This document shows, piece after piece, positions 1-64,000 of a stretch of DNA of 64,000 bases. Source of the stretch: an uncultured Planctomycetota bacterium. Its GTDB lineage: Bacteria; Planctomycetota; Phycisphaerae; Tepidisphaerales; Tepidisphaeraceae. The DNA is taken from positions 832,001-896,000 of the forward strand of contig CAWJEN010000006.1 in assembly GCA_963841915.1 (NCBI GenBank), written 5' to 3'. The translations under genes were made by a program, and so were the position numbers. The notes under the pieces were generated by a model. The model saw only the letters and a list, made by a program, of their open reading frames with translations. It searched no databases and had not been told where the DNA came from. How positions within the stretch are numbered: position 1 is the stretch's first letter; each line of letters begins with the position of its first letter.

Positions 1-317
1 ACGGCGTCTGACTCCTGCGGCTCGGCCTTCGCGTCGTCCTGGTTGGCGTGCTTCAGGTCGTCGGCCACGTGCTCGTAAACCGTCGCCAGGAATCCCAGCA
101 AACGAAACTTCGTCCGCGCGCTCCGCTCGAAAGGCGGGCGGCCGAGCTTTTGCAAGGCATTGTCACGTCCCAGCGGCGTCGGGTTGTCGAGCGCGGACAA
201 ACCACTGCCGCCCGTCGTGAAGGTCGACGGCGTGCCGAGACTTTCCGACAGGTCGATCATGACCTCGTCTTCGTCCTCGAGGTCGTGCAGGTCGATGTCG
301 TCGGTCATGTCGCTCAT
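1..317 (-). CDS. Hypothetical acidic protein, partial (runs off window start); probably translationally coupled to the SNF2 gene
   Basis: ATG at 315-317 overlaps the SNF2 stop (ATGA). Manual translation is open to position 1: MSDMTDDIDLHDLEDEDEVM...LQKLGRPPFERS...FLATVYEHV. Not in the ORF track. Confidence 0.6.
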   Translation of the reverse strand, partial: MSDMTDDIDLHDLEDEDEVMIDLSESLGTPSTFTTGGSGLSALDNPTPLGRDNALQKLGRPPFERSARTKFRLLGFLATVYEHVADDLKHANQDDAKAEPQESDA

Positions 318-3300
318 GCGGCCTCCGCGTCGGGGATCAAGTCATCGTCGTCGTCGTCCATCATCGACGCCTCGAAGTCGGCCGCGGCGGCATCGGCGGC
401 CGACTGGCCCTTCCTCGCCTGCGGGCCGAAGCTGTCCCGGCTCAGCGACAGGTACTCTTTCAGCTCGCCTGTCGACAACTCCGTCAGCCATTCGTCTCCG
501 CTGCCGACGATGTTCTGGGCAAGGGCCGTCTTTTCGGCCAGCATCTTGTCGATGCGTTCCTCGACGGTGCCAAGCGTGACGAACTTGTGCACCTGCACGC
601 GTTTCGTCTGGCCGATGCGGTAGGCCCGGTCGGTCGCCTGGTTTTCGACGGCCGGGTTCCACCAGCGGTCGAAGTGGAACACGTGCGTCGCTGCCGTCAG
701 GTTGAGGCCCAAACCGCCTGCACGCAGGCTCAGCACGAAGATGTCGGCCCCTTCGCCGTGCCTGGTGTTCTGGAAGTTGAGGATCATGTCCTCGCGTTTG
801 GGCTGGGGCGTTCCGCCGTGAAGGAACGCCATCGGCCGCCCGAGTCGCTGCTCGAGCATCGCCACCAGCAGATCGCCCATCTTGCGGTACTGCGTGAAGA
901 TAAGGGCCTTTTCGCCTTCTTCCATGACCTCTTCGAGCATCTCGGCCATCCGGGTCGCCTTGCCGCTGCGGGCAAGCTGCTTCTCGAGCTTGACCGTGTC
1001 GTTCATCGGGTCACCCGTCAACAGGGCCGGGTGGTCGCAGACCTGCTTGAGCTTGGTGAGCACGCTCAAGATCAGTCCGCGCCTGCGGATGCCGCTGGCG
1101 GTATCGATGCGGCCGATCATGTCGCCCGTGATCGTCTCGTACGCCGCCGCCTGTTCCGGCGTCAGGCCGCAGAAGACAGCCATTTCCATCTTCTCGGGCA
1201 GGTCGGCCGCGACTTCGGGCTCGTCCTTGGTCCGCCGCATAATGAACGGCCGGATCATCTCACGCAGCCGCCTGGCCCTGCCGCGATCGCCATGCTTCTC
1301 GATCGGGATGGCGAACCGCTCGCGGAACTCGCCCTGGCTGCCGAGCAGGCCGGGGTTGAGCAGGTCCATGATCGACCACAATTCGCCCAAGTGGTTCTCG
1401 ACCGGCGTACCCGTCAAGGCCACGCGACGCGGCACGTCGAGGCCGCGCACCGCCAGGCTGCTGGCGGCGTTGGGGTTCTTGACCTTCTGCGCCTCATCGA
1501 GCACGACGCGGCCCCACTTGACGCGGCGGAAGTCGTCCTTGTCCCGGTGCGACAACGCGTAGCTCGTGACGACGATGTCGGCCTTGTTGGCCTCTTCCTC
1601 GAAGAACTCGCCACGAAGTCGCCCCGGCCCGTGGTGGGGCAGGACGACCAGCTCCGGCGCGAAACGCGCCAGCTCGCGGCCCCAGTTGCCCAGCACACTC
1701 GTCGGCACAAAGAGCAACGTCGGATCCGGCGGCGGCATCTCGGCTGTCTTGTGCTGCGCCCGTTCGTGCTGCAGGAGGGCGATCATCTGCACGGTCTTGC
1801 CCAGACCCATGTCGTCGGCCAGAACGCCACCGAGGCCGAGGCGGTCGAGGAAGGCGAGCCATTGCAAGCCGCGAAGCTGGTACGGTCGCAGCTCGCCCTT
1901 GAACAGTTCAGGTTGCGGTAACGCCTCGGCCTTGCCGGGGACTTGTTCGAGCAGCTCGTCGACCCACTCCATGCCGCTGAGGCGGACGGCCGGCGCGGTG
2001 CCGGCAGCGGTGCGGAACTCGCCCAGGCCGAAGCCGGCGCGGAAGGCTTCTCCCAGCGTCAACTCGCCGGCGGGACGCTTGTCCATCAGCTCGGCCGCAG
2101 CGGCGGCGGCGTCCGGGTCGATTTCGATCCAACGGCCGTCGCGACGCACCAGCGGCTGACCGGCACGCACCAGCGCCCGGAACTCGGCGGCAGTGATCTC
2201 GTCGCCGCCGACCGCGATCCGCCAGTCGAACTTCAGCAACGCCTCCAGGCCCGCCCGGGCGCTCGTGGCCCTGGCGAACGAACCGTCGCCGAAGCCCAGC
2301 GAGTCGTCGGCCGGCCGCAGGTCCATCACCACTTCGACCCGCGCGTCGCGGCTGTTGGCCCACGACGGCATCCGCGCGTCGAACCCCGACTCGTGCAGAA
2401 TCTCGCCCCAGTCCCGCATCATCTTGAAGGCTTCCTCGCCCGTGAGGAACAGGTGCGAGACACGCTCGGGCGCGGTCGCGGCCGACTTGTCAGCGCCGCC
2501 GGCTTCGAGGACGCGGGCCAGCGGCGGCAGGAAGTCGCCCGCACGCCGCAGCTCGGCGGCGAGACGCTCACGCAGACGCACGGCGTTGCGGCCGACGTAG
2601 CCGATGCTGCCGGCCGGCTGGTCCCACACCTGACGCGCCGGCAGCGGGGCGTGCGTATCGGCCATGTCCGGTGGCGGTAGTAGACGCCACGTCAGCGGCC
2701 ATTGATCGTCGTCAAGCTCCTGGGGCACCGCGTGCGGGTCTTCGGCCAGGGCGGCCTCTTCACGTCGGAACGTGCGGGCCTCCTGCGAGTCGGGCTCGAG
2801 CAGCTCAAAGCCGAGCCGCCAGGGCTCGCCGCCGTCGTCGCCGAGGCGGGCGGTCCACGTCTGCACCTTGTCGAGCAGCGTGGCCACTTCGCGGTCGCGC
2901 CCGCCGACAAAGCGGAGCGAAGGTGTCGCGGCGATGGCGTCGGGGTCTCGAACGAGCGTGCTGATCCACTTCACCTCGGCCTCGGCGTCTTCGCGGTCGG
3001 CGCGTTCGTGGACGTTGCTGAAGAACTCGTCCTTGGCCAGGGCTTCGCGGACGAGGCCGTCGCAGCAGGTGTCGAGGAGTTGTTCGACGAGCTCGAGTCG
3101 ATCGGCGACGCGGCCTGCACCTTCGTCGGCACAGAAGCAGACGCCGGGCATGGCGGCGGCGAAGCGCTCGAGTCGCTCGACGTCGCGGCCGTCCCCGACG
3201 AGCAGCCGCCAGCTGGCGATAACGCCTTCGTTGCCGACGTTGTGGGGTCCGCCGCTGAGGTCGCGACGGGCCGAGGGGTAGAACTGTTCGCGGGCGACGG

Positions 3301-3586
3301 CGGCCTCGGCGAACTGCATCAAGCGGCCGAACGCCTGCATGGAGTCCGGGCCGTCTGCCTGGCGGAGCATTGCCAGCAGGTCGCTGCCGCTGACGGCGAC
3401 GGCGGGTTGCTCGCGAAGCGTGTCACGTCCGGGCTCTGCGACGTGGAGCACGTGCTCGGCGTGCAGGGACTGTTCGGTCCACCGCCACAACCGCCCGGCG
3501 TGCCAGGTGGCCTCACCCGCGCCGGCGGCGGGGGTCATGGGGACCACAGGAGCTGAAGATTCGGCGACGGCGGCGGTGTCTTCCAT
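314..3586 (-). CDS. SNF2/SWI2-family (DEAQ-box) helicase-like ATPase
   Basis: LRPYQ, LADDMGLGKT (motif I), VLDEAQ (II), TGTPVEN (III), LSLRAGGLGLNLT, WWNPAVENQATDRAYRIGQ (VI); 1090 aa. Confidence 0.95.
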   Translation of the reverse strand: MEDTAAVAESSAPVVPMTPAAGAGEATWHAGRLWRWTEQSLHAEHVLHVAEPGRDTLREQPAVAVSGSDLLAMLRQADGPDSMQAFGRLMQFAEAAVAREQFYPSARRDLSGGPHNVGNEGVIASWRLLVGDGRDVERLERFAAAMPGVCFCADEGAGRVADRLELVEQLLDTCCDGLVREALAKDEFFSNVHERADREDAEAEVKWISTLVRDPDAIAATPSLRFVGGRDREVATLLDKVQTWTARLGDDGGEPWRLGFELLEPDSQEARTFRREEAALAEDPHAVPQELDDDQWPLTWRLLPPPDMADTHAPLPARQVWDQPAGSIGYVGRNAVRLRERLAAELRRAGDFLPPLARVLEAGGADKSAATAPERVSHLFLTGEEAFKMMRDWGEILHESGFDARMPSWANSRDARVEVVMDLRPADDSLGFGDGSFARATSARAGLEALLKFDWRIAVGGDEITAAEFRALVRAGQPLVRRDGRWIEIDPDAAAAAAELMDKRPAGELTLGEAFRAGFGLGEFRTAAGTAPAVRLSGMEWVDELLEQVPGKAEALPQPELFKGELRPYQLRGLQWLAFLDRLGLGGVLADDMGLGKTVQMIALLQHERAQHKTAEMPPPDPTLLFVPTSVLGNWGRELARFAPELVVLPHHGPGRLRGEFFEEEANKADIVVTSYALSHRDKDDFRRVKWGRVVLDEAQKVKNPNAASSLAVRGLDVPRRVALTGTPVENHLGELWSIMDLLNPGLLGSQGEFRERFAIPIEKHGDRGRARRLREMIRPFIMRRTKDEPEVAADLPEKMEMAVFCGLTPEQAAAYETITGDMIGRIDTASGIRRRGLILSVLTKLKQVCDHPALLTGDPMNDTVKLEKQLARSGKATRMAEMLEEVMEEGEKALIFTQYRKMGDLLVAMLEQRLGRPMAFLHGGTPQPKREDMILNFQNTRHGEGADIFVLSLRAGGLGLNLTAATHVFHFDRWWNPAVENQATDRAYRIGQTKRVQVHKFVTLGTVEERIDKMLAEKTALAQNIVGSGDEWLTELSTGELKEYLSLSRDSFGPQARKGQSAADAAAADFEASMMDDDDDDLIPDAEAA

Positions 3587-3841
3587 GAGTAGTGCCGCCA
3601 GTGACCCGCCGTTGGGGGCGGGGCGTCTAGCGGAACGGCCACGATAGTCAGGCTCAACCGCCGACGCATTGGCCGATCTGCGGCGATGCGCACCGGCGGC
3701 CGCGGCGGCGCACGTCTTTTAGCGACGCACCACCTACGATGGCCGACGTCCCGCTTCGTAGCAGCACCGTCGGCCGAGTCTGTAACGCGACGTCAAACGC
3801 ATGCACGGCCGACGACCCGCCGACGCAGCCGCGGAGCCGAA

Positions 3842-3857
3842 TGTTCCACGTGGAACA
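3842..3857. other. parS site (ParB/Spo0J-binding palindrome)
   Basis: TGTTCCACGTGGAACA, perfect palindrome matching the chromosomal parS consensus. Confidence 0.9.
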
Positions 3858-3908
3858 TTCGGCGAGGACCAGAATACGGGCTGAGCGGCTCCGGCAAGGG
3901 TCGGCCGA

Positions 3909-3924
3909 TGTTCCACGTGGAACA
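3909..3924. other. parS site
   Basis: TGTTCCACGTGGAACA. Confidence 0.9.
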
Positions 3925-4004
3925 AAGCGACGTCGCCGCCCACGCCAACGCCATTTGGCCGCCGCGGCGCAACGCATTTGGCCAATTTTAAAGCTCGCCG
4001 ACGG

Positions 4005-5177
4005 CTAATCGATGATTTTGACGAGGCTGTTGCCCTCGTAGAGCATCTCGTAGACGGCCTCGATGTCGTCGTCGAGCAGGCGGACGCAGCCCATGCTCGC
4101 GTTGGTGCCGATGGTGTCGGGCTCGATGGTGCCGTGGATGCCGTAGGAAGGCTGCCCGAGTGCGTCACCGCCGATGCCGGTGAGGCCGATCCACCGTTCG
4201 CCCAGCGGGTTCTCCGGGTTGTCGGCTGCGTAGACCTCGCTTGTTCGCGGGTTGGTCCACTGCGGGTTCTCGAGCTTGCTGCCGCGGGTCACTTCCCACA
4301 AACCCGTCGGCGTCGAGCTGTCGGCACCAAGGCCCACGGGGTAGGACCAGAGGTACATCGACCCGCTCGTCCCCGGCAGACCGCCGAGGTAAAGGTCGAT
4401 CTCGAACCGGCTCTTGCTGACCGTCGCGTGGATCGGGCCCTTGATGGTCTTAAGCGTCTGGCCCACGCGGATGCGATTGGGCTGGACCCCGTTGATGCGG
4501 GCGATGAACTGATACGGCACATCGAGCGGGCGGGCGATCTTGCTCAGCAGGTCGCCCGACTGAACGGTGTATTCGCCCTGAAAAGGGTCTTCCTTGTACC
4601 GCTTGGTCGGCGTGAAGACGATCACCTGGTTCACGTCGCGCAAACGCTTCTTGACAGCGTCGGCGGTCTCCTCGTCGAGCGTGCCGGATTGCAGGGCATC
4701 ATTGAGCAGCGTGCGGGCGGCGAGCAGGTCACCGGTGCCGGACAACCGGTCGGCTTCTTCGAGGAAGCCCGAAGCCGGCGCGGTGGGCGGCAGGTAGGGC
4801 TCTTCGGCAGCGGGCTCGGCGGCGGAGGTGTCCATCGCTGCGACCTGAGCGTCGGGCTCGTTGGGCTCCTCGGCGGCAAGGTTCCAGTCGTCGTCGGCCG
4901 TCTTCTTGTGCGAGGGCGTCATCGTCCGGACGACGCTCGACGGGATGGCATCTTCCTGCGTGGGCGTCGACTCGACGGCCTTGAGCGTGCCCGTCGGCTG
5001 CGGCTCGGCAGCAGGTGTCTCGTCAGCTTGAGCGACGGCGTTGTCGTCCGAGCCGAACGGGCCGATCAGGTAGAAACCGAAGACGAGCACGCCGACCAGC
5101 AGCAGCGCGACAAGGCCGCGGCTGAGGAGACGACTGCGGGAACGAGACGACGAGCGAAGCAGGGCCATAGATGTCAC
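4005..5177 (-). CDS. LysM-domain L,D-transpeptidase (YkuD family), membrane anchored
   Basis: N-terminal TM helix; LysM (YTVQSGDLLSKIA...IRVGQTL); catalytic GIHGT...ASMGCVRL motif. Confidence 0.9.
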   Translation of the reverse strand: MTSMALLRSSSRSRSRLLSRGLVALLLVGVLVFGFYLIGPFGSDDNAVAQADETPAAEPQPTGTLKAVESTPTQEDAIPSSVVRTMTPSHKKTADDDWNLAAEEPNEPDAQVAAMDTSAAEPAAEEPYLPPTAPASGFLEEADRLSGTGDLLAARTLLNDALQSGTLDEETADAVKKRLRDVNQVIVFTPTKRYKEDPFQGEYTVQSGDLLSKIARPLDVPYQFIARINGVQPNRIRVGQTLKTIKGPIHATVSKSRFEIDLYLGGLPGTSGSMYLWSYPVGLGADSSTPTGLWEVTRGSKLENPQWTNPRTSEVYAADNPENPLGERWIGLTGIGGDALGQPSYGIHGTIEPDTIGTNASMGCVRLLDDDIEAVYEMLYEGNSLVKIID

Positions 5178-5271
5178 CTCCGTGTGACGATGCGAAGTCG
5201 CCCGCCGAACCGGCGGCGGGCGTTGAGGCAGGCGTTATACCACGTTGAGCCGTCCGGTAAAGTTCGCCGGG

Positions 5272-5287
5272 CGTTCCACGTGGAACA
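5272..5287. other. parS site (1 mismatch)
   Basis: CGTTCCACGTGGAACA, intergenic between pyrD and the transpeptidase gene. Confidence 0.8.
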
Positions 5288-5294
5288 CCTCCCG

Positions 5295-6261
5295 TCAGAC
5301 GTAGGGCGTTTTGCGTGGTTCGGCCGGTTGGTCGCCGGGCAGTTCCAAGCTGCCGACGAGCTCGGAGAGTCTGTCGACCCCGTGCTTCGTGCAATAGTCG
5401 CTCAGGCCGTCGCAGATGTGGTTGGGCGTGGCCGGATCGACGAACAGGGCCGTCCCGATGGCAACGGCCGAGGCTCCGCAGAGGATGAACTCGAGTGCGT
5501 CCATCCACGTCTGTACGCCGCCCATGCCGACGATGGGCACGCCGTTGTGCCGAGTGACGTTGCGATAGACGCGGCTGACGAGGTGCAGGGCGATCGGCTT
5601 GATGGCCGGCCCGCTGAGCCCGCCGGTGACGTTGGCCAGTCTCGGCTTGCGGGTGTGAACGTCGACGGTCATGGCGGTGAACGTGTTGACGAGCGTGAGC
5701 ACGTCGGCCCCGCCGTCACACGCCGCCTGCGGCCGTCTCACAGATGTCCGGCACGTTCGGCGACAGCTTCACCATCAGCGGCTTGTCGGGTAAGGCGTCC
5801 TTGCAGGCTCGTGTCAGTTCCTTGAGCAGTCTGGCGTCAGTGCCGAAGGTCAGGCCGTCCTTGACGTTGGGGCACGAGACGTTGAGCTCCACGCCACCGA
5901 CGCCGTTGAGGCCGTTCATCGCTCCGACGACTTCGACGTAGTCATCCGTGGCGTGGCCGGCGACGTTGACGACGACCGGGCAGGGCATGGCGTCGATCTG
6001 CGGGAGCTTTTCGGTCATGAAGCGGTCGAGGCCGACGTTGGCCAGTCCGATGGCATTGAGCATGCCGCCGCGCGTTTCGACGATGCGTGCCGGTTCGTTG
6101 CCGGGGCGTTCGTGCCGGGTCACGCTTTTGGTGACGAACGCGCCGAGCGCTGCGAGGTCCATGAAGTCGGCATACTCCGGCCCGTACCCGCAGGTGCCGC
6201 TGCACGTCATGGTGGGGTTCGAGAGCGTGAGGCCGGCGAGATCGGTCGAGAGGTCAGGCAC
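5295..6261 (-). CDS. pyrD: Dihydroorotate dehydrogenase (family 1B catalytic subunit), split by a 1-bp frameshift near 5731
   Basis: N-part: SGTCGYG, TKSVT, GMLNAIGLAN, ELNVSCPN, VKLSPN. C-part: NT, GGLSGPAIKP, GMGG, IGTA. Removing one base gives the expected ETAQAACDGGAD. GTG start at 6261 inferred. Confidence 0.9.
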
Positions 6262-6350
6262 GCCCGTTTGTAGGACGGTCAGGAGCCACGAAAGCACAAG
6301 CCGCGCCCGAAGGGGCGCGGCTTGCGATGGTCTTGGCGAAGAGAAGCGTC

Positions 6351-6578
6351 TTACTTCTTCTTCTTGCCCTTCTTGTCGTCCTCAGCCTCGGGCTTCTTGG
6401 GGGTCTTCTTGCCGACCGAGAGCTTGCGGTTGCTGGTCTTGGGCAGGCCCAGAACGTACGGCTCGTCCTTGTCCACCTTGCCGTTGCCGAGCAGTTGCTC
6501 AAGGCGTTCGCTCTTGGTCAGGACGTTGCGGTGCCGCGTGAGGTTGCTGGCACCTTTGAGGCTGGTGTGAATGCTCAT
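6351..6578 (-). CDS. PVC-superphylum small basic protein (signature nucleic-acid-binding protein)
   Basis: MSIHTSLK...RHRNVLTKSERL...VLGLPK with Lys-rich tail, 75 aa. Confidence 0.85.
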   Translation of the reverse strand: MSIHTSLKGASNLTRHRNVLTKSERLEQLLGNGKVDKDEPYVLGLPKTSNRKLSVGKKTPKKPEAEDDKKGKKKK

Positions 6579-6641
6579 AGCGGCTCTCCGGTTCGGGTTC
6601 GTTTCGAGTGGCCCGCACGTTAGGAGGCCAAAGGCGACGCT

Positions 6642-6953
6642 TCAAGCCGCTTTGCCGCGCCAGATCAGCGACTGCTGATTCAACGGCACGAGCGTCGCTC
6701 TGCCGCCGCGCTCGATGTTGCAGGCGATGTCGATCGCCTTCTGGAGCTTGTCAGTCGGGACGACCTTGTACGCCGGCCCTCGACGACGATCGACGTGGTC
6801 GTACCAGCACCCGCCGAACGCGTGATCGAGGCAAACGCGCATGAAGCAGTGGTCGAAGCGAATAGGCCAGTCGCCTGCCGCCGTGGCCAGAGCGGGCAGC
6901 GTCTCCTTCATCAGTCGCAGATAGTCGGCCTCAAGTGCCGCCCGGTCAGACAT
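6642..6953 (-). CDS. Conserved hypothetical protein (WPxxFDHCF family)
   Basis: WPIRFDHCFMRVCLD...W...PAY...LNQQSLIWRGK; ATG at 6953 preceded by a TACGGT hexamer. Confidence 0.7.
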   Translation of the reverse strand: MSDRAALEADYLRLMKETLPALATAAGDWPIRFDHCFMRVCLDHAFGGCWYDHVDRRRGPAYKVVPTDKLQKAIDIACNIERGGRATLVPLNQQSLIWRGKAA

Positions 6954-6975
6954 GAAGCGACCGTAGCGTAAGCCC

Positions 6976-7818
6976 TTGCCGCAGACGAAACGCGAGATCG
7001 ACGCGATCCTCACCGCCGCCGACATGCGGCCTCGGCACCGGTTCGGGCAGAACTTCATGGTTGAGCCGGCCATCGTCCGTCTCATTGCCGATGCCGGCGA
7101 GATCAGCTCCGGCGAGCAGGTGATCGAAGTCGGCCCGGGTACCGGAACGCTGACGGACGAACTACTGGAGCGTGGGGCGAAGGTGACGGCCGTCGAGATC
7201 GACCGCGACCTCGCCGCCGCCGCCCGCGAGCGGTTTGGCGACCGTGTCGACGTCATCGAAGGAGACGCCTTGGCCGGTAAGCACGAGCTGCACCCGGCCG
7301 TTCATATTGCAGCCAGCAGCGGGGCCAAGCTGGTGGCCAACCTGCCTTACAACATCGCCTCGCCGCTCGTCATTGAGCTGCTCATCGCCGGCAGTCCGCT
7401 GCTGGTCTTTACGGTGCAGAAAGAGGTTGCCGACCGGCTCAGGGCCTCGCCGAGCGACGGCAAGCAGTACGGGCCGCTGAGTGTCGTCGTGCAGTCGCTG
7501 GCGGACGTGGAGGTGCTTCGCACGATCCCACCGACGGCGTTCTGGCCGCCTCCCAAAATTCAATCGAGCCTCGTGCGGCTGAGTCGGAACGTCAAAGTTG
7601 CGGGCGACCTCGCCAGCTTCGGCCGCTTCGTGAGCGTCGCCTTCGGGCAGCGACGCAAGACGATTCGCAAGTCCCTGACCAGCCTGTGCGGCCCGTCGCT
7701 CGACGTCGTCCTCGCAGCGGCACAAGTCACCGGCGACGAACGGGCCGAGCGCCTCACGCCCGAGCAGTACCGGCACATGTTCGCCCGCTATGCCGCCGCT
7801 TCGCCGGGTTCAGGGTAG
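6976..7818 (+). CDS. rsmA: 16S rRNA adenine dimethyltransferase
   Basis: FGQNF, EVGPGTGTLT, VEID, VANLPYNI, QKEVA, FWPPPKI, QRRKT. Confidence 0.95.
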   Translation: MPQTKREIDAILTAADMRPRHRFGQNFMVEPAIVRLIADAGEISSGEQVIEVGPGTGTLTDELLERGAKVTAVEIDRDLAAAARERFGDRVDVIEGDALAGKHELHPAVHIAASSGAKLVANLPYNIASPLVIELLIAGSPLLVFTVQKEVADRLRASPSDGKQYGPLSVVVQSLADVEVLRTIPPTAFWPPPKIQSSLVRLSRNVKVAGDLASFGRFVSVAFGQRRKTIRKSLTSLCGPSLDVVLAAAQVTGDERAERLTPEQYRHMFARYAAASPGSG

Positions 7819-8717
7819 ACCATCGCCATTTCCTCGATGCCGATGTCGAACAGCGGTTTGGTCTGGTCAACCGACAGTTCGCCTCGCCACAAACGGCCTG
7901 CATCCCGGACGTACTCCACTGCACGTTTTAGCGTCTTGGCGTAGCGGCCATGAGCAATCGTTGTCGAAGCAAGGGCGGCATTAACCTCGTCGCTACTCAC
8001 CTGTTCGTCCTTGGCCAGCCGTTGGGTGATCTTGATGAGTGGAGCACTTTCGTCGTAGAAATTGGTCTCAACGAGGTATCGGTTCCACTTGCTCTCGTCC
8101 GGCTTCGTCAGCACGCGCTCGTAGTGTTCGACGTTGATCTTGAAGGTCTGAATGCGGTCGATCAGGCCGTCGAACCATGCGTGGATGTGGTCGTCATCTG
8201 GATTCAGCGTGTGGATGCGGATGAGCTCGCGGCGGGTCACTTCGCGAAACAGCCGGTCGAGCTGAGGCGTGGCGACCTTCTTAGCCGGGTCGAGCATGTC
8301 AGCCTCCATAACGGTCCCGCTGCCGAAGCGCTTCTTGAGCATCAGGACGTCGCAATAGATCGTGCACTCGTTAAAGCCCGGGAAGTCGTCCTGCTGCTTG
8401 AAGTGGTCGAAAACCGGCTTCATGTGACGGTCGATGCTGCGATGAGCCAGGGCCGAAAGGACAAAAGCCAGCTTCTTCTGCCAGTTGTTGTCTGCGTCAC
8501 CGGCGGGCTTGTCGGCTTCCCCGCGGCAGTAGGCAATGAGGTCGGCACTGAAATTGTCGGCCCGGCGGGTCACGCCGCCCATCTGGGCCATGATGTCGTT
8601 CTCCTTGGCGTCCCACACGTCGACAAAGGCCGGCTCAATCCCGCCGTCTTTGCCTAAGGCACGGCACAGGTTGCGGGTGTCGAAGCTCGCGGCGGTGTGG
8701 CAGATGTGCTCGCTCAT
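7788..8717 (-). CDS. Hypothetical protein, possibly Zn-dependent phospholipase C/S1-P1-like helical hydrolase
   Basis: 309-aa ORF with N-terminal His (MSEHICH) and HxxxD (AHRSIDRH); family assignment is tentative. Confidence 0.6.
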   Translation of the reverse strand: MSEHICHTAASFDTRNLCRALGKDGGIEPAFVDVWDAKENDIMAQMGGVTRRADNFSADLIAYCRGEADKPAGDADNNWQKKLAFVLSALAHRSIDRHMKPVFDHFKQQDDFPGFNECTIYCDVLMLKKRFGSGTVMEADMLDPAKKVATPQLDRLFREVTRRELIRIHTLNPDDDHIHAWFDGLIDRIQTFKINVEHYERVLTKPDESKWNRYLVETNFYDESAPLIKITQRLAKDEQVSSDEVNAALASTTIAHGRYAKTLKRAVEYVRDAGRLWRGELSVDQTKPLFDIGIEEMAMVYPEPGEAAA

Positions 8718-8738
8718 GGCACAGCGTACGATGAGGCC

Positions 8739-9794
8739 ATGAGCCGTCTGTTGTTAGCTGCCGCTTCGTTGCTCGTGTGTTCGCCGCTGGTCATGGCCGA
8801 CCAAATCTGGGTCGGCCGCCTGGGTGCACAGGACGTGACGGTGCGAGGCGTCGAGGAGGGCGAAGTGGTCTACTTTGCCAACGGCCGAGAAGTCCGTACG
8901 CCGCTCGACGAAGTCGCTCGCGTTGAGATCGACGGCCAGGACCAACTTAATGCCGCCGAGGCTGCGTTTCACGAAGGCAACTGGCGAGTCGCCGCCGAGC
9001 AGTACGACCGGCTGCTGACGCGTCGTGGCGGTGAGGACTGGGTCAGGCGGCGAGGCACGTTCCGACTCGTCGAGTCGGCCGCCAAGGCCGGCCTGTTCCC
9101 GCAGGCATCTGCCGGGTTCGTGTCGCTCGTGGAACTCGATCCGGGCGAGGCGGTCGGCAGGCAACCCGATCCGTCGGCGGCGGGCGTCTCACCGGCTGAA
9201 ATCAACGCAGCCCGCGAACGTGTTCGCAACGGCGTCTCAGCAACAGGCAGCAATGCCGCCGCCCGGCAGCAGTTGCTCTCGTTCCTGCTCCAGCTCGACA
9301 ACGCCGTCGGTGACGACGAGGCGGCGGGTAACACGATCAAGCAGTTGTCGACCCTGCTCGGCGAAGACGTGCCGACGGACGCGTCGCAGTGGCCGACCTT
9401 CGCCCGCGTGACGCTGGGTCGGGCGCAGCTTGCCTTGTCATCAAATGATCCGGCTGGGGTCAAGCCGCTTATTGACAAGGCGTCGCCGACGTTTGTGACA
9501 GCTCCGCTCCGGGCAGAGGCATTGCTGATGCTGGCTAAAGCTGCCGAGGCACAGGCCGGTGACAACCGCAGTTCCAAGCTGGACGCAGCGCTTGCGTACG
9601 TCCGTGCGGCAACGCATGGGTCGGACGTGCCGAAGATCGCCGCTGAGGCGTTGCTTGCCGCCGGTGACCTGCATCGGGAGTTGGGCCTGCCTGACGATGC
9701 AAAAGACGTGTACCAGGCGATTGTTCAGCAGTACGCCGACACGCCCGCCGCCGCCGATGCCCAGGCCCGGCTGGACGAAGCTGGCGGTGCGTAA
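8739..9794 (+). CDS. Secreted TPR-like helical-repeat protein
   Basis: Signal peptide; C-terminal AEALLAAG...A..VYQAIVQQYADTPAA repeat pattern. Confidence 0.75.
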   Translation: MSRLLLAAASLLVCSPLVMADQIWVGRLGAQDVTVRGVEEGEVVYFANGREVRTPLDEVARVEIDGQDQLNAAEAAFHEGNWRVAAEQYDRLLTRRGGEDWVRRRGTFRLVESAAKAGLFPQASAGFVSLVELDPGEAVGRQPDPSAAGVSPAEINAARERVRNGVSATGSNAAARQQLLSFLLQLDNAVGDDEAAGNTIKQLSTLLGEDVPTDASQWPTFARVTLGRAQLALSSNDPAGVKPLIDKASPTFVTAPLRAEALLMLAKAAEAQAGDNRSSKLDAALAYVRAATHGSDVPKIAAEALLAAGDLHRELGLPDDAKDVYQAIVQQYADTPAAADAQARLDEAGGA

Positions 9795-9845
9795 GCGGGG
9801 GCGTTCCTTGCGAAACCCCCATCTTCGTGCGACGTTAAGGAAGCT

Positions 9846-10931
9846 ATGAGCGACGTACCCGCCGACGCGACCACCAGTCGCGGCCCATCCGACACCGCCC
9901 CACAGGCCCCCGACGAGGCGGGCAACTACAAGAGCTATCGCAGAAACGTCTGGCGCAAGAGCTGGTTGCAGAGCGTGGTGCCGTGGGCGACGAGCTTTGT
10001 CGTGCACGTGGCGTTGCTGGCCGTCGCGTTGTCGTTACTGGTGACGTACAAGGTCGCTGTTGACAGCGGCCCGGTGGTCGAGCCGGCCAACATCGCCAGC
10101 GCCAAGCTCGCCGAGACGAACGTCGGCGCGACGCCGAATGTCGGCAACGTCGACGACGTCACCCGGCAGAACGCAAGCCTCAACCCCGTCGAGCAAAGCA
10201 CCGACTTCCGCTCGCAAGGCGACGGCGAAAGCACCAACGACCTGCTGGCCGCCACGAGCGGCGGGGCCATGACCGACAGCGCGACCGGCGTGACGGGCAT
10301 GGGTGAGCTCAGCGACGCACTGGGCGGCGGCGGGGGCGAAGGCAGCCCGCTGTTCGGCGAGCCTGGCGGCGGTGACGGGTTCATGGGCATGGGCATGGGT
10401 GGCGACGGCTCCAACGTCACCAACATCGTCTTCGTCTGCGACTCCTCAGGCTCCATGGGTGGCGAAAAGCAGTTCCTGCTGTTTCAGGAGATTCGCAACG
10501 CCATCGCGCCGCTCGAGATCGAGCAGGCGTTCAACATCGTCTTTTTCAGCGGTGACGGCTTCTCCGTCGCTTTTCCAGGCGAACTCAAGCCAGCCAGTCC
10601 TCGGTTTATGGAAGAGGCGGGCGACTTCCTCGACACCGTCAACATGACCGGCCAAACCAACCCGATTCCGGCCTTGGAAGCGGCCTTTGCCATGAAGCCC
10701 GCGCCGCAGTTGATCTTCTTCCTGAGCGACGGCGACTTCGACGGCGTCGTCCAATATCAGGACGTTGTCTCGACGATTGAGCGGCTCAACAGCAACGCAA
10801 CGCCACCGGTCATGATCAACACGATTCAGTTCATCGACAAGGCCGAGGCCGCCGAGGATGTGCTGAAACGTATTGCCTCGATGACGGGTGGCGACTACCA
10901 GTATGTCGATCGAAACTTCTTCGACAACTAA
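9846..10931 (+). CDS. Membrane-anchored vWA-domain protein
   Basis: TM helix with SxxxH motif (SFVVHVA), Gly-rich linker, MIDAS DSSGSM...T...LSDG. Confidence 0.85.
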   Translation: MSDVPADATTSRGPSDTAPQAPDEAGNYKSYRRNVWRKSWLQSVVPWATSFVVHVALLAVALSLLVTYKVAVDSGPVVEPANIASAKLAETNVGATPNVGNVDDVTRQNASLNPVEQSTDFRSQGDGESTNDLLAATSGGAMTDSATGVTGMGELSDALGGGGGEGSPLFGEPGGGDGFMGMGMGGDGSNVTNIVFVCDSSGSMGGEKQFLLFQEIRNAIAPLEIEQAFNIVFFSGDGFSVAFPGELKPASPRFMEEAGDFLDTVNMTGQTNPIPALEAAFAMKPAPQLIFFLSDGDFDGVVQYQDVVSTIERLNSNATPPVMINTIQFIDKAEAAEDVLKRIASMTGGDYQYVDRNFFDN

Positions 10932-11057
10932 CCCGTCATGTTGAAGCCACGCCGCTTGTGCTTTGACGCCAGCCGCTTCGTCTGCAAGAGTGACTGCCCC
11001 GCCTTTGGCCGCTGCATCCTGCACGGCGTTCGTCCTATCTGCTGTTTGCACTCGCAC

Positions 11058-11939
11058 ATGTCGACTTCCTCCCTTTCGTCTGCGACGACGCTCGCCCAGA
11101 GCCGCCTCAAACTTGCCGCCGTCGTCGCCGGTCTTGGCATCGGCTGCTTTGCTGTGTTGCCTGCCCTGGCTCAGGACGCGCCCGAAGCGACCGGCGAGGC
11201 GGCCAATGTTGCCTCCAGCGCTTGGCTGTTGCCGTTCGAGTCGGTGACGCGGTTCCCGCCGGAGCCGGTGTCGCTCGTGATCATTCTGCTGAGCTTCGTC
11301 GCCGTAACGCTGATTATTCAGGCGACGCTGCGGGCCAGGCGTCAAGTGTTGCTCCCTGCCGAGGCCGACGAGCAGATCGAAGAGCTCATCCGGGAGCGCA
11401 AGTTCCGCGAGCTCATCGAGTTCACCGAAGAAGATGACAGCTTCGTCAGCCGTTCGCTCAATCCGGCTTTGAAGCGCGCACCAAGCTTCACCGACATGCG
11501 CGAGAGCCTCGAAGCAAGCGTCGCCGACGAGACGGCAGAAGAGTTCCGCAAGCTCGAGTACATCAACATCCTGGCCAATGTCGGCCCGCTTCTGGGTCTG
11601 CTCGGCACCGTCGTCGGCATCATGGACGCGTTTCTCGCCATGCAAAAAGCCGGCGGATCGGCAGACGTCGGCGCGCTCGCCGGCGGTATCTCGACCGCAC
11701 TCGGCACGACCATGCTCGGCCTCGTCCTGGCTATCCCGTCGCTCGTCGCCTACGGCATGCTTCGCAACAAGGTCGACCGACTCACCACCGAAGGCGCCCT
11801 CGCCGCCGAGGAGTACCTGCTCCTCATCAAGCCTGACAAGAGCAGCGCGTCGAGCTCGTCGTCATCACGTTCGTCTGCCCCGAAGCCGACGCCGTCCAAA
11901 GCCCCTGCCCGTCAGTCGGCACCGGTTCCTTCGGAATAA
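11058..11939 (+). CDS. exbB: MotA/TolQ/ExbB proton-channel protein
   Basis: ANVGPLLGLLGTVVGIMDAF...LAGGISTALGTTMLGLVLAIP. Confidence 0.9.
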   Translation: MSTSSLSSATTLAQSRLKLAAVVAGLGIGCFAVLPALAQDAPEATGEAANVASSAWLLPFESVTRFPPEPVSLVIILLSFVAVTLIIQATLRARRQVLLPAEADEQIEELIRERKFRELIEFTEEDDSFVSRSLNPALKRAPSFTDMRESLEASVADETAEEFRKLEYINILANVGPLLGLLGTVVGIMDAFLAMQKAGGSADVGALAGGISTALGTTMLGLVLAIPSLVAYGMLRNKVDRLTTEGALAAEEYLLLIKPDKSSASSSSSSRSSAPKPTPSKAPARQSAPVPSE

Positions 11940-11960
11940 CGCCCGTCTCACCAGCTCGTC

Positions 11961-12446
11961 ATGAAGCGACGCTCCAAGCCACTACCCGGTCAGGCGGTCA
12001 ACATCACGCCGCTGAGCGACATCATGTTGTCGCTCTTGATCTTCTTCATGCTCGTCAGCAAGACGGGTGTCGAGACGGGTGCCGACCGCGAGCTGCCGTT
12101 GCCGGTCGCCACGCTCGGCATCACGCAGGACCAGTTCGACGAAGAGCGGGTGGCCACCAGCTTCCTGGTCGTCAACGTTCGCGAGTCACCTGTGCCGGGA
12201 AATCCAAGCGTCTACGGCAAGTACATCGTTTCCGGAGAAGAGTGGCGATTTACCACCCGTGACCCCCGCACCGACAGCCCGACGCTGCAGCGTTTTATCT
12301 CCGACTTCAAGAAGGACCGCGACGATTTCGAGGTCTACATCCACGCCGGCCGAAATACGCCGTATCGGGATATCGAGGCCGTCCTGCGTGCGGTCAGCAG
12401 TGCCGATGTCGCCGGCGTGCAGTACGCGTTCGATCAACCGATCTGA
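11961..12446 (+). CDS. exbD: ExbD/TolR family protein
   Basis: NITPLSDIMLSLLIFFML with the conserved TM Asp. Confidence 0.85.
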   Translation: MKRRSKPLPGQAVNITPLSDIMLSLLIFFMLVSKTGVETGADRELPLPVATLGITQDQFDEERVATSFLVVNVRESPVPGNPSVYGKYIVSGEEWRFTTRDPRTDSPTLQRFISDFKKDRDDFEVYIHAGRNTPYRDIEAVLRAVSSADVAGVQYAFDQPI

Positions 12447-12449
12447 GTC

Positions 12450-12902
12450 ATGAAACGAGTCCGCCAACAACGTCGTGACGAGCCGCCGAACCTGACGCCT
12501 GTCGTCAATGTGGCCATGGTCGTGCTCGTCGTCTTCATGCTGACGGCCAGCTTCATCGAGCCCCAACCCTACATGCAAAGCCGCGTCGCGCTGCTCGAGC
12601 AGGGCGGCCAATCGTCCTACACGGCAGAGGACGAACCACTACGCGTCAGCGTCGACATCGATCCGGCCACGCCCAGCGAGTTCACCGCCACCATCGGCGG
12701 TGACCGCACGGGCGATGACGCTCAGCTCCGTGCCATCTTTCAAGCCCGGGCCGACGCACTTACCGGCATCGACGCCGACCTCGGTGCCACGCAGGTCGAG
12801 ATCAGCCCGCAGCAGCAAGTTGTCTGGCAGCACCTGCTGACGGTTTATCAAGCCGCTCAATTCGCCGGCTTCTCGAACATCACGTTCACGCCCGGCCGCT
12901 GA
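12450..12902 (+). CDS. exbD: Second ExbD/TolR family protein (TM Asp replaced by Asn)
   Basis: NLTPVVNVAMVVLVVFML. Confidence 0.8.
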   Translation: MKRVRQQRRDEPPNLTPVVNVAMVVLVVFMLTASFIEPQPYMQSRVALLEQGGQSSYTAEDEPLRVSVDIDPATPSEFTATIGGDRTGDDAQLRAIFQARADALTGIDADLGATQVEISPQQQVVWQHLLTVYQAAQFAGFSNITFTPGR

Positions 12903-12999
12903 AAATTTGGTTCGCAGCATGTAACCGTCAAAGCCACTTCAGTGGCCTTGCTCCCGCACGCACCTCACCCTCAGACACCGTCGCCCTCTAAGCTCCACC

Positions 13000-15846
13000 A
13001 TGTCTCTGCCTCGAAGCACTGTGACGAAGCAATTGATCCTTCTGCGTGCAACAGCAGGCGTGGTCTTTGCGTTGACGATGACTGCCGCGGCGCAGGTCGA
13101 CCAAGGTCCGACGGGTCTTGACGCCTTGGACGAGGGTCGCGTTCTGTCGAAGGTCACCGACCTGGGCCTGGGCGACCTGCTGCGTCATGCGATCGAGGCC
13201 GATGGTGTCTCGCCCGATGATGCCGACGTGTATTTGGCGAACCTTGCCTTGGCACGGTTGACCGGCGACGTTCCCGTTCCCGCCGCCGAACGGCAGGCAC
13301 TGGTCCTCGACATAGCGGGTGGCGTCGACGAATTGATATCCCGCGAGCCCGACGAGCGCGAGGTCACGCGGCTGGCCGGTCAGATGCTCAGCCAGGCCAG
13401 CGTCCTCATCGACCGCGGCATCGGTGAAGAGGTGCGACTGCTCGAGTACTTCGGCGACAACCCCGACCGCCGCCGGTACGTCGGCACGGTTGCCGAGGCC
13501 GTCGCCAAGCTGCTCAACCGGTCAGCCGATCTGTACGAGGGTGAGTCGACGCGGCTGGCCGACCTCATCGTGCGGGCCGGCCAGCCCGAGCAGGCGCTCG
13601 CCGCCGAGGCCCAACGGTCGGCTCGGCAGGCACGGTCGCTGGCCACCTTCGCAGACTACTACCGGGTCCTGGGCACAGATCCCGACGTGCCGCAACGCAT
13701 CAATCTGGCCGAAGACGTCGCCCAGCGATTAGCCAGTTTGAATACGTCGCGCAACCCCAGCCGAGGCTTCGTCCAGCTCATGCTCGGCAAGGTGAATCAG
13801 GCCCGCGGCAATGCCACCGGGCGCGAGCAAGCGGTCGAGTACTTTGAGCAGGCGATCACCAACGAGCAGAATCCGGCACGCCTCTTCGACGCCTACTTCG
13901 GCCGGGCTGTCACCACGGCACAGCTGGGTCAAGCGGACGAAGCCGCCCAGCAGCTCGCCACGTTCCAGAGGTGGTTCGACCAGCAACCTGCCGACGCGCT
14001 GCCGGGGCGTGACGCGCTCATGCTCGTCGCCGCCTACCGCGTCGCCGAAGCCGCTGCGTCAACTGCCACGACCGACACCGCCAAGCAGGCAGCCGACGAT
14101 CAGGCGACGCAGTTGCTCGTGGAGCTCGTCGAGCAGCACGAAGGCTACCGCCCGATTGTGACCGGTCAGCTGCTGGCCCGCACGGGGGACGACGACGGCG
14201 GCGAGATCGGAGAACTTACGCCGCTCGTGCTCGACGCGATCGTCGACAAGGGCCGAGTCGAGGCGGCAGAAATCGCGGCGGGTGAGGACGGTGACAGGGC
14301 CGCCATTGAGCGTGGTGTCGAGGCGGCCGAGGAGCTTGCCGCCCGTGCCGAGGCCGGCGCGGAGGGCGTTGATCAGCAGGCCGCCGCCCGCAATACGTTC
14401 CTGGCCGCGTTGATGACGCGGACGCTCGGCGACGATCTTGGTGCTGCCGAACTGTTTGTCCGCTACGGCGACTTGCCGGCAGCAGAGCCCGACCGCCGCC
14501 TGAGCAGTTACCGGCAGGCGATGGCGATCGTGGATCAGGTACGCCGCCAAAGCCCGGCGGAAGCCGACAGTGACCTGGCCGTCCGTACCGACGCCGTCGA
14601 GGCCAAGCTGCTGCCGGCCTTGGTCGACGACTTCAACGAGGTCCGCTTTGCCTTCGACCTGGCGAACCGCCGTCATCGCGCCGGCGAGCTGACCGACGCC
14701 GTGACCTATTACGCGCAGGTGCCTGCCGACGACCCGCGGAAGCCGTCTGCCGAGCGGTTGCAGTTCCTGGCGATGGCCGAGTCGGCATCGAAGGGCGAGG
14801 CCGATCCTGCGGCCGTGTCGCAAGCTGTCACCCAGGGCGAAGCTGCCGTGACCGCCAACGAGCAGGCGGCCAGCGCCGCCTCGGGCAGCGTGAAGGAGGC
14901 CTATCAGCTTTCAATCGCAGAGACGAAAGTTGCGCTGGCACGATTAGCGTTGAACGAGCTGGCCGACAGCGGGCGGGCGTCGCGTTACCTCGCCGGCATC
15001 GAGCAGGATCTGCAAGGCATCGACGCCGCCCGTGGTGTGCTGGAAGACGCGCTGCCGCTTCGCTTCCAAGCTCAAGCGGCGTCGGGCGATGTCGACGGCG
15101 CGACGGCCGACCTGCTTGCGTTGCTCGAGCAGAGCGACCCGGTTCGCGGGTTCCGCTACATTGAGCAGTTCCGTGACACGCTCAGCCGAGCCTACGACGC
15201 AGCCGTGCGTCGTGGCGACGAGGAGCAACGCAAGAGCTTGACCCTCACCCGAGCCGCTGTGACACCCAAGCTGGTCGACTGGATCGAAAGCAGCGACGAC
15301 CCGGCGTACCGCAAGTACGCCTACACGTTCCGCACGCTTGACGCCGAGACGCAATACCAGGCCGCGCTGGAAGAAAGCGGCGGCGACCGCCGCACCGAAC
15401 GCCTGCGTGTCGCGCTGGATCGTTACCGCCAGCTCGCCGAGGCCGAGCAGGTCCGCCAGTTCCGCAACCTCATCGACGGCCTGACCGACGCTCAACGTGA
15501 GACGGTGCAGTACGACCCGAACGTGTTGCTCAATCAGGCACGCATCCACTTCGAACTCGGCGAGTACGAGCAGACTCGCAACGTGCTGGGCCGCCTGCTC
15601 AGCGACCGCACGCTCGGCGACCCGATGCGCCTCGAAGCCATTGACGGCGTCACCCGCGAGGTGCCCAATGACGACTTCTGGGAAGCGCAGCTTCGTTACG
15701 CTCAGGCCAGCCTGCGGACCGACGAAGCCAACCGCGACGACGTGAAGAAGCTCGTCCAACGCCTCGACGCGCTCAACGGCGACGCCGTTGACGCAACGAA
15801 GTGGGCAGACGAGTTTGCCGCGTTACGGCAAGAACTCGGCCTGTAA
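13000..15846 (+). CDS. Large secreted TPR/alpha-helical repeat protein
   Basis: Signal-peptide-like N-terminus; 948 aa Ala/Leu/Glu-rich helical repeats. Confidence 0.75.
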   Translation: MSLPRSTVTKQLILLRATAGVVFALTMTAAAQVDQGPTGLDALDEGRVLSKVTDLGLGDLLRHAIEADGVSPDDADVYLANLALARLTGDVPVPAAERQALVLDIAGGVDELISREPDEREVTRLAGQMLSQASVLIDRGIGEEVRLLEYFGDNPDRRRYVGTVAEAVAKLLNRSADLYEGESTRLADLIVRAGQPEQALAAEAQRSARQARSLATFADYYRVLGTDPDVPQRINLAEDVAQRLASLNTSRNPSRGFVQLMLGKVNQARGNATGREQAVEYFEQAITNEQNPARLFDAYFGRAVTTAQLGQADEAAQQLATFQRWFDQQPADALPGRDALMLVAAYRVAEAAASTATTDTAKQAADDQATQLLVELVEQHEGYRPIVTGQLLARTGDDDGGEIGELTPLVLDAIVDKGRVEAAEIAAGEDGDRAAIERGVEAAEELAARAEAGAEGVDQQAAARNTFLAALMTRTLGDDLGAAELFVRYGDLPAAEPDRRLSSYRQAMAIVDQVRRQSPAEADSDLAVRTDAVEAKLLPALVDDFNEVRFAFDLANRRHRAGELTDAVTYYAQVPADDPRKPSAERLQFLAMAESASKGEADPAAVSQAVTQGEAAVTANEQAASAASGSVKEAYQLSIAETKVALARLALNELADSGRASRYLAGIEQDLQGIDAARGVLEDALPLRFQAQAASGDVDGATADLLALLEQSDPVRGFRYIEQFRDTLSRAYDAAVRRGDEEQRKSLTLTRAAVTPKLVDWIESSDDPAYRKYAYTFRTLDAETQYQAALEESGGDRRTERLRVALDRYRQLAEAEQVRQFRNLIDGLTDAQRETVQYDPNVLLNQARIHFELGEYEQTRNVLGRLLSDRTLGDPMRLEAIDGVTREVPNDDFWEAQLRYAQASLRTDEANRDDVKKLVQRLDALNGDAVDATKWADEFAALRQELGL

Positions 15847-15854
15847 GGTGGGTC

Positions 15855-17228
15855 ATGGCAGACGACGCTTTGATGATCGGGGTGAGCGGCATGCGTGGCA
15901 CGATCGGCGGCACGCTGACGCCGCGCATCGTCGCTCGGATGGCCGGCGCGTACGCTACATACCTGTGGAGCCGGCACGAACGGAGCAACGACAAGCCGCC
16001 GCACGTCGTGCTGGGGCGTGATTCGCGACCGAGTGGCGCGTGGGTTCGCGATGCCGCCGTCGCGTCGCTTGTTGCAGCCGGTTGCGAGGTGACGGATCTC
16101 GGCGTCGTCACCACGCCAGGTGTGGCCATGCGGGTCGAACAGCTACAAGCCGATGCCGGCATGGTCGTGACGGCAAGTCACAACCCGATCCAATGGAATG
16201 GCCTGAAGCTGCTCGACCATCGCGGCGTCGCGCCACCACCGGCGGAGGTCGCCAGCGTCATCGACCTTTACGAGCGTGATGAAGCCACGCACGTGACGGT
16301 GGATCGACTCGTGATGCCAAGGAGTGATCCGCAGACGCACCCGTACCACGTCGAGCGGATCATCGACCGCATCGACGCCCTTGGCGTCTACACGAAGGCG
16401 TTCAAGGTCGTTGTCGACAGCGTCAACGGGGCCGGCTGTGTGACGAGCGCGACGATGCTCAGCAAGCTCGGCTGCCGACTCGTGCACCTGAATGATCGGT
16501 CCGATGGCCAGTTCCCGCACGAGCCGGAGCCGACGGAGGCGAACCTGACGCAGCTGTGCGAGGCGGTCCGGAAGCAGAAGGCGGCAGTCGGTTTTGCACA
16601 GGATCCGGACGCGGATCGCCTGGCCATCGTCGATGAGAACGGCCACTACATCGGCGAGGAGTACAGCCTGGCGTTGTGTGCCCGTCACATCCTCAGCAAG
16701 AAGCCGGGCGGTGTGGTGGTGACGAATCTCTCGACGAGCCGCATGGTCGACGATGTGGCCGCGAAGTTCGGCGGACGCGTCATCCGCACGCCGGTCGGCG
16801 AAGCCAATGTGATCGACGCGATGCTCCGTGAAGGGGCGACCATCGGCGGCGAGGGCAACGGCGGCGTCATTGACCCACGCATCGTCAAAGGCCGTGACTC
16901 GCTCGTCGGCATGGCTTACGTCCTGCAGCTCATGGCCGACACAGGCATGACGATCAGCGAGCTCGTTGCCGAGATGCCCAGCTACGCGATCGTCAAGGAC
17001 AAGCTGCCCTTGGCCAAGAAGGAAGACGCCACCGCGGTCATCGACAAGATCAGCGCGAAGTATGACAACGAAAACCAGGACAGCAGCGACGGCCTTCGGA
17101 TCGACTGGCCCGACGGCTGGTTGAGCGTCCGGGCCAGCAACACTGAGCCGATTCTGCGGCTCATCTGCGAAGCGCCCGACGAGTCTGCGGCCAGGTCGCG
17201 GCTTCAAGAGGCTCGGAGCGTCTTGTGA
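15855..17228 (+). CDS. glmM: Phosphoglucosamine/phosphomannomutase (alpha-D-phosphohexomutase)
   Basis: GRDSR, TASHNP, DPDADR, GGEGNGG, RASNTEP. Confidence 0.85.
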   Translation: MADDALMIGVSGMRGTIGGTLTPRIVARMAGAYATYLWSRHERSNDKPPHVVLGRDSRPSGAWVRDAAVASLVAAGCEVTDLGVVTTPGVAMRVEQLQADAGMVVTASHNPIQWNGLKLLDHRGVAPPPAEVASVIDLYERDEATHVTVDRLVMPRSDPQTHPYHVERIIDRIDALGVYTKAFKVVVDSVNGAGCVTSATMLSKLGCRLVHLNDRSDGQFPHEPEPTEANLTQLCEAVRKQKAAVGFAQDPDADRLAIVDENGHYIGEEYSLALCARHILSKKPGGVVVTNLSTSRMVDDVAAKFGGRVIRTPVGEANVIDAMLREGATIGGEGNGGVIDPRIVKGRDSLVGMAYVLQLMADTGMTISELVAEMPSYAIVKDKLPLAKKEDATAVIDKISAKYDNENQDSSDGLRIDWPDGWLSVRASNTEPILRLICEAPDESAARSRLQEARSVL

Positions 17229-17318
17229 GGCCTGCGTCCACTTCGGCAGAAATGAACCCGGCCGCCCAAGGTGGCGCTACTGTTTGGTAGGCGTTCCCGT
17301 TCGCAAACCCACCATCTC

Positions 17319-17852
17319 ATGGCAACCCCCAGCGGCCCCAACAACGAGTCTTGCGAGCATTGCAACAAGCCCAAGACGGTTCATGTCACCGAGATCAAGG
17401 CAGGTGCGAAAATCGAGAAGCATCTGTGCAAGGACTGTCCCCTCGTCAACGACGGCATGGCCGGCAATGCAAAGACGCACCAGCCGATCAACGAGCTGCT
17501 GAGTAACTTCGTTTTGGCCCACAGCGGAAACGCTGGCAGCAAGACCGTCAAGGAGTGCGACACCTGTGCGACTACCTGGGCGAAGTTTAAGCAGAATGGA
17601 TTGCTCGGCTGTGAGATCGACTACACGATCTTTGAGGAAGATCTAACGCCTTTGCTCAAGCGGGCGCACGAAGGGGCGACGCACCACACCGGCAAGGTCC
17701 CGTCCCGGCGGCGGGGCGATGGCGCGGTTCGCAAGCGCGAGCCGAGCGTGGGTCGGCTGCGTCGAGAGCTCGAGCGGGCGGTCGAGGCCGAAGATTACGA
17801 ATCGGCGGCCAAGATTCGCGACCAGATTGCCACCTCCGAAGGAGCGTCATGA
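17319..17852 (+). CDS. mcsA: McsA, activator of protein arginine kinase
   Basis: CxxC motifs, HTGKVP, C-terminal UVR motif (EDYESAAKIRDQI); overlaps mcsB. Confidence 0.9.
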   Translation: MATPSGPNNESCEHCNKPKTVHVTEIKAGAKIEKHLCKDCPLVNDGMAGNAKTHQPINELLSNFVLAHSGNAGSKTVKECDTCATTWAKFKQNGLLGCEIDYTIFEEDLTPLLKRAHEGATHHTGKVPSRRRGDGAVRKREPSVGRLRRELERAVEAEDYESAAKIRDQIATSEGAS

Positions 17853-18904
17853 AGTTAAGCGACCTCACCAGCAAGGCCGGCGAATGGCTCCGCGGTAGCG
17901 GCCCCATGAGCGAGACCGTCATCTCCAGCCGCGTGCGATTGGCCCGGAACGTCAGCGGTTACCAGTTCCTCTCGACCGCCAGCCGGAGCAAGCGGAAGGA
18001 ACTCGAGCAGCGCATCCGCGAAACGATTCTTGACGCCGACCTGGCACGGCAGACGCTCTACGTCGACCTCGAACAGGCCAGTGAAGTCGATCGCGATCTG
18101 CTCGTCGAACGGCATCTCATCAGCAAGCAGCACGCCTCGGCAGAAGGTGCACGCGGCGTGGCGGTCGGTGAGGATGAAGACCTGTCGATCATGGTCAATG
18201 AGGAAGACCACCTGCGTCTGCAGGTGCTCAAGAGCGGCCTGCAGCTCGACGAAGCGTGGGAGCAGATCGATGCCGTCGATGATGCGCTCGAGGAACAGCT
18301 CGAGTTCGCCTTCCACCCCCGGTTCGGCTATCTGACGGCCTGCCCGACGAACGTCGGCACCGGCATCCGCGTCAGCGTCATGCTCCATCTGCCGGCCCTG
18401 AAGCTCACGGGTGAAATTGAAAAGGTCTTCCGCGCCGCCAAGGACATGAAGCTCGCCGTCCGTGGTCTGTACGGCGAAGGAACCGAAGCAACCGGCGACT
18501 TCTACCAGGTCAGCAACCAGACGACGCTCGGCAAGGAAGAGCAGGAGATCATCGCAGACTTCAAGCATGTGACGATCCCCAAGATCATCGAGTACGAGCA
18601 GCAGGCCCGCCGCACCCTCCGCGGCGAGCGGGCGACGGCCCTCGACGACATCGTCTTTCGAGCCCTCGGCCTACTGACGTCTGCACGGCTCATGAGCAGC
18701 GAAGAGGCGCTCAAGCTGCTGAGCCATCTTCGACTCGGCATCCACCTCGGCCGCGTCAAGGACATCGAGATCGCCTCGGTGAACGAGCTCGTCCTCATGA
18801 CGCAGCCGGCTCACCTGCAGAAACTCATGGGCAAGAAGCTCGAAGGCGACAACCGCAAGGCAGCCAGAGCGGAGTTTATCCGCTACAAGCTCAAAGCTGT
18901 TTGA
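17849..18904 (+). CDS. mcsB: Protein arginine kinase
   Basis: SSRVRLARN, NEEDHLR, GYLTACPTNVGTG, RGLYGEG, SNQTTLG. Confidence 0.95.
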   Translation: MKLSDLTSKAGEWLRGSGPMSETVISSRVRLARNVSGYQFLSTASRSKRKELEQRIRETILDADLARQTLYVDLEQASEVDRDLLVERHLISKQHASAEGARGVAVGEDEDLSIMVNEEDHLRLQVLKSGLQLDEAWEQIDAVDDALEEQLEFAFHPRFGYLTACPTNVGTGIRVSVMLHLPALKLTGEIEKVFRAAKDMKLAVRGLYGEGTEATGDFYQVSNQTTLGKEEQEIIADFKHVTIPKIIEYEQQARRTLRGERATALDDIVFRALGLLTSARLMSSEEALKLLSHLRLGIHLGRVKDIEIASVNELVLMTQPAHLQKLMGKKLEGDNRKAARAEFIRYKLKAV

Positions 18905-18924
18905 GTTGTCGGTAGCATGACTGC

Positions 18925-20552
18925 ATGCGCGTCCTGCTTCTTTGCCTGCTCATTGCCACGTTCGCCCGCGCCAGCGAGACGGTGACGGTCGACCGCACCA
19001 CGACGTATCAGACGATGCAAGGCTGGGGAGCGTGCCTCTACGGCAACGACGACGCAGCTGAGACTTACGGCGATCCACGGTTTCGCCAGGCATGGGTCGA
19101 CGCAGGCTTCAACATCGTGCGGATCCCGATGGTGAAGGAAGTGCTCGTCCATCCGTCGGGCGACTTCTCGACGCCGGTGCGTTTGGCGGACGACCTCGAG
19201 GCGAATCTTCGCCTGATGAATTTCGACGCGAAGTACCTTAAATCGCACGCCGATTTGCGCGGTGGGTGACGGCCAACTCCCAGCACCCGGTGCGGGTCAG
19301 CGGCAGCATCTGGTCGCCACCGCATTGGATGAAAGGGCCGACGGGCAAGACGCAGACGTGGGTCGGCAACCCGCCGCACGACAGCCCGGAGCTGCCGACG
19401 CCTTGGCTGAGCAATCAGGCCAACCACTGGATGAACGGCCGCACGAGTAACTCAGGTGACTCGATCGGCGGACGCTTGCGAACCGACGACGCTGACGTCC
19501 TCGAGCAGTACGGCCGCTACCTCGCGGCGTGGGTCGTCGGCTTCGAGCGGGCGCACGACGTGCCCTTGTATGTGATCAGCCTGCAGAACGAGTCGACCTT
19601 CGAAAGCCCCTTCGACTCAGCGACGTTCACCGAGACCGCCGACGGTGGACGCGACTACACGCAATATGCAGCAGCACTGAAAGCCGTCAAAGACGCCTGG
19701 CAGCGGTACAACTTGTCGACGAAGATCATGGGCCCACACGTCGCCGGCATCGGGCCGACGCCGCAGAACCCGTTCACACTCTCGCCGCAACTCGGCATGA
19801 TTGAGGCCGTCCGCAAGCACGCCGACAAGGACCTGCTCGGCTTCCTCGACTTCTACAACAGCAACTACTACATGCCCGCCGGCGAAGCGGGCGCGCTTGC
19901 CACGGCTGGCTACCTTAAGGGCTCGGCGGCGGTGCCGGGCGAGTGGGGCAAAAACTGGGGCTTTACTTACAGCTTCGACGGCGTCGCCCGAGACGGCAAG
20001 CCCATCTGGTTCAGCGAGACCGGTGATCCGCCCGCGCCGTGGCGAAACGATCAAGGCGGCGGTGTCGTCGAGCTGCCGGCCAAGATCATGAATGCCCTCA
20101 TTCACGGCAACGCCGTCGCGTACGTCTACTGGATGATGAGCGACGGCGACGACGAGCTCAGCGGCTCAAACCTCATCGGCACGAAGCACCTCGACGATCC
20201 AGCGTCGAGCAAGAAGTACGCAGCCATGTGTCAGTTCAGCCGCTTCATCCCACCAAGTAGCAGGCGCATCGAGGCGTCATTCGGCAACGGCGAATCGACC
20301 GTCGGTGGCAAGAGCGTCTACGACACGACGGCTGGCCTTACCGTCGTCGCCTTTGACACCGACGACGGCATCGTCATCGTACTGCTGAATCTGACGACTA
20401 TCGATCAGACGGTCACGCTGCCGCCGGGCAGGGTGACGGAGGCTTGGCTGACCGACGTCGACCGCAGTCTCGCCGCCGTAGATGTCGCTGGTGACGCGGT
20501 GGTGCTGCCCAGGGCGTCGGTGGTGACGGTGAAACTTCACTCGCCCCGCTAG
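18925..20552 (+). CDS. Secreted glycoside hydrolase, GH30-like, split by a 1-bp frameshift near 19255
   Basis: Signal peptide, TYQTMQGWG, WSPPHWMK, acid/base SLQNE, nucleophile WFSET, FSRFI. Adding one T at the TTT at 19254-56 joins the two ORFs. Confidence 0.75.
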
Positions 20553-20596
20553 CGGCCAGTGCGACCCATAGGCGGCGGGAGCGTTACAATGGTGTG

Positions 20597-21505
20597 ATGC
20601 TGCCGACCACGCTGTTGTTGCTGTCTGCCCTTGTCGCCGGTGAGCCGGCGGAGATCGAGATGGTGGAGGTGCCCGGCGGGACGGTGATGATCGGGCAGGC
20701 CGACATGCTGCCCGAGGAACAGCCGCCGCACGAGGTCACGGTCGAACCATTGCGGTTCGGCAAAACGGAGGTGACGAACGTTCAGTACGCAGCTTTTGTC
20801 GAGGCAACCGGCTACGTGACGGTGGCCGAGCGACCATTGGATCCGGCCAACTTTCCCGGTGCTGATCCGGCGATGCTGGTGCCGGGCAGTGTCGTCTTCA
20901 CGCCGCCTCCACCGGGCGTCGAGGCCGCAAATTGGCAGGGCTGGTGGAGGTACGTGCCTGGAGCGAGCTGGAAGCACCCGGGCGGGCCCGACACCGATTT
21001 GCAAGGCAAGGATCACATGCCCGTCGTGCAGATCGCCTACGAGGATGCCGTCGCCTTTGCCGATTGGGCGGAGGCACGGCTACCGACCGAGGCCGAGTGG
21101 GAGGCGGCCGCTCGCGGCGGACTTGCCGGGCAGAAGTACGTGTGGGGCGACGAATCGCGTCCCGAAGGCAAGCTGCTGGCCAACTTCTGGCAGGGTGAGT
21201 TTCCGACGGAGAATACCGAGGCAGACGGATACCGCCTCGTCGCCCCGGTCGGCAGCTTCGAACCCAACGGCTATGGCCTGTACGACATGGCCGGGAATGT
21301 TTGGGAGTGGACGAGCACGCCCTGGTCGCCGAGCCACGCCGAGGGTGCACCGCAATTCGACATCGCCCGCGTCATCAAGGGCGGCAGCTTTCTGTGTGCC
21401 GACTCGTATTGCCACCGCTACCGACCAGCCGGCCGAAGTCCGGGCGCGATCGACACGGGCCTGAGTCATCTCGGTTTCCGCGTCGTCAAAGACGCGGCCA
21501 AGTAG
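20597..21505 (+). CDS. Formylglycine-generating enzyme family (FGE-sulfatase) protein
   Basis: TEVTN, RLPTEAEWE, GLYDMAGNVWEW, KGGSFLCADSYC, GFR. Confidence 0.9.
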   Translation: MLPTTLLLLSALVAGEPAEIEMVEVPGGTVMIGQADMLPEEQPPHEVTVEPLRFGKTEVTNVQYAAFVEATGYVTVAERPLDPANFPGADPAMLVPGSVVFTPPPPGVEAANWQGWWRYVPGASWKHPGGPDTDLQGKDHMPVVQIAYEDAVAFADWAEARLPTEAEWEAAARGGLAGQKYVWGDESRPEGKLLANFWQGEFPTENTEADGYRLVAPVGSFEPNGYGLYDMAGNVWEWTSTPWSPSHAEGAPQFDIARVIKGGSFLCADSYCHRYRPAGRSPGAIDTGLSHLGFRVVKDAAK

Positions 21506-21518
21506 GGCAAATCCGCCC

Positions 21519-22715
21519 TCAGGCGTATGACGAGCCGCCCGACTTGTGCCCGCGACGTTCGTCGCCGAGACGCTTGATCAGGTCGCTCGACCGCAGCGCC
21601 GCCAGCGGGTCGGCCTCGAGGCCACGCTGCTTGCGCCAGTCGCCTAGCAGGCTCGAGACGTCAGCCTCGAACGCGTCCTTCAGGCACAACTCCGCGGCAA
21701 CGATGTCGCCCTTGCCCTGGGCGTCGGCGAGCTTCTTGCGGTCGACCAGGTTTGCCTTGGCGTACAGCTTTTGGGCCTCGCACACTGTCTGCACCGTCGC
21801 CTCGAGCTTGGGCTTGAGGTTGTGCGACTGGTCGATCATGTAAGCGATTTTCGGCGTGTTGCCGGTGTCGTGCTGGTATTGCGCAATCTCGTTGAAGATG
21901 CGGAACACGGCGTACGGGTCGATGCTGCCGAGCGTCAGGTCGTCATCGGCATACTTGCGATCGTTGAAGTGGAAGCCACCGAGCATATCCTCGTCGAGTA
22001 GGAACGCGACGATGTGCTCGACGTTGCAGCCGGGCAGGTGGTGACCGGTGTCGACGAGCACCTTGGCCTGATTGCCGGCCTTGCGCGAGAACGCAGCGGC
22101 CATGCCCCAGTCGGCGACGTCTGTGCTGTAGAACGCCGGCTCGAACGGCTTGTATTCGACGAGCATCGTCGCGTCGGTCGGCATGCCGTTGTGCACCTGG
22201 GCGAGGCCGTCGTGCAGGCGGGCCTTGCGGCTGCGCAGGTTGTCCTGGCCCGGGTAGTTCGTGCCATCGGCGAGCCAAAGCGTCAGCAGGTCGCTGCCGC
22301 ACGCCTTCATGAGCTCGATGCTGTATAGCGAGTGCTCGACTGCCGCCTTACGGGCGTCGGCGTCGGGCGAGCAGAAGCTGCCGAGCTTGTACTGGGCATC
22401 CTGGAACAGGTTCGGGTTGACGCTGCCGACACGGATGCCGTTCTTGTCTGCGAGCTCGACCGTCTCCTTGGCGGCATCGGCGGCCGACTGATTGACGTCG
22501 AAATCCCAAAGCACGTGAACCGCCACCGTGGGGCACGCACCGGTGAGCTTGTGGACGACACCGGCGTCGTGGAACTTCTCGGCGGTGCTCGTCGCCGCGG
22601 CGTCCTGTGGAAACTTACCGAAGCGCGTGCCGGTGTCGGCAAAGCCCCAGCTCGGCACTTCGATCTCGAAGGCGTCGAGGGCGGACAAAGCGTTGTCTTG
22701 GATGGTCTGGTTCAT
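21519..22715 (-). CDS. rhaI: L-rhamnose isomerase (RhaI type)
   Basis: PSWGFADTGTRF, WLADGTNYPGQD, EYKPFEP, DTGHH, FHFNDRKYADDDL, IDQSHN. Confidence 0.88.
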   Translation of the reverse strand: MNQTIQDNALSALDAFEIEVPSWGFADTGTRFGKFPQDAAATSTAEKFHDAGVVHKLTGACPTVAVHVLWDFDVNQSAADAAKETVELADKNGIRVGSVNPNLFQDAQYKLGSFCSPDADARKAAVEHSLYSIELMKACGSDLLTLWLADGTNYPGQDNLRSRKARLHDGLAQVHNGMPTDATMLVEYKPFEPAFYSTDVADWGMAAAFSRKAGNQAKVLVDTGHHLPGCNVEHIVAFLLDEDMLGGFHFNDRKYADDDLTLGSIDPYAVFRIFNEIAQYQHDTGNTPKIAYMIDQSHNLKPKLEATVQTVCEAQKLYAKANLVDRKKLADAQGKGDIVAAELCLKDAFEADVSSLLGDWRKQRGLEADPLAALRSSDLIKRLGDERRGHKSGGSSYA

Positions 22716-22911
22716 GGCAGTGGTGGGGCCAGCGGCGGGCGGCCACTGTAGCCGTTTCTCAACGGTTTGCACCTTGCTGCAGCACGTCATTAACGCGACG
22801 CGTCGTCGCACCACTGATGGCGAACTAGTCCGATGATTCGGTTGCCGGACATCGAGTTAGAGGCAAAGCAGTCGGACGACACTGGAGCAGCCAGACGGTA
22901 CTGTCGTTGAC

Positions 22912-24741
22912 ATGACACAGCGCCAGACGTACCCACGCCCGGAGTATCCAAGGCCGCAGTTCGTTCGCGACGACTGGCTATGTCTTAATGGCCTGTGGCA
23001 ATTCGAAATCGACGCCGGCGACAGCGGCAAGGCCCGCGGCCTCATCGAGCGTCCGCTCCAGGATGCGATCAACGTGCCGTTTTGCCCGGAGTCGACGCTG
23101 TCGGGCATCAATCACGTCGACTTCATGCGCGTCGTCTGGTATCGACGTGAGGTTGACGTGCCGGCAGAGTGGAAGGGCCGTCGCGTGCTGCTGCATTTTG
23201 GGGCGGTTGACTACGACGCGACCGTCTGGTGCGACGGCCGCGAGATCAGGCGACATCGCGGCGGTCACTCGCCATTCGTGTGCGACCTCGGCGACGTCGG
23301 CGGTCAGACTGTCATCATCGTCGTTCGAGCCCGCGACCTGCACGATCGCCCGTACGCCCGCGGCAAGCAAGTCGACGCCTACGCCAACTTCGGGTGCAGC
23401 TACACGCGCACGACCGGCATCTGGCAGACGGTTTGGATGGAACCGTTGCCGACACCTTCGCTCGGCCGACCACGTGTCACGCCCGACGTCGGCAACGGTG
23501 CCTTCCACATCATCCAGCCGCTCGAAGTTCCACACATGGGACTGCCGCGCGACCTGTCATATCGCGTCACGCTGCGTGACGAGCAGGGCGAGGTGGTCGC
23601 TGCGTCGAGCCGCGTCAGCGATTTGTCGCCGATGGTCACGCTGCCGATTCCGGCAGATCGCCTGCGGTTGTGGTCGCTTGACGACCCGCACCTTTACGAC
23701 CTGACCTTCGAGCTGTTTTCAGGTGAGACGCTGCATGATCGGGCGACCGGATACGCCGGGCTCCGCAGCGTCACGATTGAAGGCAAAGCCGTGAAGCTGA
23801 ACGGGAAGACCGTCTTCCAACGGCTGGTCCTCGACCAAGGCTACTACGCCGACGGCATCTTGACGGCCCCGACGGACGCGCACCTTGCCCGCGACATCGA
23901 ATTGGCCAAGGCGGCAGGCTTCAACGGTGCGCGGCTGCACCAGAAGGTGTTCGAGGAGCGATTCCTGTATCACGCCGACCGGCTCGGCTACCTGTGCTGG
24001 GGCGAGTTTGCCGACTGGGGATGCGGCCGCAAGGGCGGTGCCTGGGAGCCGGAACCGACGGGGTCGTACATCACGCAGTGGCTTGAGTGCCTGGCACGCG
24101 ACTTCAATCATCCGTCGCTCATCGGCTGGTGCCCGATCAACGAGCTCAATGAGCGGCCGTCGGACGAGATCAGCAACTACGACGACGTGCTGCGTGGCAT
24201 GTTCCTGGCGACGAAGGCGTTCGATCCGACGCGGCCGGTGCTGGACGCCAGCGGTTGGACGCACCGGATCATCGAGAGCGACATCTACGACAGCCACGAC
24301 TACGAGCAGGACCACGTGACATTTAAAGCCAATCACGTCGGCCTTGCAGTTGGACGGCCGAGGGTGAACGAGCCGGGCGGCCACGCCGGCAGCATCGCGT
24401 ACGGCGGCCAGCCGTATTTCGTCAGCGAATTCGGCGGTGTCTGGTGGAATGCCGCCAAGGCCGCCGCCGACGTAGACGGAACGAATCAAAGCGAGTCCTG
24501 GGGCTACGGCAATCGCCCGCAAGACGAGGAAGAAGTACTCCGCCGCATCGAAACGCTCTGCGGCGTGCTGCTCGACGATCCGAACATGTTCGGCTACTGC
24601 TACACCCAGCTGACCGACGTCTTTCAAGAGGAGAACGGCATCTATGCCTTCGACCGCTCGAGCAAATTCGACGAAGACCGTATGCGTCGCATCCGCGCGG
24701 CGCAACAACGCGAGGCTGCCATCGAAGCGGACACGAACTGA
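22912..24741 (+). CDS. Glycoside hydrolase family 2 (beta-galactosidase/glucuronidase-like)
   Basis: RPEYPRPQF, LHFGAVDY, GIWQTVW, LDQGYY, NHPS..W...NE, SEFGG, GYCYTQLTDV. Confidence 0.9.
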   Translation: MTQRQTYPRPEYPRPQFVRDDWLCLNGLWQFEIDAGDSGKARGLIERPLQDAINVPFCPESTLSGINHVDFMRVVWYRREVDVPAEWKGRRVLLHFGAVDYDATVWCDGREIRRHRGGHSPFVCDLGDVGGQTVIIVVRARDLHDRPYARGKQVDAYANFGCSYTRTTGIWQTVWMEPLPTPSLGRPRVTPDVGNGAFHIIQPLEVPHMGLPRDLSYRVTLRDEQGEVVAASSRVSDLSPMVTLPIPADRLRLWSLDDPHLYDLTFELFSGETLHDRATGYAGLRSVTIEGKAVKLNGKTVFQRLVLDQGYYADGILTAPTDAHLARDIELAKAAGFNGARLHQKVFEERFLYHADRLGYLCWGEFADWGCGRKGGAWEPEPTGSYITQWLECLARDFNHPSLIGWCPINELNERPSDEISNYDDVLRGMFLATKAFDPTRPVLDASGWTHRIIESDIYDSHDYEQDHVTFKANHVGLAVGRPRVNEPGGHAGSIAYGGQPYFVSEFGGVWWNAAKAAADVDGTNQSESWGYGNRPQDEEEVLRRIETLCGVLLDDPNMFGYCYTQLTDVFQEENGIYAFDRSSKFDEDRMRRIRAAQQREAAIEADTN

Positions 24742-24762
24742 CGTGCCCCACCAGCATCGAGG

Positions 24763-25674
24763 TCAAGCGTCGCCTGCCGACAGATCGCGGTAGTCGAGCA
24801 GACCACGCTGCCAGTCACGCATCGAGCGCCCAAGAGCGGCCTCGGTCTTCGACAGGTCCAGCACGCTGAAGGCGGGCCGGCTTGCGGCGTCGGGTCGCAT
24901 GGTCGCCCAGTCGCTGGCCTGAATCGGGTCGAGCGACACGGGCTTGACGCCGAAGGCTTCGAGCGAGGCCTTAGCAAAGCCGAACCACGTCGTGCGTCCG
25001 CCACCGGTGACGTGGAACGTGCCACGCTGACCGGCGGCGAGCAGATCAAGTGTCGCTTCAGCGAGGTCGATCGTGAGTGTTGGTGTGCCGTGCTGGTCGT
25101 TGATGACCGTCAGCGGCTTACCGGCCTTGGCGGCGTCGAGCATGATCTTGGGGAACGGCCGCCCGCCCCACGGGCCGTACAGCCAGGCCGTCCGCAGAAT
25201 CAAGTGCTCCTCCAAGCCGCTGTCTCGCAAGGCGTGTTCACCGGCGAGCTTGCTGCGGCCGTACGCGCTGACGGGGGCCGCAGTGTCGTCTTCGCGATAG
25301 GGCTCAGTCGCGTCACCGGCAAAGACGAAGTCGGTCGAATAGTGAACCAGGGTCGCCTTGTGCCGCTTGCAGGCGTCGGCGAGCGTGCCGACGGCTGTGC
25401 CGTTGACGGCGGTCGCGGCGGCTTCGTCTACTTCGGCTTTGTCGACGGCGGTGTACGCGCAGCAGTTGATGACCGTTGCCGGTGAGGTTCGGGCGAACGT
25501 TGCTTCGACCTGAGCGACATCCGTCACGTCGCACTGAGCGCGGTCGACTCCGATCGCACGTACGCCGCGACGAACAAGCGACCGCCGCACTGCCGCGGCG
25601 AGCATGCCTTGATCACCGACGATGAGAACGGGCGTCGCGGGCGCGGCTGTGGCGTCGTGGGCGGCAGGAGGCAT
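24763..25674 (-). CDS. rfbD: dTDP-4-dehydrorhamnose reductase
   Basis: GDQGMLA, AYTAVDKAE, HYSTDFVF, YGRSKLAGE, DQHGTPT, RPAFSVLD. Confidence 0.92.
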   Translation of the reverse strand: MPPAAHDATAAPATPVLIVGDQGMLAAAVRRSLVRRGVRAIGVDRAQCDVTDVAQVEATFARTSPATVINCCAYTAVDKAEVDEAAATAVNGTAVGTLADACKRHKATLVHYSTDFVFAGDATEPYREDDTAAPVSAYGRSKLAGEHALRDSGLEEHLILRTAWLYGPWGGRPFPKIMLDAAKAGKPLTVINDQHGTPTLTIDLAEATLDLLAAGQRGTFHVTGGGRTTWFGFAKASLEAFGVKPVSLDPIQASDWATMRPDAASRPAFSVLDLSKTEAALGRSMRDWQRGLLDYRDLSAGDA

Positions 25675-25681
25675 GTGGAGC

Positions 25682-28600
25682 TTATCGACCGTCTGCCGAC
25701 TCGCCGTCGAAAGCGGCAGCCAATCGGCGAAATTCTGCGGCCAGGTGCGGCTCGTGCGGCGTCGTCCTGGCCGACGTCAGGTAGATCGGACGCAGCTGCC
25801 GATAAAGCTCCAGCGCCTTGTTACGCGACGCAACGGCCGCCTCTCGCCGCGCCGCTGCTTGACGCGTCGTCGTCACGTCCAGTGGCCAATCCCCGTCGTC
25901 GAGCACCGGCGGCGGCACGTCCAGCGAAGCCGTCAGCTCCAGCGACGCCAACCCCAGCATCGCGTCGATGTAGCTCTCGTCCAGCCGAAGCGCCCGCTCG
26001 AAGGCGGTCCGGGCCGACTCGATCGGCTGCCCGGCGGCAAGACGTGCTCGCGCCTGCGTGTCGTGATGCGCTGCCGTCTCAGGCTGCAGCTCTACTGCAA
26101 GATCAGCAAAAGCGACGACTTCCTCGAGCTCGCGGGACGTCAACGGCTCGACGTGCTGCGTCAGCAACAGGTGGGCAAGCTGGTTGGCGGCGACGGGATC
26201 ACGCGGCGACAGCGTGAGCAGGCGACGCCAAGCCGCCTCGGCGTCGGTGGTGCGGCCGTCGCTGGCGTCGACGCGCGCCAATGCCGCCCAACTGCGGCGT
26301 AGCAATTCGACATCAGCGCCGGCAAGCCCGCCGCTCGTCAGTCGCGTCAGCCGGCGGCGGGCGGTGCGAATGGCCTCGGCATCATCGAGCCGCACGCCAA
26401 GCCGGCCCCAGGCAACGGCCGCGTCGACTTCATCCGAAAGCCGATCGGGTCCAATGGGAAGTCGCTCGATGTGGTAGTCGAGCAAGGTCAGCCAGCCACG
26501 CGCGTCGTTGGAGTCGCCAATGGTGTCGGCAGCCAGCCGGGCGGCCAAGCGTCGCCACCCGGCACCGCCGGCGTCGTCTCGACCGAGCTGTGGAGCGATG
26601 ATCTGTCGTGCCCGGTTGGGCATACCCACCGCCGCCAACGATTCGGCGGCAAGTGACAACAGATGCCCGAAGGTGCCAGCATCGGCGAGCGCGTCATCGA
26701 GGCGCGGCTCGATGACGGCAAGTGCCTCGTCGTATCGACCTCGTAGCACCAACGCATCGGCGACGGCTGTGTCGGCGTACATGGCGATCGGGTCTTCGAA
26801 GTCGAGCGTCTGCCGCCAGCGGTTGGCAAAAAAAGCAGAGCCGGCCGTGTCGCCGATGGCCCGCGTCGCGGCGTAGCCGAGCCGTTGCAGGTCGGGCGAC
26901 AGCGGCGCATTGGCCGCTGCCCGGGCGGCAACGCGGGCGGCTTCGTCGGGCCGCCCCAGGTGCACGTACGAGGCGTGGAGTAGGCGATGAATCGGTGGAA
27001 AGTACGGCAGCGACTCGGCGGCCATCTCCAGGACGCCGAGGTCGGCCGCCGTGCGATCCGACATCGGCAGCAAAGCCACTCTTGTCAGTTCACGGTCGCT
27101 GATCCGGCGACTCACCGCAACGACACGGTCTGCGTCGTCTCCCGACGATGGTGCTGCCAAAGCAACGGCCACCATGCGACGTAGACGGGGCTCAGCAAGG
27201 TCGACCGCATCGACCATGGCCGCCAACCGCGCGGCGCTGCTGGCGTCTTCGCGGGACAGGAAGTAGCCGATCGCCTCTCGCCACGGTGCTTCGAATGTCG
27301 GCTGCAACCCGGCCACGGCCGCAAAATGACCGGCCGCGTCTCCGGGCCTGCCGGTGCGACCGGCGAGCGTGCCACGAATTACCGCTACGTCAGCGGGCTC
27401 GCTGAGCCGGTTCAGCACGCGTTCCAGCAACAGGTCGCGGATCGACGGCATGACTGCTGCAGCTTCGAGCAGCACCGCCGAATCGACGGCGTCATCATCG
27501 AGCAGCGTCGCCAACAAGACATCGGCTTCCAGTGCACGGCCGGATCGACGCAGGCTCTCGATGAGCACCAAGTGCGAAGCAGAGTCGAGCTCAGCTTTAC
27601 GCAACATCGCAACCGCTGCATCCGCCTGCCCGCCGTCGGCAAGTCGACGCGCAATTTCGACGCAAACAGCCGGCTCTGCAGCGGGCAAGCCGTCGGCGGC
27701 CAAGCGCGCATGCACGTCGCGGATCGCGTCACGGTCGCCGATGCGGTCGAGCATCTGCAGCAGTTCCAGCACCTGGTCGGCCTCTGTCGCCGGATCCGAC
27801 AACACCGCGAGCACGTGCGGCTTAGCGGCGTCGAAATGCCCGAGGTTGACCAGTGCCCGCGCAAGCATTTGTGCAGCGTCGGCGTCCAGTTGGCCGTCTC
27901 GACGGGCGGCCAACCGCTTCAATTTGATCGCAGCATTGTGCGTCAGTCGTTCTCGTTCGGGTCCGCTGGCGAGCAAGGCGAGATCCAGCGACAGCCGGGC
28001 GTCCTCCAGCCGCGGCCGATGCAGAAGTTGCGCCACCGGCTCTGTCACCGTCTGCAGTTCCAGCGTCGCCTGTTGCAACAGAGCCGCGCCCTGCACGGTG
28101 CCTCGCAGCGAGTCGCCCTCGTCGAGCATGACGAGCCAGTCTTTCGCCGGCCGATCAGGCGACTCGACCACCGCCTGCCACCGCTCCAGAGCACGTGAAT
28201 CACCTGCCCGCTCCAGCATACGGGCGGCGGCAAGGGCGTTGTTGTTGCCAGACTGCTCCAGCCACGCAAGGGCGGCGTCGACGCCGTGACGCTCCCGTAC
28301 AAGCTGTGCTGCCAGGAACAACGCTTCAGAATCCTCCAGCCCGGCCGGGAGTGACTTCCACTTCAGCCCGACTGCATCGGCAGCGAGGATGATGGCGAGC
28401 TGGTCCGACGGTGACAGGCGGTCGATCGATGCAAGCAAAGCCTTCGCAGCCGTCGGATCGTCGACGTGCAGAAGCCTCAGCCGCTCACCCGGCAGGTCGG
28501 TGCCGTTAACTGTCTGCATAAGCGCTGTAGCCGTCGATAACCGGATCGGCGTCGGTTCGGCCCGCCATCGCTCGTATGCCAGCTTCGCCCGGCTTCTTGC

Positions 28601-30109
28601 CAATCGATCAGACGCGATGCCGTTCTCTCGCAGCGTCGCCTGGTCGATTGCTTCACCGGCCACATCGAGTCGATCGTGTGCGAGTGCCAGCTCTGCCCGC
28701 AGCAGCCACGGCTCGGCCCACGCCGGCGACGCCGTCGCGGCGGCTTCGAGATGACGCCGGGCCAAGTCAGGCTCTTCGAGCGCCTGCGCGGCCGTCGCGG
28801 CTTCGACGTGCAGTACCGCTGCCGGGACAAGATCGACCTCTTGCGTTCCGACCGGCTCGAGCGGACGCCCCGGCAGCTTCGTCACACGCGAAAGCCCGGA
28901 TGAAGACGCCTCGAGACGCTGGACCGCAGTTGCCTCGACCGATCGACAGGTCGCAATGGCCTGCCAGGCCCGCCACGCCCGCGGCGATTCCGTTTCGAGC
29001 GACGGGTGCATGTCGGCCATGTCGCCAAGCAGCACGAGCGGGCCATAGAGGCCGACGGTCGACTCGCTCGAACTGGCCAGGAGCGACCGCGACTCGGCAG
29101 GGTGATCTTCAAGCGCGGCACGCACGCTGGCAGCCGTCCGGACAGCCAGCGGTGCACTCGGCGCCTCGGCACAAGTGCGCAGCACATCGTCGGCTTCAAC
29201 AAAACGACCTTCGGCATCAAGGGCGGCCACCACGCTCAGCACGTCGACCGCCTGCTCGTCGGGTTGCTGTGCGGCGGGTGGTTGTGCGGGCGTCGCAGGC
29301 GGGGTGTACCAGTCGTCGTTCTGCGTCGACGTGGCGAGTTGCACGCCGCGTTCGCCGACGACGACCGCCGCCGCCTGATCGAGACAGGCAGCCGCTTGCT
29401 CAACGCGCCCGACGCGGCGGTTCGCTTCCGCCAGAACAAGCAGCGCGCGGGCCTGCCCGCGGCCTGTGCTTTGGGCTGTCGCGTTCAGATCCGTTGCAAA
29501 GGCAAGTGCGTCGTCCTCTTCGAGCAGTTCTGCATAAGCCAGCAGATCGACGACGTCGGCAAACGAGTCGCTCGTCTGCAGGACGAGCTCGGCGGCATCA
29601 ACGGCGTCGAATCGCCCCAAAGCCGCCATCGCGTCTCGGCGTTGCCGCAGGACCTCGAGGTTCTCGATGTTCTCCGCCCGGGCGGCGTCGGCGAGGTCGA
29701 GCGTGCGTTGCGGCAACCCGGCTGCCATGCCCGCCGCCATCTGTTGCGTGTACCACTGTCGCCGCTCGCTGGCATCCGTGGGGTCCAGGTCGCGGAGCAA
29801 CTGCAGGGCATGCAGACCACCGACCGTTGGCGGGTTGTACCTTGCGACGGCCTCGGCGTGCTGCAGCGCCCGTCGCACCGTCGCAGGCTCGCCCGGCCTT
29901 GCCTCCAGCAGCAGGGCCGCCTCCTGCCAGTTACCACGGATGAATGCCGCTTCGCCTGACGTCAGGCGTTGCTCGATGAAGGCCTCGCGTTGTTCGACGG
30001 CCCCGGCCCGCCAGGTGACAAGTGCTGTCACGCCGACCGCGGCAAAGGCCGCCGGCACAGCCAGGCGAAGAATCGTTCTACGGCGATGCGTCATGACGTA
30101 AACCCACAC
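25682..30109 (-). CDS. Very large TPR-repeat protein associated with the EPS/PEP-CTERM locus
   Basis: N-terminal TM helix, 1475 aa, TPR signatures (AANQLAHLL, HHDTQARA, FERALRLD). Confidence 0.75.
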   Translation of the reverse strand: MWVYVMTHRRRTILRLAVPAAFAAVGVTALVTWRAGAVEQREAFIEQRLTSGEAAFIRGNWQEAALLLEARPGEPATVRRALQHAEAVARYNPPTVGGLHALQLLRDLDPTDASERRQWYTQQMAAGMAAGLPQRTLDLADAARAENIENLEVLRQRRDAMAALGRFDAVDAAELVLQTSDSFADVVDLLAYAELLEEDDALAFATDLNATAQSTGRGQARALLVLAEANRRVGRVEQAAACLDQAAAVVVGERGVQLATSTQNDDWYTPPATPAQPPAAQQPDEQAVDVLSVVAALDAEGRFVEADDVLRTCAEAPSAPLAVRTAASVRAALEDHPAESRSLLASSSESTVGLYGPLVLLGDMADMHPSLETESPRAWRAWQAIATCRSVEATAVQRLEASSSGLSRVTKLPGRPLEPVGTQEVDLVPAAVLHVEAATAAQALEEPDLARRHLEAAATASPAWAEPWLLRAELALAHDRLDVAGEAIDQATLRENGIASDRLARSRAKLAYERWRAEPTPIRLSTATALMQTVNGTDLPGERLRLLHVDDPTAAKALLASIDRLSPSDQLAIILAADAVGLKWKSLPAGLEDSEALFLAAQLVRERHGVDAALAWLEQSGNNNALAAARMLERAGDSRALERWQAVVESPDRPAKDWLVMLDEGDSLRGTVQGAALLQQATLELQTVTEPVAQLLHRPRLEDARLSLDLALLASGPERERLTHNAAIKLKRLAARRDGQLDADAAQMLARALVNLGHFDAAKPHVLAVLSDPATEADQVLELLQMLDRIGDRDAIRDVHARLAADGLPAAEPAVCVEIARRLADGGQADAAVAMLRKAELDSASHLVLIESLRRSGRALEADVLLATLLDDDAVDSAVLLEAAAVMPSIRDLLLERVLNRLSEPADVAVIRGTLAGRTGRPGDAAGHFAAVAGLQPTFEAPWREAIGYFLSREDASSAARLAAMVDAVDLAEPRLRRMVAVALAAPSSGDDADRVVAVSRRISDRELTRVALLPMSDRTAADLGVLEMAAESLPYFPPIHRLLHASYVHLGRPDEAARVAARAAANAPLSPDLQRLGYAATRAIGDTAGSAFFANRWRQTLDFEDPIAMYADTAVADALVLRGRYDEALAVIEPRLDDALADAGTFGHLLSLAAESLAAVGMPNRARQIIAPQLGRDDAGGAGWRRLAARLAADTIGDSNDARGWLTLLDYHIERLPIGPDRLSDEVDAAVAWGRLGVRLDDAEAIRTARRRLTRLTSGGLAGADVELLRRSWAALARVDASDGRTTDAEAAWRRLLTLSPRDPVAANQLAHLLLTQHVEPLTSRELEEVVAFADLAVELQPETAAHHDTQARARLAAGQPIESARTAFERALRLDESYIDAMLGLASLELTASLDVPPPVLDDGDWPLDVTTTRQAAARREAAVASRNKALELYRQLRPIYLTSARTTPHEPHLAAEFRRLAAAFDGESADGR

Positions 30110-30152
30110 GCAACCGTCTGCGGAGGCGGGTTCATACCTTACGATGTCATCG

Positions 30153-31796
30153 CTACTCGCGAGCGATCTTGTTAAAGATCATCGTCACCGTTTTGATGAT
30201 AATCTCGATGTCGCCCCAGAACGATCTTGTCCGTACGTACTCGAGGTCGAAGCGAACCCATTCCTGAAAGTCGGTGTCTTCTTCGCGGGTGCGGCGGATC
30301 TGCCACAAGCCCGTGATGCCGGGCTTGACGCTGAGCCTGCCCTCACGCCACGCCGGGTTGTTCTGGTTCTCCTTGTAAGGACTCGGCCTTGGCCCCACGA
30401 TGCTCATGTCGCCGGCCAGCACGTTCCAGAACTGTGGCAGCTCGTCGAGATTGGTCTTCCGCATGAAGTTGCCCACGCGGGTCACGCGCGGGTCGTTGTC
30501 CATGAAGAACTGGTTGCCGTCGGCCTTGTTCTTGCCCTCGGCGATGAGGCGTTGCTTGACGATTTCGGCGTCCTGCCGCATCGACCGGAACTTCCAGCAC
30601 TTGAACGTCCGTCCGCCACGCCCCTCGCGGACGTGGCCGAAGAAGATCGGGCGGCCACTTTCGATCACGATGGCGGGCACCAGGATGAGCCACAACGGGC
30701 TCGTGCCGATCAACGCGCAGACGGAGAAGCAGATGTCGAAAATCCGCTTGGCCGCGTCGCTGGCGGCGTGTGGGCGGTGGGGAATGATCGTGTCCGGCCG
30801 ACCTGGCTTCTCATCCTCGCCATCAGGGCGACCGAGTTGACCGACGCGCCGCGTGACGTTGCGTGAGCCTGTGGGCCTGCTGGCCGGTCGCGCGTCGTCG
30901 GGGAGCCACTCGGCCTTGGGTGGTTCGAGCTCGTCCCACTCGATCTCCTCGGCACTGGTGTCAGGACGATGCTCGGCGGCATCCCAGACGACTCGCGGGC
31001 CGACGACGGTGGTGCCAGGTGCGAATCGGCGACCGGCGCCGATCCAGACGGGGCCGTGAAACTTGGTCTCGCCTGCGTCGGCCGACGGGTCGAGCCACAC
31101 CGGGTCGAGCAGCTTGCCACGTGTCGCGTCCTCGCCGAGAGCGGTCGCCCGGCGGATGGTGGAATTCGGACGTCGCCATTCCCGGACAAGGTCCTTGAGC
31201 ATCAGGGCGATTTCGCGATCGTCGATGCGGTCGTAGACACGGGCGTCATCGACACGTATTGCCGCCCGCTCGCCGGGCGGGACGAAGCGGCGGATCTTCT
31301 TCCAAGCCGTCTTAGGGTCGTCAGATTGCTGCCAAAGTTCTGCGATCTCGCGGTCGGGCGTGATAAGCACACGTGACCGACGCAGGTCGGCCCCATCGTA
31401 GATGCGGTCGAAGCCGACAAACGCATCGCCACGGCCGTCGGTGGTCGCTTCGCAGAGAACGCTCTCGCGGTAGCCGTCGTTTCGCTTCTCCGAGAGCCGC
31501 ACTGAGAGGACCGTCGGCTCGACCCACTTGAGCATTTCGACGACGTCCCGCAGCGGAAACAGCGGCAGGTTGTAGCTGCTCAAGAGCAAAAACAGCTCGG
31601 CCTGCGGCGGGATCTTGGCCGACTCTCCCGTACGGATGACACCGACGCCGAAGCTGGCCCAGTAGCGGGCGTGTAGCTGGACGGGAGTCAGGCCCCAAAT
31701 CGTCCGATGCTCGCGCTGCTCTTTGGACAAAACCGCCAACACCTCGCCCGGGTCGGGCGGCGTGACGGGTTCGAGGTTGTCGGCATCGACCTTCAA
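30153..31796 (-). CDS. Priming sugar (phosphoglycosyl) transferase with extended N-terminal domain
   Basis: KRIFDI, FKCWKFRSM, DPRVTRVG, RKTNLDELPQFWNVL.GDMSIVGPRP, KPGITGLWQ. Confidence 0.9.
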   Translation of the reverse strand: MKVDADNLEPVTPPDPGEVLAVLSKEQREHRTIWGLTPVQLHARYWASFGVGVIRTGESAKIPPQAELFLLLSSYNLPLFPLRDVVEMLKWVEPTVLSVRLSEKRNDGYRESVLCEATTDGRGDAFVGFDRIYDGADLRRSRVLITPDREIAELWQQSDDPKTAWKKIRRFVPPGERAAIRVDDARVYDRIDDREIALMLKDLVREWRRPNSTIRRATALGEDATRGKLLDPVWLDPSADAGETKFHGPVWIGAGRRFAPGTTVVGPRVVWDAAEHRPDTSAEEIEWDELEPPKAEWLPDDARPASRPTGSRNVTRRVGQLGRPDGEDEKPGRPDTIIPHRPHAASDAAKRIFDICFSVCALIGTSPLWLILVPAIVIESGRPIFFGHVREGRGGRTFKCWKFRSMRQDAEIVKQRLIAEGKNKADGNQFFMDNDPRVTRVGNFMRKTNLDELPQFWNVLAGDMSIVGPRPSPYKENQNNPAWREGRLSVKPGITGLWQIRRTREEDTDFQEWVRFDLEYVRTRSFWGDIEIIIKTVTMIFNKIARE

Positions 31797-31852
31797 AGGG
31801 TGGGCGCAGTGTCAGGTCGGGATCCGTGGTCGCACGCAGCGAGCAGGAGCGG

Positions 31853-34213
31853 TTAGCGGCTTTTGGTCTTGCGGCTGCGGTCAGGCATGGCTGCGGCTGA
31901 TGACCGATAGTTCATTCCTGCGACGCTGCGATCGAAGTCGGCCGAACCGGCACGGTTGAAGACGATGCCCGCGACCGTCGCACCCACATCATTAAGGTGT
32001 TTGGCGGCTTTGTTGATGGTTTCCTTGTTCTGGTTGCGGCTGACCGTCAGGATCGTGGCGTCGGCAGCGCTGGCGACGGGTGTCGTCTCGATGCTGCCCA
32101 GGATCGGGCCACAGTCGAGCAGAATCACGTCGAAGTGCTTCTTGGCTTCGCGGACGAGCCGGGCGACGGCCGACGGGCTGAAAACGCCGGCCTTCTTCTC
32201 GGTCGCGTTACCGATAGGCAGCACGGCCAGGTCAGGCACATCTGTTTCGCAGGTGACGCCCAGGAAGTCGTTGCCGAGCAGGGCGTCGAGGACGCCTTCG
32301 TCACCCTTGACCTTCATCCGCTTGGACAGGCCACCGCCGCGAAGGTCGGCGTCGACGAGCAGCGTACGGCAACCACTGGCCGCGTAGCTGAGGCCGAGCG
32401 CCAGGCACAAGCTCGTCTTGCCGTCCTCGCGACCGGCGGAGGTGACGGCAAAGGCGCGGGGCTTGTCGGTCGTCGCGTCACCGGTCGCCGGGACTGCGTG
32501 GTGGATCTGCAGGATTGTGCGGATCTGGTGCACGCAGTGGGCGGCGATGGAGGCCTGGTTCGGGTCGCTGAGCCGGTCGGGCAGATCGGGCAGCACGCCG
32601 AGCATCGGTACGTGGCGGCCGTTGGGTCCGCTCGGCATCTCGGCGGCGAGGTCGATGGCGTCGTCGCTGTAACGCGTCCGCTTGTCGAACAGGCCGAAGA
32701 GCAGCACGAGACCGGCCGGAATGCCGGCACCGAGAATCGCACCACCAAGTGCGGTGGCCGATCGGGCGTCCTTGGCCACACTGGCGGAGCTGGGCAGGTC
32801 CTTTGGCTTGACGACGCTGATCGCGTCCATGTCGGCCTCTTTAAGCGCCTGACGCACCTGCATATCGCGATCGTCCTCGCGAATCAGGGCGTCGAGTTCC
32901 TTGATGTCGTCCTCGAGTTCGCCGCGACGGCGGGTCGCGCGTTCGAGGGCCTCGCGATCCGAGGCGATAAGCGACAGTCCTTCGACGCCGCTCTCGACAA
33001 TGGGGCGAAGGTTTTCGATGCGAGCACGGAGGCCTTCGATGAAGTCGGCTGTCACGTCGACACGATCGGAGCCGCCGTCGGCAATATTGGGCATCGTGCC
33101 GTAGTACGTCTGGCGAACCTTGTCGGCCTGCGCCTCGATCAACTCCTCGATGAAGCTCAGATTTTCTGTTGCAGTAACGACGGAGGCGGCCTTGTCGCCC
33201 AACCCGCCCCGTTTGAGTTGGCGAAGCTCCGCCCGCGTCTGCGCACGCAGCGCCAACAGGTTCCGCAGCTCGCCGTCACCGTCGGCAAGGGCTTCAGGCG
33301 TCAGGTCGCCCGCTCGGCCCTTGTACTGCTCGGCCCGACGCAGGTCCTGCTCGAGGCTGTTGAGCAGCGCTTCGTCCCTGTCGAGGTCGCTCTGCATCCG
33401 GTCGTAGATACCGCCGAGATTTTCGGTGCCTTGATATCCCTTGGCAATCTGGCTGATCTCGCTCTCGACCCGATTAAGCTGATCCACGTACGCCGACCGC
33501 TGCCGATTGCGGGAGCCGTCGACCTGCTCGCTCGAGATGAGCTGTCGCCTACGGAAGTCGTTCTCGTAAGCCTCCAACGCGGCCAAGGTTCCCTTGACGG
33601 CAATCGTCGGGCTCGGGTGCTCAAAGCCGATGCTGATTGCCCAGGTGGCTTCATTGCGAGAGGCTTCAAGAAAGTTCTGGAAGACAGCCGGCTCCCAGCC
33701 CATGTCGAGTGACTTCCAGATCTCGGTCTCAACCGCCTGCTGTGCGATGGCGGGCGTCTGCGTGATGCGTTCTCTCTCGTTGCGCATGAACGAGACGTAG
33801 CTCTCGACCACGCGTTGGTCCCCTTCGAAGCCTTCGATCGACGGCTGAATCGTGACGCGGCCGCTGGAGCGGTAGGTCGGGCTTGTCAAAGAGTAACCGG
33901 CTGCGGCACCGAGAACGCCACCGCCTGCGGCCAGGCCGATCAGCAGGGGCCAGCGACCGCGCAAGAGTCGCTTCACCTTGTAGAGCGGATCGTCGGCGCC
34001 CGGCATGGCCGAGGAGGTGGTCGACGTCCGAACGAGCTCGGTCGAGGTCTGGGGCACATCAGCCCAAAAGTCGGCTGAGCGGCCTCCGGCGTCGTCTACT
34101 GCTTTGATGCTCATCTGCGAAGTGCGGTTCGTGCTCATGGAAGGGCCGGTTGCGGGCGCTGCGGGCGACCCGTCGCTCGGTTCTACGCTCGCCGACCCCC
34201 GAGGGTCAGACAC
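31853..34213 (-). CDS. Wzc-like polysaccharide co-polymerase / BY-kinase
   Basis: Two TM segments flanking a coiled-coil; Walker A SAGREDGKTS, A-prime LLVDADLR, Walker B ILLDCGP. Confidence 0.85.
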   Translation of the reverse strand: MSDPRGSASVEPSDGSPAAPATGPSMSTNRTSQMSIKAVDDAGGRSADFWADVPQTSTELVRTSTTSSAMPGADDPLYKVKRLLRGRWPLLIGLAAGGGVLGAAAGYSLTSPTYRSSGRVTIQPSIEGFEGDQRVVESYVSFMRNERERITQTPAIAQQAVETEIWKSLDMGWEPAVFQNFLEASRNEATWAISIGFEHPSPTIAVKGTLAALEAYENDFRRRQLISSEQVDGSRNRQRSAYVDQLNRVESEISQIAKGYQGTENLGGIYDRMQSDLDRDEALLNSLEQDLRRAEQYKGRAGDLTPEALADGDGELRNLLALRAQTRAELRQLKRGGLGDKAASVVTATENLSFIEELIEAQADKVRQTYYGTMPNIADGGSDRVDVTADFIEGLRARIENLRPIVESGVEGLSLIASDREALERATRRRGELEDDIKELDALIREDDRDMQVRQALKEADMDAISVVKPKDLPSSASVAKDARSATALGGAILGAGIPAGLVLLFGLFDKRTRYSDDAIDLAAEMPSGPNGRHVPMLGVLPDLPDRLSDPNQASIAAHCVHQIRTILQIHHAVPATGDATTDKPRAFAVTSAGREDGKTSLCLALGLSYAASGCRTLLVDADLRGGGLSKRMKVKGDEGVLDALLGNDFLGVTCETDVPDLAVLPIGNATEKKAGVFSPSAVARLVREAKKHFDVILLDCGPILGSIETTPVASAADATILTVSRNQNKETINKAAKHLNDVGATVAGIVFNRAGSADFDRSVAGMNYRSSAAAMPDRSRKTKSR

Positions 34214-34301
34214 GCGGCAGGGCGATCGGATCGGACAGGCCGATGATTTACCTATCGACCGCCAACACCGGTCGGCAGACGCGGGTTACCCGCTCCCACT
34301 T

Positions 34302-35141
34302 TTATCGGTCCTGCGGCAGTTGTCGAGTCGCCTGGCCGACTCCCGCTTCGGGTGATGCACCTTCGTTGCCCAGCAGCACCTCAAGCGTCGGCTCCAGCGC
34401 CCGCATCACATCGGTCACGACCTGCAGCTTCACCCGCTCGGGAAGCGCTGCGTCGATGTCGGACATAGAAATGGTCACCGCTGCTGCGCCGCGACGCCGT
34501 TGTTGATACTCGCCGCCGCCTCGGGTGGCGTAGTAGAAGGCCTCAAAATCGCCGGCCGTCGTGCCGCCACCTCGGCGTGCCGGCACGATGAGCGTGCCGG
34601 CGATCCACTCGTCGCGGCCATCGAAGGTCGAGCCGTTCACGCGTATGGAGCGGTCGTCCGAGCGGTACAGCAGCCGACCCTCACCCACGGGCGGGCTTTG
34701 CCCCGACCATCTTGCCGGTGATTCAGGCCAGTAGCGACGGATCTCGTTGTCGCGACTAACGAGCACGATGACCGCCTCGACCCGCTCAGCCTTGAGGTCG
34801 CCGGGCTTTGACGGCGAAAAGTTGATGAACTCGATCCGACGTGCCGCCAGCGGAGGCCTGTAGGCAGCATTGGGTTGCCGCATCGGCAGGTCGCGACCGA
34901 TCCACAAACCGCTCGGTCCTTCGAGGCTCGTGGCGACGTTCTCGTTGATGACCGACGTGGCCAGGGCGTGGTAGTCGTCCCAATTGCTCGGACGGTGCGT
35001 GAGGTTCAGGTAGACCAGCGACACCGCCAGGACGGCGGCGGTCAGCGTCGGCGCAAGCCACGCGGCCAACGAGTGCGGACGCAACTTCGACCAGAACGAT
35101 CGCGACCGTCCCCTCGAAGTTCCGCCCGGGTGCGTCGTCAT
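34302..35141 (-). CDS. Exosortase-associated EpsI-like protein
   Basis: TM anchor then YH...WIGRDLP pattern; start overlaps the exosortase stop (ATGA). Confidence 0.55.
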   Translation of the reverse strand: MTTHPGGTSRGRSRSFWSKLRPHSLAAWLAPTLTAAVLAVSLVYLNLTHRPSNWDDYHALATSVINENVATSLEGPSGLWIGRDLPMRQPNAAYRPPLAARRIEFINFSPSKPGDLKAERVEAVIVLVSRDNEIRRYWPESPARWSGQSPPVGEGRLLYRSDDRSIRVNGSTFDGRDEWIAGTLIVPARRGGGTTAGDFEAFYYATRGGGEYQQRRRGAAAVTISMSDIDAALPERVKLQVVTDVMRALEPTLEVLLGNEGASPEAGVGQATRQLPQDR

Positions 35142-36106
35142 CCGGCCAGACGGTAGCGGTAGATGTGTAACCCGACCCAGTCAAAGAACGCAACGCCGGC
35201 TGCCACGAGCCCGATCCCGATGGCCGGCAGCAGAAAATCACTCAGCGTCCCCACGTTTGTCGCAAGCTGATCCCACCGATCGGCATCCGGGGCGTCGACC
35301 GCATGCGACGCCAGCCACAACACCGGCACCGCTCTGACGATGTTTAGCACGATCGCCAAAATCGGCACGAGCAAGAGCAACAGCCACCGGTAGCCGTTCC
35401 GCAGCGTCGTCGAGAAGGCAAACGTGTAGACGATCACCAGCAACGCCATCGCCAGGGGCAGGCCGTCGCAAGCGTCGGCTGTCGCTTCGTAACCGACACG
35501 AGCGACAGGGTCGGTGAGATTGAGCAGGTCGAAGATCGCCCGCACGCTCGACCGCGTGATCGAAATCATCGGCTGCGTCAGCCAATCCCGGGCCCGCCCA
35601 GGCAAAGGCAGGAAGAACAACCCTGCGAAAAATACCGGCATCATCCGCAAAATCAGGTTTCTGCCGCACACGCTCACAATCGCACCGACGGCCAGCAGCA
35701 ACGCGCCGAGGTGGAACAACATCGACACACCCGCCTGCCCGCCGACGAAGATGGAAGCAAAGCCAAGACTTGCGATGAGCAGGCCGAACCACTGTCCGCC
35801 GACCCTGAGGTAAGGCAGCCGCTTTCGACGACGCCACCACAAGATCACGATGGCAAACGGTGCCAGAAAAACGTGCAGGTTGTGGCCGTAGACGTCGACG
35901 AGGCTTGCCGCGTCGGCCCACGCCCACCAGCCGACGAAGACGGCTAAGACACCGAATGCGATGCCCAGGACGAGGTTGTGCGTCCGCAACCGCGGCCGCC
36001 AATGACGGTCCTGCGGATCGTCAGCACCGGCGAGCTGACGCGGCATGTACCGCTCGGCCGGCCGCGGGGCGGTTGAACCATCGAGGCTGGACGAGACAGA
36101 CGACAT
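35138..36106 (-). CDS. Exosortase/archaeosortase family protein
   Basis: About 8 TM helices; Cys motif ADACDGL, Arg motif LNIVR; N-terminal YGHxLHxFLAP. Confidence 0.8.
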   Translation of the reverse strand: MSSVSSSLDGSTAPRPAERYMPRQLAGADDPQDRHWRPRLRTHNLVLGIAFGVLAVFVGWWAWADAASLVDVYGHNLHVFLAPFAIVILWWRRRKRLPYLRVGGQWFGLLIASLGFASIFVGGQAGVSMLFHLGALLLAVGAIVSVCGRNLILRMMPVFFAGLFFLPLPGRARDWLTQPMISITRSSVRAIFDLLNLTDPVARVGYEATADACDGLPLAMALLVIVYTFAFSTTLRNGYRWLLLLLVPILAIVLNIVRAVPVLWLASHAVDAPDADRWDQLATNVGTLSDFLLPAIGIGLVAAGVAFFDWVGLHIYRYRLAG

Positions 36107-36165
36107 GCGCAGCAGTGCGTGAGCGGGACGATTTCCCTACTGACCACGTCGGCCAGATGCAGATC

Positions 36166-37437
36166 TCAGGTGAGCCGCGTGTCACTGTTGCCGATGCCAC
36201 GCAGCGCGAGGTTAAGTGCATCGACGTTGCTCGCAAGCCGCTTGGCTTCGTCGACGCTGATGACCTGACGCTGGAACAGGTCGGTCAGGTGTTGGTCGAA
36301 CGACTGGTTGCCGGCCTCCTTGTTGCCGACGATGCTCTTTAACTTCTCGTATTCCTTCTCCATGATGTACCGACGCGCAAGCGGCGTCATGTACATCACC
36401 TCGACCACCGGCACGCGACCTTTGCTGTCACGCTTCTTGGCCAGACGCTGACAGAACACGCAAGCAAGGTTCGTCGCTAGCTGCGTGTTCATCAGGTCGG
36501 CCTGCTGCTTGTCGAACAGGGCGACCACGCGCTCGATCGTCATCGACGCGTTCGTCGCGTGGACCGTCGAAAAGACCAGGTGGCCCGTATCGGCGGCCCG
36601 CAGGGCGGTCATAAGGCTGAAGCCGTCGCGAATCTCACCGATGAGCATCGTGTCCGGGTCCTGTCGCATGGCAGCGCGCAGGGCGTGGTCGTAGCTCTCG
36701 GAGTCGGTGCCGACTTCGACCTGGCTGACGAGGGACTTGTTGTCCTGGTGCTCGAACTCGATGGGGTCTTCGACGGTGATGATCCGCTCGGAGCGGGACG
36801 CATTGATCTTGCCGATGATGGCCGCCAGCGTCGTTGATTTACCTGAACCGGTCGTGCCTGAGACGAGCACGAGGCCGCGGTAGAGGTCAGCGAGCTTGGT
36901 GATCTGTGGCGGCAGGTTGAGGTCGCCGAACTTGGGAATGGTCGTCACGATCCGCCGCATGACGACCGCCGCCTTGCCGCGGCTGTGGAAGCTGGCGACG
37001 CGGAAGCGGGCGATCAGCTCGCCCTCCTTGGCCTCTGCGTCTTTGTAGAGCGCGTAGCTGGTGTCGACGCTGCCTTTGTGCAGGTACTCCTGAAACTTGT
37101 CGTCGTCGCCGATGAGTTCACGGTTGAACTCGGTCATGAGGGTGTCGTCCGGCTTGCCGCACTCGAGGAACCTCAGCTTGCCGTCGACGCGGATGACGGG
37201 CGTGGAGTCTGCCTGCAGGTGCAAGTCGCTGCCACCGGCCGTGACCACGGTCTTGAGGAACTGCCGCAGGTTGGGCACGTCGGCGGTGCTTCGCTTCTTA
37301 CCGTTGGCTTGGGCGACGGGCTCGGGGTCGTGCCCGCTCCCGGCGATGCTCATCGTGTCACCGGGCGCATGTCGCTCGGCCTCTTGGGCAGCCAACTCGG
37401 GGTCGTCCAGAATGCTTGCAGGGTTGTTATCAGCCAT
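36166..37437 (-). CDS. pilT: PilT/PilU family type IV pilus ATPase
   Basis: SDLHL, GTTGSGKSTT, TVEDPIE, MRQDPD, GEIRD, TGHLVFSTVH; start uncertain (37437 or 37572). Confidence 0.88.
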   Translation of the reverse strand: MADNNPASILDDPELAAQEAERHAPGDTMSIAGSGHDPEPVAQANGKKRSTADVPNLRQFLKTVVTAGGSDLHLQADSTPVIRVDGKLRFLECGKPDDTLMTEFNRELIGDDDKFQEYLHKGSVDTSYALYKDAEAKEGELIARFRVASFHSRGKAAVVMRRIVTTIPKFGDLNLPPQITKLADLYRGLVLVSGTTGSGKSTTLAAIIGKINASRSERIITVEDPIEFEHQDNKSLVSQVEVGTDSESYDHALRAAMRQDPDTMLIGEIRDGFSLMTALRAADTGHLVFSTVHATNASMTIERVVALFDKQQADLMNTQLATNLACVFCQRLAKKRDSKGRVPVVEVMYMTPLARRYIMEKEYEKLKSIVGNKEAGNQSFDQHLTDLFQRQVISVDEAKRLASNVDALNLALRGIGNSDTRLT

Positions 37438-37597
37438 AGGCGGTGGGGCGGGAGCGAAACTGTAGCCGCCCGCGGGAGCGGGCGCGTCTGGCTCCGGACG
37501 CACCCGCTCTGGCGGTCGGCTAAAAACGGCTTGCTCTACGCGTCGTGGTGGCACGCCTCCGCCAGCGCCCAACCCGTGCTACCGAAACTTCGGCCGC

Positions 37598-37906
37598 CTA
37601 ATCGATCGATTCAGGCGCGGCCCCGCCGCGGCCCAGGTGGTACTCGCCGACGCGATAGCCGGTCTCGACGATGCCGTCGAGCAGTTCGTGGGCCGTCACT
37701 CGACGAGCATCAAAGATGACCGATACGTTACCGCTCGGGAAGTCGACCTCGGTCTCGCGAACACCCTCGAAGCGATTGAGACGTTGAATGATCTTGGTCT
37801 CGCAGGTGTGGCTGTGCATCCCGCTGACGCCGACGATGAGCAGCGAGTCGCGGTCGAGCGCGTCTCTGCGTTGCGTCGATGGTTGACGACTGGGCGAAGT
37901 GCTCAT
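37598..37906 (-). CDS. Heavy-metal-associated (HMA/CopZ-like) domain protein with variant motif
   Basis: VSGMHSHTCE...GV...VDF...V.FD...I.ETGY fold pattern. Confidence 0.75.
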   Translation of the reverse strand: MSTSPSRQPSTQRRDALDRDSLLIVGVSGMHSHTCETKIIQRLNRFEGVRETEVDFPSGNVSVIFDARRVTAHELLDGIVETGYRVGEYHLGRGGAAPESID

Positions 37907-37953
37907 GACACGCTCCGTGGCTGAATCGGTCGGGTTTCCTCCCACGGTTCATG

Positions 37954-37973
37954 TTACACGGTGTCGCGTGTAA
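37954..37973. promoter_or_regulatory. Candidate operator palindrome
   Basis: TTACACG-N6-CGTGTAA perfect inverted repeat in the divergent HMA/trpG intergenic region. Confidence 0.45.
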
Positions 37974-38069
37974 ATCACCCCATGATGCCTCGGCTTGATC
38001 CTGAAGAGCCGCCCAGCATCACATCCTGGCGATGTCCGCCGCCCGCCCGGTCATACGCTCACGCACGCC

Positions 38070-38663
38070 ATGTTATTGCTGATCGATAACTACGACAGCT
38101 TCACGTACAACCTCGTCCAGCTCGTGGCGACGGTCGCACGCGACGCCATGCCGGACCTGGACGTGAAGGTCGTTCGCAACGACGCCATTACAGCAGAGGG
38201 CGCAGCGGCGTTGTCGCCGAGCCACCTGATCGTCAGCCCGGGCCCTTGCTCGCCGAATGAAGCGGGTGTGTCGTCGGACGTCATCGAGCGACTCGCACCG
38301 GCGGGCGTCCCGACGCTGGGCGTGTGCCTTGGCCACCAGTGCATTGCCGACCGCTTCGGCGGCGTCGTCGAGCGGGCGGGCAAGCTCATGCACGGCAAGA
38401 CCGACCTCGTCCACCACGACGGCCGCACGATCTTTGCCGGCATTCCGTCACCCTTCACCGCCGCCCGGTACCACTCGCTGATCGTCCGCGAGGCTTCGCT
38501 GGCCGAGGCCGATTTCGAGATCAGCGCCAGAACTGCCGCCGGTGAAATCATGGGGCTGCGCCACCGCCGTTGGCCGCTCGAAGGCGTGCAGTTCCATCCG
38601 GAGAGCTTCATGACCGAGCATGGGGCGACGATGATCGGCAACTTCCTGGCGATGGGGCGTTGA
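38070..38663 (+). CDS. trpG: Anthranilate/aminodeoxychorismate synthase glutamine amidotransferase subunit (TrpG/PabA)
   Basis: IDNYDSFTYNL, SPGP, LGVCLGHQ, RYHSL, GVQFHPES. Confidence 0.9.
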   Translation: MLLLIDNYDSFTYNLVQLVATVARDAMPDLDVKVVRNDAITAEGAAALSPSHLIVSPGPCSPNEAGVSSDVIERLAPAGVPTLGVCLGHQCIADRFGGVVERAGKLMHGKTDLVHHDGRTIFAGIPSPFTAARYHSLIVREASLAEADFEISARTAAGEIMGLRHRRWPLEGVQFHPESFMTEHGATMIGNFLAMGR

Positions 38664-38831
38664 GACGAGTGCGCCCGCGACGCCGCCGCAGCGTTGCCCT
38701 GTGAAGCTGGGCTGGCCTTGACGACTGTCGGGCAAGGCGAGTCTCCATCGGCCTGCTTCGACTGATTCTGGGCCGTTATCGGGCAGTTGTGCGTCGACCA
38801 AATTGGCAGGCGTGGGGTAGGTTGGACTCAC

Positions 38832-39581
38832 ATGAAGATGCACTTAGCCATTGCCGTCGCTGCTGCGACCGTTGCCTCGTCGACCGTATCCGCCGCCTTA
38901 GAGGGGTATGCGATCGATCCAGCTTCCAGCATGCTGACCGTCACTGCCGAACTCGGTGGCAACGCCGCCACACCACAGTTCCTGGGTAGCAACATGGTCA
39001 ACCTCTCGGGCGGGATCCTCGTCGATCAGACTGCGACCACGATCCAGTTCGTCGGAGGCAGCCTTGTCGATGTGCTTCCGCAGGCCGCTCCTGTTTCACC
39101 CGATGTCGGTGGTATGCCAGGGTCTGCCATCGGTGACTTCGGCCTGAACTTCACGGACTTGTTCGGCACCATCCCGGCGGCCGGTCGCGACTTCAGCTTC
39201 GATCTGACCAGCGGGGTGATTCCCATCGTGCCGGTCCCTGGTCCCTTCGGCGGATTCGACTCCTTCGACGCGTCACAAATCGACTTCGAGCTGCTCGACG
39301 GCAGCGTCGACTACGACGCGGGCCTGGCCTTCGGATCGGCTGACCTGACGGGGGAGTCGGCGAGCAACAACGCAGTCCTGGGTGACCTGACCGACCTGTT
39401 CGGCCTTGACTTCATCACCATTCCTGTTGATGCGACGCTGTTCTTCACGGTGCTGACGCCGAATGACGCGAGCGTGACGATCACCGGCAACATTGTCGCC
39501 ACCCGCATCGTTCCCGAGCCTGCGACGGCCAGCGTCGTGCTGATGAGCGGCGGCCTGCTGCTGGGCCGTCGCCGTCGATAG
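38832..39581 (+). CDS. PEP-CTERM surface protein
   Basis: Signal peptide; C-terminal VPEP + hydrophobic helix + RRRR. Confidence 0.9.
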   Translation: MKMHLAIAVAAATVASSTVSAALEGYAIDPASSMLTVTAELGGNAATPQFLGSNMVNLSGGILVDQTATTIQFVGGSLVDVLPQAAPVSPDVGGMPGSAIGDFGLNFTDLFGTIPAAGRDFSFDLTSGVIPIVPVPGPFGGFDSFDASQIDFELLDGSVDYDAGLAFGSADLTGESASNNAVLGDLTDLFGLDFITIPVDATLFFTVLTPNDASVTITGNIVATRIVPEPATASVVLMSGGLLLGRRRR

Positions 39582-39794
39582 TGCAAGCGGGTGCAATTGA
39601 AGTGGGCGAACCGGGAGCATTCTGCCCCCGGTTTGTCTTTGCGCCCCGGCGGCCGCGGCGGCGCACGCGCTGGCGTGTCTCACGAACGACGACAACAGAC
39701 GGACCGCCTTCGGAACGTGCCCGCACTTTCTGACTGACGACGTTCGATTGCCCCCGCAGGACGAACGACCCGCCGACGCGTTTGCGGACCGAAA

Positions 39795-39810
39795 TGTTCC
39801 ACGTGGAACA
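39795..39810. other. parS site
   Basis: TGTTCCACGTGGAACA. Confidence 0.9.
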
Positions 39811-39861
39811 TTGGCACAGACGGCCAAACCGGTCTCAGAGCCCGCCACGACGGTCGGCCGA

Positions 39862-39877
39862 TGTTCCACGTGGAACA
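39862..39877. other. parS site
   Basis: TGTTCCACGTGGAACA. Confidence 0.9.
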
Positions 39878-39928
39878 ATCGCCCCGCGCCAGCCGCCCCG
39901 ACCCCATTTGGCCGCCGCCGCGCAACAC

Positions 39929-40759
39929 TCAGTCGTCGTCATCCATGTCGCCGAAGATCATTTCGAAGAATTCGTCCATGATCTCGATCGACGCTTTGGC
40001 CGCCTGCTCGTCGTAGGCGATGGCCCCCTTGAGCTGCGGATTCTTCTCGGCCATCATGGTCGCATCGGGGTTGCTGAAGGCGTGCAGGGCGGTCGGAAAG
40101 TTGACGAGCGTCATCGGCACGCCCGCTTCGAGCGACTTCTGGACGAAACCGGCAAAGGCGTCGGGCTTGACCATCGGGTCGGCACCGCCGTGCAGGATCA
40201 GCATGGCAGGGCCGTTGTACGCGGCCTGCGGTGCGGCATCGGCCGACAGGCCACCGTGAAAGCTGACGACAGCCTTGAGCTTGCTGCCGTAATCGCTCGT
40301 CGCCATGTCGACAACCGTGCTGCCACCGAAGCAGAAGCCGATCGCGCCGATCGCTTCGTCGTCCACATTCTCCTGGTCCACCAGTACCTTCATGGCCGGC
40401 ATCACTAGCTCCGCCAAGCCCGTCTCTCGGGCCATTCCAGACCATTTACCCGCCTCTGCCGGGTCACCGGTTGTCACGCCGTTGCCGTACATATCTGCGA
40501 CGAAGGCGATGTAGCCCTCTTCAGCCAACTCGCGGGCCCGCATCTTGGGATACTCGGTCAGGCCCCACCACTCGGGAACGACCAGAATGCCGGGTCGCAT
40601 GCCGGTCACGTCTTCGTCGTAGATCAACACGCCTTGGGCTATCTCGCCTGTCGGTAGCTCATATTCGACGACCTCTTCCTTCATGCCGCCTTGACCGAAC
40701 GCCGGCAGGACAATCCAGAGCAGGGCGACGAATGTCGTGAGTGTCAGGGGCTTGTGCAT
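39929..40759 (-). CDS. Dienelactone hydrolase family protein, secreted
   Basis: PEWWGL, ADMYG, GFCFGG, SFHG, HGGADP, HAFSNP; ATG at 40759 preceded by a TACGCT hexamer. Confidence 0.9.
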   Translation of the reverse strand: MHKPLTLTTFVALLWIVLPAFGQGGMKEEVVEYELPTGEIAQGVLIYDEDVTGMRPGILVVPEWWGLTEYPKMRARELAEEGYIAFVADMYGNGVTTGDPAEAGKWSGMARETGLAELVMPAMKVLVDQENVDDEAIGAIGFCFGGSTVVDMATSDYGSKLKAVVSFHGGLSADAAPQAAYNGPAMLILHGGADPMVKPDAFAGFVQKSLEAGVPMTLVNFPTALHAFSNPDATMMAEKNPQLKGAIAYDEQAAKASIEIMDEFFEMIFGDMDDDD

Positions 40760-40820
40760 GCGCGCAGCGTATCGACCACGCCGCACGTCGTGAACGTTCG
40801 AAGAGGTGGGATCCGCTGAC

Positions 40821-41381
40821 CTATTTCGACGAAGGCGGCTTGTCTGGCCACGCATCGGAGCGGGAGATATCTCGAATCTCCTTGACGCCGTAGAGCTTGC
40901 CGTCGGGCTTGTCCATGCCTGGGCACATCGTCTTGCCGTGGTTCCAGGCTTCTTCGCTCTGGAGCAGCCCCTGCCAGAACGGCCACGTCCGACACTGCAG
41001 CGGCCTGGCCTTGTAGACCTTGCAACCGCGCTTGCGAGCGTCGGGCTTGTCACCTTTGAGCGGCTTGAGGAACTCGCAGTCGTATTGGCCGTTGGGCTGA
41101 CGAACTTCCTTCAGGCTCAACCGCTTGCCGATCTTGCGAACATGCTTGCGGCGGAAGTCGGGCTCGCTCATCTTCAGGAGCGTCGCGAGCTCTTCAACCT
41201 CGTCATCCGTGACCCAGACGTACCCGGCCGGTCCTGTGCAGCAGTTGCCGCAGGTCGAGCAGCGGAACTTAAGCCCGTCCTTGTACCAAGGCTCATCGGC
41301 CACCGGCAGGGCAACGCCGCCTGCGTGCCGGACGTCGCTGACATCGTCGGAATCTTCAGGCCGATGGGACAAGGCGATCAT
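40821..41381 (-). CDS. YkgJ-family CxxCxxCC (putative Zn/Fe-S chelating) protein
   Basis: WYKDGLKFRCSTCGNCC, CEFL, CKVYKARPLQCRTWPFW, CPG; start uncertain. Confidence 0.85.
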   Translation of the reverse strand: MIALSHRPEDSDDVSDVRHAGGVALPVADEPWYKDGLKFRCSTCGNCCTGPAGYVWVTDDEVEELATLLKMSEPDFRRKHVRKIGKRLSLKEVRQPNGQYDCEFLKPLKGDKPDARKRGCKVYKARPLQCRTWPFWQGLLQSEEAWNHGKTMCPGMDKPDGKLYGVKEIRDISRSDAWPDKPPSSK

Positions 41382-41412
41382 GTTAGCCGTCGGCAACGTA
41401 GCGTCAGGAAGT

Positions 41413-42843
41413 ATGCGAGGGATCAGCCGTACCACCGTCGTCTTGCCGTTGCTCGCCTCGCTGGCGTGGACGGCCGTTGCTCGTTGTGAGCCTGTCGCAC
41501 CGACGCGTGAGGACATCGCCCACAGTTACCTGCTGTTCGAGCAGTCGGTCGACAAGTACCCACCGCCGCGCGATCTGGCGGAGTTCAACGTCGAGTTCGA
41601 CTGGGTGACGCGGTTGATTTTTCGTCGCAGGTGGGATCGGGCGGCCTCCGAGGTCGCAGCCCTCACTGATCGCTTGCTACCGGCCGAGCTCAGGACGCCC
41701 GCCGAGCGGTCGGCTCGTGGCACGACCGTCCGCCCGTTCCCCGCCGTCGCCACGCCCGGCAGCGAAGTGACGCTGACCTTCGCCCCTTTGTTCCACGTGG
41801 AACAACGGCCCAGCTCGCTTCAGGTGCTGATCCGTGATGACGAGCGTGTGGTCTTTCGCGACGACTTCGATCCGGCTGGTGACACGCTGACGTGGACTGC
41901 TGCAGAAGCCGTTGGGTTCTATACAGTTGACCTCTTGGCCACGCCCGGCAGCAGCGCCTGGACACGGGCGAGCATCAGCATTGTTGCCGACGCACCCAAG
42001 AGCGTCCGGCAGACGCTGCTGAAGCAGCTCGACGCGGTCGTACCCGACGAAGCCCTGCAGCCGGCCGCTTCGGCGCTGCGGGCTCGGCTGAACCTGCTTC
42101 TGGAGCAAGACGATCCGGCCCGCCCTCGCTCCTTCGTCGGTAACGCTGCCGATCTCGTCGAAGATCTCACGACGGAGGTTGCGGCGTTGGCGGCGGGTGA
42201 AGATCCCTACGCCGGAAAGGTCGGCACGTACTGGACGACGCTCGCCGGCATCCCGGCGGTCGTGCACGTGCCCGAGTGGGCTGTTAAGAAGGGTCGGCCG
42301 TTGCCGGTAATCTTCGCGCTCCACGGTGCAGGCGGCGACGAGAACCTTTTTGTCCTCGGCTACGGCGCCGGCAAACTCAAGGGGCTCGCCGACAAGCACG
42401 GGTTCGTCCTGGTGTCGCCGCACACGTATCCGCTGCTCGGTCGCGGCGACCTCCTGGCTGCGATGATGGAGGAGATGAGCAATCGGTATGAGCTCGACCA
42501 GGATCGCGTCTACGCCATCGGCCATTCGCTAGGGGCGATCACGATCGCCGGCTGGACGCTCTCCGACGCCGACGGCCCGGCCAACGACGTCCTGGCAGGC
42601 GTAGGCCTCATCGCCGGGGGCGGCATGACCAAGCCCGTCACCCGGGCAGTCCCCATGTTTGTCGCCGCAGCCGGTCACGATCGCATCTTCAAGCCCGACC
42701 GACTCGAGGCGATGACGCAGGCGGTTCGCAAGCTGGGTCTGGCTGCAGAATTCAAGCTCTATGACGACGAAGCGCACGTCAGCATCGTCCGGCGGTCGCT
42801 CGATGACGTGGTGGGCTGGCTCCTGCAGCAGCGACGTTCCTGA
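41413..42843 (+). CDS. Secreted alpha/beta-hydrolase (esterase-like)
   Basis: Signal peptide; ALHGAGG, GHSLG nucleophile elbow, D and H near the C-terminus. Confidence 0.8.
   Translation: MRGISRTTVVLPLLASLAWTAVARCEPVAPTREDIAHSYLLFEQSVDKYPPPRDLAEFNVEFDWVTRLIFRRRWDRAASEVAALTDRLLPAELRTPAERSARGTTVRPFPAVATPGSEVTLTFAPLFHVEQRPSSLQVLIRDDERVVFRDDFDPAGDTLTWTAAEAVGFYTVDLLATPGSSAWTRASISIVADAPKSVRQTLLKQLDAVVPDEALQPAASALRARLNLLLEQDDPARPRSFVGNAADLVEDLTTEVAALAAGEDPYAGKVGTYWTTLAGIPAVVHVPEWAVKKGRPLPVIFALHGAGGDENLFVLGYGAGKLKGLADKHGFVLVSPHTYPLLGRGDLLAAMMEEMSNRYELDQDRVYAIGHSLGAITIAGWTLSDADGPANDVLAGVGLIAGGGMTKPVTRAVPMFVAAAGHDRIFKPDRLEAMTQAVRKLGLAAEFKLYDDEAHVSIVRRSLDDVVGWLLQQRRS
41789..41804. other. parS site inside a coding sequence
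   Basis: TGTTCCACGTGGAACA, read as LFHVEQ in the hydrolase. Confidence 0.85.
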
Positions 42844-42866
42844 CGCTCCTAGTGTCGCGGCTCGAC

Positions 42867-43787
42867 ATGCCAGGGCAAGACGATCAACACGACGGGCGCC
42901 TGCGCATCCAGAAGGTCATGGCCGCTGCGGGTGTGGCCGCCAGGCGCACGTGTGAGCAGTACGTACTGACAGGTCGCGTTCGCGTCAACGGCGAGATCGT
43001 GCGTCGGCTGCCGATCATGGTCGATCCCTACGACGACCGCATCGAGGTCGACGGCGAGCTGATCCGCCCCGACAAACCGCGCGGCACGCGTGGCGTGGGC
43101 AAGGGTCGCGAGCCCAAGCACGTCTACATCCTGCTCAACAAGCCCGAACGCGTCGTCTGCACGAACGTTGCCCAACACACTGGTGGATACCAGCAGACAC
43201 GTGCGATCGACCTGCTGCCGCCACAATTCCGCAGGCGTGTCTGGCCGGTCGGCAGGCTCGACTCCAGCAGTCGCGGCCTGCTGCTGCTTACTGATGATGG
43301 TGAACTGACGCAAAAGCTCACGCACCCGTCGTTCGGCGTCCCTAAGACCTACCGCGTCGCCTGCGACGGCGAGGTGACGAAGGAGATCGTCCAGAAGCTC
43401 AACGACGGCATCTTCCTCGTCGATCGTGACACCGGCGGCGGCAGCAAGACGGCTCCTGCATACGTCAAAGTCATCCGCGCCAATCGCGAGGGCAGCGTGC
43501 TGGAGATGATCCTCAAGGAAGGCCGCAACCGTCAGATTCGCCGCGTGTTGGCATCACTGGGTCATAAGGTGCGCGACCTCAAGCGGACGAGGCTCGGCCC
43601 GATCCAGCTGCGGCAGTTGCCCGAATCTTCAAGCCGTCTGCTGACGCCGCGCGAGCTGGCGGAGCTACGGACGGCTGTCGAACAGGCAGGCCGTCAGGCT
43701 ACTGGCACCAGGCCACGCTCCACAAGCAAGCCCCGCGCCCACTCGCGGTCGTCGGGTGCTAAGGGCGGCTGGGGCTCGGAGCGGTAG
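42867..43787 (+). CDS. rRNA pseudouridine synthase (RsuA/RluB family)
   Basis: S4 domain RIQKVMAAAGVAARR, LNKP, VGRLD, GLLLLTDDG, EGRNRQIRR. Confidence 0.92.
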   Translation: MPGQDDQHDGRLRIQKVMAAAGVAARRTCEQYVLTGRVRVNGEIVRRLPIMVDPYDDRIEVDGELIRPDKPRGTRGVGKGREPKHVYILLNKPERVVCTNVAQHTGGYQQTRAIDLLPPQFRRRVWPVGRLDSSSRGLLLLTDDGELTQKLTHPSFGVPKTYRVACDGEVTKEIVQKLNDGIFLVDRDTGGGSKTAPAYVKVIRANREGSVLEMILKEGRNRQIRRVLASLGHKVRDLKRTRLGPIQLRQLPESSSRLLTPRELAELRTAVEQAGRQATGTRPRSTSKPRAHSRSSGAKGGWGSER

Positions 43788-44530
43788 ATGCTTTTCGGTG
43801 CGCCACCCGCTTCCGTGACGCGGTCGAGAGCTTCCTGTACCTGCAGCGGCACATCTGCATCTCCTGGTAAAAGTGGGATGGGCAGCGTCGGAGTCGCGTC
43901 GCGTAGTCGCCACGTCCAGATGTCCGTGTCCTCTACCTTTGCCGAGTACGGCATTCCTCCTGCCGCTTGACGCACCGTCTGCGAGCGAACCAACATGGCC
44001 GAGTAGTCGAACTCGGGCAAATCAGCATGCGTGGGAAGTAAGTTGCCGCCTGCTCGAAGCAGGTCGATTTGTAGCACGTTCACGCCCCCCTCAACAAGCT
44101 GACGACGTTTGCCTGCGTACTGGCTTCGTCCCGTCGTCTTGTTGGTTGGGCTGATGAGTTCAATGACCGAAATGACGGCTTCGTCGGCAACCGAGCGGAT
44201 CTCGATAGATCGCTGCAGGTCTTCGACAAGGTCGGTGTCGTAGAAGAACGCAGCATGCGCCGTAGGCGCTGTCAGAGCAGCGGCAGTGTCCCGCGGTGAA
44301 GTCGCTTGGCCATCTGCTTTGGTCAGCACAACAGCACCGTCCGCTCTGACGCGCCGCTCTGCAGCCGGCGGCTCACGGATGGTCAATGTCTCTACGACCC
44401 GCCCCTCGTATTTTTCGTCCAACTGCGGGACGAGCATTCGCCACATCTCCACGACCAAGATCGTGTGGAAGCCTTGCCAGTTGCTCGGCTGCTCCAGGTA
44501 CGGGTTCATGCCGGGTAAGACAGTCTCCAT
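43694..44530 (-). CDS. DUF4058 family protein
   Basis: PGMNPYLE..W..FH, IELISPTNK, IDLLRAG, PIPL; typical of Planctomycetes. Confidence 0.8.
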   Translation of the reverse strand: METVLPGMNPYLEQPSNWQGFHTILVVEMWRMLVPQLDEKYEGRVVETLTIREPPAAERRVRADGAVVLTKADGQATSPRDTAAALTAPTAHAAFFYDTDLVEDLQRSIEIRSVADEAVISVIELISPTNKTTGRSQYAGKRRQLVEGGVNVLQIDLLRAGGNLLPTHADLPEFDYSAMLVRSQTVRQAAGGMPYSAKVEDTDIWTWRLRDATPTLPIPLLPGDADVPLQVQEALDRVTEAGGAPKSIYRSEPQPPLAPDDREWARGLLVERGLVPVA

Positions 44531-44542
44531 GGTTTCACCATC

Positions 44543-46372
44543 TTACCCGATTCCCTTACTCGCCAGGTCGCGAAGCTCGGCGTGCCAAGCGGGACGGTCC
44601 TCTGCGCTTGTTCCCTCCGGCAGCAGGCTCCGACGCGTTGTGTTGACCAAGGCCTGCAGCGTCTGGAACCGACGCGTCTCTTCGATCGCCGGTGGCAGGT
44701 AATCGGCGGCGACGACGCGAACATCCTCGACACTCAGCGACCCCTTGCGGCGACGGGCCTTGAGCAGCGACCGCAGCGAGCCGAACGCTGCCGCACTCGT
44801 GGCCGATAGTTCAGGTTCCAGCTCGGCGGCGATGGCCGAGAGGTCGCCGTCGACGCTGCCACGGAGCATCCATTCGACGAACGCCATCCGGTCGTCGCCC
44901 GTCGGGTCGAGCACCGGCAGGATCAGATCACCCGAACGACCCGGCCGACGGATGTCGGGGCTGAGCAGGTGAATGCGGGCCGTCATCAGCAGCCACGTCA
45001 CGCGGCCGCGGAGCTGTGGGTCGCTCATCATCTGCTGGACCTTGCCGGTTAGGCGACGCTCCGTCTCGTGACTGCCCGCACCGACGCCGCCAAACGCGGT
45101 GTCGGCCTCATCAACGAAAATTACGACCCGCCCCAGCCCTGAGAGTGTCCGCCGGAGCTTCTCGAACAGCACGTCGGTCTGACCGAACCACTGGCTGCGA
45201 AGGTTCTTCAGCGTCAGCACCGGCAGGCCCAGTTCACCGGCGACAGCCTCGAAGACGAACGTCTTACCGGCACCGATCGGACCCGCCACGGCCGCGCCTC
45301 CCAGGGCATCTTCGCCACGGCTCTGGATGCGCGGGATGACCTCGTCGCGTAGAAACTGCTTGAGCTTCGAATTGCCGACAACATCTTCCAGTGTGTGCGT
45401 CGGTCGCTTGAACTCGACCACATCCTCACCGAGCTCACCGGCGACAAAGGCTTCGACGGCTTGCGTCACGTCGGTCGGCGTCGGCGGGCGACCTTCATGG
45501 TCAGCCAACCGCATGAGCTGGCGAAGTGCCTGGATGCCAAGCCCTGCCGTCGCTGCGGCGAGGGCATCGATGTCGAACGACGGCTTCTGAGGTGCAGCCT
45601 TGCCCTCGGGCAGCGACGCCGGCTCTTCGGCTGCTTTAGGCTGGTGCTGCGTGAGGTAGTGCCGTCTGCGCGATTCGTCAGGCGGGTCAATACTGATGTC
45701 GAGCACCTGCGGGAGCGACGTGACGAGCGCGGACACACCGCCCCGGCTTTCGGCGAGGAGCACTACCGAATCAGCGGCGTCCTGGAAGTCTGCGTCGCCG
45801 AACCAGTCACGCAAAATTCCCACGCGGTGCCGATCAGCGGCATTGAGGCGACCCGCATCCTCGCCACCATTGGGCACGAGCAGGTCTGCCGCCTCGATCC
45901 AAATGAGCAACGTGTCACCGTAGATTGGGCGGCCTTGCCCGTCTTTAGCGCGTCGCATCTGGCAAAGCTGGCGTAGGAACTCGAGCGATGCCGTCGGGCT
46001 ACCGGTGGCGTCGCGGACGAGTCGGTCGAACTCGGTGCCGTTGATATCGATGGCTTTGCTCGCTCGCCTGTCGAGCAAGGCTTGCAGGGCCAGCTCATCA
46101 GGATCACCACCACCGCGCCACGTCGCCCAAGCGATTTTTAGTCGATCCGCTGCCTCAGGCGGGTGAATGCGAATGGGCCCGTTGAGCTCGCAGACGAGTT
46201 GCGTGACGCCCGCCACGCCACACCGGCCGAGTAGAAAGGTCGGCAGCGGTACGTACCGATCACCTCTTTGGTAGAGGTCGTGCGTTCCGCCGTGCAAGAT
46301 GACCGATCGAGCCCTGCCGCTGTTGAGGGTGCGGGCAAGATGGGTAAACCACGCGTAGCCAGGGTCCGTCAC
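44543..46372 (-). CDS. AAA+ ATPase with degenerate N-terminal AAA-like domain
   Basis: Walker A GPIGAGKT, Walker B VIFVDEAD, SRH RRPGR; GTG start preceded by TAAGCT. Confidence 0.85.
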   Translation of the reverse strand: MTDPGYAWFTHLARTLNSGRARSVILHGGTHDLYQRGDRYVPLPTFLLGRCGVAGVTQLVCELNGPIRIHPPEAADRLKIAWATWRGGGDPDELALQALLDRRASKAIDINGTEFDRLVRDATGSPTASLEFLRQLCQMRRAKDGQGRPIYGDTLLIWIEAADLLVPNGGEDAGRLNAADRHRVGILRDWFGDADFQDAADSVVLLAESRGGVSALVTSLPQVLDISIDPPDESRRRHYLTQHQPKAAEEPASLPEGKAAPQKPSFDIDALAAATAGLGIQALRQLMRLADHEGRPPTPTDVTQAVEAFVAGELGEDVVEFKRPTHTLEDVVGNSKLKQFLRDEVIPRIQSRGEDALGGAAVAGPIGAGKTFVFEAVAGELGLPVLTLKNLRSQWFGQTDVLFEKLRRTLSGLGRVVIFVDEADTAFGGVGAGSHETERRLTGKVQQMMSDPQLRGRVTWLLMTARIHLLSPDIRRPGRSGDLILPVLDPTGDDRMAFVEWMLRGSVDGDLSAIAAELEPELSATSAAAFGSLRSLLKARRRKGSLSVEDVRVVAADYLPPAIEETRRFQTLQALVNTTRRSLLPEGTSAEDRPAWHAELRDLASKGIG

Positions 46373-46405
46373 GCAAGCAGCTTAGCGGCCTTCGGCAGCA
46401 CGCAG

Positions 46406-47566
46406 TCACACCAGTGCGGGCTGAAGTTGCTTGTTTTCGCGGAAGCCGGGCTTGAAGCGGTCCTTGAGCTTGAGCAGCGGTCGCTCTAGCACGAGGAAGC
46501 TGACCTCCGCCGCCAGCCAGGTGACGAGCATGGCCACCACGAACAGCACCAGCCGGAAGGGCTTTGCATCGTCGGGCGAGATAAAACGCGTGACGACTTG
46601 GTTGGCCGTGACGAGCGCGAGCATGTGGTAGAGGTACATGCCGTAGCTGACGAGGCCGAGACGGCGGACGGGTGCCCACTGAAGCGGCCTGGCAAGCGCG
46701 CCGTCTTCGCGGGTGACACAGGCGGCGACGAAGCCGACCATGATGACGTGCAGCACGATCCGCGGCCAGCCCGTCACTTCGCCGGTCCAGAACAGCACCG
46801 GCAGCAGCACCGCCGCCAGCCAGACAGGCCGAGCCCAGGCGAAGCCGGTGACCTTGCTGACGGTCGCGTAGCCGTTCGGCTGGTGCATGACGTGGGCTAG
46901 CAACACACCCATGGCAATGGGTGCAAAGGTAACTTCCAGCACCTCCAGCGGCGGGTGAGCGATACCGAAGACACCCATCGCAAAAAGAACGTTCAACAAC
47001 AGGAACGGCACGAGGAACGCCCGCACTGCCAAGCCGGCCAGCAGCACCAGCAATGGCGGCCAAACGAGGTAAAACTGCTCTTCAACGGCCAGCGACCAAG
47101 CGTGGAACAACAAGTGCCCTTGGGCATCAGTCCAATTCGTCGTAAAGGTCAGCAGCAACGGCAGGTCACCGACGAACGTGGCCATGCCTTCGTCGCCGCC
47201 ACGGACAAGCTGGTACACAGCCGTGAGCGCGATGGTGAGGTAGTAGATTGGGAAGATTCGCAACGTCCGCCTTGCGTAGAAGGCGGTGAGATCGATCTTT
47301 CCCATCCGGTCGCGCTCGCGCAACAGCAGCGTCGCGATGAGGTAGCCGCTAAGGACGAAGAATAGGTCGACGCCAAGGTAGCCGCGAACTGAGCCCGGCA
47401 GCGACCAGTCCGCGAAGGTGCCGGCCGCATGGTGCCACACAACCGCCACAATGGCCAAGCACCGGATGCCGTCTAGTGACCCGAAGTGTCTGGTCGCGAG
47501 GTACTGCTGATGCTCGTCCTGAATCGTCTGCACGGCCTTTGTGTGTCTATCGGACAGCCGGATCAC
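46406..47566 (-). CDS. Acyltransferase family 3 (OafA-like) membrane O-acyltransferase
   Basis: LDGIRCLA, GVDLFFVLSGYLI, FYARRTLRIFP, HAWSLAVEEQFYL, SYGMYLYH. Confidence 0.92.
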   Translation of the reverse strand: MIRLSDRHTKAVQTIQDEHQQYLATRHFGSLDGIRCLAIVAVVWHHAAGTFADWSLPGSVRGYLGVDLFFVLSGYLIATLLLRERDRMGKIDLTAFYARRTLRIFPIYYLTIALTAVYQLVRGGDEGMATFVGDLPLLLTFTTNWTDAQGHLLFHAWSLAVEEQFYLVWPPLLVLLAGLAVRAFLVPFLLLNVLFAMGVFGIAHPPLEVLEVTFAPIAMGVLLAHVMHQPNGYATVSKVTGFAWARPVWLAAVLLPVLFWTGEVTGWPRIVLHVIMVGFVAACVTREDGALARPLQWAPVRRLGLVSYGMYLYHMLALVTANQVVTRFISPDDAKPFRLVLFVVAMLVTWLAAEVSFLVLERPLLKLKDRFKPGFRENKQLQPALV

Positions 47567-47779
47567 CTAATTCAGGCAGATGACGAACTTCTTGAGTCGG
47601 CAGGCCTCGCAACCGTAGCAAACTACCCAAGTTTCTCGAGTTAATGTTGCCCAGAGACCTGCCGTGGCAGAGCCTATCGAACATACTTCTGACTCAACCA
47701 GTAGATGCTGAGTCGATGTTGCTGCGTGAGTCTAAATGACTTGATGCGTCATCGGCACCTGCTTCTGCTCCCGCTCGAG

Positions 47780-49750
47780 ATGCTTATGTCCATGACCCGC
47801 CGTACTGCCGTTGATGTCGCCGTCCTGCAGACGCTTGAAGGCCGCAGGCTCCTGTCTGCCTCGGTTTTCGACTCCGAAGCCGTCTCAGCGCGGGTGATCG
47901 ATGCACCAATCATGGTCGGTCAGACGGTGCCGGCCGGTTACGACTCGGACGGTGCTCCAACGGAAGGAACGGTCCAGGCCACGCCGTCGACTTATGGCGA
48001 GCTTCACGCGTTGCCGGTTCCAGAGTTTTTCGGCCCGCAAGCGATACAGACGGTCGAGCCGCAGGCCGCTCCGCTGAGCGAGACGTTCCAGCTCAACAGC
48101 CGCCCGGGTGCGAACCAGGTGATCTACCTCGACTTCGACGGCCACACAACGACGAACACCACCTGGAATTTCCAGGGTTATGGTCAGACGATCGTCACGC
48201 CGGCCTTCAACTCCGAGGGCAGCGACAGCTCGTTCACGAATAATGAGCTGACGCAGATCCAGAACGTGTGGGAGCGGGTCGCTGAGGACTTTGCCCCCTT
48301 CGATGTCAACGTAACGACGCAAGAGCCGACCCAAGACTATTTGCGGCGTAGCGGCTCCAACGACCAGGAATGGGGCGTTCGTTTGGTCATCGGCCCCAAC
48401 ACGTTCTTTAGCTCAGCCGGCGGCGTCGCGTACGTCGGCTCGTTCAACGACACCACCGACACGCCCGCCTTCGTCTTCAGCCCGTCGCTCGGCAACAGCA
48501 CCAAGAACATTGCTGAGGCGACCAGCCACGAAGCGGGTCACACCCTCGGCCTCTTCCACGACGGCGAGAGCCCGGGTGACGGTGACTACTACCGCGGACA
48601 CGACAGCGGCGCGACCGGTTGGGCACCAATCATGGGCATTGGCTACGGCAAGCAACTCACCCAATGGAGCAAGGGCGAATACACAGGTGCAACCGCGTTT
48701 CAGGATGACTTAGCCATCATCGCCGGTAACGGAAACGGCTTCGGCTACATCGCGGACGATTATTCAGACCCGATCGACACCAGCGGCGGGTTCATCACGC
48801 AGGACGTCAACGGCAACTTCGCTCGTGACGGCCTCATCACGACCGAGTTTGACCAGGACACGTTCGCCTTTACCCACGGCGGCGGACCGCTGACGGTCAA
48901 TGTCAATGTGCCGGGCTCCATCGCCAATCTGGACGCACAGCTCCAGCTGTTCAGGCAGAATGCCGACGGGTCGTTTACCGCCGTCTCCAGCAGCAACCCG
49001 GCCTCCAGCCTCAACGCCTCAATCAGCGGCAGCTACACGTCTGGCACCTACCTCGCCCGCGTTGACGGCCTGGGCAAAGGCAATCCCTTCGCAAACTCCC
49101 CCAGCGGCTACACCGATTACGGCTCGATCGGCCAGTACAGGATCTTTGTCGACGCCTCACCCAGCGACATCACGGCACCGGTCGTGACGGACATGTTCCT
49201 GTCGTCGAGCAGCTGGTCGTCGTCCTTCCTCAGCTCGGTTGATCCGACCGGCGGCACCGGCTACGCCATCGTCAGCAACGGCCAACACGTCGGCGGCCGG
49301 ACCCTGCCTTGGTCGGGGCTCGACACGCTGACCGTGAAGTTCAGCGAAGAGGTTCTCTTCGGCGCAAGCGGTTCCTCCCCGCTCGAAGCTGCTGTCGCCG
49401 GCAACGCGGTCGGCGTGGCCAGCACTTACAGCTACGACGCGCAAACCAAGACTGCCGTCTTCACCTTCAACAGCTCACTTACCGGTGGTGAGGCAACGTT
49501 CGGCTTCAGCGGCGGAACGACAGACTTTGCAGGCAACGAGCTGCAGGCCTCTGCGTCCGCCCGCGTGCTGCCCGGCGATGCCAACGGCGACGGTGTCGTG
49601 TCGATCCTCGATTTTGCCGCTCTCCGCAGCGCGTTCAGCACGACGCCCGTACAGTCGAACTACAGCGTCTTCACTGACTACACCGGTGACGGCTTCGTCT
49701 CGATCCTCGACTTTGCCGTCCTTCGCGGCAACTTCTCGGCGAGCGCCTGA
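47780..49750 (+). CDS. Secreted metzincin metalloprotease with Planctomycete LExRxLL motif and C-terminal dockerin-like repeats
   Basis: LEGRRLLS; IYLDFDG; HEAGHTLGLFH; Met-turn APIMG; two D.NGDG.VSILDF-type repeats; start approximate. Confidence 0.85.
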   Translation: MLMSMTRRTAVDVAVLQTLEGRRLLSASVFDSEAVSARVIDAPIMVGQTVPAGYDSDGAPTEGTVQATPSTYGELHALPVPEFFGPQAIQTVEPQAAPLSETFQLNSRPGANQVIYLDFDGHTTTNTTWNFQGYGQTIVTPAFNSEGSDSSFTNNELTQIQNVWERVAEDFAPFDVNVTTQEPTQDYLRRSGSNDQEWGVRLVIGPNTFFSSAGGVAYVGSFNDTTDTPAFVFSPSLGNSTKNIAEATSHEAGHTLGLFHDGESPGDGDYYRGHDSGATGWAPIMGIGYGKQLTQWSKGEYTGATAFQDDLAIIAGNGNGFGYIADDYSDPIDTSGGFITQDVNGNFARDGLITTEFDQDTFAFTHGGGPLTVNVNVPGSIANLDAQLQLFRQNADGSFTAVSSSNPASSLNASISGSYTSGTYLARVDGLGKGNPFANSPSGYTDYGSIGQYRIFVDASPSDITAPVVTDMFLSSSSWSSSFLSSVDPTGGTGYAIVSNGQHVGGRTLPWSGLDTLTVKFSEEVLFGASGSSPLEAAVAGNAVGVASTYSYDAQTKTAVFTFNSSLTGGEATFGFSGGTTDFAGNELQASASARVLPGDANGDGVVSILDFAALRSAFSTTPVQSNYSVFTDYTGDGFVSILDFAVLRGNFSASA

Positions 49751-49774
49751 GGCCAGCAACATCACGGTTTACAG

Positions 49775-49808
49775 GCGGCCGTCGACGCATCTGCGTCGGC
49801 GGCCGCTT
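49775..49808 (+). terminator. GC-rich hairpin after the protease gene
   Basis: GCGGCCGTCGACGC / GCGTCGGCGGCCGC stem with one wobble pair; only a weak T tail. Confidence 0.45.
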
Positions 49809-49852
49809 CGGTTGGCCCGTCGGTGATGCGAGTGCCTACGCTGCCGATCCCC

Positions 49853-49939
49853 GGAGAGATGCCCGAGTGGCTGAAGGGGCAGCACTGGAAATGCTGTGTG
49901 CGGTTTACCGTACCGGGAGTTCGAATCTCCCTCTCTCCG
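49853..49939 (+). tRNA. tRNA-Ser (anticodon GGA)
   Basis: Acceptor GGAGAGA/TCTCTCC + G; anticodon arm CAGCA-CTGGAAA-TGCTG; long variable arm; GTTCGAATC T-loop; CCA not encoded. Confidence 0.95.
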
Positions 49940-49945
49940 CTTTTG

Positions 49946-50425
49946 TTACTGACGATGCGACGCAGAAGGCGGCTGGTCCGCCTTCTCGTCGTCGCTGAGC
50001 TCGTCTACGAGGCTGCCAGGCCACATCGCCACCTTTGCCCGGTGAGCCGCCCGGGCAAGCATGTGGCTGCCGATCGGGGCGGCGATGAACACGAAGGCCA
50101 CGACCAGCAACGCCTTGGTCAACGCGACGATGCCCGGCGCGCCACCGGAGGCTTTGGAGTCGGTCTTGATCTCAAGTTGCGCCTCAGCCGCCCAAGAATC
50201 AGCGGCCTGGATCTGGTCGACGTTGCCGATGGTCGCGACGAAGAACACGAGCGCCCCCAGCAGCCCGATGATGCCGAGCGTGACACACTTGCTCGACGCG
50301 TGGCTTCGGCAGTAAACGTCTGGCAGGCGAACGACGCCGACTGCGCCGACGAGCATGAAAAACACGCCACCGACGAGGCAGAAGATCGTCAGCAACAGCA
50401 GAAAGATGACGAGCAGGCTCTCCAT
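49946..50425 (-). CDS. mrpG: Na+/H+ antiporter subunit G
   Basis: GAVGVVRLPDVYCRSHASSK, APIGSHMLARAA. Confidence 0.88.
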   Translation of the reverse strand: MESLLVIFLLLLTIFCLVGGVFFMLVGAVGVVRLPDVYCRSHASSKCVTLGIIGLLGALVFFVATIGNVDQIQAADSWAAEAQLEIKTDSKASGGAPGIVALTKALLVVAFVFIAAPIGSHMLARAAHRAKVAMWPGSLVDELSDDEKADQPPSASHRQ

Positions 50426-50745
50426 CAGGAAGACTCCTCGGGCTCTGGGTTGTGGACGAACGGCCGTGCGACGAACTGGGCGATGGCGACGGTGCCTGCA
50501 AAGCTGAGCAGGGCCAGCACGAGCATGCCGTCGATGAACAGGATTTCTCCGCCTCTGAGCGTCAAAATGATGACGAGACCGAGTACCTGCACGCCCATGG
50601 CATCGACGGCCACACCACGATCGGCCAGCGTCGGCCCGCGCACCAGCCGATACAGGCACAAACCGATGCCGATGATCAGCGCAATCAGTCCGATGATTGC
50701 CAGCACCTGAACGACGCTCGCCAGGAAAGTGATGACACTCGTCAT
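50425..50745 (-). CDS. mrpF: Na+/H+ antiporter subunit F
   Basis: YRLVRGPTLADRGVAVD, LSFAGTVAIA. Confidence 0.9.
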   Translation of the reverse strand: MTSVITFLASVVQVLAIIGLIALIIGIGLCLYRLVRGPTLADRGVAVDAMGVQVLGLVIILTLRGGEILFIDGMLVLALLSFAGTVAIAQFVARPFVHNPEPEESS

Positions 50746-51269
50746 GCAGCCACCTCCTCGGGCTCGTCGCCACCGCTTAGCAGCACGTCACGCTCCATGC
50801 GAACGCGCAGCGCGTCGAGGTCAGCGACGACGGCGGCGCGGTCCCGCGCAAACAGGGCGTGGATGTAGAGCAGCGTGCGGCCGTCGCTGGTCGTATTGAC
50901 GTCGACGACCAGCGTGCCGGGCGTGAGCGTGACGGCGCTGGAAAACGCGACGATGGCCGTCTCGCCGAGGCCCGTGACGTCGTACCGCAGGATACTCGGC
51001 TGGATCGACATGCCGGGCGTCAAGATTTCGCGGGCGATCTCCAGGTTGCTCTTGACGAGCAGCTTAAAGAAGTGAACGGCGAAGCCTGCGACGGCGAAGA
51101 GCCTGCGGCCGTAGGCGTTCCACAGCGTGTCTCGGCCGCGGATGCGGGCGAACAGCAGCAGCGTCGCATAGCCGAACGCAAAGCCGAGCGCCAATGTGTA
51201 AATCGACAGGTCGCCCCACAGGAAGACCCAAAGCACCGCCAGAAGCAGATTGACGACGAAAAGGCTCAT
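50742..51269 (-). CDS. mrpE: Na+/H+ antiporter subunit E
   Basis: SNLEIA, TLTPGT, LYIH. Confidence 0.9.
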   Translation of the reverse strand: MSLFVVNLLLAVLWVFLWGDLSIYTLALGFAFGYATLLLFARIRGRDTLWNAYGRRLFAVAGFAVHFFKLLVKSNLEIAREILTPGMSIQPSILRYDVTGLGETAIVAFSSAVTLTPGTLVVDVNTTSDGRTLLYIHALFARDRAAVVADLDALRVRMERDVLLSGGDEPEEVAA

Positions 51270-52870
51270 GGCATCACCTCCCGGGCAGGAAGCAGGTCAG
51301 CTGCACGCGAGCCTAACGCTGCTTCAACGTACTCGTTCGGCATTGCGACACTTGTTCCGGCCACCTTGGCGACTTCGAACAAAGGGCCGGCGAAGAGGCC
51401 GATGCATAGAGCAGCGACGACCAGGATTGTCGTCGCCCACAAGCCGGCGGCACGCCGCTGTGGACGGAAGTCGTCGGGTCGCGTCATCGACATCGAACCT
51501 TCGGGCGCGGGTGACCAGAACCCGTAGCTCCAGATCTTGGCCATGCTCAGCAGCGTCAGCGCGCCGGTGGCGACGGCGACGATGGCCAGAAAGATGCCCG
51601 CCGGGCCGCCGCGTGTGAAGCTCTGGGCAATCAGCAGGTACTTGCCGAAGAACCCACTGAGCGGTGGCAGACCAACGAGCGACAGCGCGGCAATCAGGAA
51701 CAGCGTGGCAAGCCACTTGTCTCGCGTGGCCAGCCCACCCATGCCGCTGAGATCGTCGGTGCCGGCATATTTCTCCATCGTCCCGCAGCACAAGAACAGC
51801 GCACACTTCACGACCATGTGCTGCATCATGTAGAGCAGGACGGCTGCAATGGCCAAGGCGGAAGCGACGGGGGACACGAAGGGCCCGACCGCCAGCGCGA
51901 TGCCGAGGATCATGTAGCCGACCTGGCTGATGACGTGGACGCTCAAGATGCGTCGCACCGTGCCGCTACCGACCGCACCGAGCACACCGAGGAACATCGT
52001 GCCCGCTGCAGCAATGACGAGCAACGGCCCGGCGGCCGACGAGACGGCCTCGGCCCCACCAAATGCTGTCACGAGCAGGCGGACAAGGGCGTAGACGCCG
52101 ACCTTGGTCAAGAGTCCCGCGTACAAGCCGCCGATGCTCGGCGGCAGGGTCGGGTAACTCTCTGGAAGCCAGAACCAGAGCGGAAAAGCTGCAGCCTTTG
52201 TGGCAAAGACGAAGGCGACTGCCACGACGGCCAAGGCAGCCCGGTCGTCGACCATGCCGGTGCGGGCCATCACCGCCATCTCGGCGAAGTTGAGCGTTCC
52301 CAGCGTGCCGTACACCCAACCGCAGCCGGCGACAAAGATCGCACTGACGACGAGGTTGAGGATGACGTACTTGCCGGCGTGACGCATCTGCCACGGCGTC
52401 GTGCCGCTGACGAGCAGGCCGTAGCTGGCCAGCAGCAGCACTTCGAAGCTCACAAACAAGTTGAACAGGTCACCGGCCACAAACGCCCAATTCACCCCCG
52501 CGACCATCATGGGCAACAGCGCGTTGACGTAGCCGCCGGCGAAGCGGGCAGGCGTCTGCGACAGCGAGTGCGCGTAGGCGACGCTCGTGACGAGGCCCGT
52601 CACCGCAAGCAGGCAAGCGGCGAACAGATCGGCAATGACGGTGATGCCGAACGGCGCGGGCCAATTGCCGATCTGGCTCGCCATGACACCACCGATGTTG
52701 TCGGGGCCGTTGTACAGCGAGCCGACCATCCAGATCGAGGCCAGCAGCGAAAGCACGAGTGATGTCAATGCAACTGCAGCCGTCGCCCGCCGATGACGGT
52801 GAATCAGCAAGTTGATCACGCCTGCCAGGAGTGGCAGCAGGATCGGGAGGATGACGAGCGTGGCGGGCAA
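51266..52870 (-). CDS. mrpD: Na+/H+ antiporter subunit D
   Basis: GNWPAPFGI, GDLFNLFVSFEV, FPLWFWLPESY, LLTKVGVY, GLPPLSGF. Confidence 0.92.
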   Translation of the reverse strand: MPATLVILPILLPLLAGVINLLIHRHRRATAAVALTSLVLSLLASIWMVGSLYNGPDNIGGVMASQIGNWPAPFGITVIADLFAACLLAVTGLVTSVAYAHSLSQTPARFAGGYVNALLPMMVAGVNWAFVAGDLFNLFVSFEVLLLASYGLLVSGTTPWQMRHAGKYVILNLVVSAIFVAGCGWVYGTLGTLNFAEMAVMARTGMVDDRAALAVVAVAFVFATKAAAFPLWFWLPESYPTLPPSIGGLYAGLLTKVGVYALVRLLVTAFGGAEAVSSAAGPLLVIAAAGTMFLGVLGAVGSGTVRRILSVHVISQVGYMILGIALAVGPFVSPVASALAIAAVLLYMMQHMVVKCALFLCCGTMEKYAGTDDLSGMGGLATRDKWLATLFLIAALSLVGLPPLSGFFGKYLLIAQSFTRGGPAGIFLAIVAVATGALTLLSMAKIWSYGFWSPAPEGSMSMTRPDDFRPQRRAAGLWATTILVVAALCIGLFAGPLFEVAKVAGTSVAMPNEYVEAALGSRAADLLPAREVMP

Positions 52871-52882
52871 AGGTGCTTTGAA

Positions 52883-53245
52883 TTACGCGGCAGGACGGGG
52901 CGTGGGGGTGTCGGTGAGCTCAGCGGTTTCGAGCGTGCGGGTGCGACGCCACGTCACGACGAGCAGGGTCAGCAGAAAAGCCTGGACGGCAAGGCCGATG
53001 ACGATGGCCGTCAGGACCAGTGCCTGCGGCAGCGGGTCAACCTCGCTGCCGAGAATCAGGCCAGACTCGCCTAGCACGGGTGGCCGCTTGCCAATTGGAC
53101 CGCGGCTGACGGTGAGGATGGCGAGGTTGGCACCGTGTCCGAGCAGAAACACGCCCATGGCGACGGCTTTGAGCTCTTTGCTCAGCAGCAGATAGACGCT
53201 TGCGGCAAAGAGGACGCCGACGGTAATGGCAGAGAGCAGGGGCAT
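52883..53245 (-). CDS. mrpC: Na+/H+ antiporter subunit C
   Basis: GHGANL, DPLPQALVLTAIVI. Confidence 0.92.
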   Translation of the reverse strand: MPLLSAITVGVLFAASVYLLLSKELKAVAMGVFLLGHGANLAILTVSRGPIGKRPPVLGESGLILGSEVDPLPQALVLTAIVIGLAVQAFLLTLLVVTWRRTRTLETAELTDTPTPRPAA

Positions 53246-56200
53246 TATTCGAGCTCCCGTGCAAGAGCGTCAACCATACCGACGAGGCTGCCGACGACGA
53301 CGAGGAAGACGCCGAGATCAAAGACCGCGACGGTCGCCCAGTGATAGGAGCCGCCATTAATGAGCGGCAGGTAGCCGTTGTTGCTGCTCAGCAAAGGCAA
53401 CCCCAACAACAACGGCACGACGGCTGTCAGGATGGCAAGCAAGAGGCCCGTACCAATGAGCGTCCGCTCGCGAACAGGCAGGAGCTTGTACAAAGCCTGG
53501 CATCCGAAACACATGCGGAAGACGATGAGCGCCACCGCCGCCGCCAGGCCACCGACAAATCCGCCGCCGGGCGTCTGGTGACCTTTGAAGAAGAGGTAAG
53601 CCGAGAACATCAGGGCGAGCGGCAGCAGAATGCGGCTGGCGACCTTCAGGATCGGGCTGGAGATGTACTCGGTGCCGACCGGGTGGTCGCCGCGAATGTC
53701 CTGCAGGCCGGGCGTGACGAAGGGCGCGCGGAAGGTGTCCTCGTGCGGGTCGCTGCGGTTGTCTTTGCCCCCGGCGTCACCGTCGTGCGGCGGCTTGCGG
53801 AGAAGCGTCCAAACGCCCAAGGCTGCGAGGCCGAGCACGCCGATCTCGCCGAACGTGTCAAAGCCGCGGAAGTCGACCAGAATCACGTTGACAACGTTGC
53901 CACCACCGCCGCCCTTGTGGATGGCGAGCGTCTCCTCGTCGCGTTCATCTCCGGGTGACTTTTTGTGTGCGTAGCCGGAGCCGAAACTCTTGAGGTGTGA
54001 ATCTCCCCGGTCAACGACGCCACTACCGACGCGATCTGCCTCGACTGCTTTAAGGTCCTGGGCCTTGTAGCTGTTCCGCAGGAAGAAGTCACCGAGCGGA
54101 AGGCTGCCCGTCTCATCCGAGAGGGCAACCACACGATCCGGCCGATTACCCGTCGAAGCGACCAGCGTCACACCACCGACCACGGTGCCGACGACGACTG
54201 CCAGGACGAGCCGAGGAGCAACAAAGGAGCGGTCACCCGGGCTCTCCGTCGGCAGCAGGTTCAGCACCAACAGGAACAAGATCAGGCTGACGATCTCGAC
54301 GCTGAGCTGCGTTAATGCCAGGTCCGGAGCCGCGTACACGTAGAAGGTCGCGCTGACAGCAAACCCCACGGTGCCGAGCACCAGCACGCGGGTCACGCGG
54401 TCGCGGATAAGCACCATCGTGACAGCTGCGACGCAGATCAACGTCGGCAACAGCCAGGCGAGCGGCTGGCTCCAAGGCGATGGCAGGCCGTCGCCGTTGT
54501 CTCGCGCGTGCTGCCAGGCCTCGACCGGCAGCGCCAGCCAGCGACCACCTGCGGTCCAGAGGAACAAACCCGCGAGCACGAGCAGCGTCGCGAAGGTGTA
54601 CCACCGCAAGCGGCCCGTCTGCATCAGGCCAAAAGTCGCTTTGCCGCCACCGACAATCGTCCCGTAGGCGGCGGGAAAGACGCGATCGTGCACGTCGCCG
54701 CGGAAGCCGTGCCAGAAGTCGGACCAACCCAGCAGCACGCCGATGATGATGCCGACGACGCTTGCAAGCAGCGGCACGCCCGGGTGCGTGACGACGTACC
54801 ACAACGAAAACAGCTTCTCCGGATAGGCCGTCGGGTAGAACGGCGTGGCCTCGAGCGGCATCAGCCAACCGGCGATGAAGACGCCGAACAGCCCGCCGAT
54901 GTACTGCAACGCGACGAGCAGAGCGGCCGGCATCCAGAGCATGTGGTGCCAGATCGCCGCGTCGTGATGCGCGTCATCATGGTGCTCGTCTGGTGCGTGT
55001 TCCTGTTCGCTCCTGGCAAAGAACGTGCGAGCGAACCGCACCAGGATCGCCACGTTGCAGACGCTGACGAAGACGGTCGCGACCAGCAGGGCGATCAGCC
55101 AAATCGAGTGCGTCTCCTTGAAGCCGTGCCAGATCTGGTAGAGGAACGCCTCCTTGGCGAAGAAACTGAAGGTCCCCGGCACTGCCGCCAAGGCGACCAT
55201 TGCCGCCAAGAAGAGGCCGCTGTACAGCTTCCGCTCGCCGCCAGCATGCCAGGCGCCCGTCATGCCGCTCAGCGCTTTGATGCCAAGTGCATGTGCACAC
55301 GCACCGGCCAGAATGAACAGCGGTGCCTTGTACAGCGCGTGGTTGAGGATCTGCGCGTTGCCCCAGACGAGGTTGGCTTCGCCTTCGTAGTCGAAGTGGC
55401 TCAGGCCGAACGCACAGGCGAGCAGGCCGAGCTGGCTGATAGTTGTGTAGGCCAGAATCTGTTTCAGCACGTCACGCTGCAGAGCGATCCAGGCCCCGAG
55501 GACCATCGTGATGCTGCCAAAACCGACGATGACCCAAGGCCACGCCTCCAGCCCCGACAGGTTCGGCCACAACCTTGCGAGCAGGTAGATGCCCGCCTTG
55601 ACCATGGCCGCGCTGTGCAGGTAAGCGCTGATCGGTGTGGGCGCCAGCATCGCACCCGGCAGCCAGTAGTGCAGCGGCCACTGCGCGCTCTTGGCTGCGA
55701 TGCCGCCGTAAACAAGCACAAACGCAGCCACCACTGTCGAGGACGATGCCACCGGTCCGAGCTGCGAGAACGCCCACGCATCCGTCGACACCGCCAGCCA
55801 GACCAGCCCGCCCAGCAACGCCAAGCCGCCGAAGCCGGTCGTAGCGAAGGCCTGCAGGGCGTTCTTGACGCTCTTCTTGTCGTTGGGATCCCAGCCGATG
55901 AGCAGGAAGCTCGTGACGCTCGTCATCTCCCAGAACAGGAGCATCAACAGCAAGTCGTCGCTAAGCACGAGGCCCAGCATCGCCGTCATGAACGAGGTGA
56001 TAAGCGGGAAGAACTTGCCGACATCGCCCGGCGAATCGCCCAGGTACGCCCGGCCGTAGAGGCAGATCAGGCAACCGATGCCCGCGACCAGCAGGGCGAA
56101 GAACGCCCCGAGCGCGTCCGCCCGCAAAGCCAAGTCCAGGTTCAGCCCCGGCATCCACGGCAGACTCACACGGCCGTGGTCAACGCCGTAGCTGCCGAGG

Positions 56201-56397
56201 TAGACGAAGAGCAGAATCAGCGAGACGACCGGCCCGCCGAGCGAGACGAGCGTTTTCAGCGTCGTCGCCGCCCGCGGCAGAACGAGCGTCAGGAGTCCCA
56301 GGATGGCTGGCGCAAAGACGGCCAGCAGGAGCAGCCAGGTTTCTGATTGCGCCGCCGTTCGATCGAAGATGAGTGGATCGCCGACGGCGGCAAGCAT
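53245..56397 (-). CDS. mrpA: Na+/H+ antiporter subunit A fused to B (group 2 Mrp)
   Basis: FWEMTSVTSFLLIG, KSAQWPLHYWLP, APTPISAYLHSA, APDLALTQ, NVVNVILVDFRGFDT; MrpB part GHQTPGGGFVGG, FDLGV. Confidence 0.92.
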   Translation of the reverse strand: MLAAVGDPLIFDRTAAQSETWLLLLAVFAPAILGLLTLVLPRAATTLKTLVSLGGPVVSLILLFVYLGSYGVDHGRVSLPWMPGLNLDLALRADALGAFFALLVAGIGCLICLYGRAYLGDSPGDVGKFFPLITSFMTAMLGLVLSDDLLLMLLFWEMTSVTSFLLIGWDPNDKKSVKNALQAFATTGFGGLALLGGLVWLAVSTDAWAFSQLGPVASSSTVVAAFVLVYGGIAAKSAQWPLHYWLPGAMLAPTPISAYLHSAAMVKAGIYLLARLWPNLSGLEAWPWVIVGFGSITMVLGAWIALQRDVLKQILAYTTISQLGLLACAFGLSHFDYEGEANLVWGNAQILNHALYKAPLFILAGACAHALGIKALSGMTGAWHAGGERKLYSGLFLAAMVALAAVPGTFSFFAKEAFLYQIWHGFKETHSIWLIALLVATVFVSVCNVAILVRFARTFFARSEQEHAPDEHHDDAHHDAAIWHHMLWMPAALLVALQYIGGLFGVFIAGWLMPLEATPFYPTAYPEKLFSLWYVVTHPGVPLLASVVGIIIGVLLGWSDFWHGFRGDVHDRVFPAAYGTIVGGGKATFGLMQTGRLRWYTFATLLVLAGLFLWTAGGRWLALPVEAWQHARDNGDGLPSPWSQPLAWLLPTLICVAAVTMVLIRDRVTRVLVLGTVGFAVSATFYVYAAPDLALTQLSVEIVSLILFLLVLNLLPTESPGDRSFVAPRLVLAVVVGTVVGGVTLVASTGNRPDRVVALSDETGSLPLGDFFLRNSYKAQDLKAVEADRVGSGVVDRGDSHLKSFGSGYAHKKSPGDERDEETLAIHKGGGGGNVVNVILVDFRGFDTFGEIGVLGLAALGVWTLLRKPPHDGDAGGKDNRSDPHEDTFRAPFVTPGLQDIRGDHPVGTEYISSPILKVASRILLPLALMFSAYLFFKGHQTPGGGFVGGLAAAVALIVFRMCFGCQALYKLLPVRERTLIGTGLLLAILTAVVPLLLGLPLLSSNNGYLPLINGGSYHWATVAVFDLGVFLVVVGSLVGMVDALARELE

Positions 56398-56471
56398 GGA
56401 CGCGGCGAGGTTAGGGCCAAGCGTCCGATGCGTCGACGTGTGTCACCCGATCGTGACAGCGGCGTCATGCC

Positions 56472-57713
56472 TCACCGCGTCGAAAGCATCGTTTCGAACA
56501 TCGTCTTGCCCGCGTGGCGGTAGAAGCGCGTGCGGTAGACGTAGCCGTCACCGGGCCTGGTAACGAGGGCGGGCAAGTCGCCGCCGACGTCGAGCTCGAA
56601 GCGCAAACGCGAGTTGTCGAGCGGGCGGCCCCGGGCGTCGTTGAACAACGGCGTCGGGTCGGCAGGACTGGCCCGCTGGATGCCCTCGTGCTCGCGGTGC
56701 AGGCGAAAGCCGTTGGCAAGGACGTATTGCCGAAACTCTGCCGCACTACTGAACCGCATGCCACGATCACTGAGAATCGCCAGCATGCCCGCCAGCACGT
56801 CGTGGCGGTCTACCTCCTTGGCCGCCTGCGTCGGCTCCAGGGCCAGCACGTACGTTTCAAACCGCTTTCGAAAACCGTCCAGATTCTGCCCGAAGTGACG
56901 CCGCCAAGCAGGGTCGCCTGGCGTGCCGGCAGCGACGTCGGTCAGAAATGCGTTTAGCCGGTCGCGGTACAGCGGCGTCCCGTTTGCATCGGCGGCGTAG
57001 GCCAGAAAATGGACCATCGCCCACGCCTGGGCGTACAGCTCGGCCCCGTCGCGACGATCCTCCATCACCCGCGACCATGCCCGCTGCTTCATCCCCAGCA
57101 TCGCGTCGAAGTCGATCAGCCGTCCCTCGCGGGCGGCCCGCTGCACGATCAACAGCGGCACCGGTGGCACCTCGCCCATGACCAGGCCCGCATCGGTCGG
57201 CACGGCGTGTTCGAACAGCTGTGCCAATCCTTCATTCGCCCACAGTGGCAGGCCGGGGCCGAGCGTCTCGTAGGCAAATTGGTGAAACGCCTCATGCCGA
57301 AGGGTGCGGCGCAATTCTCCCCGGCCGCGGTCGCCGAGGAATCCGCTGAGCAGGCGGCGTCGGCTGTCGAACATGCCGGCGCTGTTGGCGATAGCGTTCT
57401 CGCCGCCGTCATTTTTGTAGTCCGACTCGCTGAGGAACAAGCGGACGTCGTAACGGCCTTGCTTCGTCTGCCGCTCGGGGGCCAGGGCTCCGAGGCGGCG
57501 GTCGTACTCGGCCCAGCAGCGCTCCAGCTCGCCTGCCAGGTCATTTGTCGTGGCGTCGTCGAGGTCGCTGTAGATCCGGTAGTGCTCGGTCAGCAACGGC
57601 GGCGTTGCCGTCGGTGTGGCATTGGAGCGTGCGCCGGCTGCGACGAGCAGCAGGGCGGCCGTGACGAGCAGGCCGCGTGCGAGGTGAGGAAGTTGACGGA
57701 TCTTCGTCAGCAT
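56472..57713 (-). CDS. DUF1570-family putative zinc peptidase, secreted
   Basis: HEAFHQF, PLWANEGLAQ, YAQAWAMVHFL. Confidence 0.8.
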   Translation of the reverse strand: MLTKIRQLPHLARGLLVTAALLLVAAGARSNATPTATPPLLTEHYRIYSDLDDATTNDLAGELERCWAEYDRRLGALAPERQTKQGRYDVRLFLSESDYKNDGGENAIANSAGMFDSRRRLLSGFLGDRGRGELRRTLRHEAFHQFAYETLGPGLPLWANEGLAQLFEHAVPTDAGLVMGEVPPVPLLIVQRAAREGRLIDFDAMLGMKQRAWSRVMEDRRDGAELYAQAWAMVHFLAYAADANGTPLYRDRLNAFLTDVAAGTPGDPAWRRHFGQNLDGFRKRFETYVLALEPTQAAKEVDRHDVLAGMLAILSDRGMRFSSAAEFRQYVLANGFRLHREHEGIQRASPADPTPLFNDARGRPLDNSRLRFELDVGGDLPALVTRPGDGYVYRTRFYRHAGKTMFETMLSTR

Positions 57714-57800
57714 CGGGAGGTGGGTCGGCCGCTATAGTCGCCGCCGCCAGGCTGTAGCCCTTTGTGGTTATCGGCCGTTTGCTCGCATCGCATCACCGCC

Positions 57801-59639
57801 ATGTCCGACCCCGCCGCCGATCAAACCCCGTCCGCCAGCGAGTACGAGCAGGAACGACGCAAGAAACGCGACACGCTTGTCGAAGCGGGTCAGGACGTTT
57901 ACGGCCGCAGGACCGAGGGCATCAAGCCCATAGACCAGCTCCCGACCCCGACCGAGGCCGAGGGCGGGCCGGTCGTCAAGGTCGCCGGCCGCATTGTGCT
58001 CAAGCGCGACATGGGCAAGCTCTCCTTTCTTACGATTCGAGACGACACAGGCGACGTGCAAATCGGTTTGCAGAAGAACCGTCTCAGCGAAGGTGGGGGG
58101 GAAGGCTGGCTCGTCCGCAACAACCTCGACCTCGGCGACCTCATCGTCTGCGAGGGCGGCATCGGCCTGACCAAGACGGGCCAGCCGACCATCTGGGCCG
58201 ACTCGGTGAGCATGGCCAGCAAGTCGCTCGTCGTCCCGCCGGACAAGCACAAGGGAATGACCGACCCGGAACTGCGGTATCGCCAGCGTTACGTCGACTT
58301 GTGGGCCAACCCCGAGTCGATGGACGTGATGAAGAAGAGGTTCGCGATCATCGACGCGATGCGGAAGTACCTGCGGGATCGCGGGTTCGTGGAGGTCGAG
58401 ACGCCGATGCTCCAGCCGATCCACGGCGGCGCCGCGGCCAGGCCTTTCGAGACGCACCACAACGCGTACGACATCCCGCTGTACCTGCGGATCGCCCCGG
58501 AGCTGTACCTGAAGCGACTGCTCGTGGGCGGCATGCCGAAGGTGTTCGAGATCAACCGCAACTTCCGCAACGAGGGCGTGAGCCCGCGGCACAACCCGGA
58601 GTTCACCATGCTCGAGGCCTACGAGGCCTACGGCAACTGGGAGACGATGGCGGAACTGGTGGAGGACATGATCTGCACGGTGGCGATGGACGTGCTGGGG
58701 ACCACGAAGATCACCCTCGGCGCAAAGTCCGACGCGAGATCCGACGCGAAGTCCGACGCGAAGTCCGACGCGAGCCCCGACCGTGAGGGAGGGGTGTCTG
58801 GAGACGGCGCAGCGACCTCCGACGACGCAGAACCCCTCCCTCACGGTCGGGGCTCGCAATCAGAATCCGACCCCCGCGTCATCGACCTCGGCAAACGACC
58901 GTGGCGACGGGTTGCTCTCGCATCTTTAGTAGAAGAGAAGGAGCAATGGAAGTTCCGCAAAATAGATGTGCGCGTCGACGCCCCGCGTGTTGCGGCCGAG
59001 CTCATTTACCGAAGGATTCAAGGCACGCTCAGCAACCTCGAGAACGTCCAGCTTGTTTCACGCGAGGACGGAACAGACATGACGGAGTGGGTGGCTAACG
59101 AGGCGCGTCGAATCGCGATCGAGTTCTGTAAGAACGAAGAGAAGCCCGAGAACGACAAAGAACCGTTCATCCGCGGCTGGGTCCAGGAGGAATTCGAAGA
59201 GCTTGGGAAGATCTCGCCGGCCGAGCAGCTTGTAGAGGCTTTCGAGAGGCTGATTGAGTCCACGCTGACCGAGCCCACCTACGTCACCCGCGTCCCCTCC
59301 GTCATCATCCCCCTCGCCCGCCCGTGTGAGGATGACGACTACTTCGCCGACGTCTACGAGCTCGCCATCGGCGGGCAGGAGATTTCGCCGGGGTACACGG
59401 AGCTCAACGACCCCGACGTGCAGGCCCGCCTGTTCCGCGAGCAGGCCGTCGAGGACGAGGGCGAACGGCAGAAGGTCGACCACGACTTCCTCCACGCCCT
59501 CAAGGTCGGCATGCCCCCGGCCGGCGGCATGGGTCTCGGCGTCGACCGGCTCGTCATGCTCCTCCTCGGCCAGCCGAGCATCCGAGATGTGCTGGCGTTC
59601 CCGTTGATGAAGCCGAATCAAGAGACGAGCAAGGGGTAA
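57801..59639 (+). CDS. lysS: Lysine--tRNA ligase (class II) with two in-frame insertions
   Basis: AGRI...MGK, RYRQRYVDL, EVETPML, YLRIAPELYLKRL, FRNEG, HNPEFTMLE, GYTELND, GMPPAGGMGLGVDRL. Confidence 0.95.
   Translation: MSDPAADQTPSASEYEQERRKKRDTLVEAGQDVYGRRTEGIKPIDQLPTPTEAEGGPVVKVAGRIVLKRDMGKLSFLTIRDDTGDVQIGLQKNRLSEGGGEGWLVRNNLDLGDLIVCEGGIGLTKTGQPTIWADSVSMASKSLVVPPDKHKGMTDPELRYRQRYVDLWANPESMDVMKKRFAIIDAMRKYLRDRGFVEVETPMLQPIHGGAAARPFETHHNAYDIPLYLRIAPELYLKRLLVGGMPKVFEINRNFRNEGVSPRHNPEFTMLEAYEAYGNWETMAELVEDMICTVAMDVLGTTKITLGAKSDARSDAKSDAKSDASPDREGGVSGDGAATSDDAEPLPHGRGSQSESDPRVIDLGKRPWRRVALASLVEEKEQWKFRKIDVRVDAPRVAAELIYRRIQGTLSNLENVQLVSREDGTDMTEWVANEARRIAIEFCKNEEKPENDKEPFIRGWVQEEFEELGKISPAEQLVEAFERLIESTLTEPTYVTRVPSVIIPLARPCEDDDYFADVYELAIGGQEISPGYTELNDPDVQARLFREQAVEDEGERQKVDHDFLHALKVGMPPAGGMGLGVDRLVMLLLGQPSIRDVLAFPLMKPNQETSKG
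58725..58772 (+). repeat. 4 x 12-bp in-frame tandem repeat
   Basis: AAGTCCGACGCG x4 (second unit AGATCCGACGCG), encoding (K/R)SDA. Confidence 0.9.
58770..58857. repeat. REP-like palindromic element inside lysS
   Basis: Perfect 26-bp inverted repeat GCGAGCCCCGACCGTGAGGGAGGGGT (58770-58795 / 58832-58857), 36-nt loop. Confidence 0.9.
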
Positions 59640-59692
59640 CGAGAGGTGGGTCGGCGTCTGGTTCTCGTTCCTCGTCTCTCGTTCCTCGTCTC
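59622..59692. repeat. Heptamer-based imperfect inverted repeat at the lysS 3' end
   Basis: AGACGAG/TAACGAG units followed by (CTCGTTC CTCGTCT)x2 at 59664-59691. Confidence 0.65.
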
Positions 59693-59701
59693 CTTTCGCA
59701 C

Positions 59702-61315
59702 ATGTACGTCCCGCTCCTCATCCTCCGCTACCTGGCCCGCCGGCGGATCGCTTGGGTGAGCCTCATTGCCGTAATGCTGTGCACGGCGCTCGTACTTGTG
59801 GTCATCAGCGTGATGTCCGGCTGGCTCGACATGTTTCGCGGCACGTTCCGTGGGCTCAGCGGCGACGTCGTAATCCGCTCGCAGGGACTCGTCGGCTTTC
59901 CGTACTACGAGGAGATGGCAGAGCGGCTGGAGTCGATGCCGAACGTCGAGGCAGCCGTGCCGACGATCGAGGCGCTTGGATTGGCGAATATTCAGAACGG
60001 CTTTATCCAGGAGGCGGTCCAGATCACCGGCTTGCCGATTGGCCGCATCGGAGAGGTCAACGGCTTCGTCGACTCGCTTTACCTCAACAACCCGCAGAAC
60101 ACGACTGACAGTCTTTCGGCAGCACTCCGCAACGTAGTCGAAGCCGACGCTGCAGACAATGTCGCCTCTGGCACGTACGACCAAGCTCTTGCCGACGATG
60201 TCGTCGCGGCCCGCATGGCGACGCTCGGCGGATGGGCCGAGCGGCGGGGCACAAAAGCGAGCTTTGATCTGCCTTGGGATGCCGACACGTATCGTGACGG
60301 CCTTGCAAGCCAGGGCACACGGGCACGGCGTGGGCCGGACGCCTCGACCTACCCCGGCCTCATCGTCGGTACCGGTGTCATCGGTATGCGGCAGACTGCA
60401 CCCCGCTGGACCGGCCTGTGGCCAGACAGCCCGGTGCCTGTCAAAATGCTCCTGCTCTCGGCCGACCCACGGGGCGGCGGCTTTGATCTGGACCAGGATA
60501 AGGCAGAGTTCACCGGCTGGATCGTCGACAATTCCCGCACCGGCGTGTTCGGGACCGACTCCAACGCCATCTACGCCGACTTCGACTATCTGCAACAGCA
60601 GCTTCGCATGACCGCCAGCGAGGCCTACCCCGACGGCTTCGACGCCGACGGCAACCCGGTCGGTGAGCCCGTCGCCGTTCCCGCCCGCACGAGCAAGCTG
60701 CACCTTAAACTCGCCCCCGGCGTCGACCCGGACACGATGGTCGCAGCCGTCGACGATGTGGTCTACGACGTACTGAACAAGCGTGGAGCGCCATCTGAGG
60801 TCGCCCGAATTCGCGTCGAAACATGGGACAATCAGCCGACCGTGGGCCAGTTTCTCGCAGCAGTCGAGAAGGAGCGGGCGCTGATCGTCATTCTCTTCAG
60901 CTTCGTCAGCGTCGTGGCCGTCTTCCTGATCCTGTGCATCTTCTACATGATCGTGAAGGAGAAGACGCGAGACATCGGCATTCTCAAAAGCGTGGGCGCG
61001 ACGAGCGCTGGAATTGCCAGCATCTTCCTCGGCTACGGGGCTGCCATCGGCGTTCTCGGCGGGGCATTGGGCATCCTGGCGGGCTCGATCTTCGTCTGGA
61101 ACATCAACGGCGTCCACGACGCCATCGGACTCGTCACCGGCTTCGAAATGTGGTCGGCTGAGACGTATATGTTCGACAAGATCCCCAACACCGTTCGACC
61201 GCTCGAAGCGTCGCTGATCTTCGTCGCTGCAGTGATCAGCAGCATCATCGGCGCGGTCGTGCCGGCGATCCTCGCGGCAGTGCAACGGCCGGTCACTTCA
61301 CTCAGGTTCGAATAG
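59702..61315 (+). CDS. Lipoprotein-releasing ABC transporter permease (LolC/E family)
   Basis: LRYL, VISVMSG, MIVKEKTRDIGILKSVGA, P...A...PV.SLRFE. Confidence 0.88.
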   Translation: MYVPLLILRYLARRRIAWVSLIAVMLCTALVLVVISVMSGWLDMFRGTFRGLSGDVVIRSQGLVGFPYYEEMAERLESMPNVEAAVPTIEALGLANIQNGFIQEAVQITGLPIGRIGEVNGFVDSLYLNNPQNTTDSLSAALRNVVEADAADNVASGTYDQALADDVVAARMATLGGWAERRGTKASFDLPWDADTYRDGLASQGTRARRGPDASTYPGLIVGTGVIGMRQTAPRWTGLWPDSPVPVKMLLLSADPRGGGFDLDQDKAEFTGWIVDNSRTGVFGTDSNAIYADFDYLQQQLRMTASEAYPDGFDADGNPVGEPVAVPARTSKLHLKLAPGVDPDTMVAAVDDVVYDVLNKRGAPSEVARIRVETWDNQPTVGQFLAAVEKERALIVILFSFVSVVAVFLILCIFYMIVKEKTRDIGILKSVGATSAGIASIFLGYGAAIGVLGGALGILAGSIFVWNINGVHDAIGLVTGFEMWSAETYMFDKIPNTVRPLEASLIFVAAVISSIIGAVVPAILAAVQRPVTSLRFE

Positions 61316-61323
61316 TTTTACCC

Positions 61324-61470
61324 GAGGAACGCGAAGGGGCGAAGAGGCGAAGGACCGCGAAGGTCAGAGAGGAGATGGGGTGGCACTTCTCGATGGACGA
61401 AGCTCTTTGATCCAATGCCTCACTTCTCTGCCTTCGCGGTCCTTCGCCTTTTCGTCCCTTCGCGTTCCTC
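61324..61470. repeat. Long intergenic hairpin built from GCGAAG units
   Basis: About 48-bp arms (61324-61372 / 61423-61470); the substitutions give G-U pairs on the + strand. Confidence 0.85.
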
Positions 61471-61485
61471 CGACTCCGCCGCCCG

Positions 61486-62174
61486 ATGCTCCTCCAAGCC
61501 GCCAATCTCACGAAGCAGTTTCGCATGGGCGAGGAGACCGTCCGCGTGCTCGACGGGCTCGATCTTGCCGTCGAGGCCGGCGAATTTGTGGCCATCGAAG
61601 GTAGAAGCGGCGAGGGCAAGTCGACGCTCTTGCACCTGCTGGGCCTGCTCGACCGGGCCGATTCGGGAACGATCCACTTCGACAACACGGACCTCGGCCG
61701 CGTTTCCAACGGCGCCGCCGCCCGGACACGCAACGCCGCCTTCGGCTTTGTCTTCCAGTTCTACCACCTGCTCCCGGAGCTCGATGTGCTGGGCAACACG
61801 TTGACGAGTTCTCTCATCGCCAACGGCCCGTTCGGCTACCGCCGCCGACGCAAGGATTTGCACGATCGCGCTCGTGGCCTGCTCGACGCCTTCGGCATGA
61901 GCCACCGCCTGCACCACCGACCCAGCCAACTTTCGGGCGGCGAACGTCAGCGCGTCGCCATCGCGCGAGCTCTGATGAACAAGCCGCGCGTGCTGTTCGC
62001 CGACGAACCGACGGGCAACCTCGACGCAGCCACCGGTAAGCAGATCATGGACGTCATCGCCGCCCTGCATCGCGACGAGGATCAGACAATCGTGATGGTC
62101 ACCCACGATCGCAGCCTCGCCAAGACCGCCGACCGCGCCTCTTGCTCCGTGAGGGCAAACTCGTCGCGGCGTAG
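61486..62174 (+). CDS. lolD: Lipoprotein-releasing ABC transporter ATP-binding protein; 1-bp frameshift near 62138
   Basis: GRSGEGKST, GFVFQFYHLL, LSGGERQR, ADEPTGNLD, VTHD. Adding one C gives the normal end ADRALLLREGKLVAA*. Confidence 0.9.
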
Positions 62175-62182
62175 TCTCAGTC

Positions 62183-63040
62183 ATGGCCTTCAAGATCTGG
62201 ATCGACGGTGTGCTCTTCGACCGCGACGACGCCAAAATCAGCGTCTTCGATCACGGCCTGCTCTACGGCGACGGCGTCTTCGAAGGAATCCGGGCGTACA
62301 ACGGCAAGATCTTCGAGGAACAGCAGCACCTTGACCGGCTCTACGAGTCGGCCCGCAGCATCCGCCTGGAGATTCCGTACACGAAGGACGAGCTGTCACA
62401 GGTCATGTATGACCTCTTCGAGACGAACGGTCTAACCGACGCTTACGTGCGGCTGGTCGTGACACGCGGCGTCGGTGACCTTGGCTTGGACCCCAAAAAG
62501 TGTCCGAAGCCGACCGTCTTCTGCATCGCGTCGACGATCAAGCTGTACCCCGAAGCGCTGTACGAGAACGGCCTGAAGGTCATCACGGCCAGCCATTGCA
62601 AAAATCACCCCAATGCGACGCCGCCGCGGGTGAAGAGCCTGAATTACCTCAACAGCGTGCTGGGCAAGATCGAGGCCAATGACGCGGGTTGTCCTGAGGC
62701 GATCATGCTCAACCACATGGGCTTCGTGGCAGAGTGCACGGCTGATAACATCTTCATCGTCAAGGACGGCGTCGTCAGCACGCCACCGGCCGAGGCGGGC
62801 ATTCTCGAAGGCATCACGCGCGGCGTCGTCATGAAGCTGTGCGAGCAGCACGGCATCGAGCTGCGCGAGCGAAATCTGGTGCGTCACGACCTGTACGTCG
62901 CCGACGAATGCTTCCTGACCGGCACGGCGGCGGAGGTCATCGGCGTGGTCAGCATCGACGGCCGACCGGTGGGTGACGGCAAGCCGGGACCCGTCGCAAA
63001 GCGGCTCAAAGAGGCCTTCCACAGTTATGCCCGCGGCTGA
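62183..63040 (+). CDS. ilvE: Branched-chain amino acid aminotransferase
   Basis: DHGLLYGDGVFEG, KSLNYLN, ECTADNIF, LEGITR, ADECFLTGTAAEV. Confidence 0.93.
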   Translation: MAFKIWIDGVLFDRDDAKISVFDHGLLYGDGVFEGIRAYNGKIFEEQQHLDRLYESARSIRLEIPYTKDELSQVMYDLFETNGLTDAYVRLVVTRGVGDLGLDPKKCPKPTVFCIASTIKLYPEALYENGLKVITASHCKNHPNATPPRVKSLNYLNSVLGKIEANDAGCPEAIMLNHMGFVAECTADNIFIVKDGVVSTPPAEAGILEGITRGVVMKLCEQHGIELRERNLVRHDLYVADECFLTGTAAEVIGVVSIDGRPVGDGKPGPVAKRLKEAFHSYARG

Positions 63041-63058
63041 TAATCGGGCCTCTGACGG

Positions 63059-63086
63059 TTGACAAGGGGTTTTGAACCGGTAGAAC
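63059..63086 (+). promoter_or_regulatory. Sigma70-type promoter of the Hc1 gene
   Basis: TTGACA (63059-64), 16-nt spacer, TAGAAC (63081-86). Confidence 0.6.
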
Positions 63087-63160
63087 ACTCAATCGACAAT
63101 TTGCGGCCGGCGGGTGGCTAGCCGCACGATTCACTCCAACAGACCAAGAGAAAGCAAGAC

Positions 63161-63343
63161 ATGACCCTGAGCGAAAGCTACGAGCAACTGCGTCAACTCA
63201 TCAACGAGGGCGAAGACGACGTCAAGAAGTGCGAAGGCGGCAACAAGGCGGCCGGCACGCGTGTCCGCAAGCGTCTGCAGGACGTCAAGAACCACTCGCA
63301 GGAGATGCGCAAGCTCGTCCTGGAGCAGCGTAGCGACGACTGA
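63161..63343 (+). CDS. Histone H1-like nucleoid protein (Hc1 family)
   Basis: GNKAAGTRVRK motif, 60 aa. Confidence 0.85.
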   Translation: MTLSESYEQLRQLINEGEDDVKKCEGGNKAAGTRVRKRLQDVKNHSQEMRKLVLEQRSDD

Positions 63344-63377
63344 ATTCGCGTTTCAGGCGCATTGCCTAGAACATGGC

Positions 63378-63412
63378 CCGCCGCCGACTTCGCGTCGGCG
63401 GCGGTCTTGTTT
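63378..63412 (+). terminator. Rho-independent terminator
   Basis: CCGCCGCCGAC-TTCGC-GTCGGCGGCGG then TCTTGTTT. Confidence 0.7.
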
Positions 63413-63441
63413 CACGCTTCACCCCTTTCCGACACACGCTC

Positions 63442-63909
63442 ATGCCGCCCGCGCTGCTTTTTGATCTGTCCGCCGTCGATCTCGACGCCACCTTGCACGA
63501 TCAGGAACACATTCGTCAGTACAACCCCCAACGGGGCGACATGGAGCACCTCGACGCGATTGTCTGGAAAGACAATGGCCGCATACTGGGTCGTAAGTTC
63601 ATCCGCGACGACGAGTTCTGGGTCGCCGGCCACATCCCGGGTCGGCCGATTCTGCCCGGCGTCATCATGCTCGAAGCCGCGGCACAGGTCAGCAGCTATC
63701 TGACGGCAACGTACGTCGGCTGGGACGGCTTCATCGGATTCGGCGGGCTCGAGGACGTCAAGTTCCGCAGTGCCGTCGTGCCCGGTGACACGCTTTACAT
63801 CCTGTGTGAGCTCATCGACAAGCGGCACCGACGCATCCGGGCCAAGATCCAGGGCATGGTCAAGGGCAACATCGTCTTCGAGGCGATCATCATCGGCACC
63901 CGCATGTGA
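63442..63909 (+). CDS. fabZ: 3-hydroxyacyl-ACP dehydratase (FabA/FabZ family)
   Basis: NPQR, GHIPGRPILPGVIMLEAAAQ, KFR..VVPGD. Confidence 0.8.
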   Translation: MPPALLFDLSAVDLDATLHDQEHIRQYNPQRGDMEHLDAIVWKDNGRILGRKFIRDDEFWVAGHIPGRPILPGVIMLEAAAQVSSYLTATYVGWDGFIGFGGLEDVKFRSAVVPGDTLYILCELIDKRHRRIRAKIQGMVKGNIVFEAIIIGTRM

Positions 63910-63914
63910 TGCGA

Positions 63915-64000
63915 TCAGGCAGCGACACCGAAGAGGGCACCGACGCCCGCGGTGAGTGCCATAGCAAAGATGCCCCAGAAGGTGACCCGGGCTGCCCCGC
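63915..64000 (-). CDS. C-terminus of a VIT1/CCC1-family transporter (partial)
   Basis: Manual translation GAARVTFWGIFAMALTAGVGALFGVAA*. Confidence 0.6.
   Translation of the reverse strand, partial: GAARVTFWGIFAMALTAGVGALFGVAA

What the first reader, a model, noticed from the sequence alone, without database searches (positions are those of the whole stretch)
3687..3971. Dispersed 285-bp MITE-like element carrying a fixed-spacing pair of parS centromere sites (second copy at 39640-39924)
Seen: two intergenic segments 35,953 bp apart have the same length (285 bp) and share landmarks at identical offsets. These are a left GCGCnCCGGCGGCCGCGGCGGCGCACG block, ACGACCCGCCGACGC, parS-1, GGTCGGCCGA + parS-2 exactly 67 bp later, and CCATTTGGCCGCCGCnGCGCAAC. 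Both copies end in 15-bp imperfect terminal inverted repeats (TGCGCnnCGGCGGCC ... GGCCGCCGnnGCGCA). The sequence between the blocks is strongly diverged, so geometry and motifs are conserved more than overall sequence. Known: parS sites are normally isolated 16-mers without homologous flanks. Inference: this may be a mobile or duplicated centromere cassette that spreads ParB loading sites, or a higher-order nucleoprotein site or structured RNA in which extra boxes bind a second factor.
Basis: partly seen in the sequence, partly recalled or inferred. Interest (0 to 1): 0.85.

Follow-up and report, generated by a model that had tools for sequence, protein, structure and literature searches.

The report
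Genome-tiling parS cassettes mark packaging starts
The two repeats are 2 of 64 one-directional DNA cassettes spaced about every 54 kb along this bacterium's genome, each joining two centromere-type (parS) sites to a box that also precedes its resident phage-head genes, and a fading 7-kb ripple in base composition runs from each to one side, so they likely mark where gene-transfer particles start packaging the chromosome.

Summary
The two copies belong to 64 oriented ~290-bp cassettes in this Phycisphaerae genome, spaced far more evenly than chance (CV 0.52 vs 0.96). Box distances vary in ~10.5-bp steps; 67 bp is not fixed (13 of 60). Copies are only 56% alike, with no target-site duplication or RNA covariation, so this is not an active MITE or a structured RNA. 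Extra single parS sites lie only on one side (43 of 47). Two congeners carry the family, mostly at other positions, each with the parS variant found beside its own parB. A damped strand-skew ripple (period ~7.3 kb; ~8 kb in G004) runs from each cassette to one side (61 of 63). The end box also sits 12-13 nt before terS, portal and a holin-like operon of a dispersed GTA-like gene set. Best reading (0.55): ParB-marked start sites for serial headful packaging. Rivals are a ParB/SMC loading lattice (0.22) and replication origins (0.1). No particle or binding data exist. The scan noted this family before in other windows of this genome; the GTA lead came from note e1-9854439 and was re-tested here.

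The parts
3687..3975 (+). Cassette copy 1 (L box, phased spacer, B box, parS pair, C-rich spacer, R box), between a SNF2 helicase gene and a LysM/YkuD gene
3687..3713 (+). L box: palindromic double copy of the end motif, TGCGC-n3-GGCGGCCGCS-n3-GCGCA
3812..3826 (+). B box ACGACCCGCCGACGC, 31-37 or 40-43 bp before the first parS in most copies
3842..3857 (.). parS 1 (perfect palindrome)
3909..3924 (.). parS 2
3955..3975 (+). R box, the same motif that lies 12-13 nt before the start codons of terS, portal and the holin-like operon elsewhere in the genome
5272..5287 (.). Single parS (1 mismatch), intergenic, 1.3 kb beyond the R box of copy 1
39640..39926 (+). Cassette copy 2, between two convergent genes
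39640..39666 (+). L box of copy 2
39765..39779 (+). B box of copy 2
39795..39810 (.). parS 1 of copy 2
39862..39877 (.). parS 2 of copy 2
39908..39926 (+). R box of copy 2
41789..41804 (.). Single perfect parS inside a hydrolase-fold gene (reads LFHVEQ), 1.9 kb beyond the R box of copy 2
34040..37240 (+). C-rich zone of the skew ripple on the L side of copy 2 (four-fold-site residual -0.34 in the 1.5-kb bin at -4.5 kb)
38140..41340 (+). G-rich zone of the ripple around copy 2 (+0.07 to +0.10; the bin just to its left is +0.24)
2187..5387 (+). G-rich zone of the ripple around copy 1 (+0.12 to +0.20); its C-rich zone runs off the window start (-0.30)

Best explanation
The cassettes are likely oriented start sites (pac-like) at which a domesticated gene-transfer-agent head begins serial headful packaging of the host chromosome, with the parS pair likely loading ParB as part of the start complex. 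Shown: anatomy, number, spacing, orientation, phasing, one-sided single sites, the ripple, the shared box, and intact terS-terL, portal, capsid and holin-like genes. Inferred steps: (1) a GTA factor (the HTH-bearing TerS, or the sigma70-region-4-like protein encoded near terS) binds the L/R box; (2) DNA wraps over the phased boxes and A/T tracts while ParB loads at the pair and spreads toward the R side, where extra parS sites were selected; (3) TerL cuts about 1.2-2 kb to the R side of the L box (spread about 1 kb) and packages toward the L side in ~7-kb headfuls; (4) recombination of these fragments in recipients leaves the strand-biased substitution ripple; (5) cassette-bearing first headfuls move most often, and spacing near one series length covers the genome.
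For: Ripple: four-fold-site G/C residual is +0.17 at -1..0 kb, -0.13 at -5..-3, +0.05 at -8, -0.07 at -12..-10, about 0 at -15 and -0.03 at -18 kb. Amplitude is 0.059 at 7.25 kb against a null 95th percentile of 0.021; no downstream period reaches the largest null amplitude. It holds for genes of either direction. 61 of 63 cassettes are positive against 49% of 3000 random places. It repeats in G004, where most positions differ (17 of 19 positive; period about 8 kb in 12 long loci). A first-cut-on-the-R-side model fits better with fewer parameters (chi2 298-322 vs 368-375; null 1327). Box: 136 of 148 genome matches are at cassettes; free copies or a variant precede terS, portal and a holin-like operon at 12-13 nt in G000, and one or more of these genes in G001, G003 and G004. 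Genes: TerL, portal and SU10-type capsid are intact. The capsid is found in 209 of 401 class genomes, mostly single-copy. TerS has HTH look-alikes, and its best solved match is Sf6 TerS, weak at E 0.55. Gaps depend on orientation: L-facing-L 76 kb (n 14), tandem 48-55 kb (n 27), R-facing-R 43 kb (n 18); P 0.001. Phasing: Rayleigh R 0.79 at 10.5 bp (44 copies); A/T period 10.5-11 bp in the spacer. SPP1 pac spans the terS promoter and is a bent, wrapped site with repeated boxes (PMC4737164, passages). GTA fragments of 4.6-8.9 and 13.4 kb are reported (PMC12946183, passages).
Against: No particles, reads or binding data. G001 has the head genes and the box but no cassette in 638 kb read or in whole-genome pattern searches (80% complete). 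Of 10 genomes with 20 or more parS-like sites only 6 have this capsid, no more than the class average (Fisher P 0.75); the other four carry unrelated prophage-like head clusters. In G287 the skew flips at 9 of 12 parS units and stays flipped for 10 kb or more, an origin-like N shape rather than a 7-kb ripple. In G003 (6 copies) the sign is reversed relative to the parS-to-R frame. Single parS sites do not set the ripple phase (rho -0.06, n 43; anchoring on them fits worse). The L box is not needed for the footprint (0.25 without, 0.24 with). The substitution pattern is G gained over C and A without a rise in T, so plain deamination of resected ends does not explain it. The ortholog control (G004 genes near cassettes vs cassette-free G000 orthologs) points the right way but is not significant (P 0.09, n 16; P 0.57, n 10). 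Two of the four free intergenic boxes precede no recognisable phage gene.
Confidence: 0.55

Rival explanations
1. The cassettes are a chromosome-wide lattice of one-way ParB/SMC loading stations (mini-centromeres) that fold the chromosome into ~50-kb loops; the L/B boxes bind a roadblock that sends ParB to the R side. The box shared with phage genes was co-opted, and the ripple is a side effect.
For: One ParB, with Smc, ScpA and a Soj-like ParA present. parS letters co-vary with the parB-linked site in three congeners. Even spacing. 43 of 47 single sites lie on the R side, 18 of them inside genes in all three frames and absent from 7 of 8 ortholog comparisons. Dispersed parS recurs in genomes without this capsid. 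ParB recruits SMC at parS (PMC7333895, passages).
Against: It gives no reason for a damped 7-8 kb periodic substitution bias on one side or for the end box standing before terS, portal and holin-like genes in four genomes. In P. aeruginosa and C. crescentus extra parS is tolerated only within about 600 kb of the native site (PMC7333895, passage). It can also hold together with the best reading.
Confidence: 0.22
2. The cassettes are multiple, oriented replication origins or restart sites, each with its own parS pair.
For: The skew switches from C-rich to G-rich near each cassette, the sign of an origin (R minus L 0.080, null SD 0.019). Even spacing. Weak long-range skew in G000. N-shaped skew with up-jumps at some parS units in G287.
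Against: The signal fades within 4 kb, oscillates, and does so on one side only. Gene orientation shows no leading-strand bias beyond 5 kb. A long-range switch is still seen near dnaA at C6:371 kb. No DnaA-box cluster in cassettes (13 loose matches in 64, a weak test using a recalled consensus).
Confidence: 0.1
3. The cassettes are an old, selfish MITE-like repeat that captured parS; spacing reflects target immunity and the rest is incidental.
For: Inverted ends in most copies; 61 of 64 are intergenic, with a tilt to convergent gaps (25 of 64); empty sites in both directions against G004; an unrelated REP-like repeat carries parS in G053.
Against: No TSD (3.98 vs 4.02, 44 copies), maximum identity 67%, indels kept to whole helical turns, no open frame bounded by the boxes, single parS sites selected in neighbouring genes, and the ripple.
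Confidence: 0.07

Closest known systems
Chromosomal ParABS centromere (parS/ParB/ParA, SMC loading; Jalal and Le 2020, PMC7333895, passages read)
   Same: Consensus 16-bp palindrome; single cognate parB with a parS cluster beside it; ParA, Smc and ScpA present.
   Different: 175 sites (up to 2 mismatches) over all large contigs instead of up to 20-23 near the origin; embedded in an oriented, phased cassette; one-sided satellite sites.
SPP1/SF6-type pac site and headful series (PMC4737164, passages read)
   Same: Repeated boxes, bendable A/T-phased DNA, the same box at the terS promoter, HTH-bearing TerS, one-directional series inferred.
   Different: 64 host-chromosome copies rather than one phage site; contains parS; inferred first cut 1-2 kb away.
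Gene transfer agents RcGTA, DsGTA, FpGTA, PBSX (PMC7947584, PMC6854486, PMC5786225, PMC12946183; passages read)
   Same: Split, conserved head-gene sets in the host chromosome; fragment size too small for the genes themselves (inferred 7-8 kb).
   Different: RcGTA TerS lacks the DNA-binding domain and no discrete start sites are reported; DsGTA has seven peaks without a motif. Here TerS keeps an HTH and a defined motif is proposed. The capsid is SU10-type (PF17236); no PF05065 capsid in G000.
Lateral transduction and pseudo-pac generalized transduction (PMC12946183 passages; PMC10996546 search listing only)
   Same: Unidirectional headful steps into host DNA from a fixed site.
   Different: No prophage at the start sites; sites appear maintained by the host and evenly spread.
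MITE / REP-type repeats (features recalled)
   Same: Short, non-coding, intergenic, dispersed, lineage-specific positions, inverted ends.
   Different: No TSD, no young copies, no cognate transposase found, phased spacers, even spacing.

Membership tests
MITE | Terminal inverted repeats | tested here: inconclusive
   Present as a by-product of the palindromic L box; 14 of 63 copies lack a good L box; the G004 consensus shows only R
MITE | Target-site duplication | tested here: not met
   44 copies, 3.98 vs 4.02 in shuffled pairings; no fixed-offset signal; old copies could have lost it
MITE | Near-identical recent copies | tested here: not met
   Mean 56%, maximum 67% identity among 44 copies
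MITE | Autonomous partner with the same ends | tested here: inconclusive
   No ORF bounded by the boxes; only PF01797 was searched, 2 hits away from cassettes; DDE families not searched
MITE | Filled and empty sites among relatives | tested here: met
   At least 5 of 20 G004 sites are empty in G000 and 2 G000 sites in G004; at least 3 of 20 plus the parB copy are shared
Chromosomal parS centromere | Consensus palindrome matching the site at the cognate parB | tested here: met
   G000 GTTCC type, G004 GCTCC type, G003 GCACC type, each also beside its own parB
Chromosomal parS centromere | Few sites clustered near the origin | tested here: not met
   64 cassettes on 5 of 6 contigs, evenly spaced
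Chromosomal parS centromere | ParB binding, spreading, SMC loading | not testable with these tools
   Genes present; needs ChIP-seq and Hi-C
GTA with pac-type starts | Intact TerS, TerL, portal and capsid genes kept in the host lineage | tested here: met
   TerS assignment rests on weak hits plus position
GTA with pac-type starts | No phage replication or integration module beside the head genes | tested here: inconclusive
   Host genes flank the three G000 loci. In 8 of 30 related portal loci (71 ORFs scanned, plus 4 from G000) hits were head genes, one repressor-like and one excisionase-like protein. No genome-wide search for tail or replication genes.
GTA with pac-type starts | Headful-sized, one-directional series from the site | tested here: inconclusive
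   Only an indirect evolutionary footprint: a 7.3-8 kb damped ripple on one side
GTA with pac-type starts | Particles that package and transfer host DNA | not testable with these tools
   No culture; no sequencing run listed
Structured non-coding RNA | Family match or covarying base pairs | tested here: not met
   Rfam gives only a tRNA in the window; 0 double changes in 26 pairs over 44 copies; L/R spacers not complementary, P 0.24. Low folding energies come from the palindromes.
Replication origin (oriC type) | Sustained skew switch to the next terminus | tested here: not met
   Fades in 4 kb and oscillates in G000 and G004; sustained only in the unrelated units of G287
Replication origin (oriC type) | DnaA-box cluster and unwinding element | tested here: inconclusive
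   No cluster in cassettes, but none near dnaA either with the recalled consensus

The most novel reading that the evidence does not exclude
A Phycisphaerae lineage has turned its centromere sequence into a genome-wide, oriented address system for a previously undescribed gene transfer agent: ParB-loaded cassettes carrying the GTA gene box start headful packaging every ~54 kb, propagate themselves by being packaged first, and have written the capsid size (7-8 kb) into the synonymous sites of the chromosome, so GTA activity and head size can be read from genome sequence alone.
Probability: 0.45. Interest if true: 0.95.

Novelty: categorically new. Interest (0 to 1): 0.86.

Why it matters
GTAs are described as packaging without defined start sites, and parS as an origin-proximal centromere that is poorly tolerated elsewhere. 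This genome appears to break both rules at once. If the reading holds, it gives the first sequence-defined GTA start site, a direct link between ParB and DNA packaging, a GTA candidate across half of a bacterial class, and a sequence-only footprint for finding GTAs and their head size in uncultured lineages. Even under the rival, a chromosome tiled by 64 oriented ParB stations is outside described chromosome architecture and is testable by ChIP-seq and Hi-C.

Tried and rejected
No sequencing run was listed, which is no evidence either way. The ParB-TerS complex prediction was never run because the queue was full, so it says nothing. TerS homolog search returned only itself. No PF05065 capsid in G000, G001, G003 or G004. 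Single parS as the cut marker was rejected. Cytosine deamination as the cause of the skew was not supported. Unanchored autocorrelation cannot detect the ripple in 200-kb pieces, so the 0.15 peak at 7 kb in G001 is inconclusive. Skew at free boxes and at the parB loci was too noisy, and the parB-linked copy scores only 0.02. G078 parS clusters gave no consistent skew in 8 loci. The G287 flank motif was not found near its terminase genes. The box was not found before portal genes outside the genus (26 of the 28 loci checked; two of the 30 were not checked; one loose match far upstream). PMC9958956 held no text on sigma-terminase coupling beyond a reference title, so that parallel is not used. 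Paper searches: parS+ParB+Planctomycetes (5 listed, none relevant by title), dispersed parS/SMC (21 listed), GTA+packaging+parS+ParB, GTA+Planctomycetota (11 listed, none on this by title), GTA+headful+pac+periodic (25 listed), GC skew+GTA+periodicity, parS+terminase+ParB+packaging initiation, parS+repeat element. The library lacks most subscription papers; no supplements were read.

Full report
OBSERVATION. The two segments, their boxes and offsets are as described, and their likeness outside parS far exceeds shuffles (150 vs a maximum of 30 in 1000). The genome (G000, 3.63 Mb, 6 contigs, 93.8% complete) holds 121 perfect copies of the 16-mer and 175 with up to 2 mismatches; Markov models of order 3 and 5 expect fewer than 0.01. 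A profile built from 57 of the genome's own pairs gives 64 cassettes at 45 bits or more, 34 on + and 30 on -; seed copies match by construction. Record titles of close relatives place the lineage in Phycisphaerae, likely Tepidisphaerales. Gene calls come from my own hexamer caller, and split genes suggest indel errors in the assembly, which may blur spacings by a base.

ANATOMY. The order is L box, spacer, B box, parS, spacer, parS, C-rich spacer, R box. Distances come in steps of one helical turn: L-B 104-107 or 114-117, B-parS 31-37 or 40-43, parS-parS 65-68 (21 of 60) or 73-76 (34 of 60), parS-R near 37, 47 or 56, and L-R 249-252 (5), 258-263 (20) or 269-272 (25) of 53. Phase concentration peaks at 10.5 bp (R 0.79, 44 cleaner copies). 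A/T dinucleotides in the poorly conserved L-B spacer are periodic at 10.5-11 bp (0.32-0.36; shuffle maximum 0.15; 40 copies). That is the signature of proteins on one face of bent double-stranded DNA. There is no TSD, identity among 44 copies averages 56% with a maximum of 67%, and the consensus RNA fold has no compensatory change in 26 pairs.

DISTRIBUTION. The 59 gaps average 54 kb with CV 0.52; random placement gives 0.96 (0 of 20000 as low), and placement only in intergenic or convergent gaps gives 0.95 and 0.92 (0 of 10000 each). Gap size depends on orientation: 76 kb between L sides (14), 48-55 kb in tandem (27), 43 kb between R sides (18). Of 47 parS sites outside cassettes (up to 2 mismatches; 3 sites of the parB cluster left out), 43 lie within 3.5 kb on the R side, none on the L side, 4 far away. 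18 of the 43 lie in called genes, in all three frames. In 7 of 8 ortholog comparisons the congener lacks the site; in the eighth, G004 has its own parS variant at the same codons beside a shared cassette. These sites were therefore likely selected in place.

RELATIVES. Among 401 class genomes most have 1-4 parS-like sites and 10, in five families, have 20 or more (counted by eye). G004 has a homologous cassette with the same R box, a pair 63-65 or 74 bp apart and the variant GCTCCACGTGGAGC that also flanks its parB (20 copies in fetched loci); 9 of 9 single sites lie on the R side. G003 has the R box about 170-200 bp from a third variant (6 of 7 sites examined). G001 shows none (80% complete). 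G002 has one G004-type copy, possibly contamination. Positions mostly differ: at least 5 of 20 G004 sites are empty in G000, and at least 3 plus the parB-linked copy are shared. G053 and G287 carry parS in unrelated repeats.

THE RIPPLE. Testing an origin idea, I found that codon-corrected G/C skew flips near cassettes, whichever way genes point. In cassette orientation it is G-rich from about -1.5 to +2 kb, C-rich from -5.6 to -2.2 kb and weakly G-rich again near -8 kb. An earlier unreviewed note (e1-9854439) named a 7.5-kb ripple and a link to phage-head genes; I tested both. The ripple is damped, has a period of 7.0-7.5 kb and runs on the L side only (amplitude 0.059 vs null 95th percentile 0.021; beyond -7.5 kb still 0.030 vs 0.022; split-half correlation 0.79). 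61 of 63 cassettes show it, including both window copies. G004 repeats it with a period near 8 kb. Against a simple story: single parS sites do not set the phase, T does not rise on the G-rich strand, G003 has the opposite sign in the parS-to-R frame, and the ortholog control is not significant.

THE BOX. The motif GGCCGCS-n3-GCGCA has 148 matches, 136 at cassettes; control patterns have 3-10. The free intergenic copies lie at four places: before a 172-aa gene and a terminase large subunit gene; before an operon with a holin-like, a PKD and a beta-helix protein; before an orphan ORF; and in a gap with no phage gene. A variant precedes the portal gene, which is followed by an SU10-type capsid gene. 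In each phage-gene case the box ends 12-13 nt before the start codon, read from the sequence. The same holds in G003 (three loci), G004 (portal, holin-like operon, degenerate at terS) and G001 (portal, terS). It was not found outside the genus. The 172-aa protein has a weak TerS profile hit, HTH look-alikes among phage proteins, and a model (pLDDT 73, 5 sequences) whose best solved matches are small terminases at non-significant E-values. A sigma70-region-4-like gene lies 2 kb upstream. The capsid occurs in 209 of 401 class genomes, mostly once and without stops, beside a portal gene among host genes in the loci scanned. This fits a domesticated, split GTA-like set; particles are not shown.

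MECHANISM. I commit to ParB-marked packaging starts (0.55). It is the only reading that covers the one-sided headful-scale period, the shared box, the phasing and the orientation-dependent gaps. SPP1 offers the precedent of a pac site that overlaps the terS promoter and wraps on an HTH ring (PMC4737164, passages). ParB's part is the weakest step: co-variation of parS letters with each genome's parB site indicates real binding, but no contact with terminase was tested. A ParB/SMC lattice (0.22) explains parS, spacing and single sites but not the ripple or the box, and may hold in addition. Multiple origins (0.10) gain from G287, where skew jumps up at 9 of 12 units and declines slowly over tens of kb, but fail on oscillation in G000. 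parS expansion is not tied to this capsid across the class (6 of 10); the four others have unrelated prophage-like head clusters. A selfish MITE (0.07) may describe the route of spread only.

KNOWN SYSTEMS AND NOVELTY. Chromosomal parS numbers reach 20-23 near the origin, and extra sites are tolerated only within about 600 kb in two tested species (PMC7333895, passages). For GTAs no discrete start sites were known and RcGTA TerS lacks the HTH (PMC6854486, PMC7947584, passages); DsGTA has seven peaks without a motif (PMC5786225, passages). Eight searches of the held library found no description of this arrangement. It works like a pac site plus a centromere but is not shown to be a member of either family, and it fails two MITE tests. 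The scan had noted the family in four other windows of this genome; the scores rest on my own tests. Novelty: categorically new; interest 0.86.

Noticed in passing
window 5295-5741 and 5716-6297 (-): Dihydroorotate dehydrogenase is split into two ORFs; purH-like and argH-like genes near parB are also in halves. Likely assembly indels.
   Followed up: no
G287:C22:1-461300 (L190-L194, L213-L232): A different oriented unit (single parS plus a 14-bp flank motif, 23 exact flank matches) and N-shaped four-fold-site skew of up to +/-0.6 with up-jumps at some units; could be multiple origins or a larger headful.
   Followed up: partly
G053 loci L017-L032: parS carried in young REP-like tandem repeats about 95-103 bp apart, unrelated to this cassette.
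   Followed up: partly
L076 (G002:C57): One G004-type cassette in a genome whose parB-linked sites are of the G000 type; contamination or transfer.
   Followed up: no
L135:6555 region (G000 C5:679554) and L134:6770 region (C5:615769): Free palindromic L-type boxes without parS, one before an orphan 183-aa ORF; possible further GTA genes or cassette relics.
   Followed up: partly
L001 / L006 (G000 C5:830986-834356): parB is an orphan among host genes with a dense parS cluster and a truncated cassette behind it, also seen in G004; the Soj-like parA lies on contig C1, and the portal-capsid pair lies 7-10 kb from parB.
   Followed up: partly
L002, L003 (G000 C6:371-372 kb and 510-512 kb): Two dnaA homologs; a long-range skew switch lies near the first.
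   Followed up: partly
window 49853-49939 (+): A tRNA gene, the only Rfam match in the window.
   Followed up: no
L273, L277 (G287, G281) and L275, L276 (G318, G389): Two further head-gene clusters, each shared by two genomes of one family; one lies near a phage-type transposase.
   Followed up: no
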